Part shown: one piece after another, positions 1 through 40,741 of the stretch
Layout: each line of letters starts with the position of its first letter
How positions within the stretch are numbered: the first letter of the stretch is position 1
DNA from: a virus
Lineage: Duplodnaviria; Heunggongvirae; Uroviricota; Caudoviricetes
IMG/VR virus record: IMGVR_UViG_2541047784_000010
Coordinates: 1 to 40,741 of that record
Strand: one strand, 5' to 3'
Length of the DNA stretch: 40,741 bases
Made by a program: the position numbers and the translations under genes
The notes under the pieces: generated by a model
What the model saw: the letters and a program-made list of their open reading frames with translations, nothing else
What the model was told of the DNA's origin: nothing
Database searches by the model: none

Positions 1-157
1 GGTCAGTACGATAATATTTGGCTTTCCTTTGGTACTGTATTCAGTCGGCGTAAAGTCTGAGAACGCAACGTTTGTTTTGGTTGCTTTCAGCTTTACATCA
101 TCTGCCGCATGAGCAGCAAATGATGAGCATGCAGGTGTAGGTTTTGTAACCTGTTGA

Positions 158-1462
158 CTATGCTTGTTTAATTACATCCGATCCCACAGCGTGGGGCATG
201 GATGGGGCAAACTCACTCAATTTCTGGTTTAAAATGGATACCTGATCCTGATTGTTTTCTGCCATCCACGATCCGTAAACGCGATAAACCATCTGAGCAT
301 CAGAGTGTCCCATTTGCTTCGCGATGAAGTTAGGGTTAGCTCCAGCGGTCAAAGACCAACATGCATAAGTGTGCCTGGACTGATATGCTTTGCGGTAGCG
401 AATCCCGGCGCGTCGCATTGCAGTTTCCCATGACTGATTAATCGACCCAACTGCATAATGGTGCCCGGCAAGGCCATTACGCGTAACGATTTGCGGATTG
501 AAAACAAAAGTGCACGGATGCATTTCAGTTCGACCATACTCACGAAGTTTCACTTCAACCTGATACTGCTTACCAAGCCGTGTCATTTCAGCCTGATTCT
601 TAAGCACGTCTATTGCAGGTTGAATAAGGTTGATAACACGGTTTGTTCCCGCTTCGGTTTTTGGAAGAGTGAACTCTTTCGTTAATGTGTGGTTTCTTCT
701 GATCGTCATTGTCCCAGCCTTCAGGTCTATATCTTCCCATGCCAGAGAAACCAACTCTCCGTGGCGAACTCCCGTATAAACAGCCAGTGACCACATATTT
801 TTTAATTGCTGATGCTTAAATGCGTTAATCAACCTGACAAATTCATCACGGGTTAACGGATCAGGTTCCGTTCGTGATCTCTTCAGTTGCGAAATGGCTG
901 CGAACGGATTTTCTTTGATGTATCCGCTGTCGGCTGCGAACTGAAACATCCCCGCCATGGTGTTCATGTAGTTATTAACAGTTGGCACGGAACGTCCCTT
1001 AATGGGTGTTTTTTGCCCACGTTTCAGAACGTGATATCCGGTCAGCAAATCCTTTCGTATGAACAGTAGCTCTTCCTGAGTCACAGCAGATGCAAGTCTG
1101 TTGCCTCCGATTCGGGGAACCATATTTCTTACAATGGAGCTGTAACGCCCCATCGCATTGGTACTGATTTCCAGCTTTTTCAGATCCAGCCATTTCTCAG
1201 CCAGGTCTGCGACGGTAATTTCCTTACTTTCCGCACCAAATTTTCTCAGGTTGGGAGAGTCCGGAAACTGAGCGGCATAGTCGAAATTACCCGTCTTAAT
1301 GGAAAAACAAACAGATGCTCGTAGCTCGCCAGCTATTTTCCTGTTTTTTGGTGTATCCGGCACACCGAGACTTTCCCGCACTCGTGTGCCTTTATACATG
1401 AACCATATGCGGAGTGATCCGCCATGGTTCTCAACGCCTGTTGGGTATGCTGTCTTAGCCAT
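158..1462 (-). CDS. int: Tyrosine-type site-specific integrase
   Basis: 434-aa ORF; C-terminal region has tyrosine-recombinase signature (SRHTYACW, MGHSDAQMVYRVYGSW); strong RBS AGGAGGG just upstream of ATG at 1462; adjacent upstream xis-like gene; first int-like gene at the prophage end. Confidence 0.9.
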   Translation of the reverse strand: MAKTAYPTGVENHGGSLRIWFMYKGTRVRESLGVPDTPKNRKIAGELRASVCFSIKTGNFDYAAQFPDSPNLRKFGAESKEITVADLAEKWLDLKKLEISTNAMGRYSSIVRNMVPRIGGNRLASAVTQEELLFIRKDLLTGYHVLKRGQKTPIKGRSVPTVNNYMNTMAGMFQFAADSGYIKENPFAAISQLKRSRTEPDPLTRDEFVRLINAFKHQQLKNMWSLAVYTGVRHGELVSLAWEDIDLKAGTMTIRRNHTLTKEFTLPKTEAGTNRVINLIQPAIDVLKNQAEMTRLGKQYQVEVKLREYGRTEMHPCTFVFNPQIVTRNGLAGHHYAVGSINQSWETAMRRAGIRYRKAYQSRHTYACWSLTAGANPNFIAKQMGHSDAQMVYRVYGSWMAENNQDQVSILNQKLSEFAPSMPHAVGSDVIKQA

Positions 1463-1507
1463 TGTTCCCTCCTGACGCCCAAGAGCGCATTAAGCATAAA
1501 CGGTTCT

Positions 1508-1753
1508 TCATCGACGCGCACCAGGCTGTTTTTTTGACATACTCTCAACCCACTGGTCGATAGCCTTGCGGTTATACATGCATTCGCTGTTTTCTTTTGG
1601 AATACCGTCCGGTGCAACATGGAGATATTCACGACCGACAAGCCAGGATTGTTTACGTGCTCTCTCAATGGTTCCTGGGCGTAAACCTGTAATTTCGATC
1701 AGTTTTTGCTCTGTCACCCAGTCGTTGGGCACAATTAAGTTAACTTCGCTCAT
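1508..1753 (-). CDS. xis: Excisionase-like small DNA-binding protein (start trimmed to MSEVNLIV)
   Basis: 81 aa, basic C-terminus, GREYL motif as in lambda Xis (DGREYLF); sits immediately upstream of int in the same orientation. Confidence 0.65.
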   Translation of the reverse strand: MSEVNLIVPNDWVTEQKLIEITGLRPGTIERARKQSWLVGREYLHVAPDGIPKENSECMYNRKAIDQWVESMSKKQPGARR

Positions 1754-1826
1754 TGTTTTCTCCGGTGCTGGAATGAAAGGGGGGGTTAACATGCCTCATT
1801 GGGGTTGAGGCTGTGTGATTCCATGG

Positions 1827-2171
1827 TTAGTCCTTGCGTAGCTCGCTGATTCTTCTGTAAGTCTCTGGTGCTTTGTTACCGTACGTCTTCATTTCAGACT
1901 TCAACAGAGCAACGAGGGAATCCCATTCGTTGAGGATGCCTTTGAATGCCGGAACGCGCTTTGCAACCTTGTCGAATGAATCTCTGATTTCTGGAATCTG
2001 CTCAACAAGTGCAACGCATCGTCGGAAATCGGCTGCGTCATGTGGAGCGCCGAAGTGATGACCATAGATATTCTTTTTCAGTCCACATGCGATTGAGGCA
2101 AGAGTTGCGCTACTGATGCCAACATCGCCAGTTGATTGCCATTTCAAAACCTTCATAGCCAAATCTGACAT
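1827..2171 (-). CDS. Hypothetical phage protein (114 aa)
   Basis: ORF in early-left orientation; no recognisable motif. Confidence 0.5.
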   Translation of the reverse strand: MSDLAMKVLKWQSTGDVGISSATLASIACGLKKNIYGHHFGAPHDAADFRRCVALVEQIPEIRDSFDKVAKRVPAFKGILNEWDSLVALLKSEMKTYGNKAPETYRRISELRKD

Positions 2172-2184
2172 TTCTTGTCTCCAA

Positions 2185-2208
2185 TAAAAAAACCGCCATC
2201 AGGCGGCT
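2185..2208 (-). terminator. Rho-independent terminator candidate
   Basis: On minus strand GCCGCC-tgat-GGCGG stem followed by T7 run; overlaps stop of the 55-aa ORF. Confidence 0.5.
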
Positions 2209-2366
2209 TGGTGTTCTTTCAGTTCTTCAATTCGAATATTGGTTACGTCTGCATGCGCTATCTGCGCCCATATCATCCAGTGGTTATAGCAGTCGTTGAT
2301 GTCCTCTGCTTCGATAACTCTGTTGAATGGTTCTCCATTCCATTCACCTGTGACTCGGAAGTGCAT
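2199..2366 (-). CDS. Short hypothetical protein (55 aa), not in ORF track
   Basis: Hand-translated: MHFRVTGEWNGEPFNRVIEAEDINDCYNHWMIWAQIAHADVTNIRIEELKEHQAA; RBS GGAG 7 nt upstream; same orientation as operon; competes with plus-strand ORF 2175-2381. Confidence 0.4.
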   Translation of the reverse strand: MHFRVTGEWNGEPFNRVIEAEDINDCYNHWMIWAQIAHADVTNIRIEELKEHQAA

Positions 2367-2378
2367 TTATCATCTCCA

Positions 2379-2403
2379 TAAAACAAAACTCGCCGTAGCG
2401 AGT
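2379..2403 (-). terminator. Rho-independent terminator candidate
   Basis: Minus strand ACTCGC-tacg-GCGAGT stem followed by TTTGTTTTAT; downstream of ORF 2455-2736. Confidence 0.45.
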
Positions 2404-2454
2404 TCAGATAAAAGAAATCCCCGCGAGTGCGAGGATAGTTACTTGTTCATATTA

Positions 2455-2736
2455 TTAATCGTCAATGTATTTTGAGCATTGTGGGCAATCATCGATCCCA
2501 CAATACGATTCATATGCATCCTTTATTGCGTCGCGGGCTTCAGTAAGAGTATTGAATAAGTTGCAGCTATTATCTTTTTGATATAGGTAAGTTCCTAATT
2601 TATAAGCAGAAGAAGCATCATTTCCGCTGTCTAAAATCACATCGTTATGGATTCTGCACCTTGCAAGAACTCCTGATCCCATAAGGGTCTGCATAGCCCA
2701 TTGCTCTTGATCTTCACACAAATCATGAATGCTCAT
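2455..2736 (-). CDS. Hypothetical protein (93 aa from MSIHD start), C-terminal CxxC pair
   Basis: ORF with RBS GAGAGGTG 5 nt upstream of internal ATG; AT-rich upstream region suggests own promoter; C-terminal CGIDDCPQC. Confidence 0.5.
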   Translation of the reverse strand: MSIHDLCEDQEQWAMQTLMGSGVLARCRIHNDVILDSGNDASSAYKLGTYLYQKDNSCNLFNTLTEARDAIKDAYESYCGIDDCPQCSKYIDD

Positions 2737-2850
2737 TTCAACACCTCTCTTCACGTTTCACACACGTTAAGATTAACAGTGTTTTTACATGCTTTGGAAG
2801 ATTTATTTTATAAAAACTCTTTTAATACAAATAGATATAATAGTTCACTA

Positions 2851-3405
2851 TTATAGCTCCTTTAATCGAGGCGGTTCTGGTAGAGGCATCCAGTGGGTTA
2901 CATCGCATTCAGGGATGCTGATATCATCACCAAGCCACCCTTGACCTTCAGACCAGCATTGCACGTAATACCTGTATTCTGTGTTCACTACGCACCACTG
3001 CGCGTCGTCCGGCATTCGCTCACTACAGCTTATCCAACCATCCGGAGTTACCGGAGAGTTGCCCGATGGCTCGTTCAACTTGCAAGTTTGGCTTACAGGT
3101 TCGGCTTCCAGTTCTGCTATGCGCTTTTTTGCTGCTTCCAGCTCGCCAAGCAGCGCCAAGACGGTAGCCGGATTGGCTGCGGCGATGAATTCAGCATTGG
3201 CCTGCTGTTCCATTTGGAAATCTTCATCGAAACCGCTTTCTGGATGCGCTCCCTCAATTCTGCAAATGGGAATATATCCAGCAACTTCACGATGAATTAG
3301 CGCATCATCACCATCAAATCGGTCCTCTCCATATTCGAGCGACCACACACCACACGTTGCTTTCTCTGCCTTTTCACGCAGTGCCTGATAGTCAATCTTG
3401 CTCAT
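2851..3405 (-). CDS. Ead/Ea22-like early protein with DUF551-like C-terminal domain
   Basis: 184 aa; coiled-coil middle (LLGELEAAKKRIAELEAE) and Trp/Cys-rich C-terminal region typical of lambdoid Ea22-family proteins; position between xis and recombination genes. Confidence 0.55.
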   Translation of the reverse strand: MSKIDYQALREKAEKATCGVWSLEYGEDRFDGDDALIHREVAGYIPICRIEGAHPESGFDEDFQMEQQANAEFIAAANPATVLALLGELEAAKKRIAELEAEPVSQTCKLNEPSGNSPVTPDGWISCSERMPDDAQWCVVNTEYRYYVQCWSEGQGWLGDDISIPECDVTHWMPLPEPPRLKEL

Positions 3406-3406
3406 G

Positions 3407-3706
3407 TCACATCACCCTGAATCCATTGCATTTACGTAAAAAATCGCAGATATAGCCCTTCATTTTTTCATGCCAATCTCGATCATTCCCATTGCACCAA
3501 CCATCAGGTGGAGTCCAGTTTTCTATCAGAGCAGCAATTTTCTTTGCTTTCGCCGGAGTAGCTGTTGCGGTATCGCAGTAATGACGAGTGTCAACAAACT
3601 TATCCATACCATCGATATCAAGTACGCAAAACCATGTGTGATTCGGCATTTCAACAGATGGTATTTGTTGCCCACGTCGACGTTTATCAATAAGACATAC
3701 AGTCAC
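3407..3706 (-). CDS. Hypothetical protein (99 aa, GTG start)
   Basis: ORF preceded by AAAGGAGG RBS 6 nt upstream of GTG. Confidence 0.5.
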
Positions 3707-3870
3707 TGGTTGCCTCCTTTGCGCAACATCGCATTCAGATATTTTTTGTCATTAACAGAACCGAAACTATTTCTCTTAAGCAATTCCTCTCTCGATGGCA
3801 TTGGCTTTACGCGTTGGCGAATAATCATTTCTGCCGGAAGAATGCCGGGATTGTATGCAAGTCCTCTCAT
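3703..3870 (-). CDS. Short hypothetical protein (55 aa), not in ORF track
   Basis: Hand-translated [55 protein letters not shown]; ATGA overlap with upstream gene stop and GTGA overlap with downstream gene start (translational coupling). Confidence 0.4.
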
Positions 3871-4148
3871 GATTTACTCTCCACGAACTGGTCAATAGCC
3901 ATGCTAAGTGACATACCTAAAGTTTCGATATGTTGCTGAATATCCTGTAGCGTCTGCGCCTGAGATAACAGGATTTCACGGTTGCATAACTCTTTAACCA
4001 GATGCTCAAACTTGCTGTAATAACCGATACGGCTTAGTGTTTCTTTCCCTGCATTCTCGCCTTCTTTGATAATTCCTCTTTCATTAAGAATCAGGTCGTG
4101 TTTTGTTCCAGTAATAACGTATTTTCCGAGGTCGATGTTCAGCTTCAT
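3867..4148 (-). CDS. Hypothetical protein (93 aa)
   Basis: ORF in operon orientation; no motif recognised. Confidence 0.5.
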
Positions 4149-4164
4149 TGTTAATTACTCCATG

Positions 4165-4479
4165 TTAATTTATTCGTATGCCTGCTCTTTCTTCATCGAG
4201 TTTTTTTAGCTTGTATCGCATAGCTCTTACTGAATAAATTGAGCGGCAGGTTGCAATTGCTATTTCTTCTGCGGAGAACTTACCGAAAAGTGATACTTCG
4301 GCTCTTGTCCAGCGTCTTCCACGAAGTCGGCTAACAATGTCAGCTCCAATCCTTGTTGCTTTCGCCATTACTGCTTTTTCAGTCCTTTCCAGTTTTTCAG
4401 CGATAACTTCAACTGGCATTGTCGCAGCCACTTCGCGCAAGAAATCGACTTCCCATTTCTCCCATGGAGTCTTTTTCAT
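4165..4479 (-). CDS. Hypothetical protein (104 aa), basic
   Basis: ORF in operon orientation. Confidence 0.5.
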   Translation of the reverse strand: MKKTPWEKWEVDFLREVAATMPVEVIAEKLERTEKAVMAKATRIGADIVSRLRGRRWTRAEVSLFGKFSAEEIAIATCRSIYSVRAMRYKLKKLDEERAGIRIN

Positions 4480-4490
4480 AGTCGATACCG

Positions 4491-4979
4491 TTATTTGATA
4501 AGAAGTGAAGGTTTCCCAACTTTGAGTTGAGCGCCGGGGATATTTATTCCTGCTTTTAGTTGGTGTTTGATTGCCAGTTTGTCGGCTTTAATTGTCGTTT
4601 CGAACTCAACGTATTCAGGAGGAAGGGCGCTTGAGTCGATGATTTCTACAATTTCTGACGGTTTGCGGATTGTTACCTGGTGAATGCCTGCTCGAATATT
4701 TTTCTTGCCAACCATTTCAAGCGATGACGCTATATATGATTTGATGCTCTCAATCTTATTTTGAATTACTGCGGCTCGCTCATTCAGTGACTTTGCCTCT
4801 TCCTTGAGGCGTTCGGCATAACCAGATTCATTTTTAATGACGGAAAGAAGTTGCTCTATTTTATCGGTAAATTCTCCTTCCATGCCTTCTATTGTGTCAG
4901 CAATCATCTCTGGCTCTAAATCTGAATCCATCAATTTTGCGTATTCATTGGCTATTTCATATAGTTTGCTCACTGGCAA
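4491..4979 (-). CDS. Siphovirus Gp157-like protein
   Basis: 162 aa acidic/coiled-coil protein immediately downstream of recT, the usual partner position of Gp157-family proteins. Confidence 0.5.
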   Translation of the reverse strand: MPVSKLYEIANEYAKLMDSDLEPEMIADTIEGMEGEFTDKIEQLLSVIKNESGYAERLKEEAKSLNERAAVIQNKIESIKSYIASSLEMVGKKNIRAGIHQVTIRKPSEIVEIIDSSALPPEYVEFETTIKADKLAIKHQLKAGINIPGAQLKVGKPSLLIK

Positions 4980-5868
4980 CCTCCAGTTTCGCTTTGCATT
5001 CTATGTAAATGGCTTGTATGTTCTGCTGCAATTTCATTCCAGATGTCAGGCGATATGCTTCTGCAAAATATCTCTTCAAATCATCCATGTTTTCAGCCTG
5101 AGCCATTTCATCACAAAGAAGTTGTGCTTTATCCGTTATTTCCTGCTGGCGTTTCCGTTCATCTTCGCGGATATCTTCCTCTGATTTGTGCGGCATAACT
5201 GGTTCAGTCCATACACCTTCTTCTTCGTTTAGTACGTGAATAGCACTATCAAGACGTGATGCCTTAGGCCAATACTTGCTTGCACGCTTTACGACCGTCT
5301 TTCGCGCCATCTCATTCCAGTGATTTACCCATGGTCCTTTATCGCTGAATGCCGCCTTGCTTGTTTTCCTTACAGCCTCAATTTCAGCCAGACTCATCTC
5401 TTCCGTTAGATAATCACCTGCTGGCGTCTTAACTGTGCAGTAAACGCCAACGATATCACCACGATCACCGAAGGCGTTGTATTTATGGGTTGGTGCTTTA
5501 TCAAGTCCGTTTGACTCATAAGTATCGTTAGCATGAACAAGCTTTGCCTGACCCCATGAGATAACACCAGACTCCATTGCAATATGTAGCAATCCCATAT
5601 AGCTGATATCAAGGCAAACCATGCCGTCGCGCGGAACCAGATAAGCCAGTTTGCTAGCCGGGTTTAAGGTGATACCGATCGCCGCAACATTGATGATGGC
5701 GTTCTGTGCGCTGGTTGGATTTGCCAGTGCTGTTTTAGCCAGGTAATCATTTTTCTGGAAATACTGAATTGCAAACTGGCTTTCCTTAGCCCATGTCACC
5801 GTCTGTTCAGTCAATGCCCCGCAGAATAACTGCTCCTGCTGTTTAACGAATTCAACGATATTGCTCAT
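4957..5868 (-). CDS. recT: RecT-family single-strand annealing recombinase
   Basis: 303 aa; sequence pattern typical of RecT/Red-beta family; position in early-left recombination module. Confidence 0.8.
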   Translation of the reverse strand: MSNIVEFVKQQEQLFCGALTEQTVTWAKESQFAIQYFQKNDYLAKTALANPTSAQNAIINVAAIGITLNPASKLAYLVPRDGMVCLDISYMGLLHIAMESGVISWGQAKLVHANDTYESNGLDKAPTHKYNAFGDRGDIVGVYCTVKTPAGDYLTEEMSLAEIEAVRKTSKAAFSDKGPWVNHWNEMARKTVVKRASKYWPKASRLDSAIHVLNEEEGVWTEPVMPHKSEEDIREDERKRQQEITDKAQLLCDEMAQAENMDDLKRYFAEAYRLTSGMKLQQNIQAIYIECKAKLEVASEQTI

Positions 5869-6176
5869 GCTGCTTCTCCATAAATGTGTCTGCGTTTGAA
5901 TATTGCGAAGGCATATTCAGCCTTAACTCTTTCGGTTATTGCATCCCAGAACCATTCAGCGGCTTTTTCCTGATAGTTACAGTCATCATCTTCCAGCCAG
6001 TCGATAGCGTCCTTAGTGTGTTCATCTGGTTTATATGAGCGAAGCATTTCGCTTATTGGGTCGCAACGTTTGCAGAGGCGATCAACTTCACTGTTGATTC
6101 GTTCGTAATCTTCATCAGTAAAACTTGCGATTATTTGCGATATTTCACGCTTATCATTCAGAGTCAGAATCATCAT
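5865..6176 (-). CDS. Hypothetical protein (103 aa), acidic
   Basis: ORF overlapping recT start by 4 nt. Confidence 0.5.
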   Translation of the reverse strand: MMILTLNDKREISQIIASFTDEDYERINSEVDRLCKRCDPISEMLRSYKPDEHTKDAIDWLEDDDCNYQEKAAEWFWDAITERVKAEYAFAIFKRRHIYGEAA

Positions 6177-6261
6177 CTTTCTCCTGTTCTTTGTGCTGAT
6201 TGAGCATTTTGTTCATCTGACGAATGAATTCTTCGTCTGACCAGTTATCTGTAAAACTCAT
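6154..6261 (-). CDS. Short acidic ORF (35 aa), not in ORF track
   Basis: Hand-translated MSFTDNWSDEEFIRQMNKMLNQHKEQEKDDDSDSE; ATGA overlap with cIII stop and overlaps start of downstream gene. Confidence 0.3.
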   Translation of the reverse strand: MSFTDNWSDEEFIRQMNKMLNQHKEQEKDDDSDSE

Positions 6262-6428
6262 GGACGGCCTTGTTGTTTCAAAATATCCCAAAGCTTTTCG
6301 AGCAAGCTTTTCATTCTTGGTTGTTTAAAGTCTGCTCCGGTTAAAATGTTTTTTCGTGAATGCTGTACCGATAAAATCGGGTTGAAAGGGCGAACCGATG
6401 CCGCCCCTGCAATAGCGAACTGTTGCAT
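6258..6428 (-). CDS. cIII: CIII-like protease (FtsH) inhibitor
   Basis: 56 aa from MQQFAIAG; resembles lambda CIII (MQYAIAG...LLERITRKLRDGWKRLIDILNQPGVP vs here ...LLEKLWDILKQQGRP); RBS AAGGAG. Confidence 0.75.
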   Translation of the reverse strand: MQQFAIAGAASVRPFNPILSVQHSRKNILTGADFKQPRMKSLLEKLWDILKQQGRP

Positions 6429-6492
6429 AGGATGCTCCTTCTGTTTGATTGCATAACGAAAACGCCTCGAGTGAAGCGTTATTGGTATGCAT

Positions 6493-6518
6493 ATAAAAAA
6501 GCCCTCACATTGGAGGGC
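6493..6518 (-). terminator. Rho-independent terminator
   Basis: Minus strand GCCCTC-caatgt-GAGGGC stem followed by TTTTTTAT; between AT-rich ORF 6623-6820 and cIII. Confidence 0.6.
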
Positions 6519-6622
6519 AAAGAAGATTTCCAATAATCAGAACAAGTCGGCTCCTGTTTAGTTACGAGCGACATTGCTCCGTGTATTCACTCGTTGGAAT
6601 GAATACACAGTGCTTCTCTGTG

Positions 6623-6820
6623 CTAAATAATTAAATCATATTCTGATTTGGTTAGTTTATAAGTACCTCCTCTGGTGTAATATGCAAATCTGTCTTTGCT
6701 TCCATCAGAATTGTATACCCATCCACCAAATGGAAAGATAGTGTCTATTTCTCCAATATCTTTTTCACAACTAAATGTCTTTCCATTTTTAGTTGAATAT
6801 GACTTACCAACTGTCAACAT
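6623..6820 (-). CDS. Hypothetical AT-rich cargo protein (65 aa)
   Basis: ORF with markedly lower GC than neighbours; occupies the lambda ea10 position between ral-like gene and cIII; followed by its own terminator. Confidence 0.5.
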   Translation of the reverse strand: MLTVGKSYSTKNGKTFSCEKDIGEIDTIFPFGGWVYNSDGSKDRFAYYTRGGTYKLTKSEYDLII

Positions 6821-6859
6821 CTTCGCCTCTGCTGTTTATGCCAAAAATAAAGGCCACCA

Positions 6860-7060
6860 TCAGGCAGCCTTGTTTTTCTGTTTACCAAGTTCTCTGGCAA
6901 TCATTGCCGTCGTTCGTATTGCCCATTTATCGACATATTTCCCATCTTCCATTACAGGAAACATTTCTTCAGGCTTAACCATGCATTCCGATTGCAGCTT
7001 GCATCCATTGCATCGCTTGAATTGTCCACACCATTGATTTTTATCAATAGTCGTAGTCAT
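6860..7060 (-). CDS. ral: Ral-like restriction alleviation protein
   Basis: 66 aa, starts MTTTIDKNQWCGQFKRCNGCK; matches my recollection of lambda Ral in length, sequence and position between N and cIII. Confidence 0.65.
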   Translation of the reverse strand: MTTTIDKNQWCGQFKRCNGCKLQSECMVKPEEMFPVMEDGKYVDKWAIRTTAMIARELGKQKNKAA

Positions 7061-7130
7061 ACGGATAGTCCTGGTATTGTTCCATCACATCCTGCGGATG
7101 CTCTTCGAACTCTTCAAATTCTTCTTCCAT
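7044..7130 (-). CDS. Tiny acidic ORF (28 aa), not in ORF track
   Basis: Hand-translated MEEEFEEFEEHPQDVMEQYQDYPYDYDY; GAGGTG RBS 4 nt upstream; overlaps ral start by 17 nt. Confidence 0.25.
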   Translation of the reverse strand: MEEEFEEFEEHPQDVMEQYQDYPYDYDY

Positions 7131-7263
7131 ATATCACCTCAAATAAGTGGTTTGCTGCCTAATTTCATTTTCTGGCGACCAACACAAGTCACACCCATTT
7201 CACTGCGTGGCTTGCGGTAGTAAATACGGTTATTTATGTCATTAAAAACCAGCGTGAGCGTGG

Positions 7264-7530
7264 TTATTTTTTCTTTCCAAGAGATGGAAGACCTCCAGAA
7301 TAATCTGGACCACTTGAACGATGCATTTGATACAATATTGCGTTTTTGTTGGCGTTTAGTGGCTTTGTTGCGAAAGAAATTTTTTCTCGTTTTACATCTC
7401 TTATCATCATCAACTCACGTTCTGATGCTTTTGGATGATAATCATTGATATGCTTCCATGCTGCCTTGGCGCTGAATTTTCTTCCACATAAAGGGCAATA
7501 GCATTTATATGATACTTGTTTGCTAGTCAT
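7264..7530 (-). CDS. Hypothetical protein with C2H2-like zinc-finger motif (88 aa)
   Basis: Motif CPLCGRKFSAKAAWKHINDYH (C-x2-C-x11-H-x4-H); directly downstream of N, in the position lambda uses for sieB. Confidence 0.5.
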   Translation of the reverse strand: MTSKQVSYKCYCPLCGRKFSAKAAWKHINDYHPKASERELMMIRDVKREKISFATKPLNANKNAILYQMHRSSGPDYSGGLPSLGKKK

Positions 7531-7532
7531 TT

Positions 7533-7841
7533 CTATCTCGCCGTAATTGATTTCATTGACCTGTAACCAGCAGCATACAGTGCAACTTCAGGCAAACAAA
7601 CGCTTCCGCCATTCGCATCTGTATTTGATTTACTGATGATGCCGAGTGATATTGCTTTTTCAGAAAGACTTAAACGCTTTCTCGGTTCTTCCTGAACAGC
7701 TTCCTCACTGTCTGTGCCGAAGATCGAATCGATGATGTTGCAGATGGAATCACGCTCGATAGCCAGCTTTCTGCGCCGCTCATGACGGCGAGTTTTGGCA
7801 TTTCCTGCAAATGTTGATTTTCCGTACACGATTACCGTCAT
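7533..7841 (-). CDS. N: N-type transcription antiterminator (P22 gene 24-like)
   Basis: Start trimmed to MTVIVYGKSTFAGNAKTRRHERRRKLAIER; arginine-rich boxB-binding motif; close match to my recollection of P22 gp24; downstream of PL and nutL. Confidence 0.85.
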   Translation of the reverse strand: MTVIVYGKSTFAGNAKTRRHERRRKLAIERDSICNIIDSIFGTDSEEAVQEEPRKRLSLSEKAISLGIISKSNTDANGGSVCLPEVALYAAGYRSMKSITAR

Positions 7842-7960
7842 GATGTTTTCCTCATGTGAAATGGCTTTGGTGGTGATGCGCCAGGTGCTGATCTTCTGGT
7901 TGCTGTCGTTGCAGCTGCAACTCACATCACCGCCAAACCCATCTCGTTTGGTATCTGTTT

Positions 7961-7996
7961 GCGCTTTGTCAGCGCCCCATCGAAGTTAAAGAGCCT
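7961..7996 (-). promoter_or_regulatory. nutL (boxA + boxB)
   Basis: On minus strand boxB GCGCTGACAAAGCGC (P22-type hairpin) preceded by boxA-like GGCTCTTTAAC; located between PL and N. Confidence 0.75.
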
Positions 7997-8040
7997 GCCA
8001 ATCTGTTCCGTTTGGCTTCCAGCTTCCTGCTGATGGCTAA

Positions 8041-8114
8041 ATAGTACGATGTGTACTTTATTGAGTCAATACAAAATGTTCTAAATGCGGTTAGTTTTTT
8101 ATAACACTTTGTAT
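8041..8114 (-). promoter_or_regulatory. PL promoter with OL operator sites (putative)
   Basis: Minus strand TTGACT-N17-TACTAT; three copies of motif ACA-N3-(T/C)GT-A(T/C) shared with OR region, one in the promoter spacer. Confidence 0.55.
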
Positions 8115-8132
8115 TTTATTGATTTATATTTT

Positions 8133-8163
8133 GGAAAAAGAAAACCCGACGATAAGGTCGGGT
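8133..8163 (-). terminator. Rho-independent terminator downstream of cI
   Basis: Minus strand ACCCGAC-cttatc-GTCGGGT stem followed by TTTTCTTTTTCC; lies between cI stop and PL (no rex genes present). Confidence 0.6.
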
Positions 8164-8194
8164 TATTGTTGTGTGTTTTAGAGTGGTGAGGCTG

Positions 8195-8854
8195 TTAACT
8201 AAATGTCTCTTCAGGCCACTGGCTGGCGATAACTTTCCCTACTACGGAACAGCTATCATTGCATGGGATCATTGGATATTGCGGGTTTAGTGGTTGTAGG
8301 AACACCTGACCGCTATCCCTGATCAGTTTCTTGAAGGTAAACTCGTCACCACCAAGTCTGGCTATGCAGAAATCACCTGGCTCAACAGCCTGCTCAGGGT
8401 CAACGAGAATTAACATCCCGTCAGGAAAGCTTGGCTTGGATCCTGTTGGTGCGGTCATGGAATTACCTTCAACTTCAAGCCAAAACGCACAATCACTGGC
8501 TTTTTTGGTTGTGCTGACCCATCTCTCCGCATCACCTTTGGTAAAGGTTCTAAGCTCAGGCGAGAACATCCCGGCCTGAACATGAGAAAAAACAGGGTAC
8601 TCATATTGTTTTTTAACGGGGGCAGATGAGTATTCGCCAACAGGTGAAAATGTACCGTCGTGGTTGAATGAGACGTTATCAATACCAAGGTATTTAAACA
8701 CCACACCAATCTCGTCAAGAGATGGATGACGAGATCCGCGCAACCAGTGACCAATTCCACCCTGCGTCATACCAAGCTCTTCAGCTAACTTCTCTTGAGT
8801 TATGCCGAGTTCTTTCATTCTGGATCTAGCCAGTTCATACCATTTCATTTTCAT
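8195..8854 (-). CDS. cI: CI-type immunity repressor (LexA-like S24 peptidase C-terminal domain)
   Basis: C-terminal ~130 aa match my recollection of lambda CI nearly residue for residue ([19 protein letters not shown]...[13 protein letters not shown]...[27 protein letters not shown]), including Ala-Gly cleavage site and Ser/Lys dyad; N-terminal HTH is unrelated to lambda; start set at MKMKWYEL with AAGGAT RBS. Confidence 0.9.
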
Positions 8855-8966
8855 ATCCTTATTATTACGCTCTGTACTAAAACCATCCATGCACAAGATG
8901 TATTTTTTTGTTTGCATTCCAAAAGTACATATCGTATTATTGTTTCATGGTTACTATGGAGGGCAT
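8855..8966. promoter_or_regulatory. OR region: divergent PR/PRM with operator sites (putative)
   Basis: PR TTGCAT-N17-TATTAT on plus strand ~25 nt before cro RBS; operator-like motifs ACAAGATGTAT and ACATATCGTAT (latter in PR spacer) shared with OL. Confidence 0.6.
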
Positions 8967-9182
8967 ATGAGCAACCTACGAAAATATCGAGAGTCACTGA
9001 ATATCTCTCAAACAACACTTGCTAAGGCGGTTGGATGCACACAGGGAGCTATCGGACATTGGGAATCTGGTCGTCGCTTCCCAGACCTTAAAACATGCCG
9101 TGCTCTTGTTGCGTGCCTAAACAAGTTAGGCGCAAAAGTCAGTCTTGATGACGTGTTCCCACCGGAACACAAAGCCGCTTAA
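8967..9182 (+). CDS. cro: Cro-type repressor
   Basis: 71 aa from MSNLRKYRESLNISQTTLAKAVGCTQGAIGHW; HTH recognition region nearly identical to that of the cI N-terminus (TQGGIGHW), as expected for shared operators; RBS GGAGGG. Confidence 0.8.
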   Translation: MSNLRKYRESLNISQTTLAKAVGCTQGAIGHWESGRRFPDLKTCRALVACLNKLGAKVSLDDVFPPEHKAA

Positions 9183-9193
9183 TAAGCGGATCC

Positions 9194-9228
9194 GCTCTTT
9201 ATCAATCTGCACCGCCGACAACGCGGTA
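9194..9228 (+). promoter_or_regulatory. nutR (boxA + boxB)
   Basis: boxA CGCTCTTTATCA followed by hairpin ACCGC-cgacaac-GCGGT, just downstream of cro. Confidence 0.7.
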
Positions 9229-9235
9229 ACTAATT

Positions 9236-9275
9236 AATCACTCATCGAAAGATGAGTATTAGTGATTATTTACCT
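9236..9275 (+). terminator. tR1-like terminator candidate
   Basis: Nested inverted repeats AATCACT / CTCATC-gaaa-GATGAG / AGTGATT followed by T-rich stretch between nutR and cII. Confidence 0.3.
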
Positions 9276-9291
9276 ATGGAAATAGTAAGAA

Positions 9292-9588
9292 ATGGAACAA
9301 ACAAGTTACAGCAAACTATCACAGCGCGACGTTGATCGCGCAGAAACAGATTTACTCATCAACCTGTCAACGCTTACCCAGCGCGGTCTGGCAAAGATGA
9401 TTGGCTGTCATGAATCGAAGATCAGTCGTACCGACTGGCGGTTTATTGCTTCGGTCTTGTGTGCTTTCGGAATGGCATCAGACATCAGTCCGATTAGCAG
9501 GGCTTTTAAGTATGCGCTTGATGGACTCACCAATAAAAAACGCCCGGCGGCAACCGAGCGTTCTGATCAAATACAAATGGAATTTTAA
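9292..9588 (+). CDS. cII: CII transcriptional activator
   Basis: 98 aa; C-terminus LTNKKRPAATERSDQIQMEF is essentially lambda CII (ILTNKKRPAATERSEQIQMEF); HTH region KISR conserved. Confidence 0.85.
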   Translation: MEQTSYSKLSQRDVDRAETDLLINLSTLTQRGLAKMIGCHESKISRTDWRFIASVLCAFGMASDISPISRAFKYALDGLTNKKRPAATERSDQIQMEF

Positions 9589-9610
9589 CAACATCCAACG
9601 AGGTAATTAT

Positions 9611-9883
9611 ATGCGAAACAAAGGCTTTAATCCACCTGATACACACAAAGAAGCTAAGCGTTTGCGCTTCCTTCGTTCCATTGATGAAAGAACTCAAATC
9701 TCTTTTGTGAAAGTTGCCAGAACTGAGCTTCTGAAGGCTGAGGCGAGGGCGTTGCTCCCGTCTCTACCAAAAGAGGAGGGATATACGTTCATTCCAAACG
9801 CATTTCTGGAAAAGCTTCTCAAAGAAGACATATCCGTAAGTCAGTTTAACGATGTTCTTAAGGTCTTTCGTCAAGGCAGGTAG
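9611..9883 (+). CDS. Hypothetical protein (90 aa) between cII and replication genes
   Basis: In-frame ATG at 9611 within longer track ORF 9401-9883 that overlaps cII; RBS GAGG upstream. Confidence 0.45.
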   Translation: MRNKGFNPPDTHKEAKRLRFLRSIDERTQISFVKVARTELLKAEARALLPSLPKEEGYTFIPNAFLEKLLKEDISVSQFNDVLKVFRQGR

Positions 9884-9885
9884 TT

Positions 9886-10833
9886 ATGAGCAATACAGCA
9901 AAAATCTACGATTTCAGCGCCGCACACGAGCGCAGGAGCAACAGGATGGAGAACCAGAAAACTGGTTACATTCCGTTGTACCGGAGCATTCTGAAACAGT
10001 CATGGGCGAAAGATGTTTATCTTCGCACCCTGTGGGAAAACCTTCTCCTGAATGCTGCCAGAAAGCCATACAAAGCGAATTTCAAAGGTCATGAATGGCA
10101 TCTGCAACCCGGTCAACTGGTTGTGACAGCAGCTGATTTAGGTCTTCAGTTATGCGACAGGCATGGCAAGCCGGCAAGCCGTGATCAGGTTGAGCGGATG
10201 CTTCAGGTTTTTGTGAAAGAGGGGATGATCTCCATTGATGGAGAGAAGCAAAAAGGTCGTGTGATCACCATCACAAATTACCATGAATATGCTCAAAAAA
10301 TGGACGATTCACCCGCACATGAAGCCGCACAAACAACCGCACATGAAGCCGCACATGATGAAGCCAGTAATGGCGCGGCTTTCAGCGTACATGCCACACA
10401 TGAAAGCGCACATGAAGCCGCACAAACAACCGCACATCATGAACAAGAAGGTATTAACAAGAATATAAATAATACCCCCCTACCCCCCAATGGGGGAGGC
10501 GATGGGCAGGTTAAACCTGAACGTCGCAAGGCAGAACGAATCGACTACGAATCCTTCCTGAACGCCTACAACACCGAAGTCGGTGACAGACTGCCACACG
10601 CTGTTGCGGTCAACGAGAAACGAAAACGCCGCCTGAAGAAAATCATCCCGCAACTGAAAACGCCAAACGTTGACGGTTTCAGAGCGTATGTCAGGGCGTT
10701 TGTGCATCAGGCTAAGCCGTTTTACTTCGGAGACAACGACACGGGCTGGACGGCCGATTTTGATTACCTGCTGAGGGAAGACTCGTTAACGGGAGTTCGG
10801 GAAGGGAAGTTTGCAGACAGGGGGATTGCATGA
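9886..10833 (+). CDS. O: Replication initiator, lambda O / P22 gene 18-like
   Basis: 315 aa; position after cII; central His/Ala-rich repeats encoded by DNA iterons (ori inside gene, as in lambda O); basic C-terminal part. Confidence 0.75.
10310..10500 (+). repeat. Origin of replication: iterons plus AT-rich segment inside O gene
   Basis: Three or more copies of CGCACATGAAGCCGCACA within 140 bp, followed by AT-rich AAGAAGGTATTAACAAGAATATAAATAATA and C6/G5 tract. Confidence 0.7.
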
Positions 10834-12206
10834 GACAGGATATCGAAGCGAGCGTTATCGGTGGCCTGCTGATTGGTGGATTAACTCCAACCGCCAGCGA
10901 CGTTCTGGCAACGCTGGAGCCGGAAGCGTTTTCAATTCCGCTCTACCGGAAAGCCTTCGAGGTTATCCGCAAGCAGGCGCGAAACAGAAACCTAATCGAC
11001 GCACTGATGGTTGCCGAGGCGTGCGGAGAGGAGCATTTCACGTCAATCCTGATGACCAGCAAAAACTGCCCGAGTGCCGCAAACCTGAAGGGATATGCCG
11101 GAATGGTCGCGGATAACTATCACCGCCGTCTGGTGCTGGAAATCATGGATGAAATGCGTGAACCAATTCAGAGCGGAACCATCGACGCATCGAGTCAGGC
11201 GATGGATGAACTTGTAAAACGTCTCTCAGCCATCAGAAAGCCCCGTGACGAGGTAAAACCTGTACGGTTAGGGGAAATCATTACTGACTACACTGACACG
11301 CTTGACAGGCGTCTGAGGAACGGAGAAGAGTCAGATACCCTGAAGACCGGAATCGAAGAACTTGATGCCATCACCGGAGGGATGAACGCGGAAGACCTGG
11401 TGATTATCGCTGCTCGTCCTGGTATGGGGAAAACCGAGCTGGCGCTGAAGATTGCCGAAGGCGTTGCAAGCCGCGTTATTCCTGGTTCTGACGTCCGGCG
11501 CGGGGTATTGATTTTCTCAATGGAAATGAGCGCATTGCAGATTGCAGAGCGAAGCATTGCCAACGCCGGGAGAATGTCGGTTAGCGTGCTGCGAAATCCT
11601 GCATCGATGGATGACGAGGGCTGGGCACGTGTTGCTAACGGCATGAGTCAGCTTGCGGATTTGGATGTATGGGTAGTCGATGCCTCGCGGTTATCGGTCG
11701 AAGAAATACGCTCAATCGCAGAACGGCACAAACAGGAAAATCCAAACCTGTCACTCATCATGGCGGATTATCTTGGCCTGATTGAGAAGCCGAAAGCAGA
11801 TCGCAACGACCTCGCAATTGCTCACATCTCCGGAAGCCTTAAGGCGATGGCGAAAGACCTGAAAACGCCTGTTATCTCCCTGAGTCAGCTTTCACGCGAT
11901 GTTGAGAAGCGACCAAACAAACGCCCGACAAACGCAGATTTGCGTGATTCAGGAAGCATTGAGCAGGACGCAGACTCAATCATCATGCTCTATCGGGAAG
12001 CGGTATATGACGAGAACAGTAGCGCCGCGCCATTTGCTGAAATCATTGTGACGAAAAACCGTTTTGGCTCGCTTGGTACGGTTTACCAGCGGTTCTGTAA
12101 CGGACACTTTGTTGCATGTGACCAGGATGAAGCCAGACAGATTTGCACAGCATCAAATGCACCTGCTGCGCGTGGCAGACGATATGCACAAGGGGCGGAC
12201 GTATGA
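10830..12206 (+). CDS. DnaB-family replicative helicase (P22 gene 12-like)
   Basis: 458 aa; Walker A ARPGMGKT, DnaB C-terminal motifs; ATGA overlap with O-like gene. Confidence 0.9.
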
Positions 12207-12284
12207 CCATCTACATCACTGAGCTAATAGCATGGTTATCGTTACTAATGGTTCTTACTGTATATATTATTAAGTATATTCTTT

Positions 12285-12896
12285 ATGCGAATAAAAAAAC
12301 TAATTGATCACGATGAGCTTCTGTCAACATTATCATATGACTCAGAAACAGGAATATTTAAATGGCTAAAAACAAATTCAGTAGTAAGAGTAAAAGGTAG
12401 TATTGCTGGAGGTGTTAGTGGTGGTTATATATGCATTAGCATAAATAATGTTTTGTATTATGCGCATAGACTTGCTTGGTTCTATGTATACAAAAAATGG
12501 CCTCCTAAGTTTATTGATCATGTAAATGGGAACAGACTTGACAATAGGATTTCAAATCTAAGACTGGCAACAGAAGAGCAGAATGCAAGAAACATTGTAG
12601 GGAATAGATTAAACACATCCGGTGCAATTGGAGTGTCTTGGTATAAGCCAACTGGCAGGTGGAAGTCTTATGTTGGTTATAAAAATAAGACAATATCGTT
12701 AGGGTATTTCGATAGCAAAGAAGATGCAGCATTCATAGCAGCACTAGCAAGAAAGAAACTATATGGAACTTATGCGAGTAAAGCACTTAATTGCGAGCAT
12801 GAGCTTTTATCTCAATTTAATAATGATGAGGATAAACTTGCGGAATATCTTAAGGAAAAATCTAAAAGGACTCGAAAGCGTGTTAAAAACAGATAA
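12285..12896 (+). CDS. HNH endonuclease with AP2-type DNA-binding domain (homing-endonuclease-like)
   Basis: 203 aa; HNH_3-like motif AHRLAW...FIDHVNGNRLDNRISNLRLATEEQN and AP2-like GVSWYKPTGRWKSYV; low GC; own terminator. Confidence 0.8.
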   Translation: MRIKKLIDHDELLSTLSYDSETGIFKWLKTNSVVRVKGSIAGGVSGGYICISINNVLYYAHRLAWFYVYKKWPPKFIDHVNGNRLDNRISNLRLATEEQNARNIVGNRLNTSGAIGVSWYKPTGRWKSYVGYKNKTISLGYFDSKEDAAFIAALARKKLYGTYASKALNCEHELLSQFNNDEDKLAEYLKEKSKRTRKRVKNR

Positions 12897-12928
12897 AGGC
12901 CTGCTGGTAATCGCAGGCCTTTTTATTT
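12897..12928 (+). terminator. Rho-independent terminator
   Basis: AGGCCTGC-tggtaatc-GCAGGCCT followed by TTTTATTT directly after HNH gene stop. Confidence 0.85.
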
Positions 12929-12943
12929 GGGGGAGAGGGAAGT

Positions 12944-13270
12944 GTGGCTGACTGGCAAATTCCAATCATCATTCTTGCCGGAGCTTCGCTGGTTGCTGGC
13001 TTTATCCTTCTGAAAAAGCATAAAGACCGTGATCAAAAAGTCGAAGTTCTCTATGGGTATCCAGCGAACAGCACAACATGGCTGACCATTTACCACTACC
13101 GAAAATCAGGCCGCTGGGTATTCGAATGGGATGATCTGTTCGCTGAAAAGCGACCAAAGTCATGGGGAGACATCAGCGAATGCGTGATGTTTGAAGAAAG
13201 AAAATCCGGCGCAACCCGAGAAGAGTTTAACGAAGCGTGGGCGCGATTAAGTGAGAGAGGGTATTTGTGA
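12944..13270 (+). CDS. Hypothetical protein with N-terminal transmembrane helix (108 aa, GTG start)
   Basis: Hydrophobic N-terminus IPIIILAGASLVAGFILL; RBS GGGAGAGGG. Confidence 0.45.
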   Translation: MADWQIPIIILAGASLVAGFILLKKHKDRDQKVEVLYGYPANSTTWLTIYHYRKSGRWVFEWDDLFAEKRPKSWGDISECVMFEERKSGATREEFNEAWARLSERGYL

Positions 13271-13467
13271 GCAAGTACGAAAAATTAGATCAAAACATTC
13301 TTTCAATGCTGAGTGAAAGACCAACACCTGTTTTTGATATCTGGCTTAAATGGCGGAGCAATGGAATGTATATCGAAACCATCGATCGCCGTATGCAATA
13401 CCTGAGAAAGAAAGGGCTTGTTGCAAATGTGCGTGGGAAGGGTTGGGTGAAAATTAACCTGTCATAA
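13267..13467 (+). CDS. Hypothetical protein (66 aa, GTG start)
   Basis: Small basic ORF overlapping neighbours in operon fashion. Confidence 0.4.
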   Translation: MSKYEKLDQNILSMLSERPTPVFDIWLKWRSNGMYIETIDRRMQYLRKKGLVANVRGKGWVKINLS

Positions 13468-13478
13468 CGGGGATTGAT

Positions 13479-13793
13479 ATGGACGAATCAAGAAAGAAGT
13501 TTGAGGAATACGTTGCCAAAAAATTGAGATTACCATTCGAGATGATAACCGAGGCAAGAAATGGTGATAGGTACTTCGCATTTTCAAGCATGGATATTCG
13601 TCACTCCTTAAATGAGTGGTGGGCTTTATGGCAGGCATCGCGAGCAGCTATTGAAATAACCGCGCCAAAGTTTATCGACAGCAGAGAAGCATTAGCCAAA
13701 GGGTTTACTGTTGATTATTCCAATGGCTTCGGTGATGCAATGGATGCTTATGAGGAAAACATCCGCTCTGCTGGAGTCAAAGTGAAGGAGTAA
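13479..13793 (+). CDS. Hypothetical nin-region protein (104 aa)
   Basis: ORF with ATG and upstream purine-rich RBS; no motif recognised. Confidence 0.5.
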   Translation: MDESRKKFEEYVAKKLRLPFEMITEARNGDRYFAFSSMDIRHSLNEWWALWQASRAAIEITAPKFIDSREALAKGFTVDYSNGFGDAMDAYEENIRSAGVKVKE

Positions 13794-13795
13794 CG

Positions 13796-14206
13796 ATGAA
13801 GCAAACAATCTTCCTCCGAACTAAGCAACAACAGCAAGCTGCAATAAATGCCATCCTCGCAACACCACTCGATAAAGACAAGCCAGTCACCATCCGCATT
13901 ACTGACTACAAGCGAAATCTTGACCAGAACGCAAAATTTCACGCGATGCTGGCGGATATCGCTCGTCAGGTTCAATGGTGCGATAAGTGGTTAAAACCAG
14001 AACAATGGAAGGTTTTGTTGATTAGCGGTCATGCAGTGGCAACAAAGCAGGAAGCTGATGTTTTGCCCGGGCTTGAAGGCGAATACGTCAACATTCGCGA
14101 AAGCAGCGCGCAGATGAGCGTGAAGCGTATGGCAAGTCTGATCGAGTACACAACAGCATGGGCTATTGGTCAGGGAGTCAGATTTACCGACAGGAGGTAC
14201 GAATGA
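13796..14206 (+). CDS. ninB: NinB recombination protein
   Basis: 136 aa; conserved core [30 protein letters not shown] resembles lambda NinB. Confidence 0.85.
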
Positions 14207-14379
14207 GACGACAGCGACGAAGTTTCACCGACATCATCTGCGAAAACTGCAAATACCTTCCAACGAAACGCACCAGAAATAAACCCAAGCCAATCCCAAA
14301 AGAATCTGACGTAAAAACTTTCAATTACACGGCTCATCTGTGGGATATCCGGTGGCTAAGACATCGTGCGAGGAAATGA
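14203..14379 (+). CDS. ninE: NinE-like protein (start trimmed to MRRQRRSF)
   Basis: 58 aa nearly identical to my recollection of lambda NinE ([23 protein letters not shown]...). Confidence 0.75.
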
Positions 14380-14783
14380 CAATGCTTTTAATTCAACCTG
14401 GATTTGGCCTTAGCATCAAAAAAGGGCACATGTTTGGCGAGAAAGAGTCACAACGAAAAATGGTGTCTATCCGGTTGCCATTTATCAGTATTTATTGGCT
14501 AAACAGGGAGGCAACAAATTATTGGTATACATGTGCCAGAGCAGCATTTAACGACCCTGACTGGTTTGTGAAAAACCACCACGCAGTTCGTCAGGCAAAG
14601 AGAAAGGCCAATACGACATACATGAAGGCGTATCGAAAAGCATGGAAAGAACACCGCGATCGATACCAGCAAGACATGGAAAAGCTTGAATCAGAAAACA
14701 TGGAATTAAGACGAAAGCTTGGTGAAGCAAAACGAGACATTGATGCTTACAAGCGACTTTTTAATGGTGAAAGCCATGCTTAG
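14376..14783 (+). CDS. Hypothetical nin-region protein (about 135 aa; start uncertain)
   Basis: Track ORF 14340-14783; internal ATG at 14376 follows GAGGA; C-terminal coiled-coil-like. Confidence 0.4.
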
Positions 14784-14952
14784 TCCATCCCAATCTCTTC
14801 AATACCAGAAAGAAAGCGTCGAGCGAGCTTTAACGTGCGCTAACTGCGGTCAGAAGCTGCATGTGCTGGAAGTTCACGTGTGTTCCGATTGCTGCGCAGA
14901 ACTGATGAGCGATCCGAATAGCTCAATGTACGAGGAAGAAGACGATGAGTGA
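14776..14952 (+). CDS. ninF: NinF-like protein (start trimmed to MLSPSQSL)
   Basis: 58 aa with CxxC...CxxCC pattern matching lambda NinF. Confidence 0.8.
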   Translation: MLSPSQSLQYQKESVERALTCANCGQKLHVLEVHVCSDCCAELMSDPNSSMYEEEDDE

Positions 14953-15157
14953 TTACCTGAAATGGTATCTCTGCCACCGCTGGTTAATTAAGTTTGCTGT
15001 AAAAGACTGGATGACAGCGGATGCCAACAAGCTTAAGCAAAGAAAGGACTATTACTACGCCAGAATGAAGGAAAACTACTGCTCAATTCGCACTCGCATA
15101 TTTATTAAAAAAGACCTTCAGTCAATTCTTCAATTGCGAGGGAAGGTAAATGGCTAA
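14945..15157 (+). CDS. Hypothetical protein (70 aa)
   Basis: Small ORF translationally coupled within nin operon. Confidence 0.4.
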   Translation: MSDYLKWYLCHRWLIKFAVKDWMTADANKLKQRKDYYYARMKENYCSIRTRIFIKKDLQSILQLRGKVNG

Positions 15158-15440
15158 CCTACGCAAAGAAGCACGCGGCAGAGAATGCCAGGTACGTATT
15201 TACGGCGTATGCAATGGCAATCCTGAAACTACAGTTCTGGCACATTATCGGATGGCTGGAATTTGCGGAACTGGAATGAAGCCTGACGACCTGATCGGCG
15301 CATGGGCTTGTAGCGCGTGTCACGATGAAATCGACCGACGCACCCATAACCTCGACAACAAAGACGCCAGACTTTACCACCTGGAAGGCGTGATCAGGAC
15401 GCAGGCGATACTGCTGAAGGAGGGGAAGATTAAGCCATGA
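15150..15440 (+). CDS. Cys-rich nin-region protein (DUF1364-like)
   Basis: 96 aa with CQVRIYGVC...CGTG...CSACHDE pattern. Confidence 0.5.
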   Translation: MANLRKEARGRECQVRIYGVCNGNPETTVLAHYRMAGICGTGMKPDDLIGAWACSACHDEIDRRTHNLDNKDARLYHLEGVIRTQAILLKEGKIKP

Positions 15441-15799
15441 ACGAATATCAGTTTGTGCTTCCATACCCGCCGTCGGTGAACACCTACTGGCGAAGACGGG
15501 GAAGCCAATACTACATCAGCGATAAAGGCCAGAAATACCGAAAAGACGTTCAGCAAATCATCCGCCAACTTAAGTTAGACATTTTCACCAAATCACGACT
15601 CCGCATCAAAGTCATCGCAGACGTTCCAGACTCCCGCCGCCGCGACCTCGACAACATCCTGAAAGGTTTACTCGACTCCCTTATCCACGCCGGATTTGCG
15701 GAAGACGACGAGCAATTCGATGACATTCGCGTAATTCGTGGTGTGAAAGTACCAGGCGGAAGGCTTGGAATAAAAATCACCGAACTGGAGAACGTATGA
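15437..15799 (+). CDS. rusA: RusA-type Holliday junction resolvase
   Basis: 120 aa; LPYPPSVNTYWRRRG...RRRDLDNILKGLLDSL...GGRLGIKITE matches RusA family. Confidence 0.9.
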   Translation: MNEYQFVLPYPPSVNTYWRRRGSQYYISDKGQKYRKDVQQIIRQLKLDIFTKSRLRIKVIADVPDSRRRDLDNILKGLLDSLIHAGFAEDDEQFDDIRVIRGVKVPGGRLGIKITELENV

Positions 15800-15984
15800 A
15801 CGCCACAATTCAAACGATACCAGAGCTTCTTATCCAGACACGAGGCAATCAGACCGAAGTGGCGAGGATGCTTTCCTGCGCAAGAGGAACAGTGCTCAAG
15901 TACAACCGAGACAGCAAAGGCGAGCGTCACGTAATAGTTAACGGCGTCCTGATGGTCAAACAGGGCAAGAGGGGAAGACGATGA
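15796..15984 (+). CDS. ninH: NinH-like protein
   Basis: 62 aa; TIPELLIQTRGNQTEVARMLSCARGTVLKY resembles lambda NinH. Confidence 0.75.
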   Translation: MNATIQTIPELLIQTRGNQTEVARMLSCARGTVLKYNRDSKGERHVIVNGVLMVKQGKRGRR

Positions 15985-16499
15985 GTATAAGAGAACTAAA
16001 CCTCACCAAAGAACAGCACGATTGGCTGAATGGCTGGCTTGAACTGTGGGGCGCATGGGTTTATTCAGGCCGCCTGGAAAAGCGCATGAGCAGCGTAATA
16101 GCGAAGTTCATGGAGAGCGTAGAGCCGGGAAGAGTTATGACAAGGCCAATGTGTAATGATGATAATGGAATGTTGATTTCTCAGGTCGTCGATTCCGTGA
16201 TGTACATTGACAAGAAAGCCTTTGGCATCCTCCTCAGCTACTACGCTCATGGTTCATCTAAGCGAGCAATTGCATCCTACTATCACGCGACTGCAAAGCC
16301 ACGCAAGATGTGTGGGCGTGGTGGCGAGGGATGGAGAAAACCTTCACTGGCAACCTGTAGAAACGAAATTGACGATATCCTGAAAGCGTCATTATTTGTT
16401 TTGTACCAACCAATGCAAAATGCTTTCAAAATGCGTAAACGTGTTGAGAAAGTTAAGCATGTTGCTGTTAAAAGCCTTGACATGCAATTAGCCATTTAG
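15981..16499 (+). CDS. Q: Late-gene antiterminator Q (phage 82-like type, not lambda Q)
   Basis: 172 aa; last gene of nin operon immediately upstream of a promoter plus terminator pair and lysis genes. Confidence 0.7.
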   Translation: MSIRELNLTKEQHDWLNGWLELWGAWVYSGRLEKRMSSVIAKFMESVEPGRVMTRPMCNDDNGMLISQVVDSVMYIDKKAFGILLSYYAHGSSKRAIASYYHATAKPRKMCGRGGEGWRKPSLATCRNEIDDILKASLFVLYQPMQNAFKMRKRVEKVKHVAVKSLDMQLAI

Positions 16500-16506
16500 C
16501 CATAAT
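16477..16506 (+). promoter_or_regulatory. Late promoter PR' candidate
   Basis: TTGACA-N18-CATAAT overlapping 3' end of Q, followed ~40 nt downstream by terminator. Confidence 0.5.
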
Positions 16507-16547
16507 ATTCACATATGCTGCTGCTTTTGTATTCAGCAACCATCACA

Positions 16548-16572
16548 AGCCCACCTCCTGTGGGCTTTTTTG
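16548..16572 (+). terminator. Rho-independent terminator (tR'-like)
   Basis: AGCCCAC-ctcct-GTGGGCT followed by TTTTTT. Confidence 0.85.
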
Positions 16573-16693
16573 CATTCGCGTGCAATCAAAACAAGAGTCT
16601 TAGTGATATGGGCCTGAGATATGGTGGTGGAAACATCGCTCCGCTCTTGGCTGTCATATCTACGCGAACAGGCTCTATCCCTAAGGTAAAGCG

Positions 16694-17206
16694 ATGAAAG
16701 AAATAAAATTAACGCCAGAAATGGTGCTTTCTGTTGTTGATTACAATCCATCATCAGGCGACTTTCACTGGAGATGGAGGCAGGGGAGAGAGAGGACCAC
16801 TTTGACATGGAACTCTCGTTTTGCTTTCAAGAAATGCTCATCAATAAATTCTGATGGGTATTTAATGATTATGATTAATGGTAAAGCATACCCTGCTCAC
16901 AGACTGGCATGGTTGATTGTTTATGGCACCATGCCCGATGGTTTTATTGATCACATCAACAGGGTAAGAACAGATAACCGGATATCAAATCTTCGTCTTG
17001 TCACTCATTCCGAAAATATGCAAAACAGGAAAATTCAGAAGAATAATAAATCTGGATACCGTGGCGTGTCTTGGGATGCTAAGTACGGGAAATGGAGAGC
17101 AAGAATTAATGCGTCTGGAAAGTGTATTAACCTTGGATACCATGACACTGCCGAACTTGCCGCTGCGGCTTTTGAGGCAGCCAGAATGAAATATCATACC
17201 GTTTAA
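16694..17206 (+). CDS. HNH endonuclease with AP2-type domain, paralog of 12285-12896
   Basis: 170 aa; AHRLAWLIVYG...FIDHINRVRTDNRISNLRLVTHSENMQN and AP2-like YRGVSWDAKYGKWRARI; inserted between Q and lysis genes; low GC. Confidence 0.8.
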   Translation: MKEIKLTPEMVLSVVDYNPSSGDFHWRWRQGRERTTLTWNSRFAFKKCSSINSDGYLMIMINGKAYPAHRLAWLIVYGTMPDGFIDHINRVRTDNRISNLRLVTHSENMQNRKIQKNNKSGYRGVSWDAKYGKWRARINASGKCINLGYHDTAELAAAAFEAARMKYHTV

Positions 17207-17214
17207 AGATGTAA

Positions 17215-27091: not shown

Positions 27092-28510
27092 ATGCCGATT
27101 CAGCAACTTCCGCTTATGAAAGGTGTCGGAAAAGACTTCCGAAACGCCGACTATATCGACTATCTGCCAGTGAATATGCTGGCTACACCCAAAGAAATCC
27201 TCAACAGCAGCGGATATCTTCGCTCATTCCCTGGCATTGCCAAACGTTCTGATGTGAACGGCGTATCTCGCGGCGTCGAGTACAACATGGCACAGAGTGC
27301 TGTTTATCGCGTATGTGGTGGCAAGCTGTATAAGGGCGAAAGTGAAGTCGGTGATGTTGCCGGAAGTGGTCGTGTATCAATGGCGCATGGTCGGACATCT
27401 CAGGCTGTAGGCGTTAATGGTCAACTGGTCGAATACCGCTATGATGGCACGGTTAAAACCGTCTCAAACTGGCCTACAGACAGCGGATTCACACAGTACG
27501 AGTTAGGTTCAGTTCGCGACATTACGCGCTTACGTGGGCGTTATGCGTGGTCAAAAGACGGCACTGATTCGTGGTTTATCACTGACCTTGAAGACGAATC
27601 GCATCCTGACCGTTACAGTGCACAATATCGTGCCGAGTCTCAGCCTGACGGAATCATCGGCATCGGCACATGGCGAGACTTCATCGTCTGCTTTGGTTCA
27701 TCGACGATTGAATATTTCTCCCTGACTGGAGCAACCACTGTTGGTGCCGCTTTGTATGTCGCACAGCCATCGCTGATGGTGCAAAAAGGAATAGCCGGAA
27801 CCTACTGCAAAACGCCGTTTGCTGATTCTTATGCGTTCATCAGCAATCCTGCAACAGGTGCGCCGTCTGTGTATATCATCGGCTCCGGTCAGGTATCACC
27901 AATAGCCAGCGCGAGCATTGAGAAAATCCTCCGCTCCTACACTGCTGATGAACTGGCTGATGGCGTGATGGAATCGTTGCGGTTTGATGCTCATGAGTTG
28001 CTGATTATTCACCTGCCGCGCCACGTCCTCGTGTACGACGCATCTTCAAGCGCCAATGGTCCGCAATGGTGTGTACTGAAAACAGGCCTGTATGACGATG
28101 TGTACCGCGCTATCGACTTCATTTACGAAGGCAACCAAATTACGTGCGGCGATAAGCTGGAATCGGTGACCGGGAAATTGCAGTTCGACATCAGCAGCCA
28201 GTACGACAAGCAACAGGAACACCTGCTGTTTACTCCACTGTTCAAAGCGGATAACGCCAGATGCTTCGATCTGGAGGTGGAATCATCCACTGGCGTAGCT
28301 CAGTACGCCGACCGCCTGTTCCTCTCTGCAACCACTGACGGCATCAATTACGGACGTGAGCAGATGATTGGGCAGAATGAACCGTTCGTTTACGACAAAC
28401 GCGTTTTGTGGAAGCGAGTAGGGCGCATCAGGAAAAATGTCGGCTTCAAATTGCGCGTTATCACGAAGTCACCTGTCACTCTGTCTGGCGCTCAGATAAG
28501 GATCGAGTAA
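27092..28510 (+). CDS. Tail hub / DNA stabilisation protein (P22 gp10-like)
   Basis: 472 aa (P22 gp10 length); synteny. Confidence 0.7.
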
Positions 28511-29211
28511 TGGCTGATTCGAATCTCAACACCCCTGTTATTGTGCAGGCGACGCGGCTCGATACATCAATCCTTCCACGCAATATATTCAGCCAGTCTT
28601 ACCTGCTGTATGTCATTAATCAGGGGGCTGATGTCGGCGCAATTGCCGGGAAGGCAAATCAGGCTGGTCAGGGCGCTTACGATGCTCAGGTGAAAAACGA
28701 TGAACAGGACGTCGAACTGGCAGATCACGATTCAAGAATCACCGCAAACACAAAAGCGATTAATCTCCTTGAGGTCAGGTTAACAACCGCCGAAGGGAAG
28801 ATAGTCGTACTGCGTAGCGATGTTGATTACTTGCTGGATGAGGTTATCGATATTCAGGCGCATCTGGTCACTGTTGACAAAAGACTGGATGGCGTAGAAA
28901 GCGATGTATCTGACATTAAGAGTGATTACGTATCGAAAACCGTAACCGAATCGCAGTCTCTTGCGTCACCGCTGGATGTAAAAACATCATATTCAGTTGA
29001 TGGAATTCAGGTCGTTGGAGCAAGAAATACCGGATGGACTGCAGCCACAGGTACACCTCTTCTTGGCTCATTCAACGCTAACCAGTCATACACGGTCGGC
29101 ACTACGTACACACAATCCGAAGTCGCGGCTCTCGCTACAGGTTTGCAGCAGGCGCGGCAGCGTATTCTGGCGCTTGAAACAGCACTTAGATTACATGGGC
29201 TGATTGACTGA
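28510..29211 (+). CDS. Tail needle protein (P22 gp26-like)
   Basis: 233 aa from [18 protein letters not shown] (ATG overlaps gp10 stop); trimeric coiled-coil heptads; strong resemblance to P22 gp26 as recalled. Confidence 0.85.
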
Positions 29212-29666
29212 TGATTACATTCAAACCAACGCGAAACATCGACCTGATAGAAGCAGTCGGAAATCACCCTGACATTATTGCCGGGAGCAACAACGGCGAT
29301 GGATACGACTACAAGCCTGAATGCCGTTACTTTGAGGTTAACGTGCACGGGCAGTTCGGCGGCATTGTTTACTATCAGGAGATTCAGCCGCTGACATTCG
29401 ATTGCCACGCCATGTACCTGCCAGAGATTCGCGGCTTCAGCAAGGAAATCGGGCTGGCGTTCTGGCGATACATTCTGACTAACACCACCGTTCAGTGCGT
29501 CACATCGTTCGCCGCACGCAAATTCCGCCACGGGCAGATTTACTGCGCAATGATTGGCCTTAAGCGTGTCGGAACCATCAAGAAATACTTTAAAGGCGTG
29601 GATGACGTGACTTTTTACAGCGCCACACGCGAAGAACTAATCGACTTCCTGAATCACGGGAGATAG
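29211..29666 (+). CDS. P22 gp14-like protein
   Basis: 151 aa; synteny after tail needle. Confidence 0.5.
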   Translation: MITFKPTRNIDLIEAVGNHPDIIAGSNNGDGYDYKPECRYFEVNVHGQFGGIVYYQEIQPLTFDCHAMYLPEIRGFSKEIGLAFWRYILTNTTVQCVTSFAARKFRHGQIYCAMIGLKRVGTIKKYFKGVDDVTFYSATREELIDFLNHGR

Positions 29667-29668
29667 CC

Positions 29669-30361
29669 ATGTTATATGCATTTAAGCTGGGCAGAAAACT
29701 GCGCGGCGAGGAACCTTATTGCCCTGAAAAAGGCGGGAAAGGTGGCAGTTCTGATAAAAGCGCAAAGTATGCCGCAGAAGCTCAGAAGTATGCAGCAAAC
29801 CTGCAAAATCAGCAGTTCAACACCATCATGAACAACCTGAAGCCGTTTACTCCTCTGGCTGATAAGTATGTCGGCAGCCTCGAGAACTTATCGTCTCTGG
29901 AGGGGCAAGGTCAGGCACTTAACCAGTATTACAACTCTCAGCAGTACAAAGATCTTGCTGGTCAGGCTCGTTATCAGAGTCTGGCGGCAGCGGAAGCAAC
30001 AGGTGGATTGGGTTCCACCGCAACCAGTAATCAGTTAGCAACAATCGCACCAACGCTTGGTCAGCAATGGCTATCTGGACAAATGAACAATTACAACAAC
30101 CTGGCAAATATCGGTCTTGGCGCTCTTCAGGGACAGGCAAACGCCGGGCAAACATATGCCAACAACATGAGTCAGATTTCACAGCAAAGCGCGGCTCTTG
30201 CAGCGGCAAACGCCAACAGACCATCAGCAATGCAATCTGCTATTGGCGGAGGTGCGTCTGGTGCCATTGCTGGGGCTGGACTTGCGAAATTAATTGGTTC
30301 ATCAACTCCGTGGGGGGCTGCGATCGGCGGCGGTCTTGGTCTGCTTGGCTCGTTGTTTTAA
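29669..30361 (+). CDS. Ejection protein (P22 gp7-like)
   Basis: 230 aa, Gln/Ala/Asn-rich low-complexity, Gly-rich C-terminus; synteny. Confidence 0.6.
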   Translation: MLYAFKLGRKLRGEEPYCPEKGGKGGSSDKSAKYAAEAQKYAANLQNQQFNTIMNNLKPFTPLADKYVGSLENLSSLEGQGQALNQYYNSQQYKDLAGQARYQSLAAAEATGGLGSTATSNQLATIAPTLGQQWLSGQMNNYNNLANIGLGALQGQANAGQTYANNMSQISQQSAALAAANANRPSAMQSAIGGGASGAIAGAGLAKLIGSSTPWGAAIGGGLGLLGSLF

Positions 30362-30371
30362 GGGGTAATCA

Positions 30372-31721
30372 ATGGCTACGTGGCAACAGGGTATTAATTC
30401 TGGTGGTTTTCTGGCTGGCATCGGTACGCAAAATGAGAATGCGCCAAAGGCAAGCGACATTAACGCAACGCTTGGTCTGATCCGCGAAAACAATGAACTG
30501 GCTCGCTCAGGTGCAAATAACATTGGTCTGACCGCGTTACGTGGTCTGGCTGGAGTTGCTGATATTTACAATCAGGAACAGCAACAGAAAGCTATTAGTG
30601 CGTTCAATAAGGTTCACGCTGATGCATGGGCTTCTGGTGATCCATCTGGACTATTTAAGTTTGCCCAGGAAAATCCAGCGTTTGTTGCACAGGCACAACA
30701 GGCGTTTTCCGGTCTTAATGAGCAGCAACGCAACGATATGGGCGATTTAGCCATGAGGGCTAACGTCGCTCTTTCTCAGGGACCGGAAGCCTACAGTAAA
30801 TTCATTACTGACAACAAGGACAGGTTAAATCGCGTTGGTGCTAATGCTGACTGGATGATTCAGACAGGTATCCAGAATCCAGAGCAGCTATCACACATGC
30901 TGACTACTATGTCTCTCGGTGCGCTTGGACCAGAAAAGGCGTTTGCTGTTCAGGATAAGATGGTTGGTCGCCAGCAGGAGCAGCAAAGAATTAACGAAAC
31001 CATTCGCAATAATGACATGACGAATGCGAGGGCTATTAGGGGGCAGGATCTTTCCTATAAGGCTCAAATGGCAAGACTGAATCACGACAAGTATGTGTTT
31101 AAGCAGTCACAGGCGGCCCTTGAAAGAGCAGGACAACTTCAGGATATGGATGTTTTGTCTCTTAACTCACAGATAGCAGCGACGGGAATTGATCCGCTAA
31201 CCGGTAAAGCTGCAACGTCAGCCAGAATGTCTCAGGCTAAGAGATGGCTTGATGGCAACAATAATTACAACAATGCGTTGATTACTGGTGAGCGAGGGAT
31301 AGAGAAAATTGATTCTTTGCTTGGTAAGAAGGAGCTTGAAGGTATTGGTCGCTTCGAAGGAAGAAATATAGATGGCTTCACAAGTGCTGAAGGGCTTGCA
31401 AACCGTAATGCGATAGAAGAATTAAAGTCGGGTGCGTTTGTCCAGAACGTGCAGACTATGCGAGGTATGGGTAGCCTCTCCAATGCTGAAGGCCAAAAAC
31501 TGGAAAACCTGATCGCGAAACTCGATATAACACAGCCTGAAGAGGTCGTCAGAAAACAGTTATCTGAAATACGATCTCAATATTCTGTATTTCAAAAGGT
31601 TGCAGCAAGGGAGGCTGAATCAATGGGATATAGTTCATCAGGTTATGACACATATGTTAGTGAGCGAAAATCAGGAAGCGACAGCAATAAGTCCGGTTTC
31701 TCGTCTTTATGGGGTGATTAA
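30372..31721 (+). CDS. Ejection protein (P22 gp20-like)
   Basis: 449 aa; synteny. Confidence 0.6.
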
Positions 31722-33880
31722 TGGCTAAAGCATGGAAAGATGTTATCGCTTCTCCACAGTATCAGGCGTTAACTGAAGAACAGAAAGCACAGGCTCAAGC
31801 GCAATATTTTGATGAGGTTGTTGCCCCTAAGGCTGGTGACAAATGGGCTGAAGCAAGAGAGCAGTTTTATGCAGCATACCCTCCGCCTCAGCAGCAGAAA
31901 GAAGAACCATCATTGATGCAACAAGCTGGCGATTGGCTCACTGGTGGTCAAAGTGCAGGGCAAATTGCAGAGCAGGCTGGTCGTGGTCTGGTAAACATAC
32001 CATTTGACGTATTGCAGGGTGGCGCAAGTCTGATTAATGCAATCAGCCAGGGGCTTGGTGGCCCCAAGGTTTTGGATGATGTCTATCGTCCAGTCGATCG
32101 ACCGACAGACCCTTACGCGCAAGCCGGTGAAACAATTGGTGGGTATCTCCTGCCAATTGGCACAGCAGCAAAAGCTGCTGGAGCGCCAGCAAAGCTCGCA
32201 GGAGACATCGGTTCCGCAGGAAACATGATTGCCGGTTCTCTTGCTGATGCTGCAAATCAGGAGGGTGATTTTGCACAAAATGCTGCCATTAACGGTGGTA
32301 TCAATATTGGTGCTCAAGGCGTTCTTTCAGGTGTCGGGCGCGTTATTGCGCCAAGGGTTTCACAGGCTCTTGGTGGTGCAGCACTGAATTCTGCTAATGA
32401 TGTTTCCAGGATGGCAAAGTCAGGTGCTGGGCGTCAGTCAATTGCCAGTCAGGCCGCTAATGTGTCCGAAGATGTAGCAAAAGCGGCTGAGTCTGCTGGA
32501 ATTGATATAAACGCATTAACACCAGGAATGCGATCTGGAAGTCGTGGAATTGCACAAGCCGAAGGCGCATTGGCATCAACACCAGGGATTGTTCAGGATG
32601 CCCATCAGGCAGCATTTAACGAAATATCATCAAAGTTAAGTCGAAACCTTGATGAATTTGGGGCCGCATCTGGAACGGCATCAGAAAAAAGTGCGGCTAT
32701 AAAACAAAGGATTCTTCAAAATCTTGATCAGATGAAGGATGCTGAGCGCGCGGCATGGGATGACGTGCGGTCAACAATGCCAAATCAAAAAGCAAGAATG
32801 CTAAATGGTAATGCCGTTATTCAGGCAGAGCGATCTGCTGGCATACCGCTTACTCCTGAAATGAAACAGTTTGTTCAGGCAAACAATCAAGGTGGAGTAA
32901 CATTTGATGGCATGAAAGCATGGAGAGCGAAATTTGCTGATGCGGAGCAAAAATATAAGCGTAGCGGAGAGGCAAATGCGGCAAGGAGAGCAGGGGAAAT
33001 ACGCCGGGCAATTACTGATGATATGCGCACAATGGCGGAAAACGGCGGATTTCTTGATGACTGGCAGAAAGCTAATGATCTGTCTAAAGCGAGGTTATCA
33101 GCACAAGAGAGTGCAGAGTCTGTTTTCGGGCGTGATTTGGCAACAGATGCACTGATTACGAATGGAGTAAAATCCCTTCAATCATCGTCAGCTAAAGGTC
33201 TTAATGGTCCTGCTGGGTTCCATTCTATGATCCGCGCGCTGCCAGAATCAGAGCGTGTTCCTGCTATATCATCAATGTTGCAAGATGCTATCTCGCATGG
33301 TGTACGTGGTGGCAAAGCTGATGCAGCAGGAATTAACCATATCGCAGGGATACTTACCCCACAAAATGTAAAAGCCATTAGCAGATATTCCTCAGATCTC
33401 GGAAGAATTGCTGATGCATATGGCACTCTTGCAAGAGCGGCAGTGAAACCTCAGCAGTATATTGAAAGAACAGGGAGAACTGCCAATGTACTACGCGATC
33501 TGGATGCTGGTTTATCCAACGTCACATCAACAGTGTTAAATGCAATTGCCAACTCAACATCAGGTGCCATTGTTGGTGGCGCTGGAGGGGGTATTGCAGG
33601 CGCTGCCGCGGGTGCTTTAGTTGGCGCCGGGTTAAAAGGTGCTGTATCTAAAATTGCCACCACGCGTAGCGGTCGATATGCGATAGAGAAAGCAGTTCAG
33701 GAAGCCACGAAAGCAGTAAGAGCTGGCGGAAGTAAAGAAGCATTAGCGGCGGCGGAACGCAGATTTATGGCAAATAAAGCCGCCGTAAAAGCAATACGTG
33801 ATGCAGTTGGAAACGAAGAGTTCAATCGCTTAGCGAGGGCTGGCATTGTAGCGTCGCTAAGCGGAATAGCACAGGAGTAA
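31721..33880 (+). CDS. Ejection / DNA transfer protein (P22 gp16-like)
   Basis: 719 aa Ala/Gly-rich; synteny; last gene of virion operon before immI region. Confidence 0.6.
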
Positions 33881-34204
33881 TTAATCATCCATGGATGGAT
33901 TGAGCTTATCTCGTGTTGATGTGGCGATTTGTCCTACATTCCTAAGCCAAGATTTCAAATCCTTGATATTGTCATTGATTTCATGAATATCTTCTTTTTT
34001 TAGTCTGTTAATATTATTCTCAATAATTTCAATGGATTGCTCAATATCAGATATAGTGAATGATAGTTTGTTCTTCTCATCTTTTATTGAGTTTTTAAGT
34101 GCTTCGTTCTCAGTCTTGAGGTCAGATATCTTTTGTTTTAAAGATGCCAGTTGGTACTGAACCACAATGAGTGCGATAGCTATCACGATAACTGTTGTAT
34201 ACAC
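33881..34204 (-). CDS. Membrane-anchored coiled-coil protein (107 aa), AT-rich
   Basis: N-terminal TM helix TTVIVIAIALIVVQY followed by heptad-rich sequence; AAGGAG RBS; last gene of mnt operon. Confidence 0.55.
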   Translation of the reverse strand: MYTTVIVIAIALIVVQYQLASLKQKISDLKTENEALKNSIKDEKNKLSFTISDIEQSIEIIENNINRLKKEDIHEINDNIKDLKSWLRNVGQIATSTRDKLNPSMDD

Positions 34205-34225
34205 ACAAATCTCCTTAGTTAGTAG

Positions 34226-34561
34226 CTATTTGGTAACCAAGGCAATAAACAGCGGAGCAAGGATTGCAGATATCATGAGGGCGATAAGCCACTTCTGATT
34301 CTCGTCCATCTTATCTGCTAGGCGACGCTCCATTCCGTGCATGTCGCCACGGATGCCAATCAACTCTTTTCTAGTTTCTGATATTAGCTTTTCTTGGTTG
34401 GCGGCAATCGTTTCAATGCGGGTCATTCTACTGTTCATATCTGATCCTCCTCCATTGCCACCTCCATGTGCTGGCTCTTCTGAGTCTTCAATTCCGATGG
34501 GGGCAAATTCGCTATTCGGAAAAGGATTGTCAGCATCGTAAGCCAACTTCAACTTAGACAT
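34226..34561 (-). CDS. C-tail-anchored membrane protein (111 aa)
   Basis: Gly-rich acidic N-terminal region, C-terminal TM helix WLIALMISAILAPLFIALV; overlaps upstream gene by 8 nt. Confidence 0.55.
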   Translation of the reverse strand: MSKLKLAYDADNPFPNSEFAPIGIEDSEEPAHGGGNGGGSDMNSRMTRIETIAANQEKLISETRKELIGIRGDMHGMERRLADKMDENQKWLIALMISAILAPLFIALVTK

Positions 34562-34919
34562 TGCTGTTTTTCTCCCTTAGATACCAGCTTAACACAACAC
34601 CTGTGTTGTACTGCATAATGTATCCGCAATGCTTGCAAATTACATGATAAGAGTAATTTATTGGGTTGAATGATTCATCTTCGTTTTTTATATATTCACC
34701 ATAATGGGCATGCCTACCCATGATGTCTTTTCCATTATCCTGATTTACAAATTGAACTTGAGGGACAACCATTTCAGACTGCCCGCACATTGGGCATTCG
34801 TCTGGAACACCTTTAGCTCTCAAGAAAGAGTCGAGAACCTTTGTAGTTATAGACGATAGCGCCTTGCGATATTCAGCCTCTCGCAGTTGATCGTCTGAGT
34901 ATCCTGAATTGTCACTCAT
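34554..34919 (-). CDS. Zinc-ribbon protein (121 aa)
   Basis: CPMCG...CKHCG cysteine pairs; ATGA overlap with mnt stop. Confidence 0.55.
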   Translation of the reverse strand: MSDNSGYSDDQLREAEYRKALSSITTKVLDSFLRAKGVPDECPMCGQSEMVVPQVQFVNQDNGKDIMGRHAHYGEYIKNEDESFNPINYSYHVICKHCGYIMQYNTGVVLSWYLREKNSNV

Positions 34920-35167
34920 TTTTCATCCTTACCATACATGGTCTTTAGCGTCTCAACATCGCGTTCAAGATCTATCAATCGTGATGCTATAGTTGCAAGG
35001 TCTAGTGCTTGAATGTGTTTATTTTTTTCGGTCCACGCTTCAAGTGCCGCGACCATCTCAGCATTTAATGAACGAGAATTAGCCTCAGCCAGTTCAATAA
35101 GACGTTCCTTTATCTCTACAGGAAGCCTCAGATTCACTTGAGGGTTTTTGTACTTACGATCAGACAT
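34916..35167 (-). CDS. mnt: Mnt-like ribbon-helix-helix repressor
   Basis: 83 aa (P22 Mnt length); N-terminal RHH motif LRLPVEIKERLIELAEANSRSLNAEMVAAL; divergent from arc-ant. Confidence 0.75.
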   Translation of the reverse strand: MSDRKYKNPQVNLRLPVEIKERLIELAEANSRSLNAEMVAALEAWTEKNKHIQALDLATIASRLIDLERDVETLKTMYGKDEK

Positions 35168-35272
35168 CGGCGCATCCTGAATAATTTTTTACCACAGGAT
35201 ATGTAGGTATCTATTGACTATCAATGCGTACCTAAATACTATGTATGCGTACCGCATACAACGGAGGATGCA
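35168..35272. promoter_or_regulatory. Divergent Pmnt/Pant region with palindromic operators (putative)
   Basis: Pant TTGACT-N17-TACTAT; palindromes TTGA-cta-TCAA (over -35) and perfect TATGCG-tac-CGCATA (35244-35258, at predicted start site before arc RBS). Confidence 0.6.
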
Positions 35273-35413
35273 ATGAAGGTAAAAACACTGCGTATGCCAG
35301 AGAAGTTAGAAAAAATCCTTGAAGAGAAAGCAAAGGAAGAGTGTCGCTCATTTAGTGCAGAAGTAATTAAACGGGTGATGGACAGCCTGAAGAGAGAGGG
35401 GATAACGGTATGA
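35273..35413 (+). CDS. arc: Arc-like ribbon-helix-helix repressor (46 aa, not in ORF track)
   Basis: Hand-translated MKVKTLRMPEKLEKILEEKAKEECRSFSAEVIKRVMDSLKREGITV; matches P22 Arc pattern (LRWPREVLDLVRKVAEENGRSVNSEIYQRVMESFKKEG); RBS GGAGG. Confidence 0.8.
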   Translation: MKVKTLRMPEKLEKILEEKAKEECRSFSAEVIKRVMDSLKREGITV

Positions 35414-35613
35414 GTAAAGAATGTTGTTTCTGCGGCATTAGCGAATCAGACGCTGATCAAACATACATTTACTCTAAAGAAACAGGTCGGATGCTGTGTA
35501 GTGACTGCGTGTTGGACATCATAAGATACAAGCATCTTGGATGTTCTGCCAGCATTAGCAATATAGGTGAAGTATATGAAGGGAAAGATATAACTGATAG
35601 AGCAGAAAGTTGA
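35410..35613 (+). CDS. Small zinc-ribbon protein (67 aa) between arc and ant
   Basis: CCFCG...CSDC cysteine pairs; ATGA-coupled to arc. Confidence 0.5.
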   Translation: MSKECCFCGISESDADQTYIYSKETGRMLCSDCVLDIIRYKHLGCSASISNIGEVYEGKDITDRAES

Positions 35614-35676
35614 AGCCCCAACTGCGGTAACAGTCAGGGCTTCGGTATCGTAAAACCACGCATAGGAATTAACGAC

Positions 35677-36600
35677 ATGAAAAGTATAGCAACAGCAGTA
35701 TCTACTATCAATGTACCATTCCACGGCGCAGAGCTTTATGTTGTCAATCACAACGGCGAACCGTATACCCCAATGAAACCTATCGTTGAGGGAATGGGGC
35801 TAGACTGGAAATCTCAACATAAGAAGATTTCTCAACGCTTCTCGAAGGGTATGGTGGAAATCACCATACCTTCTGCCGGTGGGGTGCAAGCCATGATTTG
35901 TATGGCTTTACGAAAATTGGCAGCTTGGTTGAACAGCATCAGTCCTAACAAAGTCCGCCCTGAAATCCGCGACAAGGTAATCCAGTATCAGGAAGAGTGT
36001 GACGATGTGCTCTACGAGTACTGGACTAAAGGCCATGTAGTTAATCCACGCAAAGCTAAAAAGGCGTTGCCGGGTAAAATCACCACTGAACAGCAGGAAG
36101 CCATTAAACAACTCGTCATGAGTCGCGGTCAGTCTCTGCCAAAAGAAAAACAGGCGAAGGCAATGATTACCATGTGGTCGTCACTGAAATCTCATTTTGG
36201 GTGTTCATACAAAGAAATCAGCGAGGAGCAGTTTACCGAAGCTCTGTCACTTGCAGCTCGCGTTCCGCTTGAAGGCGAGTTTATCGGCAAACAAGAGAAG
36301 AAAACCAACGAGCTTTCTGCAAAAGAAGCAAACAGCCTTGTATGGTTATGGGATTATGCCAACCGCTCACAGGCATTATTCCGCGAACTGTATCCGGCGC
36401 TAAAACAAATTCAATCGAACTATTCCGGCAGATGCTACGACTATGGTCATGAGTTCTCGTATGTTATCGGAATGGCGAGAGACGTTTTAATCAATCACAC
36501 ACGAGATGTTGATATCAATGAGCCAGACGGACCAACGAATCTTTCCGCATGGATGAGACTTAAGAATAAAGAATTACCTCCTTCAGTACATAACTACTGA
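35677..36600 (+). CDS. ant: Antirepressor (Ant-position protein)
   Basis: 307 aa in the position of P22 ant downstream of arc; N-terminus resembles antirepressor N-terminal domain; followed by terminator. Confidence 0.55.
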   Translation: MKSIATAVSTINVPFHGAELYVVNHNGEPYTPMKPIVEGMGLDWKSQHKKISQRFSKGMVEITIPSAGGVQAMICMALRKLAAWLNSISPNKVRPEIRDKVIQYQEECDDVLYEYWTKGHVVNPRKAKKALPGKITTEQQEAIKQLVMSRGQSLPKEKQAKAMITMWSSLKSHFGCSYKEISEEQFTEALSLAARVPLEGEFIGKQEKKTNELSAKEANSLVWLWDYANRSQALFRELYPALKQIQSNYSGRCYDYGHEFSYVIGMARDVLINHTRDVDINEPDGPTNLSAWMRLKNKELPPSVHNY

Positions 36601-36618
36601 CAGATAACCAACGCAACG

Positions 36619-36643
36619 ACCCAGCTTCGGCTGGGTTTTTTTA
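36619..36643 (+). terminator. Rho-independent terminator after ant
   Basis: ACCCAGC-ttcg-GCTGGGT followed by TTTTTTT. Confidence 0.85.
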
Positions 36644-36700
36644 TGCCCAAAATTCACCGTAGCCATGCTGCGGCCATTCCTTGTATCTGGAGCAAATCAA

Positions 36701-39178
36701 ATGACAGATTCAATAAATGCCAATGTTGTAGTGAGTATGCCTTCGCAACTCTTCACTATGGCGCGTTCTTTTAAAGCCGTAGCCAATGGCAAAATTTATA
36801 TCGGTAAAATTGACACTGACCCGGTAAATCCTGAAAACCAGATTCAGGTTTATGTGGAGAACGAAGACGGTTCTCACGTCCCTGTTTCGCAACCAATCAT
36901 CATTAACGCTGCTGGATATCCGGTATATAACGGACAGATTGCCAAGTTCGTAACTGTGCAAGGCCATTCTATGGCTGTTTATGATGCATATGGTGCACAG
37001 CAGTTTTATTTTCCTAATGTGCTGAAGTATGACCCCGATCAGCTACGGCCGCAATTAGAAGATCCAGATGGCGCTAAAAAATATCCTGAGTTGCAGATGG
37101 CACGATGGAGAGATTGTGGAGATGTTAGAGGGTGGGGAGCAAAAATAGATGGGGTAACAGATGATTCAGATGCTTTTATTAAAGCTTTAAACTCTGGAAG
37201 GTCGGTTATAACAATTCCTGAAGGAATATGCATCATCAAGAAGAATATTAACATTCCGGAAGGATGTTCACTGGTTGGATCTGGCATTGATTATTGGGAC
37301 ACATATAGACCAGCGCCTGAAAGATTATTAAAAAGTTGGAGTAAAGGAACCCATCTTGTATTTACTGGTGATGGAGAAAAAAACAAATATTTTTTTAACA
37401 TCTCTAATGAAAGACCAGCTAAAATTGTTGAAGGGATATCTTGTAAGTTCACTGAGTTTACGAATGAAGATTCTGTAGGTGTTACTCCTGCTACACCAAA
37501 AGCCATGAGCGTAGCTGTTAGTATCAACAGGGCATCACAGTTACGCAATCTGAGAATAATGGTAAGTAAAAATGGTATTGAAGGATACAATAACCCTGAT
37601 TCTTATTCATTGGGTGATAACTGGGATATAGGGTTGCATGTATACGATAGCTGTGATTCAGTTATTGATAACGTACAGATTGTCGGCTATTGGAGGGTAA
37701 AAGGACTACTACTGACAGAAAATGACGGGAGCCTTTCAATGAAGGGAAATCCTGAAAAAACGCACTTTAATAACGTTTATGTCCAGTCAGGAATCGCGAT
37801 AAGGAATAGCCCTCAGATTGATCTTGTAAGTAATACTGAAAGCTCAGTGACATTTAAACATAAAAAGTCGATGAGAATAACTTCAGTTAAACAGTTTAAA
37901 ATTGCTGGCAGTGAATCAGTATATACGTATTCAGATGCATCATTTGATGGAACTAACATCACACTATCTGGTATTTCTCCTGAAATACAAGGTACAATAA
38001 GTGTAATCAGGTTTCCGTCAATTGGTAATAATTTTAGCGGGACTGTTTTTGAGAATACAGTAGCCACTACTCTTGATCATACATCAGGTAAGCCATCAGA
38101 ATACTTTGGCCTTCCTGCATCCTTTGCATTAGAGGTTGATGGTTTCCCTGTTCGTAATTTAAGGTTTGATAAATTCAAAGCTCAAACAACATTTGATAAA
38201 GGAAATTGCATTTTTGGTGATTGCCGTGATGTTAAAATAACATCATCTGAGTTTGAAAATGGAATTATGATTGCGTATAACCAGACCGAGACTCAGGGTT
38301 ATACAGGAAATCTTAGATTTTTTGCTTCTGATCTTCAGAGCAGCGTTAACACAAGTGAGTTTAAACCAAGAGACGCATTTGTAGACAATAGACAAATAAA
38401 AACGGAGTTTACTGATGGTTCGTTCATTATAAAGAACTGGAGGCCTACAGATACAAAAATACAATGGTCGTCTGGAGTAGATGCTATTGTTCTTAGAGAG
38501 TCACCTGACGAACAATCAAACGGAAATATTTACGGGTATCACATTGATGGTAAAAGATGGATTAATGTTAGTGGATATAACAAAGATATAAATATTTCAT
38601 CAAGAAACTTAAGCGTAAAAAACCATGGTGATGACTCTGCAGTTATTAATATATTCGGCGACTCTGGAAATATTGCCATTAAAGGTAATTTTTCACCAAT
38701 TATTGATAACAGCAAATCTCTTGGTGCACCATCATTTAGATGGGCTCAGATTTATTCTGCATCCGGGACTATAAGCACATCAGATGAAACACTTAAAACA
38801 ATATATGACATTACTCAGGCAGAGCGTGATGCTGCGCTGGAAATAAAGGGAATTATATGCAAGTTCAGGTTTAATGAGTCGATTAATTTTAAAGGATTGG
38901 AGTTATCAAGGTATCATTTTGGAGTTGGCGCTCAAACCGTAGGAGATATTCTTAGAAAGCATGGTTTAAATCCTGAGCAATATGCTTTTTGGTGTTACGA
39001 TGAATGGCCAGACGTATGGGATGAAGAGGTGATAACTGAAGAGAGCACAGATCCTGATACAGGTGAGAAAATTTATTCTCAATATAAAACAGGAAATATG
39101 ATTCTTGTAAAAAAAGCAGGTGGACGCTACGGAATTCGTTATGACGAATTGGCTATGTTTATATTAATGGCAATGTAG
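36701..39178 (+). CDS. Tailspike: P22-type head-binding domain + beta-helix receptor domain + C-terminal intramolecular chaperone domain
   Basis: 825 aa from [18 protein letters not shown]; N-terminal ~110 aa match P22 gp9 head-binding domain as recalled; C-terminal ~130 aa carry endosialidase-chaperone (peptidase S74-like) pattern with SDETLK autocleavage motif. Confidence 0.9.
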
Positions 39179-39197
39179 TTGCAATAAATGCAGTATA

Positions 39198-39226
39198 TCC
39201 CGCATGAAAACTGCGGGATTGTTTTT
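39198..39226 (+). terminator. Rho-independent terminator after tailspike
   Basis: TCCCGCA-tgaaaac-TGCGGGA followed by TTGTTTTT. Confidence 0.85.
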
Positions 39227-39910
39227 ATCTAGTGTATTTGTGAGTTTTAAATAAAATTTGGTATGGATTCTTGCATCGTAGTGAACGCATGATTACCTAT
39301 GAAACAAAACTGAGACACACAAAGCTTTGCACTGGATTGCAAGGCTTTGTGCTCTTCTATGCTGAGTGGTGGGGCATATATGGGGCAAATCACACAGTTA
39401 GATCTACGGAGAACTACGGTGCTTGATGTTTCAGTCAACTCTAACTGCCTGTTATCTGGTGTGCTCTTGGGCGATCTTTGTCATTTATGAAATATACATG
39501 GTCATATGCAGCCATACCAGATGCCAGTATCAAAGATATCGAGGTACTTACGACACTTTTCTTTAATGCAGACTTCATAAATGTTCCTCTTCTTATTGTA
39601 CTTAATTCCAAAGTAATTTTACGAAGAGAAATAAGTGAATGTAAGTGAAGTTAGTCACATAAAGAGATAGCAGATTTAGCTAAAAAAAGGGAAATAACAG
39701 TCCATAACGCGTTGACATTACTTTCTGTTCTACTAAGTAATTTCTCGCCGATAAACAACTAATCTATTGATATTTAATAAATTATTGTATTTCACTGACA
39801 AATTGCCGAGCTGAGATCATAAATAATCATGCAACAGGTTATGAAAATGCATAAATATGTGATGGCTGTCACTTATTTATTTCAAGAAATATATCGCCTG
39901 GAAACAACGC

Positions 39911-39931
39911 GGGGCAGGGAATGGCTGCCCC
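39911..39931. terminator. Inverted repeat, probable terminator of the AraC-family gene
   Basis: Perfect GGGGCAG-ggaatgg-CTGCCCC about 50 nt beyond the stop of the minus-strand gene; T-rich on minus side. Confidence 0.4.
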
Positions 39932-39979
39932 ATTTAATTCTTACGCAGCGTGTGTGGTTGACTACTCGTTAGCAAATAA

Positions 39980-40741
39980 TCAACTAGCTAAAGCATTCAT
40001 CGTGTTGTCCGTGTTCATACCCGTGTGCCTTTGACAACGGTACTCCTTAGAAACTCTCTTCGGACTGTTGCCGAAATGTTTGCGAAACGCATAAATAAAA
40101 TAAGATGTACTGGCATAACCGCATTGTTCAGCAATTTTATTGACTGAACCTTCTACGCGTATCAAATTTTTCGCGTGCTGCATTCTGGCATCTAAAAGAA
40201 TCTGTGAGAATGTCGTTTGCTCTTGCTTTAGTTTTTTCTTCAACAGGCTTTCACTGATGTACAGGCAGTCACAAATATCTTTCAGCTTCCATGGGTGCGC
40301 CAGCTTCATGTTGACAATATTTCTTACTTTCCCGGAAACGGATAGCACACCGTTAGTTAATAGTGTAATGAAACCTTTGCATGCGGCAAAAATAGACAGG
40401 CAAGAAAAAAGCAAAAGCTCTGAAAAATTATGATGATTGCGTTCTTCCGAGTTGAGATAAGCAATCATTTCATTAAGCAATCCAGTCGGTACATTTGAAG
40501 CACGTAAAAACTTCGCAGGAACAGGCATCGTCACTGTCTGGATGTTAGTGCATTGTAGATATTTTTTAATGGTATTTTCATTAAATCCGATTTCTTTGAA
40601 ATGCCGCTCATAAGGTTCAAAATGCGTGCGAACAGCGTTATCTACCATCAGGATCTCGCCGTCAGAGAAGGCGTAATCTTTATCTAAAATGTTAGCGTTG
40701 AAGGCATGATGAATAAATATAACAGAACAAACGAGCGACAT
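39980..40741 (-). CDS. AraC-family transcriptional regulator (start codon at window edge; may be truncated)
   Basis: 253 aa; C-terminal AraC HTH (ISESLLKKKLKQEQTTFSQILLDARMQHAKNLI...GYASTSYFIYAFRKHFGNSP); AT-rich context. Confidence 0.85.
   Translation of the reverse strand: MSLVCSVIFIHHAFNANILDKDYAFSDGEILMVDNAVRTHFEPYERHFKEIGFNENTIKKYLQCTNIQTVTMPVPAKFLRASNVPTGLLNEMIAYLNSEERNHHNFSELLLFSCLSIFAACKGFITLLTNGVLSVSGKVRNIVNMKLAHPWKLKDICDCLYISESLLKKKLKQEQTTFSQILLDARMQHAKNLIRVEGSVNKIAEQCGYASTSYFIYAFRKHFGNSPKRVSKEYRCQRHTGMNTDNTMNALAS

Follow-up and report, generated by a model that had tools for sequence, protein, structure and literature searches.

Among described lambdoid immunity regions, the closest to the one analysed here are those of the Shiga-toxin (Stx) phage VT2-Sakai (Sp5), the Stx1-converting phage of GenBank record AP005153, Stx2-phi-II (AP005154), Nil2, 2851 and the PA-series PST1 phages, which we call the Sakai type. 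Six operators of this type are annotated in AP005153, and Yin et al. 2015 tabulate them as 'same as operator sequences in E. coli O157:H7 Sakai', crediting Fattah et al. 2000 (Table S5, PMC4587872). That the repressor is a mosaic has also been recorded. The VT2-Sakai annotation describes 'cI similar to CI of lambda' and 'cro similar to C2 of bacteriophage L', and the epsilon34 genome paper stated that a lambda-type C-terminal domain sits on an N-terminal domain of the phage L/VT2-Sa type (PMC2629481).

The window, by which we mean the whole stretch of 40,741 nucleotides that was analysed, carries at 8041-8966 a full lambdoid immunity region, in which PL/OL, a terminator, the minus-strand cI gene, PRM/OR/PR and cro follow one another (Table 1). 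Together with N on the left and cro-cII on the right, this region very probably forms the switch for primary immunity (immC) in a P22-like prophage of E. coli, with the specificity of the VT2-Sakai/Sp5 type. The window contains the integrase-to-tailspike gene set of a complete P22-like phage, its immI region is intact, and cI, cro, cII and N are intact open reading frames. The sequence NZ_OZ040490.1 is 99.9% identical to the window over positions 114-19002 only, the late region being mosaic, and its annotation was applied to the early region only.

In the helix-turn-helix (HTH) of CI, in Cro and in the predicted OL/OR operator set, the module agrees with the Sakai type. Cro is 100% identical (71 of 71 residues) to that of all the Sakai-type phages named above. 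CI is 97% identical to the Sakai-type CI over 216 aa, with an identical HTH, and its N-terminal domain matches that of AP005153 at 78 of 81 positions (96%), the three differences all lying outside the HTH. The six 17-bp operators have the same order and spacing in both, and the PL/PR/PRM layout is the same. The content of the switch, comprising a repressor, a Cro and six predicted DNA sites, is that of an immunity type already described for VT2-Sakai. A preliminary description of this DNA had annotated a mosaic CI, a cognate Cro, an OL and OR with common repeats, and a terminator after cI without rexAB, all of which we confirm, OL and OR each proving tripartite. It had also proposed that the immunity type and its operator motif were novel. 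This part fails, because the CI, Cro and operator set is that of VT2-Sakai (Sp5), Stx1-phi, Stx2-phi-II and Nil2, with the operators already annotated in AP005153 and tabulated by Yin et al. 2015; with an N-terminal domain of a described type, the annotation stands and the novelty is gone. Since the VT2-Sakai type was described before and hundreds of E. coli genomes carry the module (768 of 5426 complete genomes), we take the reading to be correct and not new: the switch is of a published and very common type, and has little weight as a discovery.

The surroundings of the module do differ. The interval from OL to cI contains roughly 1.4 kb of additional ORFs (orf22/b63 and others) in the Stx phages, whereas in the window it contains none and the terminator is followed by OL. 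The adjoining N gene is HK97-like in AP005153 but P22-like in the window, and the module is here carried by a P22-like podovirus, not by an Stx phage.

Table 1. Features of the immunity region and its flanks in the window; the last column gives the counterpart annotated as an operator in AP005153 ('putative operator' for OL1)
Feature	Position	Strand	Description	AP005153 counterpart
N antiterminator gene	7533..7841	-	First gene of the PL operon; Pfam N_peptide, E=6.5e-37	
nutL	7961..7994	-	boxA GCTCTTTA (7994..7987), boxB GCGCTGACAAAGCGC (7975..7961); exact pattern positions	
PL (predicted)	8041..8069	-	-35 TTGACT (8069..8064), 17-bp spacer, -10 TACTAT (8046..8041); consensus scan, 9/12	
OL1 (predicted)	8042..8058	.	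TAGTACGATGTGTACTT; overlaps the PL spacer and -10, centre about -16; leave-one-out rank 1; weight-matrix score 17.8, highest in the window	TAGTACGATATGTACTT
OL2 (predicted)	8067..8083	.	CAATACAAAATGTTCTA; overlaps PL -35, centre about -41; leave-one-out rank 1	CAATACAATTTGTTCTA
OL3 (predicted)	8100..8116	.	TATAACACTTTGTATTT; leave-one-out rank 1	TACAACGCTTTGTATTT
Intrinsic terminator of the cI transcript (predicted)	8133..8172	-	Stem 8143-8164, then TTTTCTTTTT (T-run)	
cI repressor gene	8195..8854	-	219 aa from ATG 8854, or 217 aa from ATG 8848	
Lambda-like cI segment	8201..8605	-	Part of the linker, cleavage site and S24 C-terminal domain; blastn	
PRM (predicted)	8862..8890	-	-35 ATGGAT (8890..8885), -10 TAATAA (8867..8862); inferred from sequence	
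OR3 (predicted)	8863..8879	.	TATTACGCTCTGTACTA; overlaps PRM core; leave-one-out rank 1	TATTACGCTCTGTACTG
OR2 (predicted)	8889..8905	.	ATGCACAAGATGTATTT; abuts PRM -35; weakest match, leave-one-out rank 7 of 40,725	ATGCACAATGTGTATTT
PR (predicted)	8912..8940	+	-35 TTGCAT (8912-8917), 17-bp spacer, -10 TATTAT (8935-8940); consensus scan	
OR1 (predicted)	8923..8939	.	AAGTACATATCGTATTA; in PR spacer and -10; leave-one-out rank 1	AAGTACATATTGTATTT
cro	8967..9182	+	71 aa, HTH_3 (Pfam, E=4e-12), recognition helix TQGAIGHWESG	
nutR	9193..9227	+	boxA CGCTCTTTA (9193-9201), boxB ACCGCCGACAACGCGGT (9211-9227); pattern positions	
cII	9292..9588	+	Pfam Phage_CII, E=2.4e-34	

Repressor mosaicism and the shared recognition helix

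The start codon of cI is uncertain among ATG 8854, ATG 8848 and the database-annotated position 8890, which RefSeq uses to give a 231-aa form and which probably lies inside OR2. CI contains an HTH_3 domain (Pfam, E=8.3e-11, residues 11-58) and a Peptidase_S24 domain (E=8.9e-29). The motifs VQAGMF (with its Ala-Gly), GNSMTAP and FTFKKL align residue for residue with lambda CI, and from established knowledge of lambda CI we take the first to be the cleavage site and the other two to be the motifs of the Ser/Lys dyad. With an HTH, an S24 peptidase domain with its dyad and a linker Ala-Gly, CI has the predicted domain content of a LexA/CI-type autocleaving repressor.

The C-terminal cleavage/oligomerisation domain is, as the preliminary description held, almost identical to that of lambda CI: residues 84-219 match lambda residues 102-237 at 133 of 136 positions (98%), and the DNA at 8201-8605 is 94.3% identical to lambda 37233-37637 over 405 bp (blastn). 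At 8605, DNA identity with lambda steps sharply from about 60% to 94%, similarity being abruptly lost 5′ of this point, and at the level of DNA comparison this step shows a recent exchange with lambda at the linker. The N-terminal domain lacks the N-terminal arm of lambda CI and is only 21-25% identical to the lambda domain (17 of 81 residues). Its HTH had been called unrelated to that of lambda, which goes too far, as both are HTH_3 domains in Pfam and the N-terminal domain weakly matches that of the lambda repressor in the PDB (1LLI, E=7e-4).

A recognition motif common to CI and Cro had also been pointed out. The helix reads TQGGIGHW in CI and TQGAIGHW in Cro, where it lies in the segment GCTQGAIGHWESG, and BLASTP of the CI N-terminal domain against Cro gives E=6e-13, in agreement with that observation. 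The closest solved structure to Cro is 28tn_A (E=4.5e-17). Comparison with lambda Cro yields a short local alignment only (20 residues, score 35), and the HTH_3-type Cro of the window is unrelated to it in sequence.

Operators, promoters and the empty cargo slot

The repeat ACA-N3-YGT-AY, initially proposed as common to OL and OR, has eight matches in 40.7 kb, five of which fall within 8044-8114 and 8893-8937. We resolved this short motif to 17-bp pseudo-palindromes with the half-site (T/A)A(G/A)TAC(A/G) and a 3-bp spacer, which extends the repeats to six predicted operators, three in OL and three in OR. When each site was left out in turn from a weight-matrix scan of 40,725 positions, five of the six ranked first and the sixth ranked 7th, and at zero to one mismatch the 17-bp consensus occurs, within the window, in OL and OR only. 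One predicted operator overlaps the spacer and -10 of PL and another those of PR, consistent with the earlier placement of one repeat copy in each promoter spacer. Lambda-type operators (consensus TATCACCGC...) have no match within three mismatches in 8000-9000, and lambda's own immunity region has no high-scoring match to the operator matrix of the window. Full-text literature searches with the operator strings returned irrelevant matches only. For the Sakai type, no footprint or in vivo immunity test was found in the searchable literature, the scope of which ends short of Fattah 2000, Sato 2003 and Serra-Moreno 2008, so that the operators are assigned from sequence statistics, from their conservation and from predictions in the literature.

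Lambda and the window are alike in having a tripartite OL and OR of 17-bp operators, in the position of OL1 and OL2 at about -16 and -41 from PL, and in that of OR2, which is centred at -43 from the cI ATG here and at -42 in lambda. On the other hand, lambda carries rexAB and its own operators, and its OR1-OR2 spacing is 24 bp. As this spacing is 34 bp in the window, lambda-style pairwise cooperativity is an assumption. In its DNA-binding domain, its Cro and its predicted operators alike, the module falls outside imm-lambda.

The hexamers of PRM are poor, and the equivalent promoter in AP005153 is annotated as 'putative maintenance promoter for CI'. The cI transcript probably starts at or adjoining ATG 8854, which would make the mRNA leaderless or near-leaderless. 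For PR, the consensus scan returned TTTGCA with an 18-bp spacer.

As previously proposed, cI is directly followed by a putative terminator: a terminator scan returned a hairpin (dG -12.4 kcal/mol, z = -3.65) which, on the strand of cI, leads into a T-run. Window positions 8137-8172 are 86% identical to lambda 35799-35834, one stem pair having changed from G-C to A-T in a compensatory manner, and by this comparison the terminator is homologous to the sequence that directly follows rexB in lambda. The 78 bp from the cI stop (8195) to OL3 (8116) contain no ORFs, so the absence of rexAB or other cargo likewise holds. The interval from cI to OL may be regarded as a cargo slot, which is empty in the window but contains orf22 in Sp5 and rexAB in lambda.

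Relatives of the module and rival readings

The same arrangement of a terminator without cargo is found in the Escherichia phages Dewey, Louie, vB_EcoP-683R2 and vB_EcoP-720R6, whose OL-cI-OR-cro block (window 8022-9182) is 97.5-97.9% identical to that of the window. Dewey, which has been sequenced and is on record from the inflow of a sewage plant, has a CI 100% identical to that of the window, and in phi458 both the N-terminal domain and Cro are 100% identical. Inside the block, these five phages differ from the window by single nucleotides only, whereas N, cII and replication, the modules next to it, are mosaic. The Sakai-type cassette moves between Stx phages and P22-like podoviruses as an exchangeable OL-cI-OR-cro block (approximately 8022-9182).

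Salmonella phages L and ST64T have near-identical recognition helices: in L Cro the helix reads TQGAIGHY, and in the L repressor TQGAIGHWLNG, with 2 of 11 positions different from the window's. The operators of phage L follow the same consensus as those of the window and score as high as the window's own sites, and the spacings are equal (26 and 34 bp in OR, 25 and 30 bp in OL). The N-terminal part of the L repressor is 48% identical in an alignment and about 54% identical over residues 3-65 (tblastn), and L Cro is 69% identical. [quoted passage not shown]

The repressor of epsilon34 and g341c has the architecture seen in the window, with a lambda-family C-terminal domain (79% identical) on an L/VT2-Sa-family N-terminal domain (51%), and the operator proposed for it, WTACRAWWTGTAT, shares a TACR-N3-TGTA core with the window's. 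Its recognition helix, TKGAVSHWLNG, is unlike that of the window, so its specificity probably differs, and two cargo genes follow the repressor gene. We also considered the Stx2a phage of the O104:H4 strain BAA2326, whose lambda-like CI is 61% identical to lambda CI and was for this reason suspected to be the same protein. Its non-lambda operators, mapped by EMSA and DNase I (ATAACTGTGCGTAATG and others), and its gene context, with no recognisable OL or N beside cI, rule this out; its DNA-binding domain is lambda-like, and it belongs to another immunity type.

The Sakai-type assignment would be wrong in function if a few differences in the operators and the N-terminal domain made the module heteroimmune to Sp5-type phages, in which case its motif would be novel after all. 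The cI-cro DNA is about 93% identical to the Stx-phage copies (megablast; 88% over a longer blastn span), three residues of the N-terminal domain differ, and 10 of the 102 operator positions differ from AP005153. However, these ten are confined to the 3-bp spacers (5 of 18 positions) and to the degenerate half-site positions 1, 3 and 7, with none at positions 2, 4, 5 and 6 (0 of 48), as compared with 19 of 111 positions between the operators. In addition, the HTH segment and Cro are identical to those of the Sakai type, and the exact CI variant already exists in phage Dewey and as RefSeq WP_014532159.1, with dozens of genomes at 99% or more. We thus find a new specificity extremely improbable. 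The conservation of the operator core positions also speaks against the idea that the region is an inactive remnant of a decaying prophage, in which genes and sites are recognisable but the switch is dead. Nothing direct speaks for this idea; defects are common among prophages, and in AP000363, the related VT2-Sakai record, a stop codon interrupts the recognition helix of cI. In the window, however, all of cI, cro, cII and N are intact, the sequenced phage Dewey has the identical CI, the P22-like gene content is complete and immI is intact, and we judge a dead switch to be very improbable.

A third reading concerns the history of the module, not its function. An L/Sakai-type N-terminal domain on a lambda-family C-terminal domain could be ancestral in the clade of epsilon34, g341c and the Sakai type, and if lambda and the Sakai type recently swapped only the C-terminal segment, lambda would be as much a chimera as the cI of the window. 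In line with such an old or reversed graft, the g341c C1 protein is homologous to the window CI over its full length, with DNA identity of about 69% along the gene in addition to the domain identities given above; the epsilon34 paper gives the same architecture (PMC2629481); and in phage L the same N-terminal family sits on the P22-type C-terminal domain. The step at 8605, on the other hand, shows no more than a recent exchange at the linker, and gives no direction. We consider this history quite possible, without leaning towards it.

Predicted working and consequences

If the region is the Sakai-type immC switch that we take it to be, CI would be a LexA-like S24 autocleaving repressor that acts as a dimer on six 17-bp operators. 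OL1 and OL2 would cover the -10 and -35 of PL, and OR1 the spacer and -10 of PR, so that their occupancy would turn both early operons off. From OR2, about -43 from the cI ATG, CI would activate the weak PRM (lambda CI acts in this way from -42), and at high CI levels OR3, over the PRM core, would mediate auto-repression. The cI transcript, probably leaderless or near-leaderless, would end at the rexB-type hairpin with no cargo gene in between. Cro, having nearly the same recognition helix, would compete for the CI sites in lytic growth, and once DNA is damaged, RecA would stimulate CI to cleave itself at the conserved Ala-Gly of its lambda-like C-terminal half, which would free the DNA-binding domain. 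In this scheme, we infer cooperativity, the order in which the sites are occupied, the activation of PRM, the point where the transcript starts and the cleavage stimulated by RecA.

The arginine-rich motif of N, GNAKTRRHERRRKLAIER, is presumably of the P22 gp24 type, in agreement with the P22-type boxB sequences. We take the nutL boxB to be identical to P22 boxB-left, and nutR to be of the P22 type as well. A CII site of PRE (TTGC-N6-TTGT, minus strand 9314..9301) likely lies inside the start of cII; sites of the type TTGCN6TTGC/T are quoted for epsilon34, P22 and lambda (PMC2629481).

The practical value of the module lies in annotation. Two further consequences of the mosaic are conceivable, although we regard them as unlikely. 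The first is partial homoimmunity across genera between the Sakai-type phages of E. coli and the L-type phages of Salmonella, as recognition helices, operator consensus and spacing are common to the window and phages L/ST64T. The second concerns the dimerisation and oligomerisation domain, which is 98% identical to that of lambda CI: in polylysogens, CI could form mixed dimers or oligomers with lambda-type repressors or with others that have a lambda C-terminal domain, and the switches of prophages in the same host, Stx phages included, would then be coupled or weakened. Since the immunity type is shared with Sakai-type Stx2a phages, the harmless prophage could make its host immune to them, which, if so, could matter for the spread of Stx phages.

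A published immunity type in a P22/HK620-like prophage

Judged by its ORFs and Pfam matches, 7500-9600 is a standard lambdoid early control region, in what is overall a P22/HK620-like prophage. From left to right it carries N, a leftward promoter, three repeats, a hairpin, cI, three further repeats with divergent promoters, cro and cII. The preliminary description had considered the immunity type and its operator motif novel. On its own terms this claim falls, since the N-terminal domain of CI belongs to a described immunity type: domain and operators are those of the published type of phage VT2-Sakai (Sp5), here called the Sakai type. The observation itself is confirmed and the annotation correct; the region represents a further copy of an already known and very common immunity cassette.

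The stretch 7900-9300 matches 201 phage records, and at least 80% of 8000-9200 is present in 768 of 5426 complete E. coli genomes. Cro is 100% identical in VT2-Sakai, the Stx1-converting phage AP005153, Stx2-phi-II, Nil2, 2851, the WGPS phages and the PA-series PST1 phages, and in these same phages the N-terminal domain of CI is 96% identical, with an identical helix-turn-helix (HTH). Over its full length CI shows 100% identity to the CI of Escherichia phage Dewey, and the block from OL to cro is 97.5-97.9% identical in the Escherichia phages Dewey, Louie, vB_EcoP-683R2 and vB_EcoP-720R6; the RefSeq proteins are WP_014532159.1 and WP_000067727.1. In the AP005153 record, exactly the six 17-bp sites described below are labelled putative operators, and PR and the maintenance promoter are marked as well. 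The six sequences also appear in Yin et al. 2015, where they are given as 'same as operator sequences in E. coli O157:H7 Sakai' with reference to Fattah et al. 2000. The 1999 VT2-Sakai record reads 'cI similar to CI repressor of bacteriophage lambda' and 'cro similar to C2 of bacteriophage L'. For phage epsilon34, a repressor with a C-terminal domain ~80% identical to lambda's and an N-terminal part with ~50% identity to 'phages L, VT2-Sa and Ni12' has been described, and WTACRAWWTGTAT was proposed as its operator (PMC2629481). The searchable literature, outside which older key papers lie, yielded neither footprints nor immunity experiments on this type. The one footprinted lambda-like Stx repressor, that of phage BAA2326, has another N-terminal domain and other operators.

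The E. coli chromosome NZ_OZ040490.1 is 99.9% identical to 114-19002, a stretch annotated there from integrase to the Q antiterminator and lysis genes; the late region is mosaic. Because bases 1-113 have no match in the fliE-adjacent junction of that chromosome while the integrase gene does match, the prophage may lie in another flank or strain background. The early-right operon contains two inserted HNH endonuclease genes, both free-standing, one after the helicase gene and one after Q by the annotation of NZ_OZ040490.1; in Dewey an HNH gene also adjoins cII.

Features of the immunity region and associated modules (window positions)
Feature	Position	Strand	Remarks
Integrase gene	158-1462		
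N-type antiterminator gene	7841..7533	-	Pfam N_peptide, E=6.5e-37
nutL region	7961-7994	-	boxB GCGCTGACAAAGCGC
PL (predicted promoter)	8069..8041	-	TTGACT-17-TACTAT
OL1 (putative operator)	8042-8058		over PL -10 and spacer
OL2 (putative operator)	8067-8083		over PL -35
OL3 (putative operator)	8100-8116		upstream of PL
Terminator hairpin	8143-8164		-12.4 kcal/mol, z = -3.65; followed by TTTTCTTTTT on the cI strand
cI repressor gene	stop 8195, ATG 8854 or 8848	-	HTH_3 and Peptidase_S24 (Pfam)
OR3 (putative operator)	8863-8879		over PRM core
OR2 (putative operator)	8889-8905		abuts PRM -35
PR (predicted promoter)	8912-8940	+	TTGCAT-17-TATTAT
OR1 (putative operator)	8923-8939		in PR spacer and -10
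cro	8967-9182	+	71 aa, HTH_3 (Pfam)
nutR region	9193-9227	+	boxB ACCGCCGACAACGCGGT
Inverted repeat	9236-9267		AATCACTCATCGAAAGATGAGTATTAGTGATT
cII	9292-9588	+	Phage_CII (Pfam)
PRE (likely, predicted)	9314..9301	-	TTGC-N6-TTGT
HNH endonuclease gene	12285-12896		
HNH endonuclease gene	16694-17206		
Mnt-like Arc-family gene	34916-35167	-	
Arc-like gene	35273-35413	+	
sar antisense RNA	35608-35675	-	Rfam RF00262, 85.7 bits
Antirepressor gene	35677-36600	+	intact, 307 aa

Operators, promoters and their layout

The repeats ACA-N3-YGT-AY noted earlier are present, eight in the window and five of these within the two short OL and OR stretches, and, as described, one copy lies in each promoter spacer (OL1 and OR1). 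Extended, they form six 17-bp pseudo-palindromes whose half-sites, (T/A)A(G/A)TAC(A/G), flank a 3-bp spacer. Scored by leave-one-out weight matrices over all 40,725 positions, five sites come first and OR2 seventh, and the 17-bp consensus with up to one mismatch has no match elsewhere in the window. The core ACR-N3-YGT alone has 41 matches window-wide, which is the chance frequency; the operator signal is the full half-sites and their clustering, not the bare core. Lambda-type operators were not found in the immunity region. Compared with the 93%-identical Stx1-converting phage, half-site positions 2, 4, 5 and 6 show no differences (0/48), degenerate positions 1, 3 and 7 differ in 5/36 cases, the operator spacers in 5/18 and the sequence between operators in 19/111, as would be expected of protein-contacted sites.

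With the PRM start approximated by the cI ATG at 8854, the predicted PRM -10 TAATAA (8867..8862) ends 7 nt upstream, and OR2 and OR3 are centred at -43 and -17, against -42 and -19 in lambda. OL1 and OL2 lie at ~-16 and ~-41 from PL. The centre spacings are 34 bp (OR1-OR2), 26 bp (OR2-OR3) and 25 bp (OL1-OL2), the first being lambda's 24 bp plus one helical turn. Because the layout thus maps closely onto lambda's, we infer a lambda-like logic, with cooperativity, the order of site occupancy, activation of PRM and the start of the transcript all presumed. CI dimers would repress PL and PR and, at OR2, activate a weak PRM, with OR3 mediating auto-repression; Cro would act at the same sites, and RecA-stimulated cleavage of CI at Ala-Gly would induce the prophage. 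A pattern search placed a likely PRE on the minus strand inside the start of cII, since the motif there fits the type of CII site quoted for lambda, P22 and epsilon34 (PMC2629481).

The repressor and its relatives

The C-terminal domain is near-identical to lambda's, as had been claimed: CI residues 84-219 match lambda CI 102-237 at 133 of 136 positions, and 8201-8605 is 94.3% identical to lambda 37233-37637. Upstream (5') of 8605 identity drops to 16-21 per 30 nt, placing the junction in the linker, just ahead of the Ala-Gly cleavage site; by alignment this site and the Ser and Lys motifs are conserved. Ahead of the junction the identity to lambda CI is 21-25%, and lambda's N-terminal arm is missing, but calling the two HTH domains unrelated was too strong: both are HTH_3, and that of the window weakly matches the lambda repressor N-terminal domain in the PDB (E=7e-4). 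Databases start this CI at ATG 8890, inside OR2, which makes it 231 aa long (WP_014532159.1, Dewey and AP005153, ATG 8888-8890). We prefer 8854 or 8848 as the probable start, because homologues align from MKW/MKMKW and 8890 falls upstream of the predicted PRM.

CI and Cro do share the motif TQG-IGHW (TQGGIGHW in CI, GCTQGAIGHWESG in Cro), and there is clear homology between their HTH domains (BLASTP E=6e-13). Because the shared stretch aligns with GQSGVGALFNG, the recognition helix of lambda CI, homology suggests the same role here. In the VT2-Sakai record AP000363.1, a stop at ~2585-2587 of the locus replaces the Gln of TQGGIGHW (GMT*GGIGHW), which is why the record gives its cI only 169 aa; the remaining Sakai-type records are intact at this point, and the stop could be either a genuine mutation or an error of sequencing.

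Before and after the junction, respectively, the window's CI is 21% and 98% identical to lambda's, 96% and 97% to that of AP005153, 51% and 79% to that of Salmonella phage g341c, 48% and 44% to that of Salmonella phage L and 21% and 45% to that of P22; between L and P22, the C-terminal domains share 70% identity. By these values the L/Sakai N-terminal family occurs on two C-terminal families, and the lambda C-terminal family carries several N-terminal domains. The direction of exchange with lambda cannot be told from these sequences. Since the g341c repressor is homologous over its full length and uniformly diverged, the clade may have long had this architecture, with only the C-terminal segment recently shared with lambda. 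Phage L itself has three sites each in OL (1083-1154 of L006, its sequence) and OR (1891-1967), which score as high as the window's own under the window-derived matrix and have the same spacing (26 and 34 bp in OR); its repressor helix reads TQGAIGHWLNG. We found no published statement of phage L operators in the literature searched. Homoimmunity with phage L across genera, and the formation of mixed oligomers with repressors of lambda type, are speculative ideas.

Terminator and neighbouring modules

A terminator directly follows cI, as previously described, and the 78 bp between the cI stop and the nearest repeat leave no room for a rexAB-like gene or other cargo. The stretch 8137-8172 is 86% identical to lambda 35799-35834, immediately downstream of rexB, and a G-C pair of the lambda stem is A-T here, a compensatory change. 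The terminator is homologous to this lambda sequence, and the arrangement is thus the cI-rexA-rexB-terminator of lambda without its cargo. [quoted passage not shown]

N (motif GNAKTRRHERRRKLAIER) and the nut sites are presumably P22-type, so that a P22-type antitermination module would flank the Sakai-type cassette; in AP005153 the same cassette adjoins an HK97-like N. The inverted repeat between nutR and cII has no clear T-run; in both g341c and epsilon34 this position is labelled 'putative tR'. An entire secondary immunity region of P22 type (immI) lies at 34916-36600 and, its antirepressor gene being intact, probably provides a second, antirepressor-based route to CI inactivation. In the otherwise similar prophage of NZ_OZ040490.1, the ant gene is split.

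Follow-up and report, generated by a model that had tools for sequence, protein, structure and literature searches.

It is well established that the initiator genes of lambdoid and P22-like phages contain iterons whose sequence is type-specific. The origin of lambda lies in the linker-coding middle of gene O and comprises four O-binding iterons, each of 18 bp, palindromic and evenly spaced, followed by a purine-rich AT block and an inverted repeat. The N-terminal domain of O sets origin specificity and the C-terminal domain sets the partner, here the P protein, which captures host DnaB. Iteron number is variable (four versus six in Stx phages). In P22, the annotated rep_origin is found in the middle of gene 18 (NC_002371 32840-32984), where four ~20-bp repeats with dyad symmetry (GATTCGGTAAA...TTTACC) precede an AT block and a C5-6...G5 inverted repeat, and the partner is the DnaB-type helicase of gene 12. 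The rep_origin of HK620 (HK022-type) is annotated within the O gene as two joined pieces (NC_002730 10369-10464) and holds two clusters of 11-nt head-to-tail repeats (core TACCAGCA, 3+3 copies), ~36 nt apart and without palindromic iterons, then an AT block and a perfect 10-bp inverted repeat; its partner is a DnaB-type helicase of 478 aa. These three annotated origins occupy an equivalent position in the initiator gene and share the order of repeats, purine-rich AT block and inverted repeat. An ori has also been predicted, from sequence alone, in gene 18 of phage L, with six imprecise 11-bp repeats TGTCCAACGGA, and type-specific iterons inside initiator genes are stated there for lambda, P22 and L (PMC8022706). 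For lambda and the Stx phages, iteron number has been described as naturally variable, with the AT-proximal iterons sufficing (PMC7466680).

The window analysed here, a stretch of 40,741 nt in all, derives from a P22-like (Lederbergvirus-type; CUS-3/Kapi1-type) E. coli phage or prophage and is ~97% identical, in a mosaic fashion, to vB_EcoP-611R6, Kapi1, Gally, CUS-3 and HK620. A short repeat array lies in a standard lambdoid early-right region. This contains a cI-type repressor gene (8195-8917, minus strand), cII (9292-9588), a cro-like gene listed between the two, a 90-aa ORF (9611-9883) immediately 5′ of the initiator gene, the initiator gene itself (9886-10833, plus strand, 315 aa) and, overlapping its end, a gene for a 458-aa DnaB-type replicative helicase (10830-12206, plus strand). 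The helicase was assigned from Pfam (DnaB_C, E = 9.5e-78; DnaB N-terminal domain, E = 4.5e-13) and is the predicted partner of the initiator; this is not the O/P module of lambda, as the downstream gene does not encode a P-type loader. The 90-aa ORF was considered as a second O-like protein and rejected, its Pfam match being sub-threshold (E = 0.048). GC skew was likewise discarded as an origin marker: the cumulative minimum falls at 8-10 kb, but is uninformative because gene direction changes between leftward and rightward at the same place.

Positions 10313-10496, where the initiator gene codes for a flexible linker, are very probably the replication origin of this phage, as judged from the sequence comparisons presented below. 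The initiator matches Phage_rep_O (PF04492) at residues 20-132 (E = 3.4e-15, 56.8 bits against a cut-off of 28.7), and the profile is covered end to end (positions 1-95 of 95), which places the protein in this family. It also matches the PHROG 'replication initiation O-like' (E = 1.7e-99) and is ~98% identical to the annotated replication protein O of CUS-3, JEP4, Gally and Kapi1. The same initiator gene of 948 nt, ungapped, is present in the records of Kapi1, JEP4, HF4s, CUS-3 and Gally, together with those of ~48 Stx2a phages. The label 'O-like', given to the gene in the preliminary description, thus holds at the level of the family. However, similarity to lambda O itself is marginal (residues 1-65, E = 0.004), the C-terminal half resembles P22 gp18 (53% identity, E = 2e-51, aligned over residues 167-309) and the partner is of DnaB type. 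Identity to HK620 O is 26% over the full length, and the N-terminal domain is unrelated to that of P22 at the BLAST level.

The initiator gene can be divided into a region encoding the N-terminal DNA-binding domain (9886-10312, plus strand), presumed from the structural model and from co-variation with the repeats to read the iterons, and a region encoding the C-terminal domain (10497-10830, plus strand), which, from the model and its identity to P22 gp18, presumably recruits the helicase. An AlphaFold2 model built from a shallow alignment (29 sequences, pTM 0.36) has a folded N-terminal domain at residues 31-137 (block mean pLDDT 69-89) made up of helices and a beta hairpin, and a helical C-terminal domain at residues 217-306. 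Residues 138-216 have a pLDDT below 50 and are predicted to be disordered. The predicted origin, taken from the first repeat to the G5 tract, corresponds to codons 143-204 and falls between the two domain-coding regions. As all of the residues it encodes lie inside the disordered segment, the protein probably tolerates a sequence dictated there by the DNA. A Foldseek search of the model against the PDB gave no match at E ≤ 0.001. The weak matches (E = 0.07-0.3) were mostly to winged-helix regulators, which is consistent with, but no proof of, a DNA-binding N-terminal domain.

The preliminary description had noted direct repeats occurring at least three times within about 140 bp, and indeed CGCACATGAAGCCGCACA is found exactly at 10314, 10338 and 10407, with a fourth match (three mismatches) at 10395. 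Four matches compare with a mean of 0.07 in shuffled versions of the window, and none of 100 shuffles reached four. Tandem Repeats Finder and a repeat search, the kind of check that had been proposed, both give a period of 12 nt. The repeats are therefore real, but the unit has to be redrawn: rather than three copies of an 18-mer, the array is made of eight 12-nt direct repeats with the 8-nt core CCGCACAT, arranged as two clusters of four. Cluster 1 (10313-10360, plus strand; core CCGCACAW) consists of CCGCACATGAAG at 10313, CCGCACAAACAA at 10325, CCGCACATGAAG at 10337 and CCGCACATGATG at 10349. A spacer of 33 nt, AAGCCAGTAATGGCGCGGCTTTCAGCGTACATG, follows (10361-10393, plus strand), and then cluster 2 (10394-10441, plus strand), which adjoins the AT block and consists of CCACACATGAAA at 10394, GCGCACATGAAG at 10406, CCGCACAAACAA at 10418 and CCGCACATCATG at 10430. 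No other tandem array in the 40.7-kb window exceeds two copies, and the core in the form CCGCRCAW occurs six times in the array versus three times in the remaining 40.6 kb. A unit of 24 nt is disfavoured by the cluster sizes of 3, 4, 5 and 10 units seen in relatives. Read in frame, the units specify residues 143-185 of the protein (315 aa), so that the His/Ala-rich peptide previously ascribed to the repeats is indeed their product.

None of the 12-nt units has internal dyad symmetry and the reverse complement of the core is absent from the array. Hence these are not lambda-type iterons in the strict sense (about 18-19 bp with dyad symmetry), being 12 nt long and placed head to tail. The lack of symmetry in the style of lambda and P22 counts against an origin, as does the spacing of 12 bp, which is tight for one protein domain per unit. 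A further CCGCACA lies at 9920, close to the beginning of the gene; as neither Mulock nor the Yersinia phage conserves the corresponding peptide, it was put down to chance. The possibility that the spacer forms a hairpin was also considered; its folding is not better than that of shuffled sequence (z = +0.38), comparison of the putative arms by eye across phages was inconsistent, and the idea was dropped. Within the predicted origin, a promoter and terminator scan returned nothing convincing, the two weak terminator-like matches being the repeats themselves.

Directly after cluster 2 comes the presumed DNA-unwinding element, an AT-rich block of 33 nt (10442-10474, plus strand) that forms a dip in composition, with six G/C (18% GC), and whose top strand is 73% purine. 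It is succeeded by the G+C-rich inverted repeat CCCCCCTACCCCCCAATGGGGG (C6TAC6AATG5; 10475-10496, plus strand), at which the predicted origin ends and the P22-type C-terminal module starts. The AT-rich block followed by a C6...G5 tract, as first described, is thus present as stated, and the AT-rich element lies promoter-distal to the repeats. At 33 nt the block is short, which counts against an origin. The hairpin formed by the inverted repeat is weak (-6.6 kcal/mol) and is not significant by shuffling (z = -1.4); the equivalent inverted repeats of lambda and HK620 give z = -3.6 and z = -5.0. Nevertheless, CCCCCCTACCCCCCAATGGGGG matches ACCCCCTTACCCCCTAAAGGGGG, the element that closes the annotated rep_origin of P22.

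Selection on the DNA and selection on the encoded peptide can be told apart by the phase of the repeats. To this end, 42 units were compared from six type-A phages whose N-terminal domains are 72-98% identical to that of the window: the window itself, Salmonella prophage L089, Citrobacter prophage L092, Klebsiella phage Mulock (L083), Yersinia phage vB_YenM_29.18 (L084) and a K. michiganensis prophage (L091). Unit positions 1-8, which form CCGCACAT, carry 1.35-2.0 bits each, compared with 0.3-0.7 bits at positions 9-12. Since the unit begins at codon position 2, the conserved 8-mer takes in three wobble positions, while first and second codon positions are among those that vary. At the first codon of the unit, seven different codons specify six amino acids (P, A, T, S, G, C), yet 42 of 42 end in C, whilst 29% of the Ala, Pro, Thr and Gly codons outside the cores of the same genes do so. 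At the second codon GCA is used in 33 units and GCG in six, compared with a share for GCA of 21% among Ala codons elsewhere. His is encoded by CAT in 33:0 cases within cores versus 34:10 outside (p = 0.004). Such p-values are optimistic, because units within one phage are not independent, and wobble positions could be made uniform by duplication or gene conversion in the absence of selection. The encoded peptides vary between phages (AHEA, AHNT, ALKP, AHMP) while the core persists. On this codon-level evidence, the core is conserved in a way opposite to that expected from selection on the protein, and selection acts on the DNA and not on the peptide. The Ala-His dipeptide that the core encodes is as conserved as the core itself, an observation that counts against an origin.

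A similar picture comes from closely related genes. Seventy-eight genes, that of the window and others from IMG/VR loci, whose N-terminal domains are at least 99% identical, were collapsed to 66 distinct genes of 948 nt, and nucleotide diversity (pi) was compared between segments. The spacer is the most polymorphic part (0.069), followed by the tails of the units (0.050), the C-terminal domain (0.019) and the iteron cores (0.0087); the C6...G5 element has one polymorphic site (0.0014) and the AT block has none (0). Cores are less polymorphic than tails and spacer (Fisher p = 1.6e-4; non-singleton sites, 1.2e-6), and the AT block with the C6...G5 element is less polymorphic than the C-terminal domain (p = 0.003). 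The linker-coding region is therefore hypervariable, and the cores, AT block and G+C element are conserved islands within it. Polymorphism in the repeat region has a pattern like that of gene conversion. That the spacer is hypervariable in close relatives counts against an origin. The conservation also extends deeper: in Citrobacter, Klebsiella and Yersinia homologues, synonymous third positions of the N-terminal domain are 52-71% identical to those of the window and the cores are kept, and over the AT block and its preceding CATG 30-36 of 36 nt are identical.

Moreover, the repeats co-vary with the N-terminal domain. Where this domain is 72-98% identical to that of the window the CCGCACAT core is kept, in a 4+4 or 3+3 arrangement, and the spacer measures 33 nt in all six type-A phages compared. 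The K. michiganensis prophage, with an N-terminal domain 75% identical, has CCGCGCAT in five of its six units, a synonymous site having changed in concert. When identity drops to 47-51%, as in Enterobacter phage ENT1 and a contig labelled 'Staphylococcus phage SA 1298 Kay', the repeats are unrelated (CGTCGAA... and C[CG]CGATRA at a 12-nt period, respectively), and the layout is as in the window, with a similar spacer and AT block. The 5′ half of the spacer recurs in both of these, whose repeat types differ from that of the window. The type of C-terminal domain and partner varies independently. An identical type of N-terminal domain, repeats and AT block is joined to a P22 gp18-type C-terminal domain and a 458-aa DnaB-type helicase in the window and the Citrobacter prophage (with the same C-terminal domain in L086), to a lambda O-type C-terminal domain and a P-like partner in Mulock and the Yersinia phage, and to an HK620-type C-terminal domain and a 478-aa DnaB in L089, a natural hybrid that has the window-type N-terminal domain and repeats; L091 has a P22-like variant of the C-terminal domain without the TPLPP motif. 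P-like partners were seen only in relatives with the lambda-type C-terminal domain. The junction between modules lies within or just 3′ of the AT block. These comparisons of sequence point to the classical lambdoid rule, in which the N-terminal domain and origin form one specificity cassette and the C-terminal domain travels with the helicase or loader.

The number of units differs among relatives with the same N-terminal domain. Single clusters of 3, 4 or 5 units, pairs of 3+3, 4+4 or 10+4, and forms with three or four clusters were all found, and 4+4 is the commonest among database relatives. The gene is ungapped at 948 nt in JEP4, CUS-3, Gally and HF4s, which were compared over its full length. 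Copy number always changes in multiples of 12 nt, and the 33-nt spacer may or may not be included (blocks of 81 or 93 nt). A four-unit, single-cluster variant (L094) is equivalent to cluster 2, the AT block and the C6...G5 element of the window, in a replication module that looks intact; single-cluster variants equal to cluster 2 were found in two genomic contexts. The three-cluster form also occurs in an intact-looking module. A three-unit single cluster (P0045) was rejected as a minimal origin, being from a deleted prophage in which a truncated helicase gene is fused near the portal gene.

Among described systems, the locus comes nearest to those of P22, HK620, lambda and phage L. With P22 it shares a location in the central part of the initiator gene, the order of repeats, AT block and C5-6...G5 inverted repeat, a C-terminal domain that is 53% identical, and a DnaB-type helicase gene of 1377 nt in both, in the same gene order; the difference is that P22 has four ~20-bp repeats with dyad symmetry and the window eight 12-bp direct repeats. 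With HK620 it shares an origin in the O gene, two separated clusters of short head-to-tail repeats without palindromes, an AT block containing AAGAATATAAnAATA and then an inverted repeat, and a DnaB-type partner, but the core, the period (11 nt), the copy number, the perfect right-hand inverted repeat and the type of helicase all differ. Phage L, set beside the window by its description (PMC8022706), is alike in having short direct repeats in a P22-like initiator gene, and differs in repeat sequence and initiator type. The preliminary description had recognised the architecture of the lambda ori. This is correct for the layout, with its location in the linker-coding middle of the gene and its order of elements, but does not extend to the units, which have no dyad symmetry, unlike the 18-bp iterons of lambda and those of P22. 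Lambda also shares the parting of specificity and partner between the two domains, and a naturally variable number of iterons. It had also proposed that the iteron sequence is different, and neither lambda-type nor P22-type iterons occur anywhere in the 40,741-nt window. Their absence, together with the other repeats carried by relatives with other N-terminal domains, supports the further suggestion of a distinct ori specificity, at least as far as sequence can predict it.

Three alternatives to this origin were weighed. The repeats could be a mere low-complexity, His/Ala-rich linker expanded by slippage, with the similarity in DNA reflecting recent duplication and the true origin lying elsewhere. 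The in-frame 12-nt period, the conserved Ala-His dipeptide, the predicted disorder of the encoded segment and a copy number that ranges from 3 units to four clusters, as slippage or unequal crossing-over predicts, would all suit such a linker. It does not account for a conserved 8-nt block that is out of codon phase and spans three wobble positions whilst the amino acid of codon 1 varies, nor for peptides that differ between phages keeping the core, an adjoining AT block that is invariant without being repetitive, or a repeat type that switches with the type of N-terminal domain. Moreover, the window has no further repeat array, and the annotated origins of lambda, P22 and HK620 are at the equivalent place. 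We consider this explanation highly improbable. Binding of the initiator mainly for control (titration, origin pairing or incompatibility), or a role of the repeats as a recombination hotspot for module exchange rather than as the start of unwinding, is the least probable of the three. Module junctions do concentrate at the AT block, pairing between the two separated clusters is conceivable, and polymorphism in the repeat region looks like gene conversion. However, an invariant AT block and an inverted repeat follow directly on the repeats, an order shared with mapped or annotated origins, and the window has no other array resembling an origin. Control functions, moreover, usually come on top of origin function and do not substitute for it.

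The third alternative concerns how much of the array is needed. The working origin may comprise only the proximal cluster (10394-10441) and the AT block, with the distal cluster and spacer being a dispensable 81-nt duplication or accessory or regulatory sites. The variant reduced to cluster 2, AT block and C6...G5, present in intact-looking modules in two genomic contexts, points this way, as do single-cluster forms in the Citrobacter lineage and the 'SA 1298 Kay' type (P0095, P0106) and the hypervariability of the spacer. In lambda, two iterons and the AT-rich region are reported to be enough for unwinding and for replication in vitro (PMC7466680). On the other hand, two-cluster forms dominate the database (409, 294 and 1458 member sequences, versus 23-61 for single-cluster forms), the named phages compared over the full gene are all of the two-cluster form, and two clusters with a 33-nt spacer recur in the Klebsiella, Yersinia and Citrobacter lineages. 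The extra iterons of Stx phages, although weakly bound, are reported to be needed in vivo (PMC7466680), and the one-cluster prophages may not be viable. We think an origin confined to the proximal cluster rather unlikely.

If 10313-10496 is the origin, then by analogy with lambda and P22 the winged-helix-like N-terminal domain would bind the eight head-to-tail CCGCACAT cores, one per 12 bp, in two clusters of four. The resulting nucleoprotein complex would destabilise the adjoining 33-bp AT-rich block, and the P22 gp18-type C-terminal domain would bring in the phage's own DnaB-type helicase, which is encoded directly downstream. Rightward early transcription from pR, by which the initiator gene would be expressed, would also cross the origin. 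A more tentative suggestion is that the initiators of the window, HK620/HK022 and ENT1 bind as monomers, head to tail, on repeats of 11-12 bp in two clusters, possibly bridged across the semi-conserved 33-bp spacer. In this they would differ from lambda and P22, with their dimers on palindromic iterons. Should the monomer arrangement be true, the in-frame 12-nt period would let the origin gain or lose sites (3 to 16 in relatives) with the initiator gene intact, and origin strength would be an easily evolvable trait.

The predicted origin is an ordinary feature and leaves the established picture of lambdoid origins unchanged; the sequence of its binding sites is, however, unannotated in public records. 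Neither the CUS-3 nor the Kapi1 record has a rep_origin feature, and the repeat type is unannotated in the records of close relatives that were inspected. The 18-mer CGCACATGAAGCCGCACA was not found in the literature searched. Publications on the iterons of P22 gene 18, on lambdoid O paired with DnaB and on the replication regions of Stx phages yielded general statements and lambda-type Stx origins, with nothing on the CCGCACAT repeat, and a paper on Stx phage replication regions does not discuss this repeat type. What is added here is a concrete candidate origin, with a putative recognition core of 8 bp, for a replication module unannotated in the records inspected. The module is widespread, being found in P22-like prophages of E. 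coli and Salmonella and in ~48 sequenced Stx2a-converting phages. Its use would lie mainly in annotation, but also in constructing origin-plus-initiator plasmids, in predicting the replication compatibility of co-resident lambdoid prophages, and in studying replication in relation to the biology of Shiga toxin phages. The locus also illustrates cleanly, in nature, how constraint at the DNA level bears on a protein-coding linker, and how an initiator and its iterons co-vary.

In the window, the repeat array lies within the O-like initiator gene (9886-10833) as eight 12-nt units in two clusters (10313-10360 and 10394-10441). Prophages of E. coli and Salmonella carry in-frame variants that differ in copy number, the smallest with a single cluster of three units and the largest with four clusters (proteins P0001, P0010, P0038, P0042, P0045, P0054 and P0068; loci L090, L094 and L096). 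Their lengths change by multiples of 12 nt, to which the 33-nt spacer is added in some cases. Comparison of the linker-coding region (10306-10441) with loci L003-L082 reveals that it is a polymorphism hotspot, nucleotide diversity being 0.05-0.07 vs 0.019 in the C-terminal domain of the initiator. Some of the variants in this region, e.g. those in L029 and L034, look like gene conversion between repeat units.

Among close relatives, polymorphism peaks in the inter-cluster spacer (10361-10393), despite the recurrence of its 5′ half, AAGCCAGYAATGGCGCGGCTTT, which encodes the peptide SNGAA, in phages with unrelated repeat types. HK620 carries this half in part (AAAGCCAGCAAT). Folding of the spacer (10361-10393) as a hairpin was not convincing. 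The spacer was compared with those of Klebsiella phage Mulock (L083), Yersinia phage vB_YenM_29.18 (L084), L085, L086, the K. michiganensis and Citrobacter prophages (L091 and L092, respectively) and L002 (8700-8736). L086 is a 2.7-kb contig (OR850084.1) labelled 'Staphylococcus phage SA 1298 Kay', which encodes an enterobacterial lambdoid initiator with a C-terminal domain nearly identical to that of the window. The Staphylococcus label is almost certainly the result of contamination or mislabelling.

Upstream of the initiator gene, a strong intrinsic-terminator-like hairpin on the minus strand (9537-9564; a stem of 12 pairs and then a run of T) overlaps the 3′ end of cII, the site of the oop antisense RNA terminator in lambda and P22. 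Between cII and the initiator gene lies a plus-strand ORF of 90 aa (9611-9883) that matches PHROG 2519, a family of unknown function (E 1.9e-57), and whose C-terminal third resembles the start of Phage_rep_O only below threshold (E 0.048). This ORF is kept beside the window-type initiator in Kapi1 and several prophages. Shortly 3′ of the helicase gene, the translation of a plus-strand ORF of 203 aa (12285-12896) includes an HNH-like motif, HVNGNRLDNRISNLRLATEEQNARN, pointing to a possible nin-region insertion of the homing-endonuclease kind.

A single CCGCACAC is found early in the initiator gene, towards its 5′ end (9920-9927), where it encodes the peptide AAHE. It is probably a chance occurrence, since neither Mulock nor the Yersinia phage has conserved the homologous peptide. 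Within the K. michiganensis prophage (L091, 1834-2000), CCGCGCAT replaces CCGCACAT in five of the six repeat units. This change is concerted and falls at a synonymous position, and may be a marker of shifted initiator specificity.

Follow-up and report, generated by a model that had tools for sequence, protein, structure and literature searches.

Phage-exclusion mechanisms have classically been found among prophage genes of repressor operons, such as rexAB, sieB, and bstA, with sieA lying nearby, and few of these systems are understood. Gp15 of HK97 is likewise a superinfection-exclusion protein, the inner-membrane product of a moron gene located beside the tape-measure gene (cited in PMC10883804). 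The region beside cI is a recognized hotspot holding rexAB and bstA (PMC8585504). SieA, which is encoded in the slot considered here, blocks DNA injection through gp16 and gp20 (PMC10883804), and the gene hkcB, which turned out to occur in the locus described below, has been named without an assigned function (PMC2629481). The only XhlA protein studied so far is that of PBSX, a lysis accessory factor (PMC5589764), and in a lambda-like phage of Mannheimia an XhlA-domain gene adjoins cI (PMC4553209).

We analyzed a viral stretch of 40,741 nucleotides, hereafter called the window (IMG/VR record IMGVR_UViG_2541047784_000010), in which four consecutive ORFs, mnt, A, B, and C, were listed head to tail on the minus strand (Table 1). 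We assign the region to the distal part of an mnt operon, that of an HK620/CUS-3-like (P22-like) Escherichia coli prophage. The mnt product is 32% identical to P22 Mnt (E 3e-11), a gene 20 homologue adjoins gene 16 (Pfam Inj_translocase, E 2e-109), and the stop codon of C abuts that of gene 16 at 33880/33881. At the mnt/A junction (AAATGAGTG), the two genes share the 4 nt ATGA, and AAGGA lies 6 nt upstream; the A/B junction (ATGTCTAA) is an 8-nt overlap, and the TAG stop codon of B is followed by the spacer carrying the ribosome-binding site of C. The ORFs, the two overlaps, and the AAGGAG site had all been reported in the initial annotation and could be read directly in the sequence; the features it ascribed to the products, namely, a zinc ribbon in A, a C-terminal tail anchor in B, and an N-terminal membrane anchor in C, were borne out as well. 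Its description of the three genes as AT rich proved correct for C (33.3% GC) and A (40.2%), but not for B (46.4%, compared with a window mean of 45.6%).

Table 1. Coordinates of the genes and candidate regulatory sites of the mnt region and of its neighbors in the window
Feature	Position	Strand	Description
mnt	34916-35167	-	83 aa, ribbon-helix-helix maintenance repressor, encoded at the head of the operon; PF03869 (Pfam Arc), 40.2 bits (cut-off, 20.4)
A	34554-34919	-	121 aa, four-Cys zinc ribbon, phrog_4293
B	34226-34561	-	111 aa, tail-anchored, XhlA-family relative, phrog_6324
C (hkcB)	33881-34204	-	107 aa, GTG start, bitopic membrane protein, phrog_5962
Shine-Dalgarno site (AAGGAG) of hkcB	34211-34216 (plus-strand coordinates)	-	within the 21-nt B/C spacer, 6 nt before GTG
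Gene 16 (ejection/DNA-transfer protein)	31721-33880	+	fixed convergent neighbor of hkcB; context, outside the operon
Pmnt-like sigma-70 promoter	35196-35224	-	TTGATA-17-TATCCT, 29 nt upstream of the mnt start; consensus match only
Pant-like promoter	35214-35242	+	TTGACT-17-TACTAT, reads into arc, a 67-aa ORF, and ant
Candidate Mnt operator, TGTATGCGgtaCGCATACA	35242-35260		19-bp perfect palindrome directly after the Pant -10
arc ORF	35273-35413	+	Pfam Arc, E 2.9e-9
ant	35677-36600	+	Pfam P22_AR_N and P22_AR_C matches

Comparison with the orthologues in two divergent loci, L011 and L012, gave dN/dS values of 0.05 for A, 0.08 for B, and 0.18 for C (dS > 1), pointing to purifying selection on all three. 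Both loci retain the gene order, all three junction types, and the GGAGG plus GTG arrangement before hkcB, though their mnt genes are only 35 to 37% identical to the one studied here; A and B are 84 to 85% identical. Because of the low dN/dS values and the conserved junctions, the possibility that A, B, and C are chance ORFs was ruled out. Our confidence in the gene architecture as described here is high.

A scan of positions 33500 to 35700 revealed just two promoter-like sites, one resembling Pmnt and the other Pant, which diverge in the same way as the annotated Pmnt/Pant pair of P22. The Pmnt-like site matches the consensus at 9 of 12 positions, and shuffled sequence yields more matches of this quality than were observed in the region. 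The candidate Mnt operator occupies the position, after the Pant -10, of the mnt operator in the P22 annotation. No terminator-like site was found between mnt, A, B, and C with the exception of one weak in-gene match. We infer that mnt, A, B, and hkcB are expressed from Pmnt in lysogens. Such expression had been predicted in the initial annotation, and the prediction is strengthened by the lack of a convincing intervening terminator and by the repressor linkage of A and B in two other prophage loci (L179 and L177, see below). P22 sieA, with which the three genes had been compared, is no model for their regulation: in the P22 annotation it is given a promoter of its own and is separated from mnt by a terminator that lies after the mnt operon.

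Protein C is the HkcB protein of HK620, CUS-3, and epsilon34. It matches phrog_5962 over residues 1 to 107 (E 1.4e-58) and is 99% identical to epsilon34 gp14, 97% identical to CUS-3 HkcB, and 56% identical to HK620 HkcB (NP_112088), with the same length, the same tail-to-tail position relative to gene 16, and no structural difference. A hydrophobic segment spans residues 4 to 22 (Kyte-Doolittle 19-residue mean, 2.20), the AlphaFold model is a single helix comprising residues 2 to 101 (pLDDT 92), and HkcB proteins have a conserved C-terminal tail, NVGxIAxSTRDKLNPSMDD. About 6% of complete E. coli genomes (333/5426) carry the gene. In the related viral loci (63 retrieved, about 60 scorable), hkcB stands tail to tail with gene 16 whatever lies upstream, be it one of about a dozen kinds of cargo or mnt directly. 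In epsilon34 and HK620 it follows a divergent gene (encoding the gp15 lipoprotein, or hkcC) and must have its own promoter, whereas in the window the mnt operon ends with it.

The distance between mnt and hkcB varied from -4 to 2765 bp across loci. The alternative occupants included a Panacea antitoxin, a PIN protein, and a YafO toxin, each with a partner, as well as a ClpP-like gene, P63C, and DUF1902. Between mnt and hkcB there is a hypervariable slot for cargo, which behaves like an accessory or defense hotspot. Like SieA in P22, proteins A, B, and C are encoded between genes 16 and 9 of a P22-like prophage (PMC10883804). The statement in the initial annotation that this slot holds sieA in P22 was thus right as to the position, but the P22 annotation places orf59a there in addition to sieA. 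Homology of A, B, or C to SieA was rejected, since no sequence similarity was detected (best BLASTP E 0.087, over 18 residues) and the FxRYPxEAxxFNK motif is absent; no sieA homologue was found in the window.

The three genes had been regarded as a single exclusion or defense cassette, and their products could accordingly be thought of as one three-protein membrane complex. The genes are contiguous and co-oriented, B resembles C in being a coiled-coil membrane protein, and five viral contigs as well as nine E. coli genomes share the order mnt-A-B-C, the divergent L011 and L012 being among them. The nine E. coli strains, such as ISHS7 and ST131 strain 4993, have an identical cassette. However, A and B were found without C in 71 of the 76 viral loci with a recognizable A ORF and in every non-P22-like context, and in one locus (L087) they are followed by an unrelated 75-aa protein with two transmembrane (TM) segments, which adjoins a different type of gene 16. 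In the window, DNA identity with epsilon34 and CUS-3 extends exactly to the hkcB ribosome-binding site and no further. Since hkcB stays with gene 16 under differing cargoes while A and B travel without C, the three genes do not form one cassette, and a common complex of the three proteins is improbable. A and B (A+B below) constitute a pair independent of C.

Protein A is acidic (pI 5.5), has no hydrophobic segment, and is predicted to be cytoplasmic. Its residues C42, C45, C95, and C98 are invariant in 68 aligned relatives, and W112 is conserved too. Exhaustive searching with an HMM profile of A returned 141 cluster representatives of 49 to 180 aa; as nearly all are standalone proteins, there was no informative domain fusion. 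Every representative checked for taxonomy came from Enterobacterales, and a genome-wide context search with one alignment of the family (A3) gave 11 loci, 10 of them in Enterobacterales; the P0060 subfamily was not found in IMG/VR. The AlphaFold model of A has a pLDDT of 74.6. No fold relatives were detected by Foldseek (best E values, 0.53 in the PDB and 0.018 in BFVD), and comparison of the profile with PDB sequences gave nothing better than E 0.33. A role as a DNA-binding regulator is unlikely because of the pI of 5.5 and the obligate pairing of A with a membrane protein.

This pairing was seen in 76 of 76 viral loci, where the gene following A overlaps or abuts it and encodes a Gly-rich, coiled-coil protein with a C-terminal TM segment. 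A Salmonella subfamily, about 21 to 25% identical, shows the same pairing at the end of a P2/HP1-like prophage, with terminators on both sides. A+B was found behind lysogeny repressors in three settings: after Mnt, after a lambdoid CI in Pectobacterium (cI(S24)-A-B in L179, with a TAATG stop/start overlap between cI and A), and in the cI-int operon of a 186-like prophage (cI-Flk_N-A-B-int in L177). B-type proteins also pair with at least two further partner families, unrelated to A and designated X2 and X3. In Rac-like prophages the arrangement cI-X2-B fills the rexAB/sieB slot, with kilR, ydaE, and recE downstream (L171 to L176 and L180), while mnt-X2-B-hkcB was found in L122 and L124 and mnt-X3-B-hkcB in L125; the X2 partners after mnt and after cI belong to the same PHROG, phrog_5893. 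A+B is an uncharacterized pair recurring behind prophage repressor genes across enterobacteria. Its commonest context is an ant island of siphoviruses (about 70 loci), just upstream of the tape-measure gene and on the strand of the ant and tail genes. The best sigma-70 promoter matches in the 200 bp upstream of A in this island were no better than those in random segments, and here expression of the pair could fall in lytic growth, early or late, instead of in the lysogenic state.

Protein B has a single hydrophobic stretch, residues 92 to 110 of 111 (Kyte-Doolittle 19-residue mean, 2.63), preceded by a heptad-like pattern. From the N terminus, it consists of a partner-specific segment, a Gly-rich linker (HGGGNGGG), a coiled coil, and the TM segment. 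An N-terminal [FY][PT]...GG motif was present in 17 of 19 A-partnered B subtypes and apparently absent from the four X2- or X3-partnered B proteins inspected, which suggests that the N-terminal segment tracks the type of partner. With the Pfam XhlA model (PF10779), B scored 20.7 bits, under the cut-off of 34.7, and only residues 83 to 103, i.e., the TM region, aligned. Since B falls below the threshold while its close Klebsiella relatives (70 to 75% identical to residues 41 to 111 of B, its C-terminal 64%) carry PF10779, B is a divergent XhlA relative rather than a scored member of the family. None of the three proteins had initially been recognized as belonging to a known family; this is correct only in part, given the match of C to phrog_5962 and the presence of PF10779 in relatives of B.

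The relationship to XhlA raises the question of whether A+B could be a lysis-timing or holin-accessory module of the phage's own lytic cycle, comparable to PBSX XhlA, which is needed together with the holin XhlB and the amidase XlyA for lysis. B resembles PBSX XhlA in being a short coiled-coil protein with a single C-terminal TM segment, 10 of 18 B-family members match Pfam XhlA (best E 1.6e-6), the best match of the family to the "holin" phrog_689 has an E value of 1.7e-8, the Klebsiella relatives are named XhlA family proteins, and the siphovirus pair is co-oriented with ant and tail genes. All 10 XhlA matches are, however, below threshold, that of B being confined to the TM region, and B differs from PBSX XhlA in its additional N-terminal partner segment and Gly-rich linker and in its location in immunity regions of Gram-negative prophages, outside any lysis cassette. 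In none of the loci examined does a holin, endolysin, or spanin gene adjoin the pair. A complete cassette of an S-type holin plus Rz is present in the window at 17794 to 19011, 16 kb away from A+B, and with these separate genes present the pair was rejected as the phage's own lysis genes. Moreover, its location after mnt, after cI, or between cI and int would place it within lysogenic transcripts. On balance, a function in the phage's own lysis is improbable too.

A further possibility is that A+B is a toxin-antitoxin-like addiction or stabilization pair with no role against other phages, B being a membrane toxin and its partner the neutralizer. The partner-first, translationally coupled layout resembles that of type II toxin-antitoxin operons, Panacea, PIN, and YafO modules occupy the same slot, and holin-like proteins made constitutively would need some restraint. 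In contrast, neither A nor B matched a toxin-antitoxin family in Pfam, NCBIfam, or PADLOC. The conserved part of the pair is the putative effector and the variable part is the partner, which fits a sensor as well as an antitoxin, and toxin-antitoxin and abortive-infection functions are not mutually exclusive. We consider a pure addiction role unlikely.

The genes could also serve lysogenic conversion, acting on the envelope physiology of the host (stress, macrophage survival, "haemolysin") and not on phages. Databases indeed label relatives of B "hemolysin XhlA," a label that goes back to an unrelated large Xenorhabdus protein. Usage in the description of the Mannheimia phage agrees with this (PMC4553209). 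Furthermore, a tail-anchored protein with two residues past the TM segment cannot reach a host cell. In Gally, a P22-like E. coli prophage, the gene adjoining gene 16 is transcribed about 4.5-fold above the prophage background, and the slot genes and mnt are strongly induced in DMEM and in macrophages, mnt rising 40-fold in the latter, but deletion of mnt had no effect in macrophages (PMC9928086). The Gally slot genes, moreover, encode proteins different from those described here, both of them lipoproteins. A host-fitness role is very unlikely in view of these observations.

The explanation we favor, at a probability of roughly 45%, is that the mnt operon carries two accessory modules, A+B and hkcB, with an exclusion or abortive-infection role. 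Judged from the genomic context, which places them like RexAB and SieA, they would exert this function in the lysogen; an anti-phage activity, taken by itself, is possible, at somewhat below even odds. According to this explanation, B would be a tail anchor in the inner membrane whose cytoplasmic part comprises the partner segment, the flexible Gly-rich linker, and an oligomerizing coiled coil, and A would dock on the N-terminal segment of B and so be held at the cytoplasmic face of the membrane. Both would be made continuously in lysogens from the repressor promoter. Upon superinfection, A might sense or bind a phage component, and the A-B complex would then either block an early step at the membrane or, through the holin-like B, collapse membrane integrity in a Rex-like abortive infection. 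HkcB is predicted by the positive-inside rule to be a bitopic inner-membrane protein with its long helix and C-terminal tail facing the cytoplasm. Being in the sieA position and linked to the ejection gene 16, it would most likely act, as SieA does, on DNA delivery by P22-like phages.

HMM and structure searches of the three proteins, which the initial annotation had suggested, gave no defense-HMM hit and no fold match. In Pfam, NCBIfam, and PADLOC, A, B, and C had only generic zinc-ribbon, coiled-coil, or sub-threshold matches; in PADLOC-DB 2.0, A matched only Cas10 (E 0.012), C gave only coiled-coil-type matches (E 6e-4 or weaker), and B had none. Neither the PDB nor BFVD gave a match, no characterized homologue of A, B, or HkcB linked to phage resistance was found, and a literature search yielded no paper tying XhlA to phage defense. 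HepS (PMC13043305) turned out to be unrelated.

What had been an anonymous stretch of three ORFs is hereby resolved into two defined, testable units. One is a two-gene module found behind three unrelated kinds of lysogeny repressor, and its partner swapping suggests a sensor-effector design. The other, hkcB, is a known but unstudied gene present in the model phages HK620 and CUS-3, for which genetic tools and the SieA assay system exist. Both are good candidates for blocking rival phages. If either one excludes phages, it would represent a new mechanism of membrane-level immunity and would account for some of the hypervariable "ant moron" in P22-like phages; even without such activity in either, the slot remains a cargo hotspot for toxin-antitoxin-like modules. 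More far-reaching, and in our opinion rather doubtful, is the proposal that A+B, X2+B, and X3+B form an undescribed modular family of Enterobacterales immunity operons. Its members would combine a tail-anchored, XhlA/holin-like effector bearing a swappable N-terminal docking segment with interchangeable cytoplasmic sensors (A, phrog_5893, and phrog_4231), giving lysogens, by abortive infection or exclusion, a RexAB-like immunity from unrelated parts, and hkcB would be a second, SieA-independent class of exclusion directed at ejection proteins.

Besides HkcB itself and XhlA, three described systems come close to these modules. HK97 gp15 is comparable as a small membrane-protein moron beside a gene for a DNA-delivery protein, but it is an unrelated protein encoded by a single gene. 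SieA is likewise a small inner-membrane protein of a P22-like prophage, encoded directly after gene 16 on the opposite strand, within the "ant moron." SieA crosses the membrane several times, whereas HkcB and B have one hydrophobic segment each and A has none. Lambda RexA and RexB are, like A and B, a soluble and a membrane protein encoded as a pair in the lysogeny repressor operon, downstream of cI. The likeness is one of gene arrangement, a soluble-plus-membrane pair directly downstream of, and co-oriented with, a repressor gene: no Rex family was among the Pfam, NCBIfam, and PADLOC matches of A and B, RexB has four TM segments while B is a tail-anchored coiled-coil protein, and RexA has 279 aa and no zinc ribbon. 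A+B and X2+B downstream of cI in lambdoid prophages, and of mnt here, are in the position equivalent to that of RexAB.

Between positions 12000 and 36000, the window was ~95-96% identical in DNA comparison to HK620, CUS-3, and vB_EcoP-611R6; it is a P22-like (Lederbergvirus) prophage of E. coli, with a P22 injectosome translocase domain in gene 20. To the right of gene 16 lie the Mnt repressor gene mnt, a divergent promoter region, arc, a 67-aa Cys-rich open reading frame (ORF), ant, and the tailspike gene, in the region named the "ant moron" by Casjens and colleagues (PMC2629481). Where P22 has just the sar antisense RNA region between arc and ant, the window has the 67-aa ORF, whose ATG shares 4 nt with the arc stop codon and which gave no match in Pfam; its motif, CCFCG...CSDC, has a CxxC...CxxC spacing reminiscent of small zinc-binding domains. 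The tailspike body and the DNA beyond it (37000-40000) fall to 35-39% GC, against a window mean of 45.6%, as exchangeable modules for receptor binding or O antigen typically do.

Features of the window and of compared loci (L-numbers)
Feature	Position	Strand	Remarks
S-type holin	17794-18117		window's own
Rz	18574-19011		window's own
gene 16	end at 33880
C (hkcB)	33881-34204	-	AAGGAG, 6-nt spacer, GTG start
B	34226-34561	-	8-nt overlap with A (ATGTCTAA)
A	34554-34919	-	ATG within mnt TGA (ATGA overlap)
mnt	34916-35167	-	Pfam Arc above threshold
67-aa Cys-rich ORF	35410-35613	+	between arc and ant; phrog_7150, E 3e-50
ClpP-like protease gene, L085 (E. coli ETEC1721)	4419-5209		TAATG stop/start overlap with mnt
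75-aa two-TM protein, L087	3127-3354	-	phrog_7294; beside different gp16 type
161-aa lipoprotein, L088 (Gally GALLYPH_13)	2855-3340	-	beside gene 16
Shortened B-type protein, L087	3411-3632		73 aa versus 118 aa
Shortened B-type protein, L005	5446-5658		70 aa versus ~100 aa
Shortened B-type protein, L171	4001-4285		94 aa versus 129 aa

The initial annotation described the three genes after mnt as one cassette cotranscribed with it and having the profile of an exclusion or defence module. Its structural description (coordinates, ATGA, 8-nt overlap, and AAGGAG site) was borne out in full, while its label of AT-rich genes holds for C (33% GC) and A (40%), not for B (46%, the window mean). A has two CxxC pairs, B a single C-terminal hydrophobic segment, and C a single N-terminal one. 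Against orthologues in the divergent metagenomic phages L011 and L012, dN/dS was 0.05 (A), 0.08 (B), and 0.18 (C), and all the junction types were retained there; A, B, and C are thus genuine genes, arrayed with translational coupling that is conserved. Within 33500-35700, sigma-70-like sites were limited to two divergent ones between mnt and arc; a perfect palindrome of 19 bp occupies the position matching the P22 mnt operator, and no convincing terminator was found from mnt to the end of C.

The supposed single cassette turned out to be composite, as the distribution of its members firmly shows. Each of the 76 viral loci with an A ORF had a B-type gene (product of 96-165 aa) next to it, overlapping or abutting A (offsets -80 to +3 nt), while C followed B in only five viral loci, all P22-like. 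An unrelated 75-aa two-transmembrane (two-TM) protein comes after mnt-A-B in E. coli E200086 (L087), beside a different gp16. A Salmonella subfamily (P0060), whose A is ~21-25% identical, also has a B-type partner, joined by a TAATG overlap, and this pair, located where a P2/HP1-like prophage ends, has terminators on either side. A and B are obligate partners, forming a mobile unit of two genes that is conserved.

A belongs to phrog_4293, of unknown function. The view that none of the three proteins belongs to a known family held only in part, since C is HkcB (phrog_5962, E 1e-58) and relatives of B carry Pfam XhlA. An exhaustive A-profile search (E 0.001 or better) gave 141 cluster representatives, nearly all standalone (49-180 aa). 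In the 68 aligned relatives, C42, C45, C95, and C98 are invariant and W112 nearly so; the named members are all "hypothetical" and all from Enterobacterales. The AlphaFold model of A (pLDDT 74.6) comprises two N-terminal helices, zinc knuckles, a disordered insert, a beta hairpin, and a C-terminal helix, and a structure search with it gave no significant neighbor.

The B-type proteins encoded next to A start with a segment of the [DY]FPxH type, continue with a run of glycines and a coiled coil, and end in a TM; the coiled coil and TM part is mosaic, and the architecture is constant. The segment ahead of the glycine run varies with the partner family: [FY][PT]...GG is present in 17 of the 19 A-partnered subtypes and apparently absent from the four inspected examples partnered with phrog_5893 or phrog_4231 proteins, which is what one would expect if the segment docks the partner. 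That B-type anchors are modular is firmly shown. Public annotations and gene calls cut B-type proteins short by starting them at an internal Met that lies past the glycine run, so many database entries lack the partner-specific segment. The match of B-type proteins to PHROG 3556 (profile length 276) is confined to positions ~151-265, and this family may therefore include longer proteins with a partner domain fused to the anchor. Below-threshold Pfam XhlA matches were found in 10 of 18 B subtypes, and Klebsiella relatives, 70-75% identical across the C-terminal 64% of B, match PF10779 and are named "hemolysin XhlA family protein" by NCBI. The sole XhlA protein studied is a lysis accessory factor (PMC5589764), a caveat for the defense reading of A+B given below, to which a lysis accessory of the lytic cycle is a rival.

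The pair has several genomic homes. In P22-like phages (the window and L008-L012), A+B lies downstream of mnt. A Pectobacterium lambdoid prophage (L179) has it directly after a CI/LexA-type repressor gene, whose stop codon overlaps the start codon of A; a 186-like Citrobacter prophage (L177) has it between cI and int, and a P2-like prophage has it at one end. In SPN3UB-, S107-, and Klebsiella-type siphoviruses, it occupies the ant strand of an island, a Mnt/Arc/Ant moron, that lies upstream of the tape-measure gene. Siphovirus A+B is on the strand of ant and the late genes, and no promoter of its own was detectable there, a further caveat for the defense reading. With phrog_5893 (136-145 aa) in place of A, a B-type gene lies downstream of mnt in L122 and L124; with phrog_4231 (91 aa), it occurs in L125. 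In L171-L176 and L180, which are Rac-like prophages of E. coli, Klebsiella, and Kluyvera, the pair directly follows a CI-like repressor, the partner being a 140- to 145-aa protein of the phrog_5893 family (match given for L174). In L171-L173 and L176, it lies upstream of kilR or ydaE and of recE, which is the sieB/rexAB slot. A+B-type modules are thus firmly shown to be wired repeatedly into lysogeny-repressor operons, a placement that a lysis accessory fits less well than does interference with superinfecting phages.

The third gene, hkcB, is a module of its own that is linked to gene 16. Its product shares 97-99% identity with CUS-3 HkcB and epsilon34 gp14 and 56% with HK620 HkcB, and the DNA identity with epsilon34, CUS-3, and SEN22 extends from gene 16 across hkcB, ending at the hkcB ribosome-binding site. 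Wherever an HkcB relative could be scored in IMG/VR (~60 loci), its gene stood tail to tail with gene 16, opposite three gp16 types. Among 5426 complete E. coli genomes, hkcB-like DNA was present in 333, and the full mnt-A-B-C stretch in nine. The protein is modeled by AlphaFold as one helix (residues 2-101, pLDDT 92) and is most conserved in its C-terminal tail, EDIH...LKSWL.NVG.IA.STRDKLNPSMDD. Since basic residues occur solely after the TM (K23 and K25, with none ahead), the positive-inside rule would place the helix and tail in the cytoplasm. Positions 33741-34002, covering the last ~140 bp of gene 16 and the hkcB 3' end, are 85.6% identical to HK620, although the HK620 and CUS-3 gp16 types are reported to share only ~26% identity overall (PMC10883804), which indicates a conserved mosaic junction across two convergent gene ends.

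The mnt-hkcB interval is, as firmly shown, a cargo hotspot of P22-like prophages. In loci L104-L166 from IMG/VR, it was hypervariable, ranging from -4 (a 4-nt overlap, L146) to 2765 bp, and about a dozen alternative cargoes were found, among them a Panacea (SocA) antitoxin, a PIN protein, or a YafO toxin, each with a partner, P63C and DUF1902 proteins, and a ClpP-like gene; in L085, a ClpP-like protease gene is joined to mnt by a stop/start overlap, as A is in the window. Further cargo of this interval is the CUS-3 pair and, on the other strand, the epsilon34 gp15 lipoprotein or hkcC. In P22, the slot holds instead orf59a, a terminator, and sieA with its own promoter. The direct gene 16 neighbors seen (SieA, HkcB, the 75-aa two-TM protein, and the Gally lipoprotein) are all envelope proteins. 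In the LF82 prophage Gally, the gene adjoining gene 16 is transcribed ~4.5-fold over the prophage background in LB and far more in DMEM or macrophages; mnt rises 40-fold in macrophages (PMC9928086).

A search of A, B, and C with defense HMMs gave no match. We favor, from gene position, the reading that A+B and HkcB would provide lysogen-expressed interference with superinfecting phages, because they occupy positions equal to those of rexAB, sieB, and bstA on the repressor side (PMC8585504) and of sieA on the gene 16 side, where SieA blocks injection through gp16 and gp20 (PMC10883804). A+B could act at the cytoplasmic face as a sensor with a holin-like membrane effector or as a membrane-tethered blocker, and HkcB, as a SieA-position analogue, could act on DNA delivery. 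Pure toxin-antitoxin addiction and host-fitness conversion are each a poorer fit to repressor-operon placement than such interference. These readings are directly testable in the existing HK620, CUS-3, and P22 systems. The searched literature describes neither A nor its pairing with an XhlA-like anchor, and it likewise describes neither the swapping of partners nor the repeated link to repressors; hkcB is already known, though unstudied, and prophage repressor operons that carry accessory immunity genes are a well-known kind of system.

Follow-up and report, generated by a model that had tools for sequence, protein, structure and literature searches.

Gene content of the immI module

The analysed stretch of viral DNA (the window, 40,741 nucleotides) carries a complete immI module, which comprises a mnt-like gene, divergent promoters, an arc-like gene, orf67, sar and ant. 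The region studied is the 105-bp spacer at positions 35168-35272, which, according to the ORF list, is exactly the gap between the start of the Mnt-like ORF and the Arc-like ORF. In the first-pass annotation, it had been designated the divergent Pmnt/Pant region of an immI module; this was supported by matches to Pfam Arc (PF03869) in both flanking proteins and by the presence of sar and Ant downstream.

The Mnt-like repressor gene (34916-35167, minus strand) encodes 83 aa with a ribbon-helix-helix domain and a C-terminal helix (PF03869, 3e-10). The best match among solved structures is P22 Mnt (1mnt, 3e-5), with which the protein shares 32% identity in an alignment over residues 8-80. Helices at residues 17-29, 34-48 and 57-82 were predicted using AlphaFold2 (mean pLDDT 77). 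Thus, alignment and prediction give the layout of the Mnt family, i.e. an N-terminal ribbon-helix-helix followed by a C-terminal helix. In this repressor family, the C-terminal helix forms the tetramerisation coiled coil.

The Arc-like repressor gene (35273-35413, plus strand) encodes 46 aa (PF03869, 2.9e-9), and a Shine-Dalgarno sequence GGAGG was found by direct reading at 35263-35267 on the same strand, of which GGAG is conserved in relatives. The best matches among solved structures are those of P22 Arc (~5e-4; 38% identity to P22 Arc). As expected for the Arc family, the product is a ribbon-helix-helix protein of about 50 aa, has no C-terminal oligomerisation domain and is encoded by the first gene of the ant operon. 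Next comes orf67 (35410-35613, plus strand; 67 aa, Cys-rich), inserted ahead of ant, whose start overlaps the stop codon of arc. Its product had no match in Pfam and matches PHROG 7150 (unknown function) with 3e-50. The antisense RNA sar was detected at full length on the minus strand (35608-35675; Rfam RF00262, 85.7 bits with a gathering threshold of 43, E = 8e-18), where it covers the ribosome-binding region of ant opposite the ant translation start. A promoter Psar was predicted at 35683-35711 on the minus strand (TTGATA-N17-TATACT with an extended-10 TG; 10/12 matches in the promoter scan), and its -10 element ends 7 nt ahead of the Rfam-defined 5' end of sar. The antirepressor gene ant (35677-36600, plus strand) encodes 307 aa with the domains P22_AR_N (5.7e-45) and P22_AR_C (5.7e-30).

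For comparison, the layout of P22 immI was taken from the annotation in BK000583 and X01916. Gene order and orientation agree (mnt leftward, arc-ant rightward, sar, ant), both repressors are homologous to P22 Mnt and Arc, and the module is likewise situated upstream of the tailspike gene and downstream of a homologue of the SEN22 DNA transfer protein. In contrast, P22 lacks the 67-aa ORF between arc and ant, and its spacer has 90 bp. The element is therefore of the expected kind, whereas its layout departs from the P22 textbook case.

The same immI allele is present in phage CUS-3 (CP000711; 96.5% identity from mnt to ant) and in Salmonella phage SEN22 (NC_028696; 77% identity over mnt, spacer and arc), which were the only phages with this Mnt allele among 50,697 phage records. 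Unlike the window, which has a 121-aa zinc-ribbon ORF at this position, CUS-3 carries a second, P22-type mnt downstream. Some prophages carry stacked mnt genes of different alleles. According to Villafane et al. 2008 (PMC2629481), CUS-3 apparently has no arc. The CUS-3 record does contain the arc-like ORF, without annotation and within 'bsq2', so the published impression that CUS-3-type modules lack arc is corrected here. Annotated or studied operators were not found in CUS-3 or SEN22, and a literature search, with the CUS-3 genome paper outside its scope, yielded remarks from genome comparisons and no experimental study of the allele. The spacer is unannotated everywhere and the operators of this allele have never been defined.

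Promoters and palindromes of the spacer

The σ70 promoter toward arc and ant which had been read from the sequence (TTGACT-N17-TACTAT) was recovered by the promoter scan with 9/12 matches. This predicted Pant occupies 35214-35242 on the plus strand (-35 at 35214-35219, -10 at 35237-35242) and would serve the arc-like gene, orf67 and ant from a start predicted at about 35249-35250. Its -10 element is conserved as TAcTat, and 171 of 181 related loci share TTGAC. Pmnt was predicted on the minus strand at 35196-35224, with the -35 hexamer TTGATA from 35224 to 35219, a 17-nt spacer and the -10 hexamer TATCCT from 35201 to 35196 (scan 9/12); its start would be expected near 35189. In 42 non-redundant relatives, positions 1, 2 and 6 of this -10 element (35201, 35200 and 35196) are conserved to at least 90% and the remaining positions vary; for both promoters, the critical positions are conserved in this set and the neighbouring bases are variable. 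The -35 hexamers of Pant and Pmnt stand back to back with an overlap of one base, an arrangement which is also conserved in relatives.

The P22 immI control region, with Pant/Pmnt and the operators Oarc and Omnt, was reportedly described by Sauer et al. 1983. Both modules have a strong rightward promoter, with candidate operator DNA here, as with Oarc and Omnt, in the promoter spacer and over the start. However, the promoters of P22 are interleaved, so that the -10 of Pmnt falls on the -35 of Pant and its -35 on the -10 of Pant, and the predicted starts are about 60 bp apart here compared to about 37 bp in P22.

Two palindromes had been proposed as candidate operators. The first, TTGACTATCAA, is indeed present at 35214-35224. 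Its symmetry is explained by the overlap of the -35 hexamers TTGACT and TTGATA, so an operator is unnecessary to account for it and it does not stand as an independent palindrome. The arms have just 4 bp (5 bp when read as ATTGA/TCAAT), and since chance alone would produce about 0.7 palindromes of this kind in 105 bp, TTGACTATCAA by itself is not significant.

The second palindrome, given as TATGCG-TAC-CGCATA at the predicted transcription start, is real and longer than claimed: TGTATGCG-TAC-CGCATACA spans 35242-35260 with perfect 8-bp arms (8+3+8). When the spacer was shuffled 2000 times with its dinucleotides kept, 34 shuffles contained a perfect arm of at least 8 with a loop of 0-6. Its perfection is confined to a minority allele, the G at 35254 being found in 3 of 35 non-redundant relatives, most of which have A. 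In these 35 relatives, the outer five pairs (TGTAT/ATACA) are kept in 83-97%, whereas complementarity of the inner three drops to 60%, 9% and 57%. Among 20 close haplotypes, the right arm is polymorphic at all five positions from 35254 to 35258 and the left arm is invariant. CUS-3 and SEN22 differ from the window in having an imperfect palindrome with the right arm CACATAC. The LexA (SOS) box CTGT-N8-ACAG was not found, as the window palindrome TGTATGCGTACCGCATACA contains neither CTGT nor ACAG. A LexA-like box is present in arc-less loci of Providencia and Moellerella.

The palindrome might also act at the RNA level, either by forming a stem-loop at the 5' end of the arc/ant mRNA or by ending leftward transcripts as an intrinsic terminator. 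The window allele does fold into an 8-bp hairpin (-9.5 kcal/mol), and the terminator scan gave a hit on the minus strand. However, the fold is unexceptional (z = -1.66), compensatory covariation is absent, the minus-strand tail TAGTATTTAG is a poor U-tract, and the predicted Pant start (~35249) lies within the left arm, so the transcript would lack that arm. Moreover, in the majority allele, which has A at 35254, the hairpin is no longer the minimum-energy structure, and the inner pairs are complementary in only 9-60%. This explanation was rejected and is considered hardly credible.

Conservation of a 9-bp box in three copies

In the comparison of relatives, the conserved unit of the spacer is not a pair of unrelated palindromes. 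It is the 9-bp box ATGCGTACC (degenerate RTRSRTAYC) with the pseudo-palindromic core sGTAyC, which occurs in three copies in direct register exactly 21 bp apart and is the strongest and best-conserved signal in the spacer. Direct periodicity at 21 bp gave 25/46 matches compared to 12.0 expected, a value reached at offset 21 in 0 and at any offset in 1 of 2000 shuffles, and the periodicity is kept in relatives (median 25.5/46). A half-period series (10-11 bp) of weaker boxes over the -35 and -10 elements (GACTAT, TACTAT) is considered no more than a possibility, as the autocorrelation at offsets 10 and 11 was not significant (reached by 422 and 563 of 2000 shuffles, respectively).

Box L (GTAGGTATC) lies at 35203-35211 (plus strand) in the Pmnt spacer and is pseudo-palindromic, with a minus-strand reading of the box at 35206-35214. 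Box M (ATGCGTACC) lies at 35224-35232 (plus strand) in the Pant spacer, directly bordering the Pmnt -35 on its upstream side, and box R (ATGCGTACC) follows just 3' of the Pant -10 at 35245-35253 (plus strand), over the predicted +1. The consensus RTRSRTAYC, which was derived from the same sequences that were later scored with it, fits box L in 30, box M in 36 and box R in 32 of 42 relatives; the misfits of box R are relatives with indels or truncation. Among the 20 close haplotypes, box R shows no polymorphism. In relatives from Yersinia, Erwinia, Lonsdalea and Photorhabdus, box L has the sequence (A/C/G)TGCGTACC and is simply a direct copy. In phage CUS-3, A>G at 35209 breaks its TA core (GTAGGTGTC), so box L may be dispensable, given that CUS-3 is viable. 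Promoter and box layout are otherwise shared by CUS-3 and SEN22. GTAGG in box L recalls the TAGA boxes of P22 Oarc; this similarity was set aside as unproven, since it agrees neither in spacing nor in context.

Within the window, exact copies of the 9-mer ATGCGTACC are confined to 35224 and 35245. The degenerate box is not enriched genome-wide (13 matches compared to about 10 expected), i.e. no additional operator copies beyond chance were seen in the phage. GTATGC (35243-35248) and GCATAC (35254-35259), which are inverted copies with centres 11 bp apart, flank the core of box R and are part of the start-site palindrome.

An imperfect inverted repeat centred on 35219 has 18-nt arms with 14/18 matches, which 8 of 2000 shuffles reach; like the 21-bp periodicity, it is a stronger signal than the two proposed palindromes. 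Across relatives, its pairs are kept only at the -35 hexamers, the TA cores of the boxes and the first -10 bases; the others are complementary in 14-62%. It was therefore rejected as an operator dyad, and boxes L and M are read as copies in the same register.

The 51-bp core from 35203 to 35253 is 84-98% identical in most relatives whose mnt has a nucleotide identity of 43-60%; the relatives compared belong to Escherichia, Salmonella, Yersinia, Erwinia, Photorhabdus, Xenorhabdus and Providencia, and lower core identities come from those with indels or truncation. Four Providencia/Moellerella loci have a mnt-like gene, no arc and no Pant. Three boxes are found there beside a promoter TTGATA-N17-TAGAAT, and box M is kept in the arrangement TATCAATGCGTACC in loci L090, L092 and L093 and as TATCAGTGCGTACC in L091. 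The boxes in these loci are 10-11 bp apart instead of 21 bp, and any binding geometry is accordingly only tentative.

Since each of the three boxes coincides with a promoter spacer or with the start site, promoter function could account for part of their conservation. Taken to the extreme, the region would contain promoters only and no operator sites, with repeats and palindromes left behind by a 21-bp duplication in an ancestor and by the symmetry of the promoters. Two 21-nt units are indeed 71% identical, each with a Pant promoter element, and the symmetry at 35219 is mainly a consequence of the back-to-back arrangement of the promoters. Bases in promoter spacers and past a -10 normally drift, however, while these stretches hold the best-conserved bases across genera here; moreover, the two flanking ribbon-helix-helix repressor genes need operators, and the boxes are kept in arc-less loci lacking Pant. 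An explanation by promoters only is thus regarded as very improbable.

Repressor specificity and operator model

A search of the whole window which allowed up to 3 mismatches found neither P22 Oarc (ATGATAGAAGCACTCTACTAT) nor Omnt (AGGTCCACGGTGGACCT). As the module is of the same kind and the P22 operators are absent, a different specificity allele is indicated, in agreement with the distinct immI specificity suggested in the first-pass annotation. The low identities of both proteins to their P22 counterparts and the differing residues of their recognition strands also support this. In sum, 35168-35272 is best read as the control region, with promoters and operators, of an immI antirepressor switch whose allele is not that of P22 and is found in CUS-3-like prophages.

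P22 Mnt contacts bases through Arg2, His6, Asn8 and Arg10. This set is not found in the Mnt-like protein, whose recognition strand PQVNLRLP presents Gln10, Asn12 and Arg14 at the aligned positions, in place of the His-Asn-Arg of P22 Mnt, and has no equivalent of the Arg2 context. The triad Gln-Asn-Arg is that of P22 Arc (Gln9, Asn11, Arg13), and the strand [NH]PQVNLRLP is invariant among Mnt-like homologues down to 49% identity. In the Arc-like protein, Val3, Thr5 and Arg7 of the strand KVKTLRMP align to Gln9, Asn11 and Arg13 of Arc, so that it lacks the Arc triad. The Arc-like partners fall into four types with differing strands (VTR or PSR). Covariation with the strand type (VTR or PSR) was used in search of an Arc operator; no column of the spacer follows the Arc type, and changes of type are not matched by changes in the boxes. 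Arc-like genes without a Mnt-like partner, which would isolate the Arc operator, were likewise sought (the protein search for such loci covered 18 close relatives). None was found among 80 viral loci with type-B Arc, all of which (80/80) also have a Mnt with Gln-Asn-Arg.

The boxes are probably targets of the Mnt-like protein, given the invariance of its strand and the presence of the boxes in loci that lack arc. In the model preferred here, which is held to be slightly more likely than not, operator DNA would consist of the 9-bp box in three copies, two helical turns (21 bp) apart, across both promoters, with the two inverted GCATAC-related hexamers, 11 bp apart, forming the start-site palindrome around box R. 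The Mnt-like protein, as a tetramer through its C-terminal helix, would probably recognise the boxes. Occupation of box R, together with M, would keep Pant and hence ant off in the lysogen, and through boxes M and L, the Mnt-like protein would also reach Pmnt and could regulate its own gene. The Arc-like protein would be produced from Pant once a cell is infected and would act on this block of 60 bp as well, at an exact site which is not readable from the sequence.

Under a P22-like division of labour, M and R would be sites of two different proteins, against which their identical 9-mers speak without being decisive. In this refined form of the first-pass proposal, which is considered rather unlikely, the Mnt-like tetramer would bind only the dyad of 17-19 bp at the Pant start, GTATGC-N5-GCATAC (35243-35259), and the Arc-like protein a separate operator in the Pant/Pmnt overlap (-35 region, box M), with Arc repressing both promoters and Mnt only Pant. 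Box M and the dyad at box R do occupy the positions of Oarc and Omnt relative to Pant, since Oarc lies between the -35 and -10 of Pant and Omnt just past the -10. The dyad, at 17 bp, is as long as Omnt, with half-site centres 11 bp apart and conserved outer arms (TGTAT/ATACA), and the 35219-centred repeat is significant within the window. On the other side, M and R share an identical 9-mer which is co-conserved across genera, unexpected for a Gln-Asn-Arg and a VTR strand; the 35219-centred pairs are mostly unkept outside the hexamers and TA cores, and the inner right arm of the dyad is unconserved. Furthermore, the types of Arc-like strand shift while the spacer is unchanged, and box M is kept at loci without arc. 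P22 Mnt binds one 17-bp dyad and no box array; one box repeated three times at 21 bp is found here, compared to two unrelated dyads in P22.

Alternatively, Arc-like dimers (early and transient) and Mnt-like tetramers (maintenance) might compete for or share boxes L, M and R, with no separate operator for Arc. Beyond the promoter hexamers, the boxes and the TGTAT/ATACA arms, no second conserved element was found in the spacer; the DNA does not covary with the Arc-like strand type, and the strand arginine is kept in both proteins. Nevertheless, the P22 pair has distinct operators, the two strands differ at 2 of 3 base-contacting positions, and the support is of a negative kind, which makes sharing quite improbable. 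An integrated switch, in which a tetramer-bridged, Mnt-like array of three boxes controls both promoters and the Arc-like protein, lacking an operator of its own, acts through the same boxes under a single operator code, is held to be doubtful. If true, the three base-contacting strand residues would not determine ribbon-helix-helix specificity, and a Gln-Asn-Arg strand would read sGTAyC within ATGCGTACC, unlike the target of P22 Arc.

Repeated boxes are read by other ribbon-helix-helix repressors, namely omega (heptads), MetJ (8-bp metboxes) and NikR (half-sites two turns apart). As in the preferred model, these boxes are generally short, part-palindromic and phased, with one dimer each, and direct or inverted orientation is tolerated; in contrast, a close sequence relationship to the proteins of the window is not detectable, and the 21-bp spacing of the strong boxes matches none of them exactly. 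In Salmonella phage Emek (JQ806763), mnt and arc are also divergent, with TTGACA and a dyad TAGTAC-G-GTACTA just past the promoter, and its Mnt strand (DPQFNVRMP) is also Gln-Asn-Arg. The Emek module differs in its operator sequences and its P22-type Arc, and on reading its spacer, a three-box array was not seen. The Emek allele indicates that immI comes in several specificity types.

While nothing here overturns current understanding, the three phased boxes and the dyad provide a concrete operator model which is directly testable. The module also offers a natural experiment in ribbon-helix-helix recognition, in which a Mnt scaffold carries the Gln-Asn-Arg strand of Arc next to DNA unlike the Arc operator. 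In P22-like prophages, immI decides the release of antirepressor and hence affects induction and the cross-talk between co-resident phages. Among 5,426 complete E. coli genomes, 146 carry the allele, O104:H4 and K1 strains being among them, and it is also found in many further Enterobacterales. Stacked mnt alleles suggest that prophages collect immunity specificities against foreign antirepressor modules.

Gene content around the divergent control region

The spacer (35168-35272) ends exactly at the borders of two divergent small ORFs, an Mnt-like ORF of 83 aa (34916-35167, minus strand) and an Arc-like ORF of 46 aa (35273-35413, plus strand), both matching the Pfam family Arc (PF03869; 3e-10 and 3e-9, respectively). 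Among solved structures, the top match of the 83-aa protein is P22 Mnt (1mnt, 3e-5). The natural top matches of the 46-aa protein are P22 Arc (1baz/1arq, ~5e-4), with the engineered pArc (1u9p) ranking above them. A recent entry, PDB 9pio chain G (79-aa 'Arc family DNA-binding protein'), matches both window repressors weakly (E = 0.004 and 0.002). Downstream of the 46-aa ORF, the sar antisense RNA (35608-35675, minus strand) was detected at full length (RF00262, 85.7 bits), for which the scan also predicts a good separate promoter, and the antirepressor gene ant (35677-36600, plus strand) follows; a P22-type tailspike gene also lies downstream. The immI module is complete and occupies the usual site of a P22-like (Lederbergvirus) genome, and the spacer is indeed a divergent control region, as proposed in the first-pass annotation.

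Between the arc-like gene and ant lies a Cys-rich ORF of 67 aa (35410-35613, plus strand), which is absent from P22. The arc stop codon runs into its start (ATGA overlap), and at the 3' end it is overlapped by the sar RNA. It has no Pfam match, but matches PHROG 7150 (unknown function); its Cys pattern CCFCG...CSDCV (CxxC...CxxC) is reminiscent of a ClpX-type zinc ribbon. On the other side, an ORF of 121 aa (34554-34919, minus strand; PHROG 4293, unknown function) contains two CxxC pairs, is zinc-ribbon-like and appears to be translationally coupled to the mnt-like gene via an ATGA overlap (34916-34919). Downstream of the mnt operon, two further leftward ORFs belong to the same moron: one of 111 aa (34226-34561, minus strand; PHROG 6324) with a weak XhlA/holin-like C-terminal segment and one of 107 aa (33881-34204, minus strand; PHROG 5962) with a coiled coil and an N-terminal hydrophobic segment. 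These may be prophage-expressed membrane proteins, possibly with a role in superinfection exclusion.

Promoters and repeats in the spacer

The rightward promoter Pant, TTGACT (35214-35219), N17, TACTAT (35237-35242), passes the promoter scan as claimed before. On the minus strand, the scan predicts Pmnt with TTGATA (35224 to 35219), N17, TATCCT (35201 to 35196). The two -35 hexamers share one base and the predicted starts are ~60 bp apart. Positions 1, 2 and 6 matter most in a -10 hexamer; in the leftward -10, these positions (TAnnnT) are ≥ 90% conserved in 42 non-redundant relatives and the rest is variable, which supports a real Pmnt. In some prophage haplotypes (L018, L020 and L051), position 2 of the Pant -10 is changed from A to G (window-equivalent 35238; TACTAT to TGCTAT), a classic promoter-down change that may point to silencing or decay of ant expression. 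In the annotated P22 records, the -10 of each of the two promoters lies over the -35 of the other, whereas the -35 hexamers of the window stand back to back; the promoter geometry is therefore a variant.

All sequences quoted in the first-pass annotation are in place, including TTGACTATCAA at 35214-35224, and its observation is thus confirmed. Its interpretation is partly supported: the control region, the promoter and the distinct specificity stand, but the reading of two clean palindromes as the two operators does not, at least in that form. With one base common to the Pmnt and Pant -35, TTGACTATCAA is explained as two -35 hexamers back to back. Arms of 4-5 bp, such as those of TTGACTATCAA, are at chance level (about 0.7 expected). 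Significance within the spacer was judged by 2000 dinucleotide-preserving shuffles: a perfect palindrome with an arm of ≥ 8 was found in 34/2000 shuffles, and an imperfect inverted repeat with 18-nt arms (centre 35219, 14/18 matches) in 8/2000. The strongest signal, missing from the earlier list, is a direct periodicity of 21 bp, with 25/46 matching positions vs. 12.0 expected (0/2000 shuffles at offset 21, 1/2000 at any offset). It originates from a 21-nt repeat (GTATCTATTGACTATCAATGC / GTACCTAAATACTATGTATGC), and the exact 9-mer ATGCGTACC at 35224 and 35245, without another copy in the 40.7-kb window, also contributes. A period-4 pattern TAnn (TATG TAGG TATC TATT ...) was seen at 35200-35215 and 35236-35248; the autocorrelation at offset 4 (27/63) was reached in 11/2000 shuffles.

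The start-site palindrome is longer than originally given, TGTATGCG-TAC-CGCATACA (35242-35260). Across 35 alignable relatives, complementarity is kept in 83-97% for the five outer pairs (TGTAT / ATACA) and in 60%, 9% and 57% for the three inner ones. The window's palindrome is perfect owing to a G at 35254, found in 3/35; CUS-3, SEN22 and most prophages have an A. Among 20 close haplotypes from 104 loci, all five positions of 35254-35258 are polymorphic and no position of 35239-35253 is variable. Conservation of the left arm is accounted for by its being part of the box R block described below, and the right arm, judged by this variation, is less constrained. The inverted copies GTATGC (35243-35248) and GCATAC (35254-35259) have centres 11 bp apart and form a 17-bp site; these values correspond to the half-site spacing in P22 Oarc and the length of Omnt, respectively, an analogy which favours a real dyad. 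GCATAC differs from the box core GCGTAC in one base. A role of the palindrome in RNA is unlikely: the predicted start falls within the left arm, the hairpin of the window allele is unexceptional (-9.5 kcal/mol, z = -1.66), and the minimum-energy fold of the majority allele no longer contains the hairpin.

Three boxes and their putative reader

Relatives were gathered as two sets of 80 viral loci, one with the Mnt-like protein and the other with a type-B Arc, to which 21 loci were added from genomes of, among others, Yersinia, Erwinia, Lonsdalea, Photorhabdus, Xenorhabdus, Providencia and Arsenophonus. TTGACnnnCAAT followed by the box was found in 171/181 loci; the remainder have tandem repressor genes, lack arc, are truncated (one locus) or have an unrelated upstream region (one locus). 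The 51-bp core (35203-35253) is 84-98% identical in most relatives, lower values being confined to sequences with indels or truncation, while the adjacent mnt gene there falls to 43-60% nucleotide identity. Because this non-coding stretch outlasts the flanking genes across genera, it is considered to be under strong selection. The consensus of 42 non-redundant sequences is gTa.gTA.cTATTGACTAtCAATgCGTACctaaaTAcTatgtaTgc.TAcc..aTaca, in which three 9-mers in one register fit RTRSRTAYC. Box L (35203-35211, GTAGGTATC in the window) lies in the Pmnt spacer and fits in 30/42 relatives. Box M (35224-35232, ATGCGTACC; 36/42) is located in the Pant spacer, directly next to the Pmnt -35. Box R (35245-35253, ATGCGTACC; 32/42, the misfits having a 1-bp indel or truncation) begins three bases past the Pant -10 and spans the predicted +1. 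In relatives from Yersinia, Lonsdalea, Erwinia and Photorhabdus, box L reads simply as a direct copy, (A/C/G)TGCGTACC, so that GTAGGTATC of the window is taken to be this box in diverged form. The core of the box, sGTAyC, is pseudo-palindromic, the minus strand of box L also reads as a box, and such a core would suit a two-fold symmetric ribbon-helix-helix dimer.

The Mnt-like strand [N/H]PQVNLRLP is invariant in all homologues, down to 49% identity. The roles of the recognition-strand residues in P22 Arc and Mnt are known from the literature; by alignment to these proteins, the base-contacting positions are Gln-Asn-Arg, i.e., the triad of P22 Arc (PQFNLRWP) and unlike His6-Asn8-Arg10 of P22 Mnt. 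Despite this Arc-type triad, the Arc operator is absent. The Arc-like partner exists in at least four types, with a VTR (types A, B, B') or PSR (types C, D) strand, across which the boxes are unchanged. Four arc-less Providencia/Moellerella loci (L090-L093) contain the mnt-like gene; the Pant -35 is gone from them, but they keep three boxes, TTAGGTATC, ATGCGTACC or GTGCGTACC, and GTAGGTATC, at 10- and 11-bp spacing (the third degenerate in L091), adjoining a TTGATA-N17-TAGAAT promoter. The invariant strand, the indifference of the boxes to Arc type and their retention in arc-less loci together favour the Mnt-like protein as the putative reader. AlphaFold2 predicts a long C-terminal helix (57-82) beyond its ribbon-helix-helix helices, as in Mnt, and a tetramer bridging two boxes is plausible from this model. 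The Arc-like protein might bind at the TGTAT/ATACA arms, at a site with box M in its middle, or at the same three boxes. Type-D loci and one other related locus, L089, carry an extra CATACAAA copy 11 bp downstream.

In the arc-less loci, the box region lies ~60-110 nt upstream of the mnt-like start and is followed by a LexA-box-like sequence (CTGTGTATGTATACAG in L090, TTGTATATGTATACAG in the others), right after which the homology among the four loci stops. In L091, the adjacent gene is UmuD/LexA-like, with a canonical SOS box belonging to it.

In a lysogen, Mnt-like protein made from Pmnt would sit on box R, probably together with M or the flanking GCATAC hexamers, which would block Pant and keep ant off, and boxes M and L would be its route to its own promoter. 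Once a cell is infected, the Arc-like protein derived from Pant would shut the region down again, and sar would act on ant translation, as in P22.

A distinct immI allele

At 96.5% and 77% identity, respectively, CUS-3 and Salmonella phage SEN22 are the nearest phages, and they alone carry the Mnt allele of the window among 50,697 phage records. Of 5,426 complete E. coli genomes, 146 contain the spacer, where it is unannotated. No experimental work on the CUS-3-type allele was found in the literature. CUS-3 was described as apparently lacking arc and as necessarily controlling ant in another way (Villafane et al. 2008, PMC2629481). The 46-aa arc-like ORF is present after all, unannotated within the 'bsq2' feature, and its E. 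coli copies now carry an Arc-family label in RefSeq. At the position of the window's 121-aa ORF, CUS-3 instead has a second, P22-type mnt; before it stands a remnant of the sequence that precedes mnt in P22, without the Pmnt promoter.

Tandem mnt genes of different alleles also occur in some prophages: a Gln-Asn-Arg type with a P22 type in CUS-3 (L001, 1210-1739), and a Kapi1-like type (ending ...LKTMYGK) with a Gln-Asn-Arg type upstream of the mnt-like gene in two further loci (L010 and L033). These look like stacked immunity specificities against foreign antirepressor modules. Phage Emek represents another allele; its Mnt is Gln-Asn-Arg too, and its dyad reads TAGTAC-G-GTACTA.

Gene order, protein families, sar and ant of the window agree with P22 immI, whereas operator sequences, promoter interleaving and recognition residues do not. 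The earlier suggestion of a distinct specificity is borne out by the operator sequences and recognition residues. While the module is of a known kind, the element differs from the P22 case in operator and promoter layout and, because of these three differences, is regarded as an allele of another specificity, whose operator architecture is different as well.

What the first reader, a model, noticed from the sequence alone, without database searches (positions are those of the whole stretch)
36701..39178. Mosaic tailspike: P22 head-binding domain fused to a distinct beta-helix and a self-cleaving chaperone domain
The first ~110 residues match the P22 tailspike head-binding domain, but the remainder is unrelated to the P22 endorhamnosidase. 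The C-terminal ~130 residues show the endosialidase-type intramolecular chaperone pattern including the SDETLK autocleavage motif (near nt 38779-38799). The central AT-rich part is therefore a swapped receptor-binding depolymerase of unknown specificity whose C-terminus is predicted to be cleaved off after trimer folding.
Basis: partly seen in the sequence, partly recalled or inferred. Interest (0 to 1): 0.5.

Follow-up and report, generated by a model that had tools for sequence, protein, structure and literature searches.

The report
Mosaic prophage tailspike, likely K14-capsule-specific
This is the tail spike gene of a P22-like prophage, built from three swapped modules: a virus-attachment domain, a sugar-cutting beta-helix and a self-removing folding helper; the helix module occurs almost only in E. 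coli with the K14 capsule, so it is probably a K14 capsule-degrading enzyme, but it is otherwise an ordinary example of a known design.

Summary
ORF 36701-39178 (+) encodes an 825-aa tailspike. It has a P22-type head-binding domain (aa 4-114, Pfam E=1e-65) and a central domain with no sequence match to the P22 endorhamnosidase, modelled as a right-handed beta-helix. The C-terminal 132 aa match solved intramolecular chaperone domains (endoNF, T5 pb1, phi29 gp12). SDETLK lies at 38780-38797, and all five residues of the proposed autocleavage site are conserved.

The mosaicism is directly visible. Window 37282-38786 (aa 195-695) is 98.7-98.8% identical to a cassette in epsilon15-like prophage tailspikes. 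The flanking neck is only about 58% identical and the chaperone about 36%. The right-hand breakpoint falls in the cleavage motif.

The "unknown specificity" can be narrowed. Lysogens carry at least four O-antigen types (O15, O6, O83, a GDP-fucose type). Yet all 20 complete E. coli genomes with this tailspike, and 8 of 9 with the cassette in the other phage type, carry the K14 group-2 capsule locus. That locus occurs in 108 of 5426 genomes.

The architecture is already known from phage CUS-3 (head-binding domain + endosialidase + chaperone). This is a new member of a known kind, with a useful, untested K14 prediction.

The parts
36618..36637 (+). Intrinsic-terminator-like hairpin plus T-run. 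It ends the upstream antirepressor-like gene (35677-36600) and separates it from the tailspike gene.
   Evidence: Terminator scan; sequence read.
36701..39178 (+). Tailspike gene: 825 codons plus stop. Precursor 91.7 kDa; predicted mature protein aa 1-693, 76.5 kDa.
   Evidence: ORF list; GGAG 8 nt upstream of the ATG at 36701; 98-99% identical genes annotated 'phage tailspike protein' in 20 complete E. coli genomes; masses.
36701..37060 (+). Module 1, aa 1-120: P22-type head-binding (particle-attachment) domain.
   Evidence: Pfam PF09008 at aa 4-114, E=1.2e-65. Sf6, P22 and HK620 tailspike N-termini in PDB and phage records, up to 94% identity. 91% nucleotide identity to CUS-3 over 36501-37140.
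37061..37281 (+). Module 2, aa 121-194: neck and N-terminal cap of the beta-helix ([27 protein letters not shown]). It is a conserved linker shared by spikes with different heads and probably serves as a recombination joint.
   Evidence: Pect-lyase_RHGA_epim at aa 142-197. 9vvr tail spike matches aa 114-195 at E=9e-17. CUS-3 similarity runs to aa 164, and epsilon15-type similarity starts at aa 147.
37282..38786 (+). Module 3, aa 195-695: exchanged receptor-binding cassette. It is a right-handed beta-helix, the putative K14 capsule depolymerase, and includes the short pre-cleavage stalk (aa 651-693).
38777..38797 (+). Predicted autocleavage site: scissile bond T693|S694 followed by SDETLK (S694 nucleophile, K699 base).
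   Evidence: Motif position. Column-by-column alignment to T5 pb1 S1264A, endoNF S911A and 7y5s. Roles of the residues come from PMC4690869. S694 is conserved in 47 of 51 homologs and K699 in 47 of 51.
38780..39175 (+). Module 4, aa 694-825: C-terminal intramolecular chaperone domain (Peptidase S74 type), 15.3 kDa, predicted to be released after trimer folding.
   Evidence: phmmer to solved chaperone domains at E=1e-10 to 3e-17. Foldseek to 3gw6 and 4uw8 at probability 1.0, and to 3gud with target TM-score 0.75. Pfam PF13884 at 21.4 bits, cutoff 22.
39197..39219 (+). Intrinsic-terminator-like hairpin 19 nt after the stop codon; end of the tailspike transcription unit.
   Evidence: Terminator scan.

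Best explanation
This is the receptor-binding tailspike of an HK620/CUS-3/Sf6-like (P22-like) prophage, made of four recombined segments.

- aa 1-120 dock the trimer onto the tail (shown by homology).
- aa 121-194 are a conserved neck that doubles as a recombination joint (inferred from breakpoints).
- aa 195-693 form a right-handed beta-helix that binds and most likely hydrolyses a surface polysaccharide. From the genomes that carry it, that polysaccharide is the K14 group-2 capsule, ->6)-beta-D-GalpNAc-(1->5)-beta-Kdop-(2->. This is inferred from association, not assayed.
- aa 694-825 are an intramolecular chaperone. It nucleates trimerisation and folding of the C-terminal stalk, then removes itself by Ser694/Lys699-mediated cleavage of the T693-S694 bond. 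This leaves a 76.5-kDa mature spike and a 15.3-kDa fragment (inferred from conserved catalytic residues).

The phage would therefore use the capsule as its primary receptor and tunnel through it, as K1-specific CUS-3 does with its endosialidase.

For: Autocleavage. D669, R680, T693, S694 and K699 align with T5 pb1 D1239, R1250, T1263, S1264 and K1269. PMC4690869 gives the roles of these residues.

Phage context. The structural genes are 95-96% identical to HK620, CUS-3 and Sf6. An ant-like gene lies upstream, and terminators flank the gene.

Module exchange. The identical 1505-bp cassette occurs in epsilon15-like prophages with a different N-terminus and chaperone. The same central + chaperone module is also found behind PF09008, PF18668, PF03906, PF12571 and PF12236 N-termini.

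Not an O-antigen spike. Lysogens are O15, O6, O83 and a GDP-fucose type. Only 3 of the 20 are among the 100 O15 genomes, of which 96 were listed.

K14 link. kps region 2 consists of a hexapeptide acetyltransferase, a 761-aa GT2 + KpsC/S-like Kdo-transferase, and galE. It matches K14_8 (761 aa) and the 13.9-kb K14 reference locus of PMC13171606. It occurs in 108 of 5426 genomes. All 20 tailspike genomes and 8 of the 9 cassette-only genomes are among them. The hypergeometric P is 1.5e-35 for 20 of 20, or 5e-11 if only 6 lineages are independent. The 20 span three kps allele groups and at least three insertion sites: argW, next to sbcB, and next to ydeO.
Against: - No enzymatic or adsorption data exist. 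The K14 link is a genomic association, and lineages are not fully independent.
- One genome, GF43, has the cassette but not the K14 region 2. I did not follow this up.
- The K type was assigned from gene length, domain content, locus length and literature, not by aligning to a K14 reference sequence.
- Pfam PF13884 is 0.6 bits below its gathering score on this sequence.
- Catalytic residues of the beta-helix are only candidates taken from conservation (D306, D309, E340, D342, E352, E478, D510, E519). Hydrolase versus lyase is undecided, and so is which glycosidic bond is cut.
- The host K type of the window's own genome is not visible in the window.
Confidence: 0.75

Rival explanations
1. It is an O-antigen-specific endoglycosidase tailspike like those of P22, Sf6 and HK620, and its specificity matches the lysogen's O serogroup.
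For: This is the default for P22-like phages. The N-terminus is 94% identical to the HK620 tailspike. Three lysogens are O15, against 1.8% of all genomes.
Against: Near-identical spikes (98-99%) sit in O15, O6, O83 and GDP-fucose-type strains. 17 of the 20 lysogens are not among the 96 listed O15 genomes.
Confidence: 0.07
2. It degrades a polysaccharide common to all E. coli, such as colanic acid, as the label of PHROG 8280 suggests.
For: PHROG 8280, 'tail spike protein with colonic acid degradation activity', matches aa 2-369 at E=2e-117. The PF12708 N-cap motif is shared with WcaM-like proteins (the WcaM link is from my own knowledge).
Against: Much of that PHROG score comes from the head-binding domain. 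PHROG 1171, a plain 'tail spike protein' family, fits aa 121-825 far better (E=7e-204). A universal receptor would not give 28 of 29 carriers in a capsule type present in 2% of genomes.
Confidence: 0.03
3. The K14 association is a by-product of shared ancestry or of some other trait of K14 lineages. The spike's real receptor is something else, and the gene may be an inactive passenger.
For: Several carriers are clonal: E50/E67/E57/E20, the CREC/CRKP set, and Combat2C1/FDAARGOS_1256. One prophage, in O15_8X, is a deletion remnant. GF43 is an exception.
Against: The carriers span three kps allele groups, at least four O types, at least three integration sites and two unrelated phage types. The ORF is intact and 98-99% conserved in all 20 genomes.
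Confidence: 0.1
4. The C-terminal domain is retained in the mature spike. It would be a degenerate, non-cleaving chaperone or a distal receptor-binding knob.
For: Pfam PF13884 scores just below threshold. The AF2 model is poorly defined at aa 673-691, just before the site.
Against: All five residues of the proposed catalytic site are present. S, D and K of the motif are conserved in 46-47 of 51 homologs. Low monomer confidence is expected for a segment that folds only as an interdigitated trimer.
Confidence: 0.1

Closest known systems
Endosialidase tailspike SiaK1 of P22-like phage CUS-3 (E. coli K1)
   Same: - It belongs to the same phage group; the structural genes are about 96% identical.
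- The gene sits in the same position, after ant.
- The N-terminal 164 aa are 87% identical, and the C-terminal chaperone is homologous (34% over aa 662-817).
- It has the same three-part logic, and it targets a group-2 capsule rather than O antigen.
   Different: The CUS-3 catalytic part is a GH58 endosialidase of 982 aa. Here the catalytic part is an unrelated beta-helix. Only the last 43 aa of the endosialidase stalk profile match. CUS-3 carries the capsule-modifying neuO downstream; nothing comparable is seen here.
C-terminal intramolecular chaperone domains of K1F endoNF (3gw6), T5 pb1 (4uw8) and phi29 gp12 (3gud); MEROPS/Pfam Peptidase S74
   Same: Sequence matches are at E=1e-10, 7e-13 and 9e-7, and the fold also matches. 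The T|S-D-x-x-x-K site and the upstream Asp and Arg are conserved.
   Different: Identity is only 17-27% in the Foldseek alignments to these three structures. The domain is attached to a different mature protein. Cleavage has not been shown for this protein.
Tailspikes of P22, Sf6 and HK620 (O-antigen endoglycosidases)
   Different: There is no sequence similarity beyond aa 121-140. Those spikes have no cleavable chaperone domain (my own knowledge). The receptor here is probably capsule, not O antigen.
Epsilon15-like (Uetakevirus) prophage tailspike of E. coli ECONIH2 and Phi05_1387 B (918 aa; protein cluster P0006, 654 member sequences)
   Same: It carries the same cassette: aa 195-695 at 98.7-98.8% DNA identity. 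Its hosts are also K14 (8 of 9).
   Different: The N-terminus is a different, epsilon15-type particle-binding region (MTVSTEVDHNEYTGNG...). The neck is 58% identical and the chaperone only 36%.

Membership tests
P22-type tailspike head-binding domain (Pfam PF09008) | N-terminal domain of about 110 aa that matches the family profile above its curated threshold | tested here: met
   219.2 bits against a cutoff of 24, aa 4-114. Sf6, P22 and HK620 N-termini match at E=1e-45 to 2e-64.
P22-type tailspike head-binding domain (Pfam PF09008) | Encoded as the last late gene of a P22-like genome, downstream of the mnt/arc/ant (immI) region | tested here: met
   Structural genes are 95-96% identical to HK620, CUS-3 and Sf6. 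The order ant-like ORF, terminator, tailspike matches the CUS-3 annotation.
Peptidase S74 / C-terminal intramolecular chaperone domain | Match to the Pfam PF13884 profile at its gathering score | tested here: not met
   21.4 bits against a cutoff of 22 (E=3e-4), aa 694-756. The miss is marginal, and most homologs carry PF13884.
Peptidase S74 / C-terminal intramolecular chaperone domain | Sequence homology to experimentally solved chaperone domains | tested here: met
   7y5s 3e-17, 9vvr 8e-15, T5 pb1 4uw8 7e-13, endoNF 3gw6 1e-10, phi29 3gud 9e-7.
Peptidase S74 / C-terminal intramolecular chaperone domain | Catalytic Ser and Lys spaced S-x4-K at the domain start, preceded by Thr, with the upstream Asp and Arg 'folding sensor' | tested here: met
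   T693|S694, K699, D669 and R680 align with T5 pb1 T1263|S1264, K1269, D1239 and R1250. Residue roles are from PMC4690869.
Peptidase S74 / C-terminal intramolecular chaperone domain | Predicted fold resembles solved chaperone domains | tested here: met
   Foldseek gives 3gw6 at E=1e-8 and 4uw8 at 4e-8. For 3gud the target TM-score is 0.75 and the rmsd 4.9 A.
Peptidase S74 / C-terminal intramolecular chaperone domain | Autoproteolytic release after trimer assembly | not testable with these tools
   This needs expression and SDS-PAGE or mass spectrometry of wild type against S694A and K699A.
Right-handed beta-helix (pectin-lyase-fold) phage depolymerase | Central domain folds as a right-handed parallel beta-helix | tested here: met
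Right-handed beta-helix (pectin-lyase-fold) phage depolymerase | Demonstrated glycan-cleaving activity and identified catalytic residues | not testable with these tools
   Only conserved acidic candidates are available: D306, D309, E340, D342, E352, E478, D510, E519.
Endosialidase (GH58) | Beta-propeller sialidase catalytic domain | tested here: not met
   Only aa 651-693 match the last 43 positions of PF12219. The endosialidase chain 4hiz matches aa 656-693 only.
P22 endorhamnosidase catalytic domain | Sequence similarity beyond the head-binding domain | tested here: not met
   P22 alignments end at aa 117-140. There is no hit with aa 114-695 as the query.
K14 capsule-specific depolymerase (proposed functional class) | Occurrence restricted to hosts that carry the K14 kps locus | tested here: met
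   20 of 20 and 8 of 9 carrier genomes fall among the 108 of 5426 K14-locus genomes.
K14 capsule-specific depolymerase (proposed functional class) | Degrades K14 polysaccharide | not testable with these tools
No characterised K14 depolymerase was found in the literature library.

The most novel reading that the evidence does not exclude
The cassette at aa 195-693 could be the first sequence-defined depolymerase for the E. coli K14 (GalNAc-Kdo) capsule. It might cut the beta-Kdo ketosidic bond with a beta-helix active site. That would make it a Kdo-glycanase of a glycoside hydrolase type not yet described at sequence or structure level. It would also be a ready-made reagent, or therapeutic lead, for one of the most invasive ExPEC capsule types.
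Probability: 0.3. Interest if true: 0.65.

Novelty: new member of a known kind. Interest (0 to 1): 0.42.

Why it matters
As an architecture it adds nothing new. Modular tailspikes with exchangeable heads, beta-helix depolymerases and self-cleaving chaperones are textbook cases (CUS-3, K1F, T5, phi29).

The value lies in the specificity prediction. [quoted passage not shown] Capsule-specific tailspike reagents are reported to exist essentially only for K1 and K5 (bioRxiv 10.1101/2025.01.29.635457). A K14-specific spike could serve for capsule typing, detection or depolymerase therapy.

The locus is also a clean natural example of a recombination breakpoint sitting exactly on the chaperone cleavage motif. 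This shows that catalytic module and chaperone are exchanged independently.

Tried and rejected
- O-antigen hypothesis. I located the rfb loci of four lysogens and listed the O15 wzy carriers. There is no common O type, so I rejected it.
- My first guess for the capsule type was K52, because of the O15:K52 clone. I rejected it because the K52 locus has many more region-2 genes, and its reference genome NZ_LR025101.1 is O15 but carries neither the tailspike nor this region 2.
- The colanic-acid label of PHROG 8280 was not supported (see rival explanations).
- From memory I took the right-flank gene for AppY. NCBIfam shows it is YdeO.
- The HNH endonuclease reported under the match in Combat2C1 is not inside the gene. 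It lies in the ant-tailspike spacer on the other strand.
- Looking up strain accessions in the supplements of the K-typing paper found nothing.
- Literature searches for a K14 phage or depolymerase found nothing relevant.
- I could not analyse active-site geometry because model coordinates are not exposed to scripts.

Full report
**What is there.** The window is essentially one P22-like prophage. A tyrosine recombinase gene lies at 158-1462 (-). The structural genes are 95-96% identical to HK620, CUS-3, Sf6 and vB_EcoP-611R6. At the right end, after an antirepressor-like ORF (35677-36600) and a terminator (36618-36637), lies the ORF in question.

It is open from 36665, but the ATG at 36701 has a GGAG 8 nt upstream. 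That start gives [10 protein letters not shown]..., colinear with Sf6, P22 and HK620 spikes. The gene is 36701-39178: 825 aa, 91.7 kDa. A terminator follows at 39197-39219. The flanking chromosomal gene at 39980-40741 (-) is ydeO.

**Observation check.**
- Head-binding domain. PF09008 matches aa 4-114 at E=1.2e-65. PDB chains of Sf6 (aa 1-121, E=2e-64) and P22 (aa 5-117, E about 1e-49) match the same region.
- Central domain. Beyond aa 121-140 nothing aligns with P22, Sf6 or HK620.
- C-terminal domain. SDETLK is aa 694-699, nt 38780-38797. The C-terminal domain matches solved intramolecular chaperone domains: 7y5s 3e-17, 9vvr 8e-15, T5 pb1 7e-13, 6eu4 8e-12, endoNF 1e-10, phi29 gp12 9e-7. Pfam Peptidase_S74 misses its threshold by 0.6 bits.
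- Composition. GC falls from 0.43 to 0.36-0.37 after the head-binding part.

**The chaperone.** The T5 pb1 paper describes cleavage of the Thr1263-Ser1264 bond. Ser1264 is activated by Lys1269. Arg1250 of a neighbouring chain sits between Asp1239 and Thr1263, so cleavage requires a correctly formed trimer (PMC4690869).

In the alignment these residues correspond to T693|S694, K699, R680 and D669 here; all are present. In 51 homologs, T, S, D and K of the motif are kept in 46-47 sequences. Foldseek places the modelled domain on 3gw6, 4uw8 and 3gud.

Autocleavage into a 76.5-kDa mature spike and a 15.3-kDa fragment is therefore well supported, but it is still an inference.

**The central domain.** PHROG 1171 ('tail spike protein') covers aa 121-825 at E=7e-204. 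A database search found 117 relatives in which this central + chaperone unit follows quite different N-termini: P22 head-binding PF09008, TSP1/gp66 PF18668, T7 fibre PF03906, PF12571 and PF12236.

**Mosaicism is demonstrable.**
- Upstream DNA and aa 1-147 are 91% identical in nucleotides to CUS-3, and aa 1-164 are 87% identical in protein.
- Window 37282-38786 (aa 195-695) is 98.8% identical to a prophage gene in ECONIH2 and 98.7% to Phi05_1387 B, which is classified as a Uetakevirus. The end points are identical in both.
- Those genes encode a 918-aa spike with an epsilon15-type N-terminus. Their neck is 58% identical and their chaperone only 36% identical.

The right breakpoint lies inside the S694-D695 codons. 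The catalytic cassette and the chaperone are therefore exchanged independently, using the conserved cleavage motif and the conserved neck as joints.

**Specificity.** Twenty complete E. coli genomes carry the whole gene at 98-99% identity. Nine more carry the cassette in the epsilon15-type gene.

I first tested the usual expectation of an O-antigen link. The rfb loci are O15 in O15_8X, O6 in Combat2C1, O83 in LR-60 and a GDP-fucose type in E50. O15 wzy is present in 100 genomes, but only 3 of the 20 lysogens are among them. The prophages also sit at different sites: argW, next to sbcB and next to ydeO (window). An O-antigen receptor is therefore unlikely.

I then examined the group-2 capsule locus of Combat2C1. 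Its serotype-specific region 2 has three genes:
- a hexapeptide acetyltransferase;
- a 760/761-aa protein with an N-terminal GT2 domain and a KpsC/S-type (Kdo-transferase) domain;
- a galE.

This region occurs in 108 of 5426 genomes. Three searches with the three allele variants listed all 108: 26 + 51 + 31 (also 44). All 20 tailspike genomes are among them, and so are 8 of the 9 cassette genomes. The exception is GF43. The naive hypergeometric P is 1.5e-35. Even with only six independent lineages it is 5e-11.

The locus is K14 on several grounds:
- The K-typing paper lists K14_8 as a 761-aa protein with a nucleotide-sugar transferase domain at residues 2-227.
- Its K14 reference locus is 13.9 kb, as it is here.
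- It lists K14 among the K types whose polysaccharide contains Kdo, correlating with its predicted Kdo-transferase domains.
- The K14 reference strain is O6:K14:H31 (PMC13171606).

The published K14 repeat is ->6)-beta-D-GalpNAc-(1->5)-beta-Kdop-(2-> (PMC3787102). That fits a hexosaminyl/Kdo bifunctional polymerase plus an epimerase. I did not align to a K14 reference sequence, so the K-type name is strongly supported but not proven.

**Mechanism proposed.** The trimer docks to the tail through aa 1-120. The beta-helix binds and depolymerises K14 capsule so the virion can reach the outer membrane. During synthesis, the C-terminal domain nucleates trimer folding and then cleaves itself off at T693|S694. 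A hydrolase mechanism is favoured because of the conserved carboxylates. Which bond is cut, Kdo ketoside or GalNAc glycoside, is open.

**Comparison and novelty.** CUS-3, a P22-like K1 phage, already has head-binding domain + capsule depolymerase (endosialidase) + homologous chaperone in the same genome position. The chaperone family is well characterised. This is a new member of a known kind.

I found no characterised K14 depolymerase in the literature library. K14 is clinically prominent, and tailspike reagents are said to exist only for K1 and K5. The practical interest is therefore moderate.

**Limits.** There is no wet-lab evidence. The association is not phylogenetically corrected. GF43 is unexplained. 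The K type of the window's own host is unknown.

Noticed in passing
window 39980-40741 (- strand): The chromosomal gene flanking the prophage on the tailspike side is ydeO (NCBIfam equivalog, 604.6 bits), not appY as I first assumed. Similarity to other prophages carrying this spike ends at about 39360, next to a 14-bp-stem inverted repeat at 39318-39351. The prophage end (attR) is probably there.
   Followed up: partly
L001 (Combat2C1) 3109-3681, replacing window 36709-36751: In Combat2C1 and FDAARGOS_1256 a 573-bp segment lies between ant and the tailspike. It carries an HNH-endonuclease ORF on the opposite strand and also supplies a different 5' end for the tailspike gene. It may be a free-standing homing endonuclease at a module junction.
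   Followed up: partly
L003 (O15_8X) 6000-22700: The P22-like prophage at argW in strain O15_8X is a deletion remnant: a partial N gene is fused to partial tail genes, and there are no head genes. It nevertheless keeps an intact, 99%-identical tailspike gene.
   Followed up: no
L002 (ECONIH2) 5228-7981: PGAP annotates the epsilon15-type tailspike as a pseudogene 'missing C-terminus' (5228-7702). The reading frame is in fact open for 918 codons and includes a divergent chaperone domain. This is probably an annotation artefact caused by the swapped C-terminal module.
   Followed up: partly
L012 11693-12711 and L013 12034-13021 (kps region 2): The galE-like epimerase gene of the K14 capsule locus is flagged as frameshifted in both Combat2C1 and O15_8X, although the capsule contains GalNAc. 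Either another epimerase supplies UDP-GalNAc, or the annotation is wrong.
   Followed up: no
NZ_CP172127.1 (strain GF43), hit H64: This is the only genome with the 98.7%-identical cassette that is absent from all three complete lists of K14 region-2 carriers. It is an unexplained exception to the capsule association.
   Followed up: no
L015 (CUS-3) 6605-6737: CUS-3 carries the phase-variable capsule O-acetyltransferase neuO just downstream of its tailspike. The corresponding 800 bp in the window (39179-39980) hold no comparable ORF.
   Followed up: partly

Follow-up and report, generated by a model that had tools for sequence, protein, structure and literature searches.

Paired TGGGGCA heptamers as candidate integrase arm-type sites at both ends of a P22-like Escherichia coli prophage

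The two ends of a P22-like E. coli prophage carry near-copies of one short sequence, the first inside the 3' end of the integrase gene (int) and the second at the opposite end of the element. We conclude that these near-copies very probably constitute four arm-type sites for the heterobivalent tyrosine integrase that the prophage itself encodes. A sequence-only reading of this DNA had suggested that the P and P' arms might carry Int arm-type sites, and the position of the repeats, their conservation in comparisons and the domains present in Int lend this idea strong support. Short repeats distinct from the core lie on both attP arms, away from the crossover, as arm-type sites do. The window, by which we mean the whole 40,741-nucleotide stretch of DNA that was analysed, holds 39.4 kb of prophage at approximately 121 to 39508. 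Its features are collected in Table 1.

Table 1. Features of the prophage ends, the candidate arm-type sites and the flanking host DNA (positions in the window)
Feature	Position	Strand	Remarks
Host ydeN (sulfatase-like) coding sequence, ~codon 25 onward	1-120	(-)	Left (B) side of attL; colinear with SA186
attL overlap, phage allele TGATGAG	121-127	(+)	Putative 7-bp crossover region; ydeN junction here
Phage-borne fliE 3' end, ATG AGC ATG CAG GTG TAG (..MSMQV, stop)	123-140	(+)	Matches K-12 caggaagTGATGAGCATGCAGGTGTAG
C' core-type half-site CATGCAG (putative)	128-134	(+)	Within fliE 3'-end copy
int	158-1462	(-)	434-aa tyrosine integrase, predicted IntBPP-1 / Arm-DNA-bind_2 type
P'1, candidate arm-type site TGGGGCA	192-198	(+)	In int 3' end
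P'2, candidate arm-type site TGGGGCA	203-209	(+)	11 bp from P'1
xis, excisionase DUF1233	1508-1753	(-)	Pfam PF06806, E 2e-31; open frame up to 1792
Tailspike gene	36665-39178		P22-type head-binding N-terminus
Outer (left) boundary of int-att module	39359-39369		Mosaic joint with tailspike module at ~39358/39359
P1, candidate arm-type site TGGGGCA	39370-39376	(+)	P arm, -137 from overlap
P2, candidate arm-type site TGGGGCA	39381-39387	(+)	P arm, -126 from overlap; 11 bp from P1
Conserved P-arm box GCTCTTGGGCGATCTTTGTCATTTATGAAA	39463-39492	(+)	Three imperfect ~10-bp units
C core-type half-site CATGGTCATA (putative)	39497-39506	(+)	Inverted-repeat relation to CATGCAG / ATGAGCATG over the overlap
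attR overlap, host (ydeN) allele TGCAGCC	39507-39513	(+)	From alignment of attR to the empty site
Host ydeN, first ~24 codons (MKSALKKSVVSTSISLILASGMAA)	39509-39578	(-)	Rest of the gene split off by the prophage
ydeO, right flank	39980-40741	(-)

The near-copies have the sequences first reported for them. The left copy is GTGGGGCATGGATGGGGCAAACTCAC at 191 to 216. The right copy is GTGGGGCATATATGGGGCAAATCAC, which is 25 nucleotides long and so occupies 39369 to 39393, rather than ending at 39394 as the sequence-only reading had it. Each contains two direct repeats of TGGGGCA, as was claimed, at 192 to 209 and 39370 to 39387. When the right end of the prophage (39179 to 39508) is aligned locally with positions 123 to 1462, the best match joins 39369-39399 to 191-222 with 27 identities in 32 positions, one gap and a score of 37. 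Over 300 shuffles the corresponding scores averaged 20.5 (sd 2.1, maximum 27), which places the observed match at z ~8, and the second-best alignment of the same two segments scores 20, a background value. In the lineage of the window the similarity runs ~10 nucleotides beyond the second heptamer, and this extension is not explained by heptamer binding alone.

Such a match might also arise by chance, or because the coding sequence of the Int C-terminal tail is constrained, given that one of the copies is coding and that single TGGGGCA heptamers are not enriched in the whole window (6 observed, 4.5 expected). The paired pattern behaves differently. Exact TGGGGCA-N4-TGGGGCA is found in two places only in the 40.7 kb, namely the two near-copies, each less than 140 nucleotides from an att junction. 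With two mismatches allowed, 0.18 occurrences would be expected by chance, and the observed copies have no mismatch. Because lone heptamers are not enriched, the signal resides in the paired and positioned layout. Moreover, the P-arm copy is noncoding yet conserved in 12 of 13 attPs, and in int the heptamer bases do not change although the residues encoded there do. Together with the score of the local alignment, these points make chance or coding constraint an extremely improbable source of the repeat.

The constraint within int is visible in the codons. Read on the minus strand, P'1 is xxT-GCC-CCA (..F A P) and P'2 is xTG-CCC-CAx (M P H), so that the two heptamers occupy different frames. 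Among homologues, the residue preceding P'1 varies between F, A, R and Y, and the third base of its codon is always T. The first residue of P'2 varies between M, L and V, with TG as the last two bases of its codon in every case. The two prolines of the Int tail are encoded by CCA and CCC, respectively, without exception among the homologues compared. The heptamer bases are therefore invariant, synonymous positions included, while neighbouring residues change. An inverted TGGGNCA that arises from the catalytic "MGH" codons (306-312) serves as a control, and in the same sequences it varies at the third base of the Gly codon. This pattern indicates that the constraint on the int tail acts on the DNA and not on the protein, and the tail appears to be a clean case of a coding end constrained by an overlapping putative DNA-binding site.

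Distances from the crossover can be given since the att sites are now mapped. The sequence-only reading had found neither core in the window, and for the window by itself this stands: a direct-repeat search of its entire length returned no att-like repeat. The reason is that ATG is all that attL and attR have in common. Comparison with an empty-site genome and with a free phage, however, reveals the cores. Alignment of the window ends with the uninfected strain SA186, a check that had been proposed, resolved both junctions, with attB in ydeN reading ..GAGCAGCAAATGCAGCCATACC... Positions 1 to 120 align to the uninterrupted SA186 gene up to ...GAGCAGCAAA, and attL continues as ..GAGCAGCAAA TGATGAG CATGCAGGTGTAG..; attR reads ..CATGGTCATA TGCAGCC ATACC... 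The prophage breaks ydeN at approximately codon 24. The first 157 nucleotides had been described as free of tRNA-like sequence, which agrees with the ydeN coding sequence found at 1-120 and with the result of ARAGORN, which detects no tRNA gene anywhere in the window.

We infer the position of the 7-bp overlap TGATGAG from three landmarks, which are the start of the identity between attP and fliE, the ydeN junction, and the distance to a conserved P-arm box that acts as a ruler. The last distance is 44 nucleotides here as against 45 to the annotated 7-bp att site of Stx2 converting phage I, and the box lies 44-45 nucleotides upstream of annotated or mapped crossovers in that phage, in the window and the free phage IdasGreatGrand, and in Gifsy-2. 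Stx2 phage I also has an analogous CATG..CATG on both sides of its annotated att site. Relative to the predicted overlap, the P' pair lies at +71/+82, in the last int codons, and the P pair at -137/-126. Once the phage is circular, the pairs lie 208 bp apart with the core between them, and all four heptamers share one orientation.

Insertion in ydeN seems to be an exception for this integrase. An int gene with 99.7% nucleotide identity adjoins fliE in three complete genomes. Because int abuts fliE elsewhere, and because the phage DNA directly beside the left junction copies the end of fliE, we take the fliE 3' end to be the usual target. On insertion there, the phage-borne copy restores fliE, as judged from the sequences. 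One genome, OZ040490, contains the same prophage with the same tailspike at fliE; its attL reads fliE..GAAGTGATGTCCATGCAGGTGTAG-int and its attR ..CATGGTCATATGATGTCCATGCAGGTGTAG, and the match of the window to this attR stops at 39508. The attP of the free phage IdasGreatGrand (Int 99.5% identical) is uninterrupted, with the order GTGGGGCATATATGGGGCAAATCAC, 113 nucleotides, catATGATGTCCATGCAGGTGTAG, the int stop codon, and GTGGGGCATGGATGGGGCAAACTCAC. By contrast with these fliE insertions, ydeN junctions are absent from all 5,426 complete E. coli genomes searched, and ydeN is therefore apparently a rare secondary site.

The two overlaps at ydeN, TGATGAG in attL and TGCAGCC in attR, differ at 4 of 7 positions. 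A heteroduplex product would yield this combination, a phage overlap in attL and a host overlap in attR, in its top-strand daughter. A crossover within the ATG microhomology explains the ydeN junctions equally well. Because the overlaps mismatch at 4 of 7 positions, excision from ydeN is probably impaired. Near-identical phages also carry two overlap alleles; the window has TGATGAG, and IdasGreatGrand and OZ040490 have TGATGTC. Each allele preserves the Ser of the FliE tail (AGC and TCC, respectively). The two alleles may represent a specificity switch that matches host fliE alleles.

Conservation of the heptamer pairs was assessed in 13 attPs whose integrases are 60-99% identical in amino acid sequence. 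These are from the window, IdasGreatGrand, CobraSix, CharmingMan, Klebsiella phages RCIP0034 and Mulock, SaltyDalty, Fraca, phi315, Tritos, Stx2 converting phage I (933W type), Gifsy-2 and Yersinia phage YP3. Nearly all of 80 close IMG/VR relatives end at the int stop codon and were of no use for P arms. In 12 of the 13 attPs the int 3' end contains a TGGGGCA pair with 11-bp spacing and the P arm contains one to three more, all of them co-oriented, with two or three tandem pairs in CharmingMan, phi315 and Stx2 phage I. The distance between the P' pair and the nearest P pair is 206-211 bp in all 12. Their cores are unrelated, as are the attB sites of Gifsy-2 and the 933W-type Stx phages, and the DNA between the pairs is mostly unalignable, so the putative sites appear to follow the arm domain of the integrase and not the core or attB. 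The compared attPs are kin, and their conservation is partly inherited; this weighs less heavily given that the flanking DNA can no longer be aligned. The remaining attP, that of YP3, has a P' pair and a core and lacks a P-arm pair within 750 nucleotides. Its core resembles those of SaltyDalty and Gifsy-2, and unrelated DNA replaces the P pair and half of the conserved box. Either the YP3 attP is defective or the P pair is dispensable in some phages.

The outer edge of the P pair coincides closely with the edge of the int-att module. More than 20 genomes share the tailspike gene and downstream DNA only as far as 39351-39364, beyond which another att module begins. The P arm of strain FLI21 has 75% identity overall, with both heptamers intact, and its homology to the window starts at 39366, directly ahead of the pair. 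Because the joints and homology limits fall within ~10 nucleotides outside it, the P pair is the outermost conserved element of the module, and such a boundary fits what would be expected for the outermost required element of attP. M160133 is an example of these genomes: there the same tailspike and terminator are joined, at a sharp mosaic joint, to a different att module near dacD.

The heptamer CTATGCT had been said to follow both copies closely. It is present at 158-164, where it includes the int stop codon, and at 39357-39363. The description is correct for the minus strand only; on the plus strand CTATGCT precedes the copies by 26 and 5 nucleotides. As a shared element it has to be dropped, given that near-identical IdasGreatGrand has GGCGCTA instead and that the right-hand match spans the mosaic joint. 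The CTATGCT match between the two ends is a coincidence.

A second origin proposed for the right-end copy is an integrase gene that formerly occupied the site, perhaps in a tandem or previous prophage, and has since decayed to this piece of its 3' end. Translated from the minus strand, the copy reads FAPYMPHHSA between two stop codons, which resembles the Int tail EFAPSMPHAVGSDVIKQA with its stop codon, and both end in GCATAG. Genuine int remnants do exist, as in the cryptic prophage PR-G of K-12 (intG) and in the flank of attR in OZ040490. True remnants nevertheless look different: they comprise at least 150 nucleotides of int plus a copy of the core and lie on the host side of the core. The right-end copy is on the phage side, 120-140 nucleotides inside attR, and belongs to an attP that is contiguous in the free phage. 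Its similarity to int ends after ~32 nucleotides, and the rest of 39179-39508 is not int-like. No earlier int-bearing element was seen at ydeN among the 5,426 genomes, two or three tandem P-arm pairs in relatives are not expected from a gene remnant, and the CTATGCT shared by the two ends is unconserved and crosses a mosaic joint. We regard descent from an earlier integrase gene as very unlikely.

The K-12 gene intG (b1936) illustrates the difference. It is the decayed 3' end of the same type of integrase, lies beside fliE, and retains the fliE 3'-end copy and the P' heptamer pair (K-12 2012502-2012780). Unlike the functional-looking attP part at the right end of the window, intG, in the host chromosome, is genuinely what is left of a gene. 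Many E. coli carry similar "integrase | fliE" fragments, which are remnants of the same integrase type and likewise keep the fliE 3'-end copy and the P' pair. The remnant in OZ040490 (2860-3030 of the attR locus) has lost one G from its second heptamer.

Int itself has a domain suited to arm binding. Pfam identifies PF12167 (Arm-DNA-bind_2, formerly DUF3596) at amino acids 7-70 with an E value of 1e-25 and a score of 89.8 (cut-off 22), and PF00589 at amino acids 203-396. The PF12167 domain is also present in the Gifsy-2, 933W-type, Rac and phiCTX integrases. Overall, the protein is 99.5% identical to the integrase of IdasGreatGrand, 65.7% to that of Gifsy-2 and 64-65% to those of 933W type. 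When the proteins from IdasGreatGrand and CobraSix and the Rac-type Int are set aside, identity to the window Int is 76-82% in the arm domain, 64-74% in the catalytic domain and 44-67% in the core-binding domain. The arm domain is thus the best-conserved Int domain across the family. A conserved arm domain combined with a divergent core-binding domain fits a shared arm motif and diverged core specificity. In a search of PDB sequences, only the catalytic and core-binding parts gave matches (lambda Int, E 5e-4), and the arm domain gave none.

On the basis of the PF12167 domain and its relatedness to the Gifsy-2 and Stx-phage proteins, Int is predicted to belong to the IntBPP-1 subgroup. Proteins of Gifsy-2 and Stx2a appear as putative integrases in the treatment of this subgroup by Smyshlyaev et al. 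(2021; PMC8138268). That work describes the arm-binding domain of the subgroup, and not the DNA sites of that domain (PMC8138268).

The arrangement has several features in common with attP of phage lambda. In both, the two arms carry short non-core repeats at distances of tens to ~140 bp from the crossover, with neighbouring sites spaced by about one turn of the helix. The P' sites border on the 3' end of int or extend into it, and each integrase possesses a distinct N-terminal domain for binding the arms. Lambda P1/P2 and P'1-P'3 occupy a similar range of distances from the crossover. The differences are that the repeat is TGGGGCA here and C/AAGTCACTAT in lambda, that the arm domain belongs to another family, here PF12167, and that the predicted P' sites here are inside the int reading frame. 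Lambda attP has five arm sites with P2 inverted relative to the others, as against four predicted sites in a single orientation here, and details of the intasome may differ on account of this co-orientation.

By analogy with lambda, the N-terminal Arm-DNA-bind_2 domains of four Int protomers would each hold one heptamer, and the core-binding and catalytic domains of each protomer would hold one core half-site. Heptamers 11 bp apart would present the same face of the helix. Bends introduced by IHF and/or Xis between arm and core could fold the arms onto the core to form the intasome. After integration, the P' pair would stay in attL and the P pair in attR, and both would be needed again for excision. 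The sequence data show where the heptamers lie, how they are conserved, that the DNA is constrained and that Int has the arm domain; binding by Int, its stoichiometry, and the roles of the sites in integration and excision are proposed from the lambda model.

Some partner other than Int, such as the DUF1233 excisionase or a host factor, might instead bind the heptamer pairs. The excisionase gene is carried next to int, an identical gene is annotated as an excisionase in OZ040490, and xis and int occur jointly across the integrase family. The Xis of Gifsy-1 was considered as a guide to the conserved box and set aside, since no Gifsy-1 entry was among the homologues listed for the window Xis. 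Because Xis co-occurs and co-diverges with Int, the comparative data alone do not separate the two as binding partners. The layout, on the other hand, favours Int. Directionality factors of the lambda paradigm occupy a single arm, whereas these heptamers are present on both arms at lambda-like arm-site distances. Their number, four, matches an Int tetramer, and in phiCTX the motif shifts along with the arm domain. The heptamer is G+C-rich, unlike IHF or Fis sites. The conserved box, which is confined to the P arm, is a better Xis candidate. For these reasons we consider a partner other than Int unlikely, and prefer Int as the protein that would bind the heptamers.

The conserved box is present in 10 of the 13 attPs, whose cores are unrelated, and is a candidate site for Xis or IHF. 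A scan with the IHF consensus gave only weak matches, each with one mismatch, at 39388-39400 and 147-159, which are further candidates for accessory bending sites.

Related phages show how far the layout extends. In Stx2 converting phage I (AP004402, 933W type; Int 64%), annotated 31-bp repeats correspond to its P-arm TGGGGCA pairs. These repeats are named "region III, arrangement g/gg" and are annotated without a function, beside the 7-bp att site GTTTCAA. Unlike the window, this phage has three P-arm pairs, another insertion site, and a core unrelated to fliE.

The Pseudomonas phage phiCTX, whose integrase is 30% identical and has the same Pfam domain, carries an 11-bp-spaced pair on each side of its annotated core, in the same orientation (1664-1692 and 1837-1854 of the extracted locus). 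It differs in that the heptamer is TGGGAAC (TGGGAAC-N4-TGGGAAC), 173 bp instead of ~208 separate the pairs, the P' pair is downstream of int and not inside it, and the target is a tRNA gene. For the Rac prophage of K-12 (IntR 42%), the attP arms were taken from attL and attR. Both arms carry TGGGGCA/GGGGGCA pairs: the P' arm has TGGGGCAaattGGGGGCA, and the P arm has TGGGGCA and two GGGGCA 11 bp apart. Escherichia phage 683R6 was considered as a free Rac-type attP and set aside, as its record is prophage-derived and includes ttcA. Distant Arm-DNA-bind_2 members have kept the layout, with a motif that is shifted in phiCTX or relaxed to GGGGCA in Rac.

Arm-type sites belong to the textbook description of lambda-like site-specific recombination and to the ordinary make-up of temperate phages. 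Our search of the literature on arm-type sites of Stx, 933W, Gifsy, Rac or DUF3596 integrases, and on the motif, found no description of them. It is close to an even question, tilting slightly to the negative, whether the window offers the first explicit arm-site code of the whole Arm-DNA-bind_2/IntBPP-1 family, with ydeN junctions that perhaps preserve the products of Int exchange. If it does, the code would consist of two TGGGGCA one helical turn apart on each arm, co-oriented and with ~208 bp from P to P', and it would span 933W-type Stx phages, Gifsy-2, Fels-1, phiP27 and Rac. The P' pair, lying in two frames of the C-terminal int codons, would then dictate a tail of the form A-P-x-(M/L/V)-P-(H/Q). 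Similarly, exchange at ydeN over an overlap mismatched at 4 of 7 positions would mark the position of top-strand cleavage.

Mapping of the att sites places this prophage off target, where it disrupts ydeN rather than using fliE. TGGGGCA-N4-TGGGGCA on both arms, ~208 bp apart, would be a signature of the limits of attP in an integrase family that is large and medically relevant, including Stx phages, Gifsy-2, Fels-1 and Rac. Such a signature could aid the delimitation of prophage ends and the design of attP/Int integration tools.

Two other elements were observed in the window. Directly past the tailspike stop codon, at 39196-39225, a G+C-rich inverted repeat is followed by a T run, and this looks like an intrinsic terminator between the tailspike gene and the P arm. 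In the replication gene region, a cluster of 12-nucleotide periodic repeats (CCGCACATGAAG / CCGCACAAACAA) occurs at 10314-10437, and these repeats may be replication-origin iterons.
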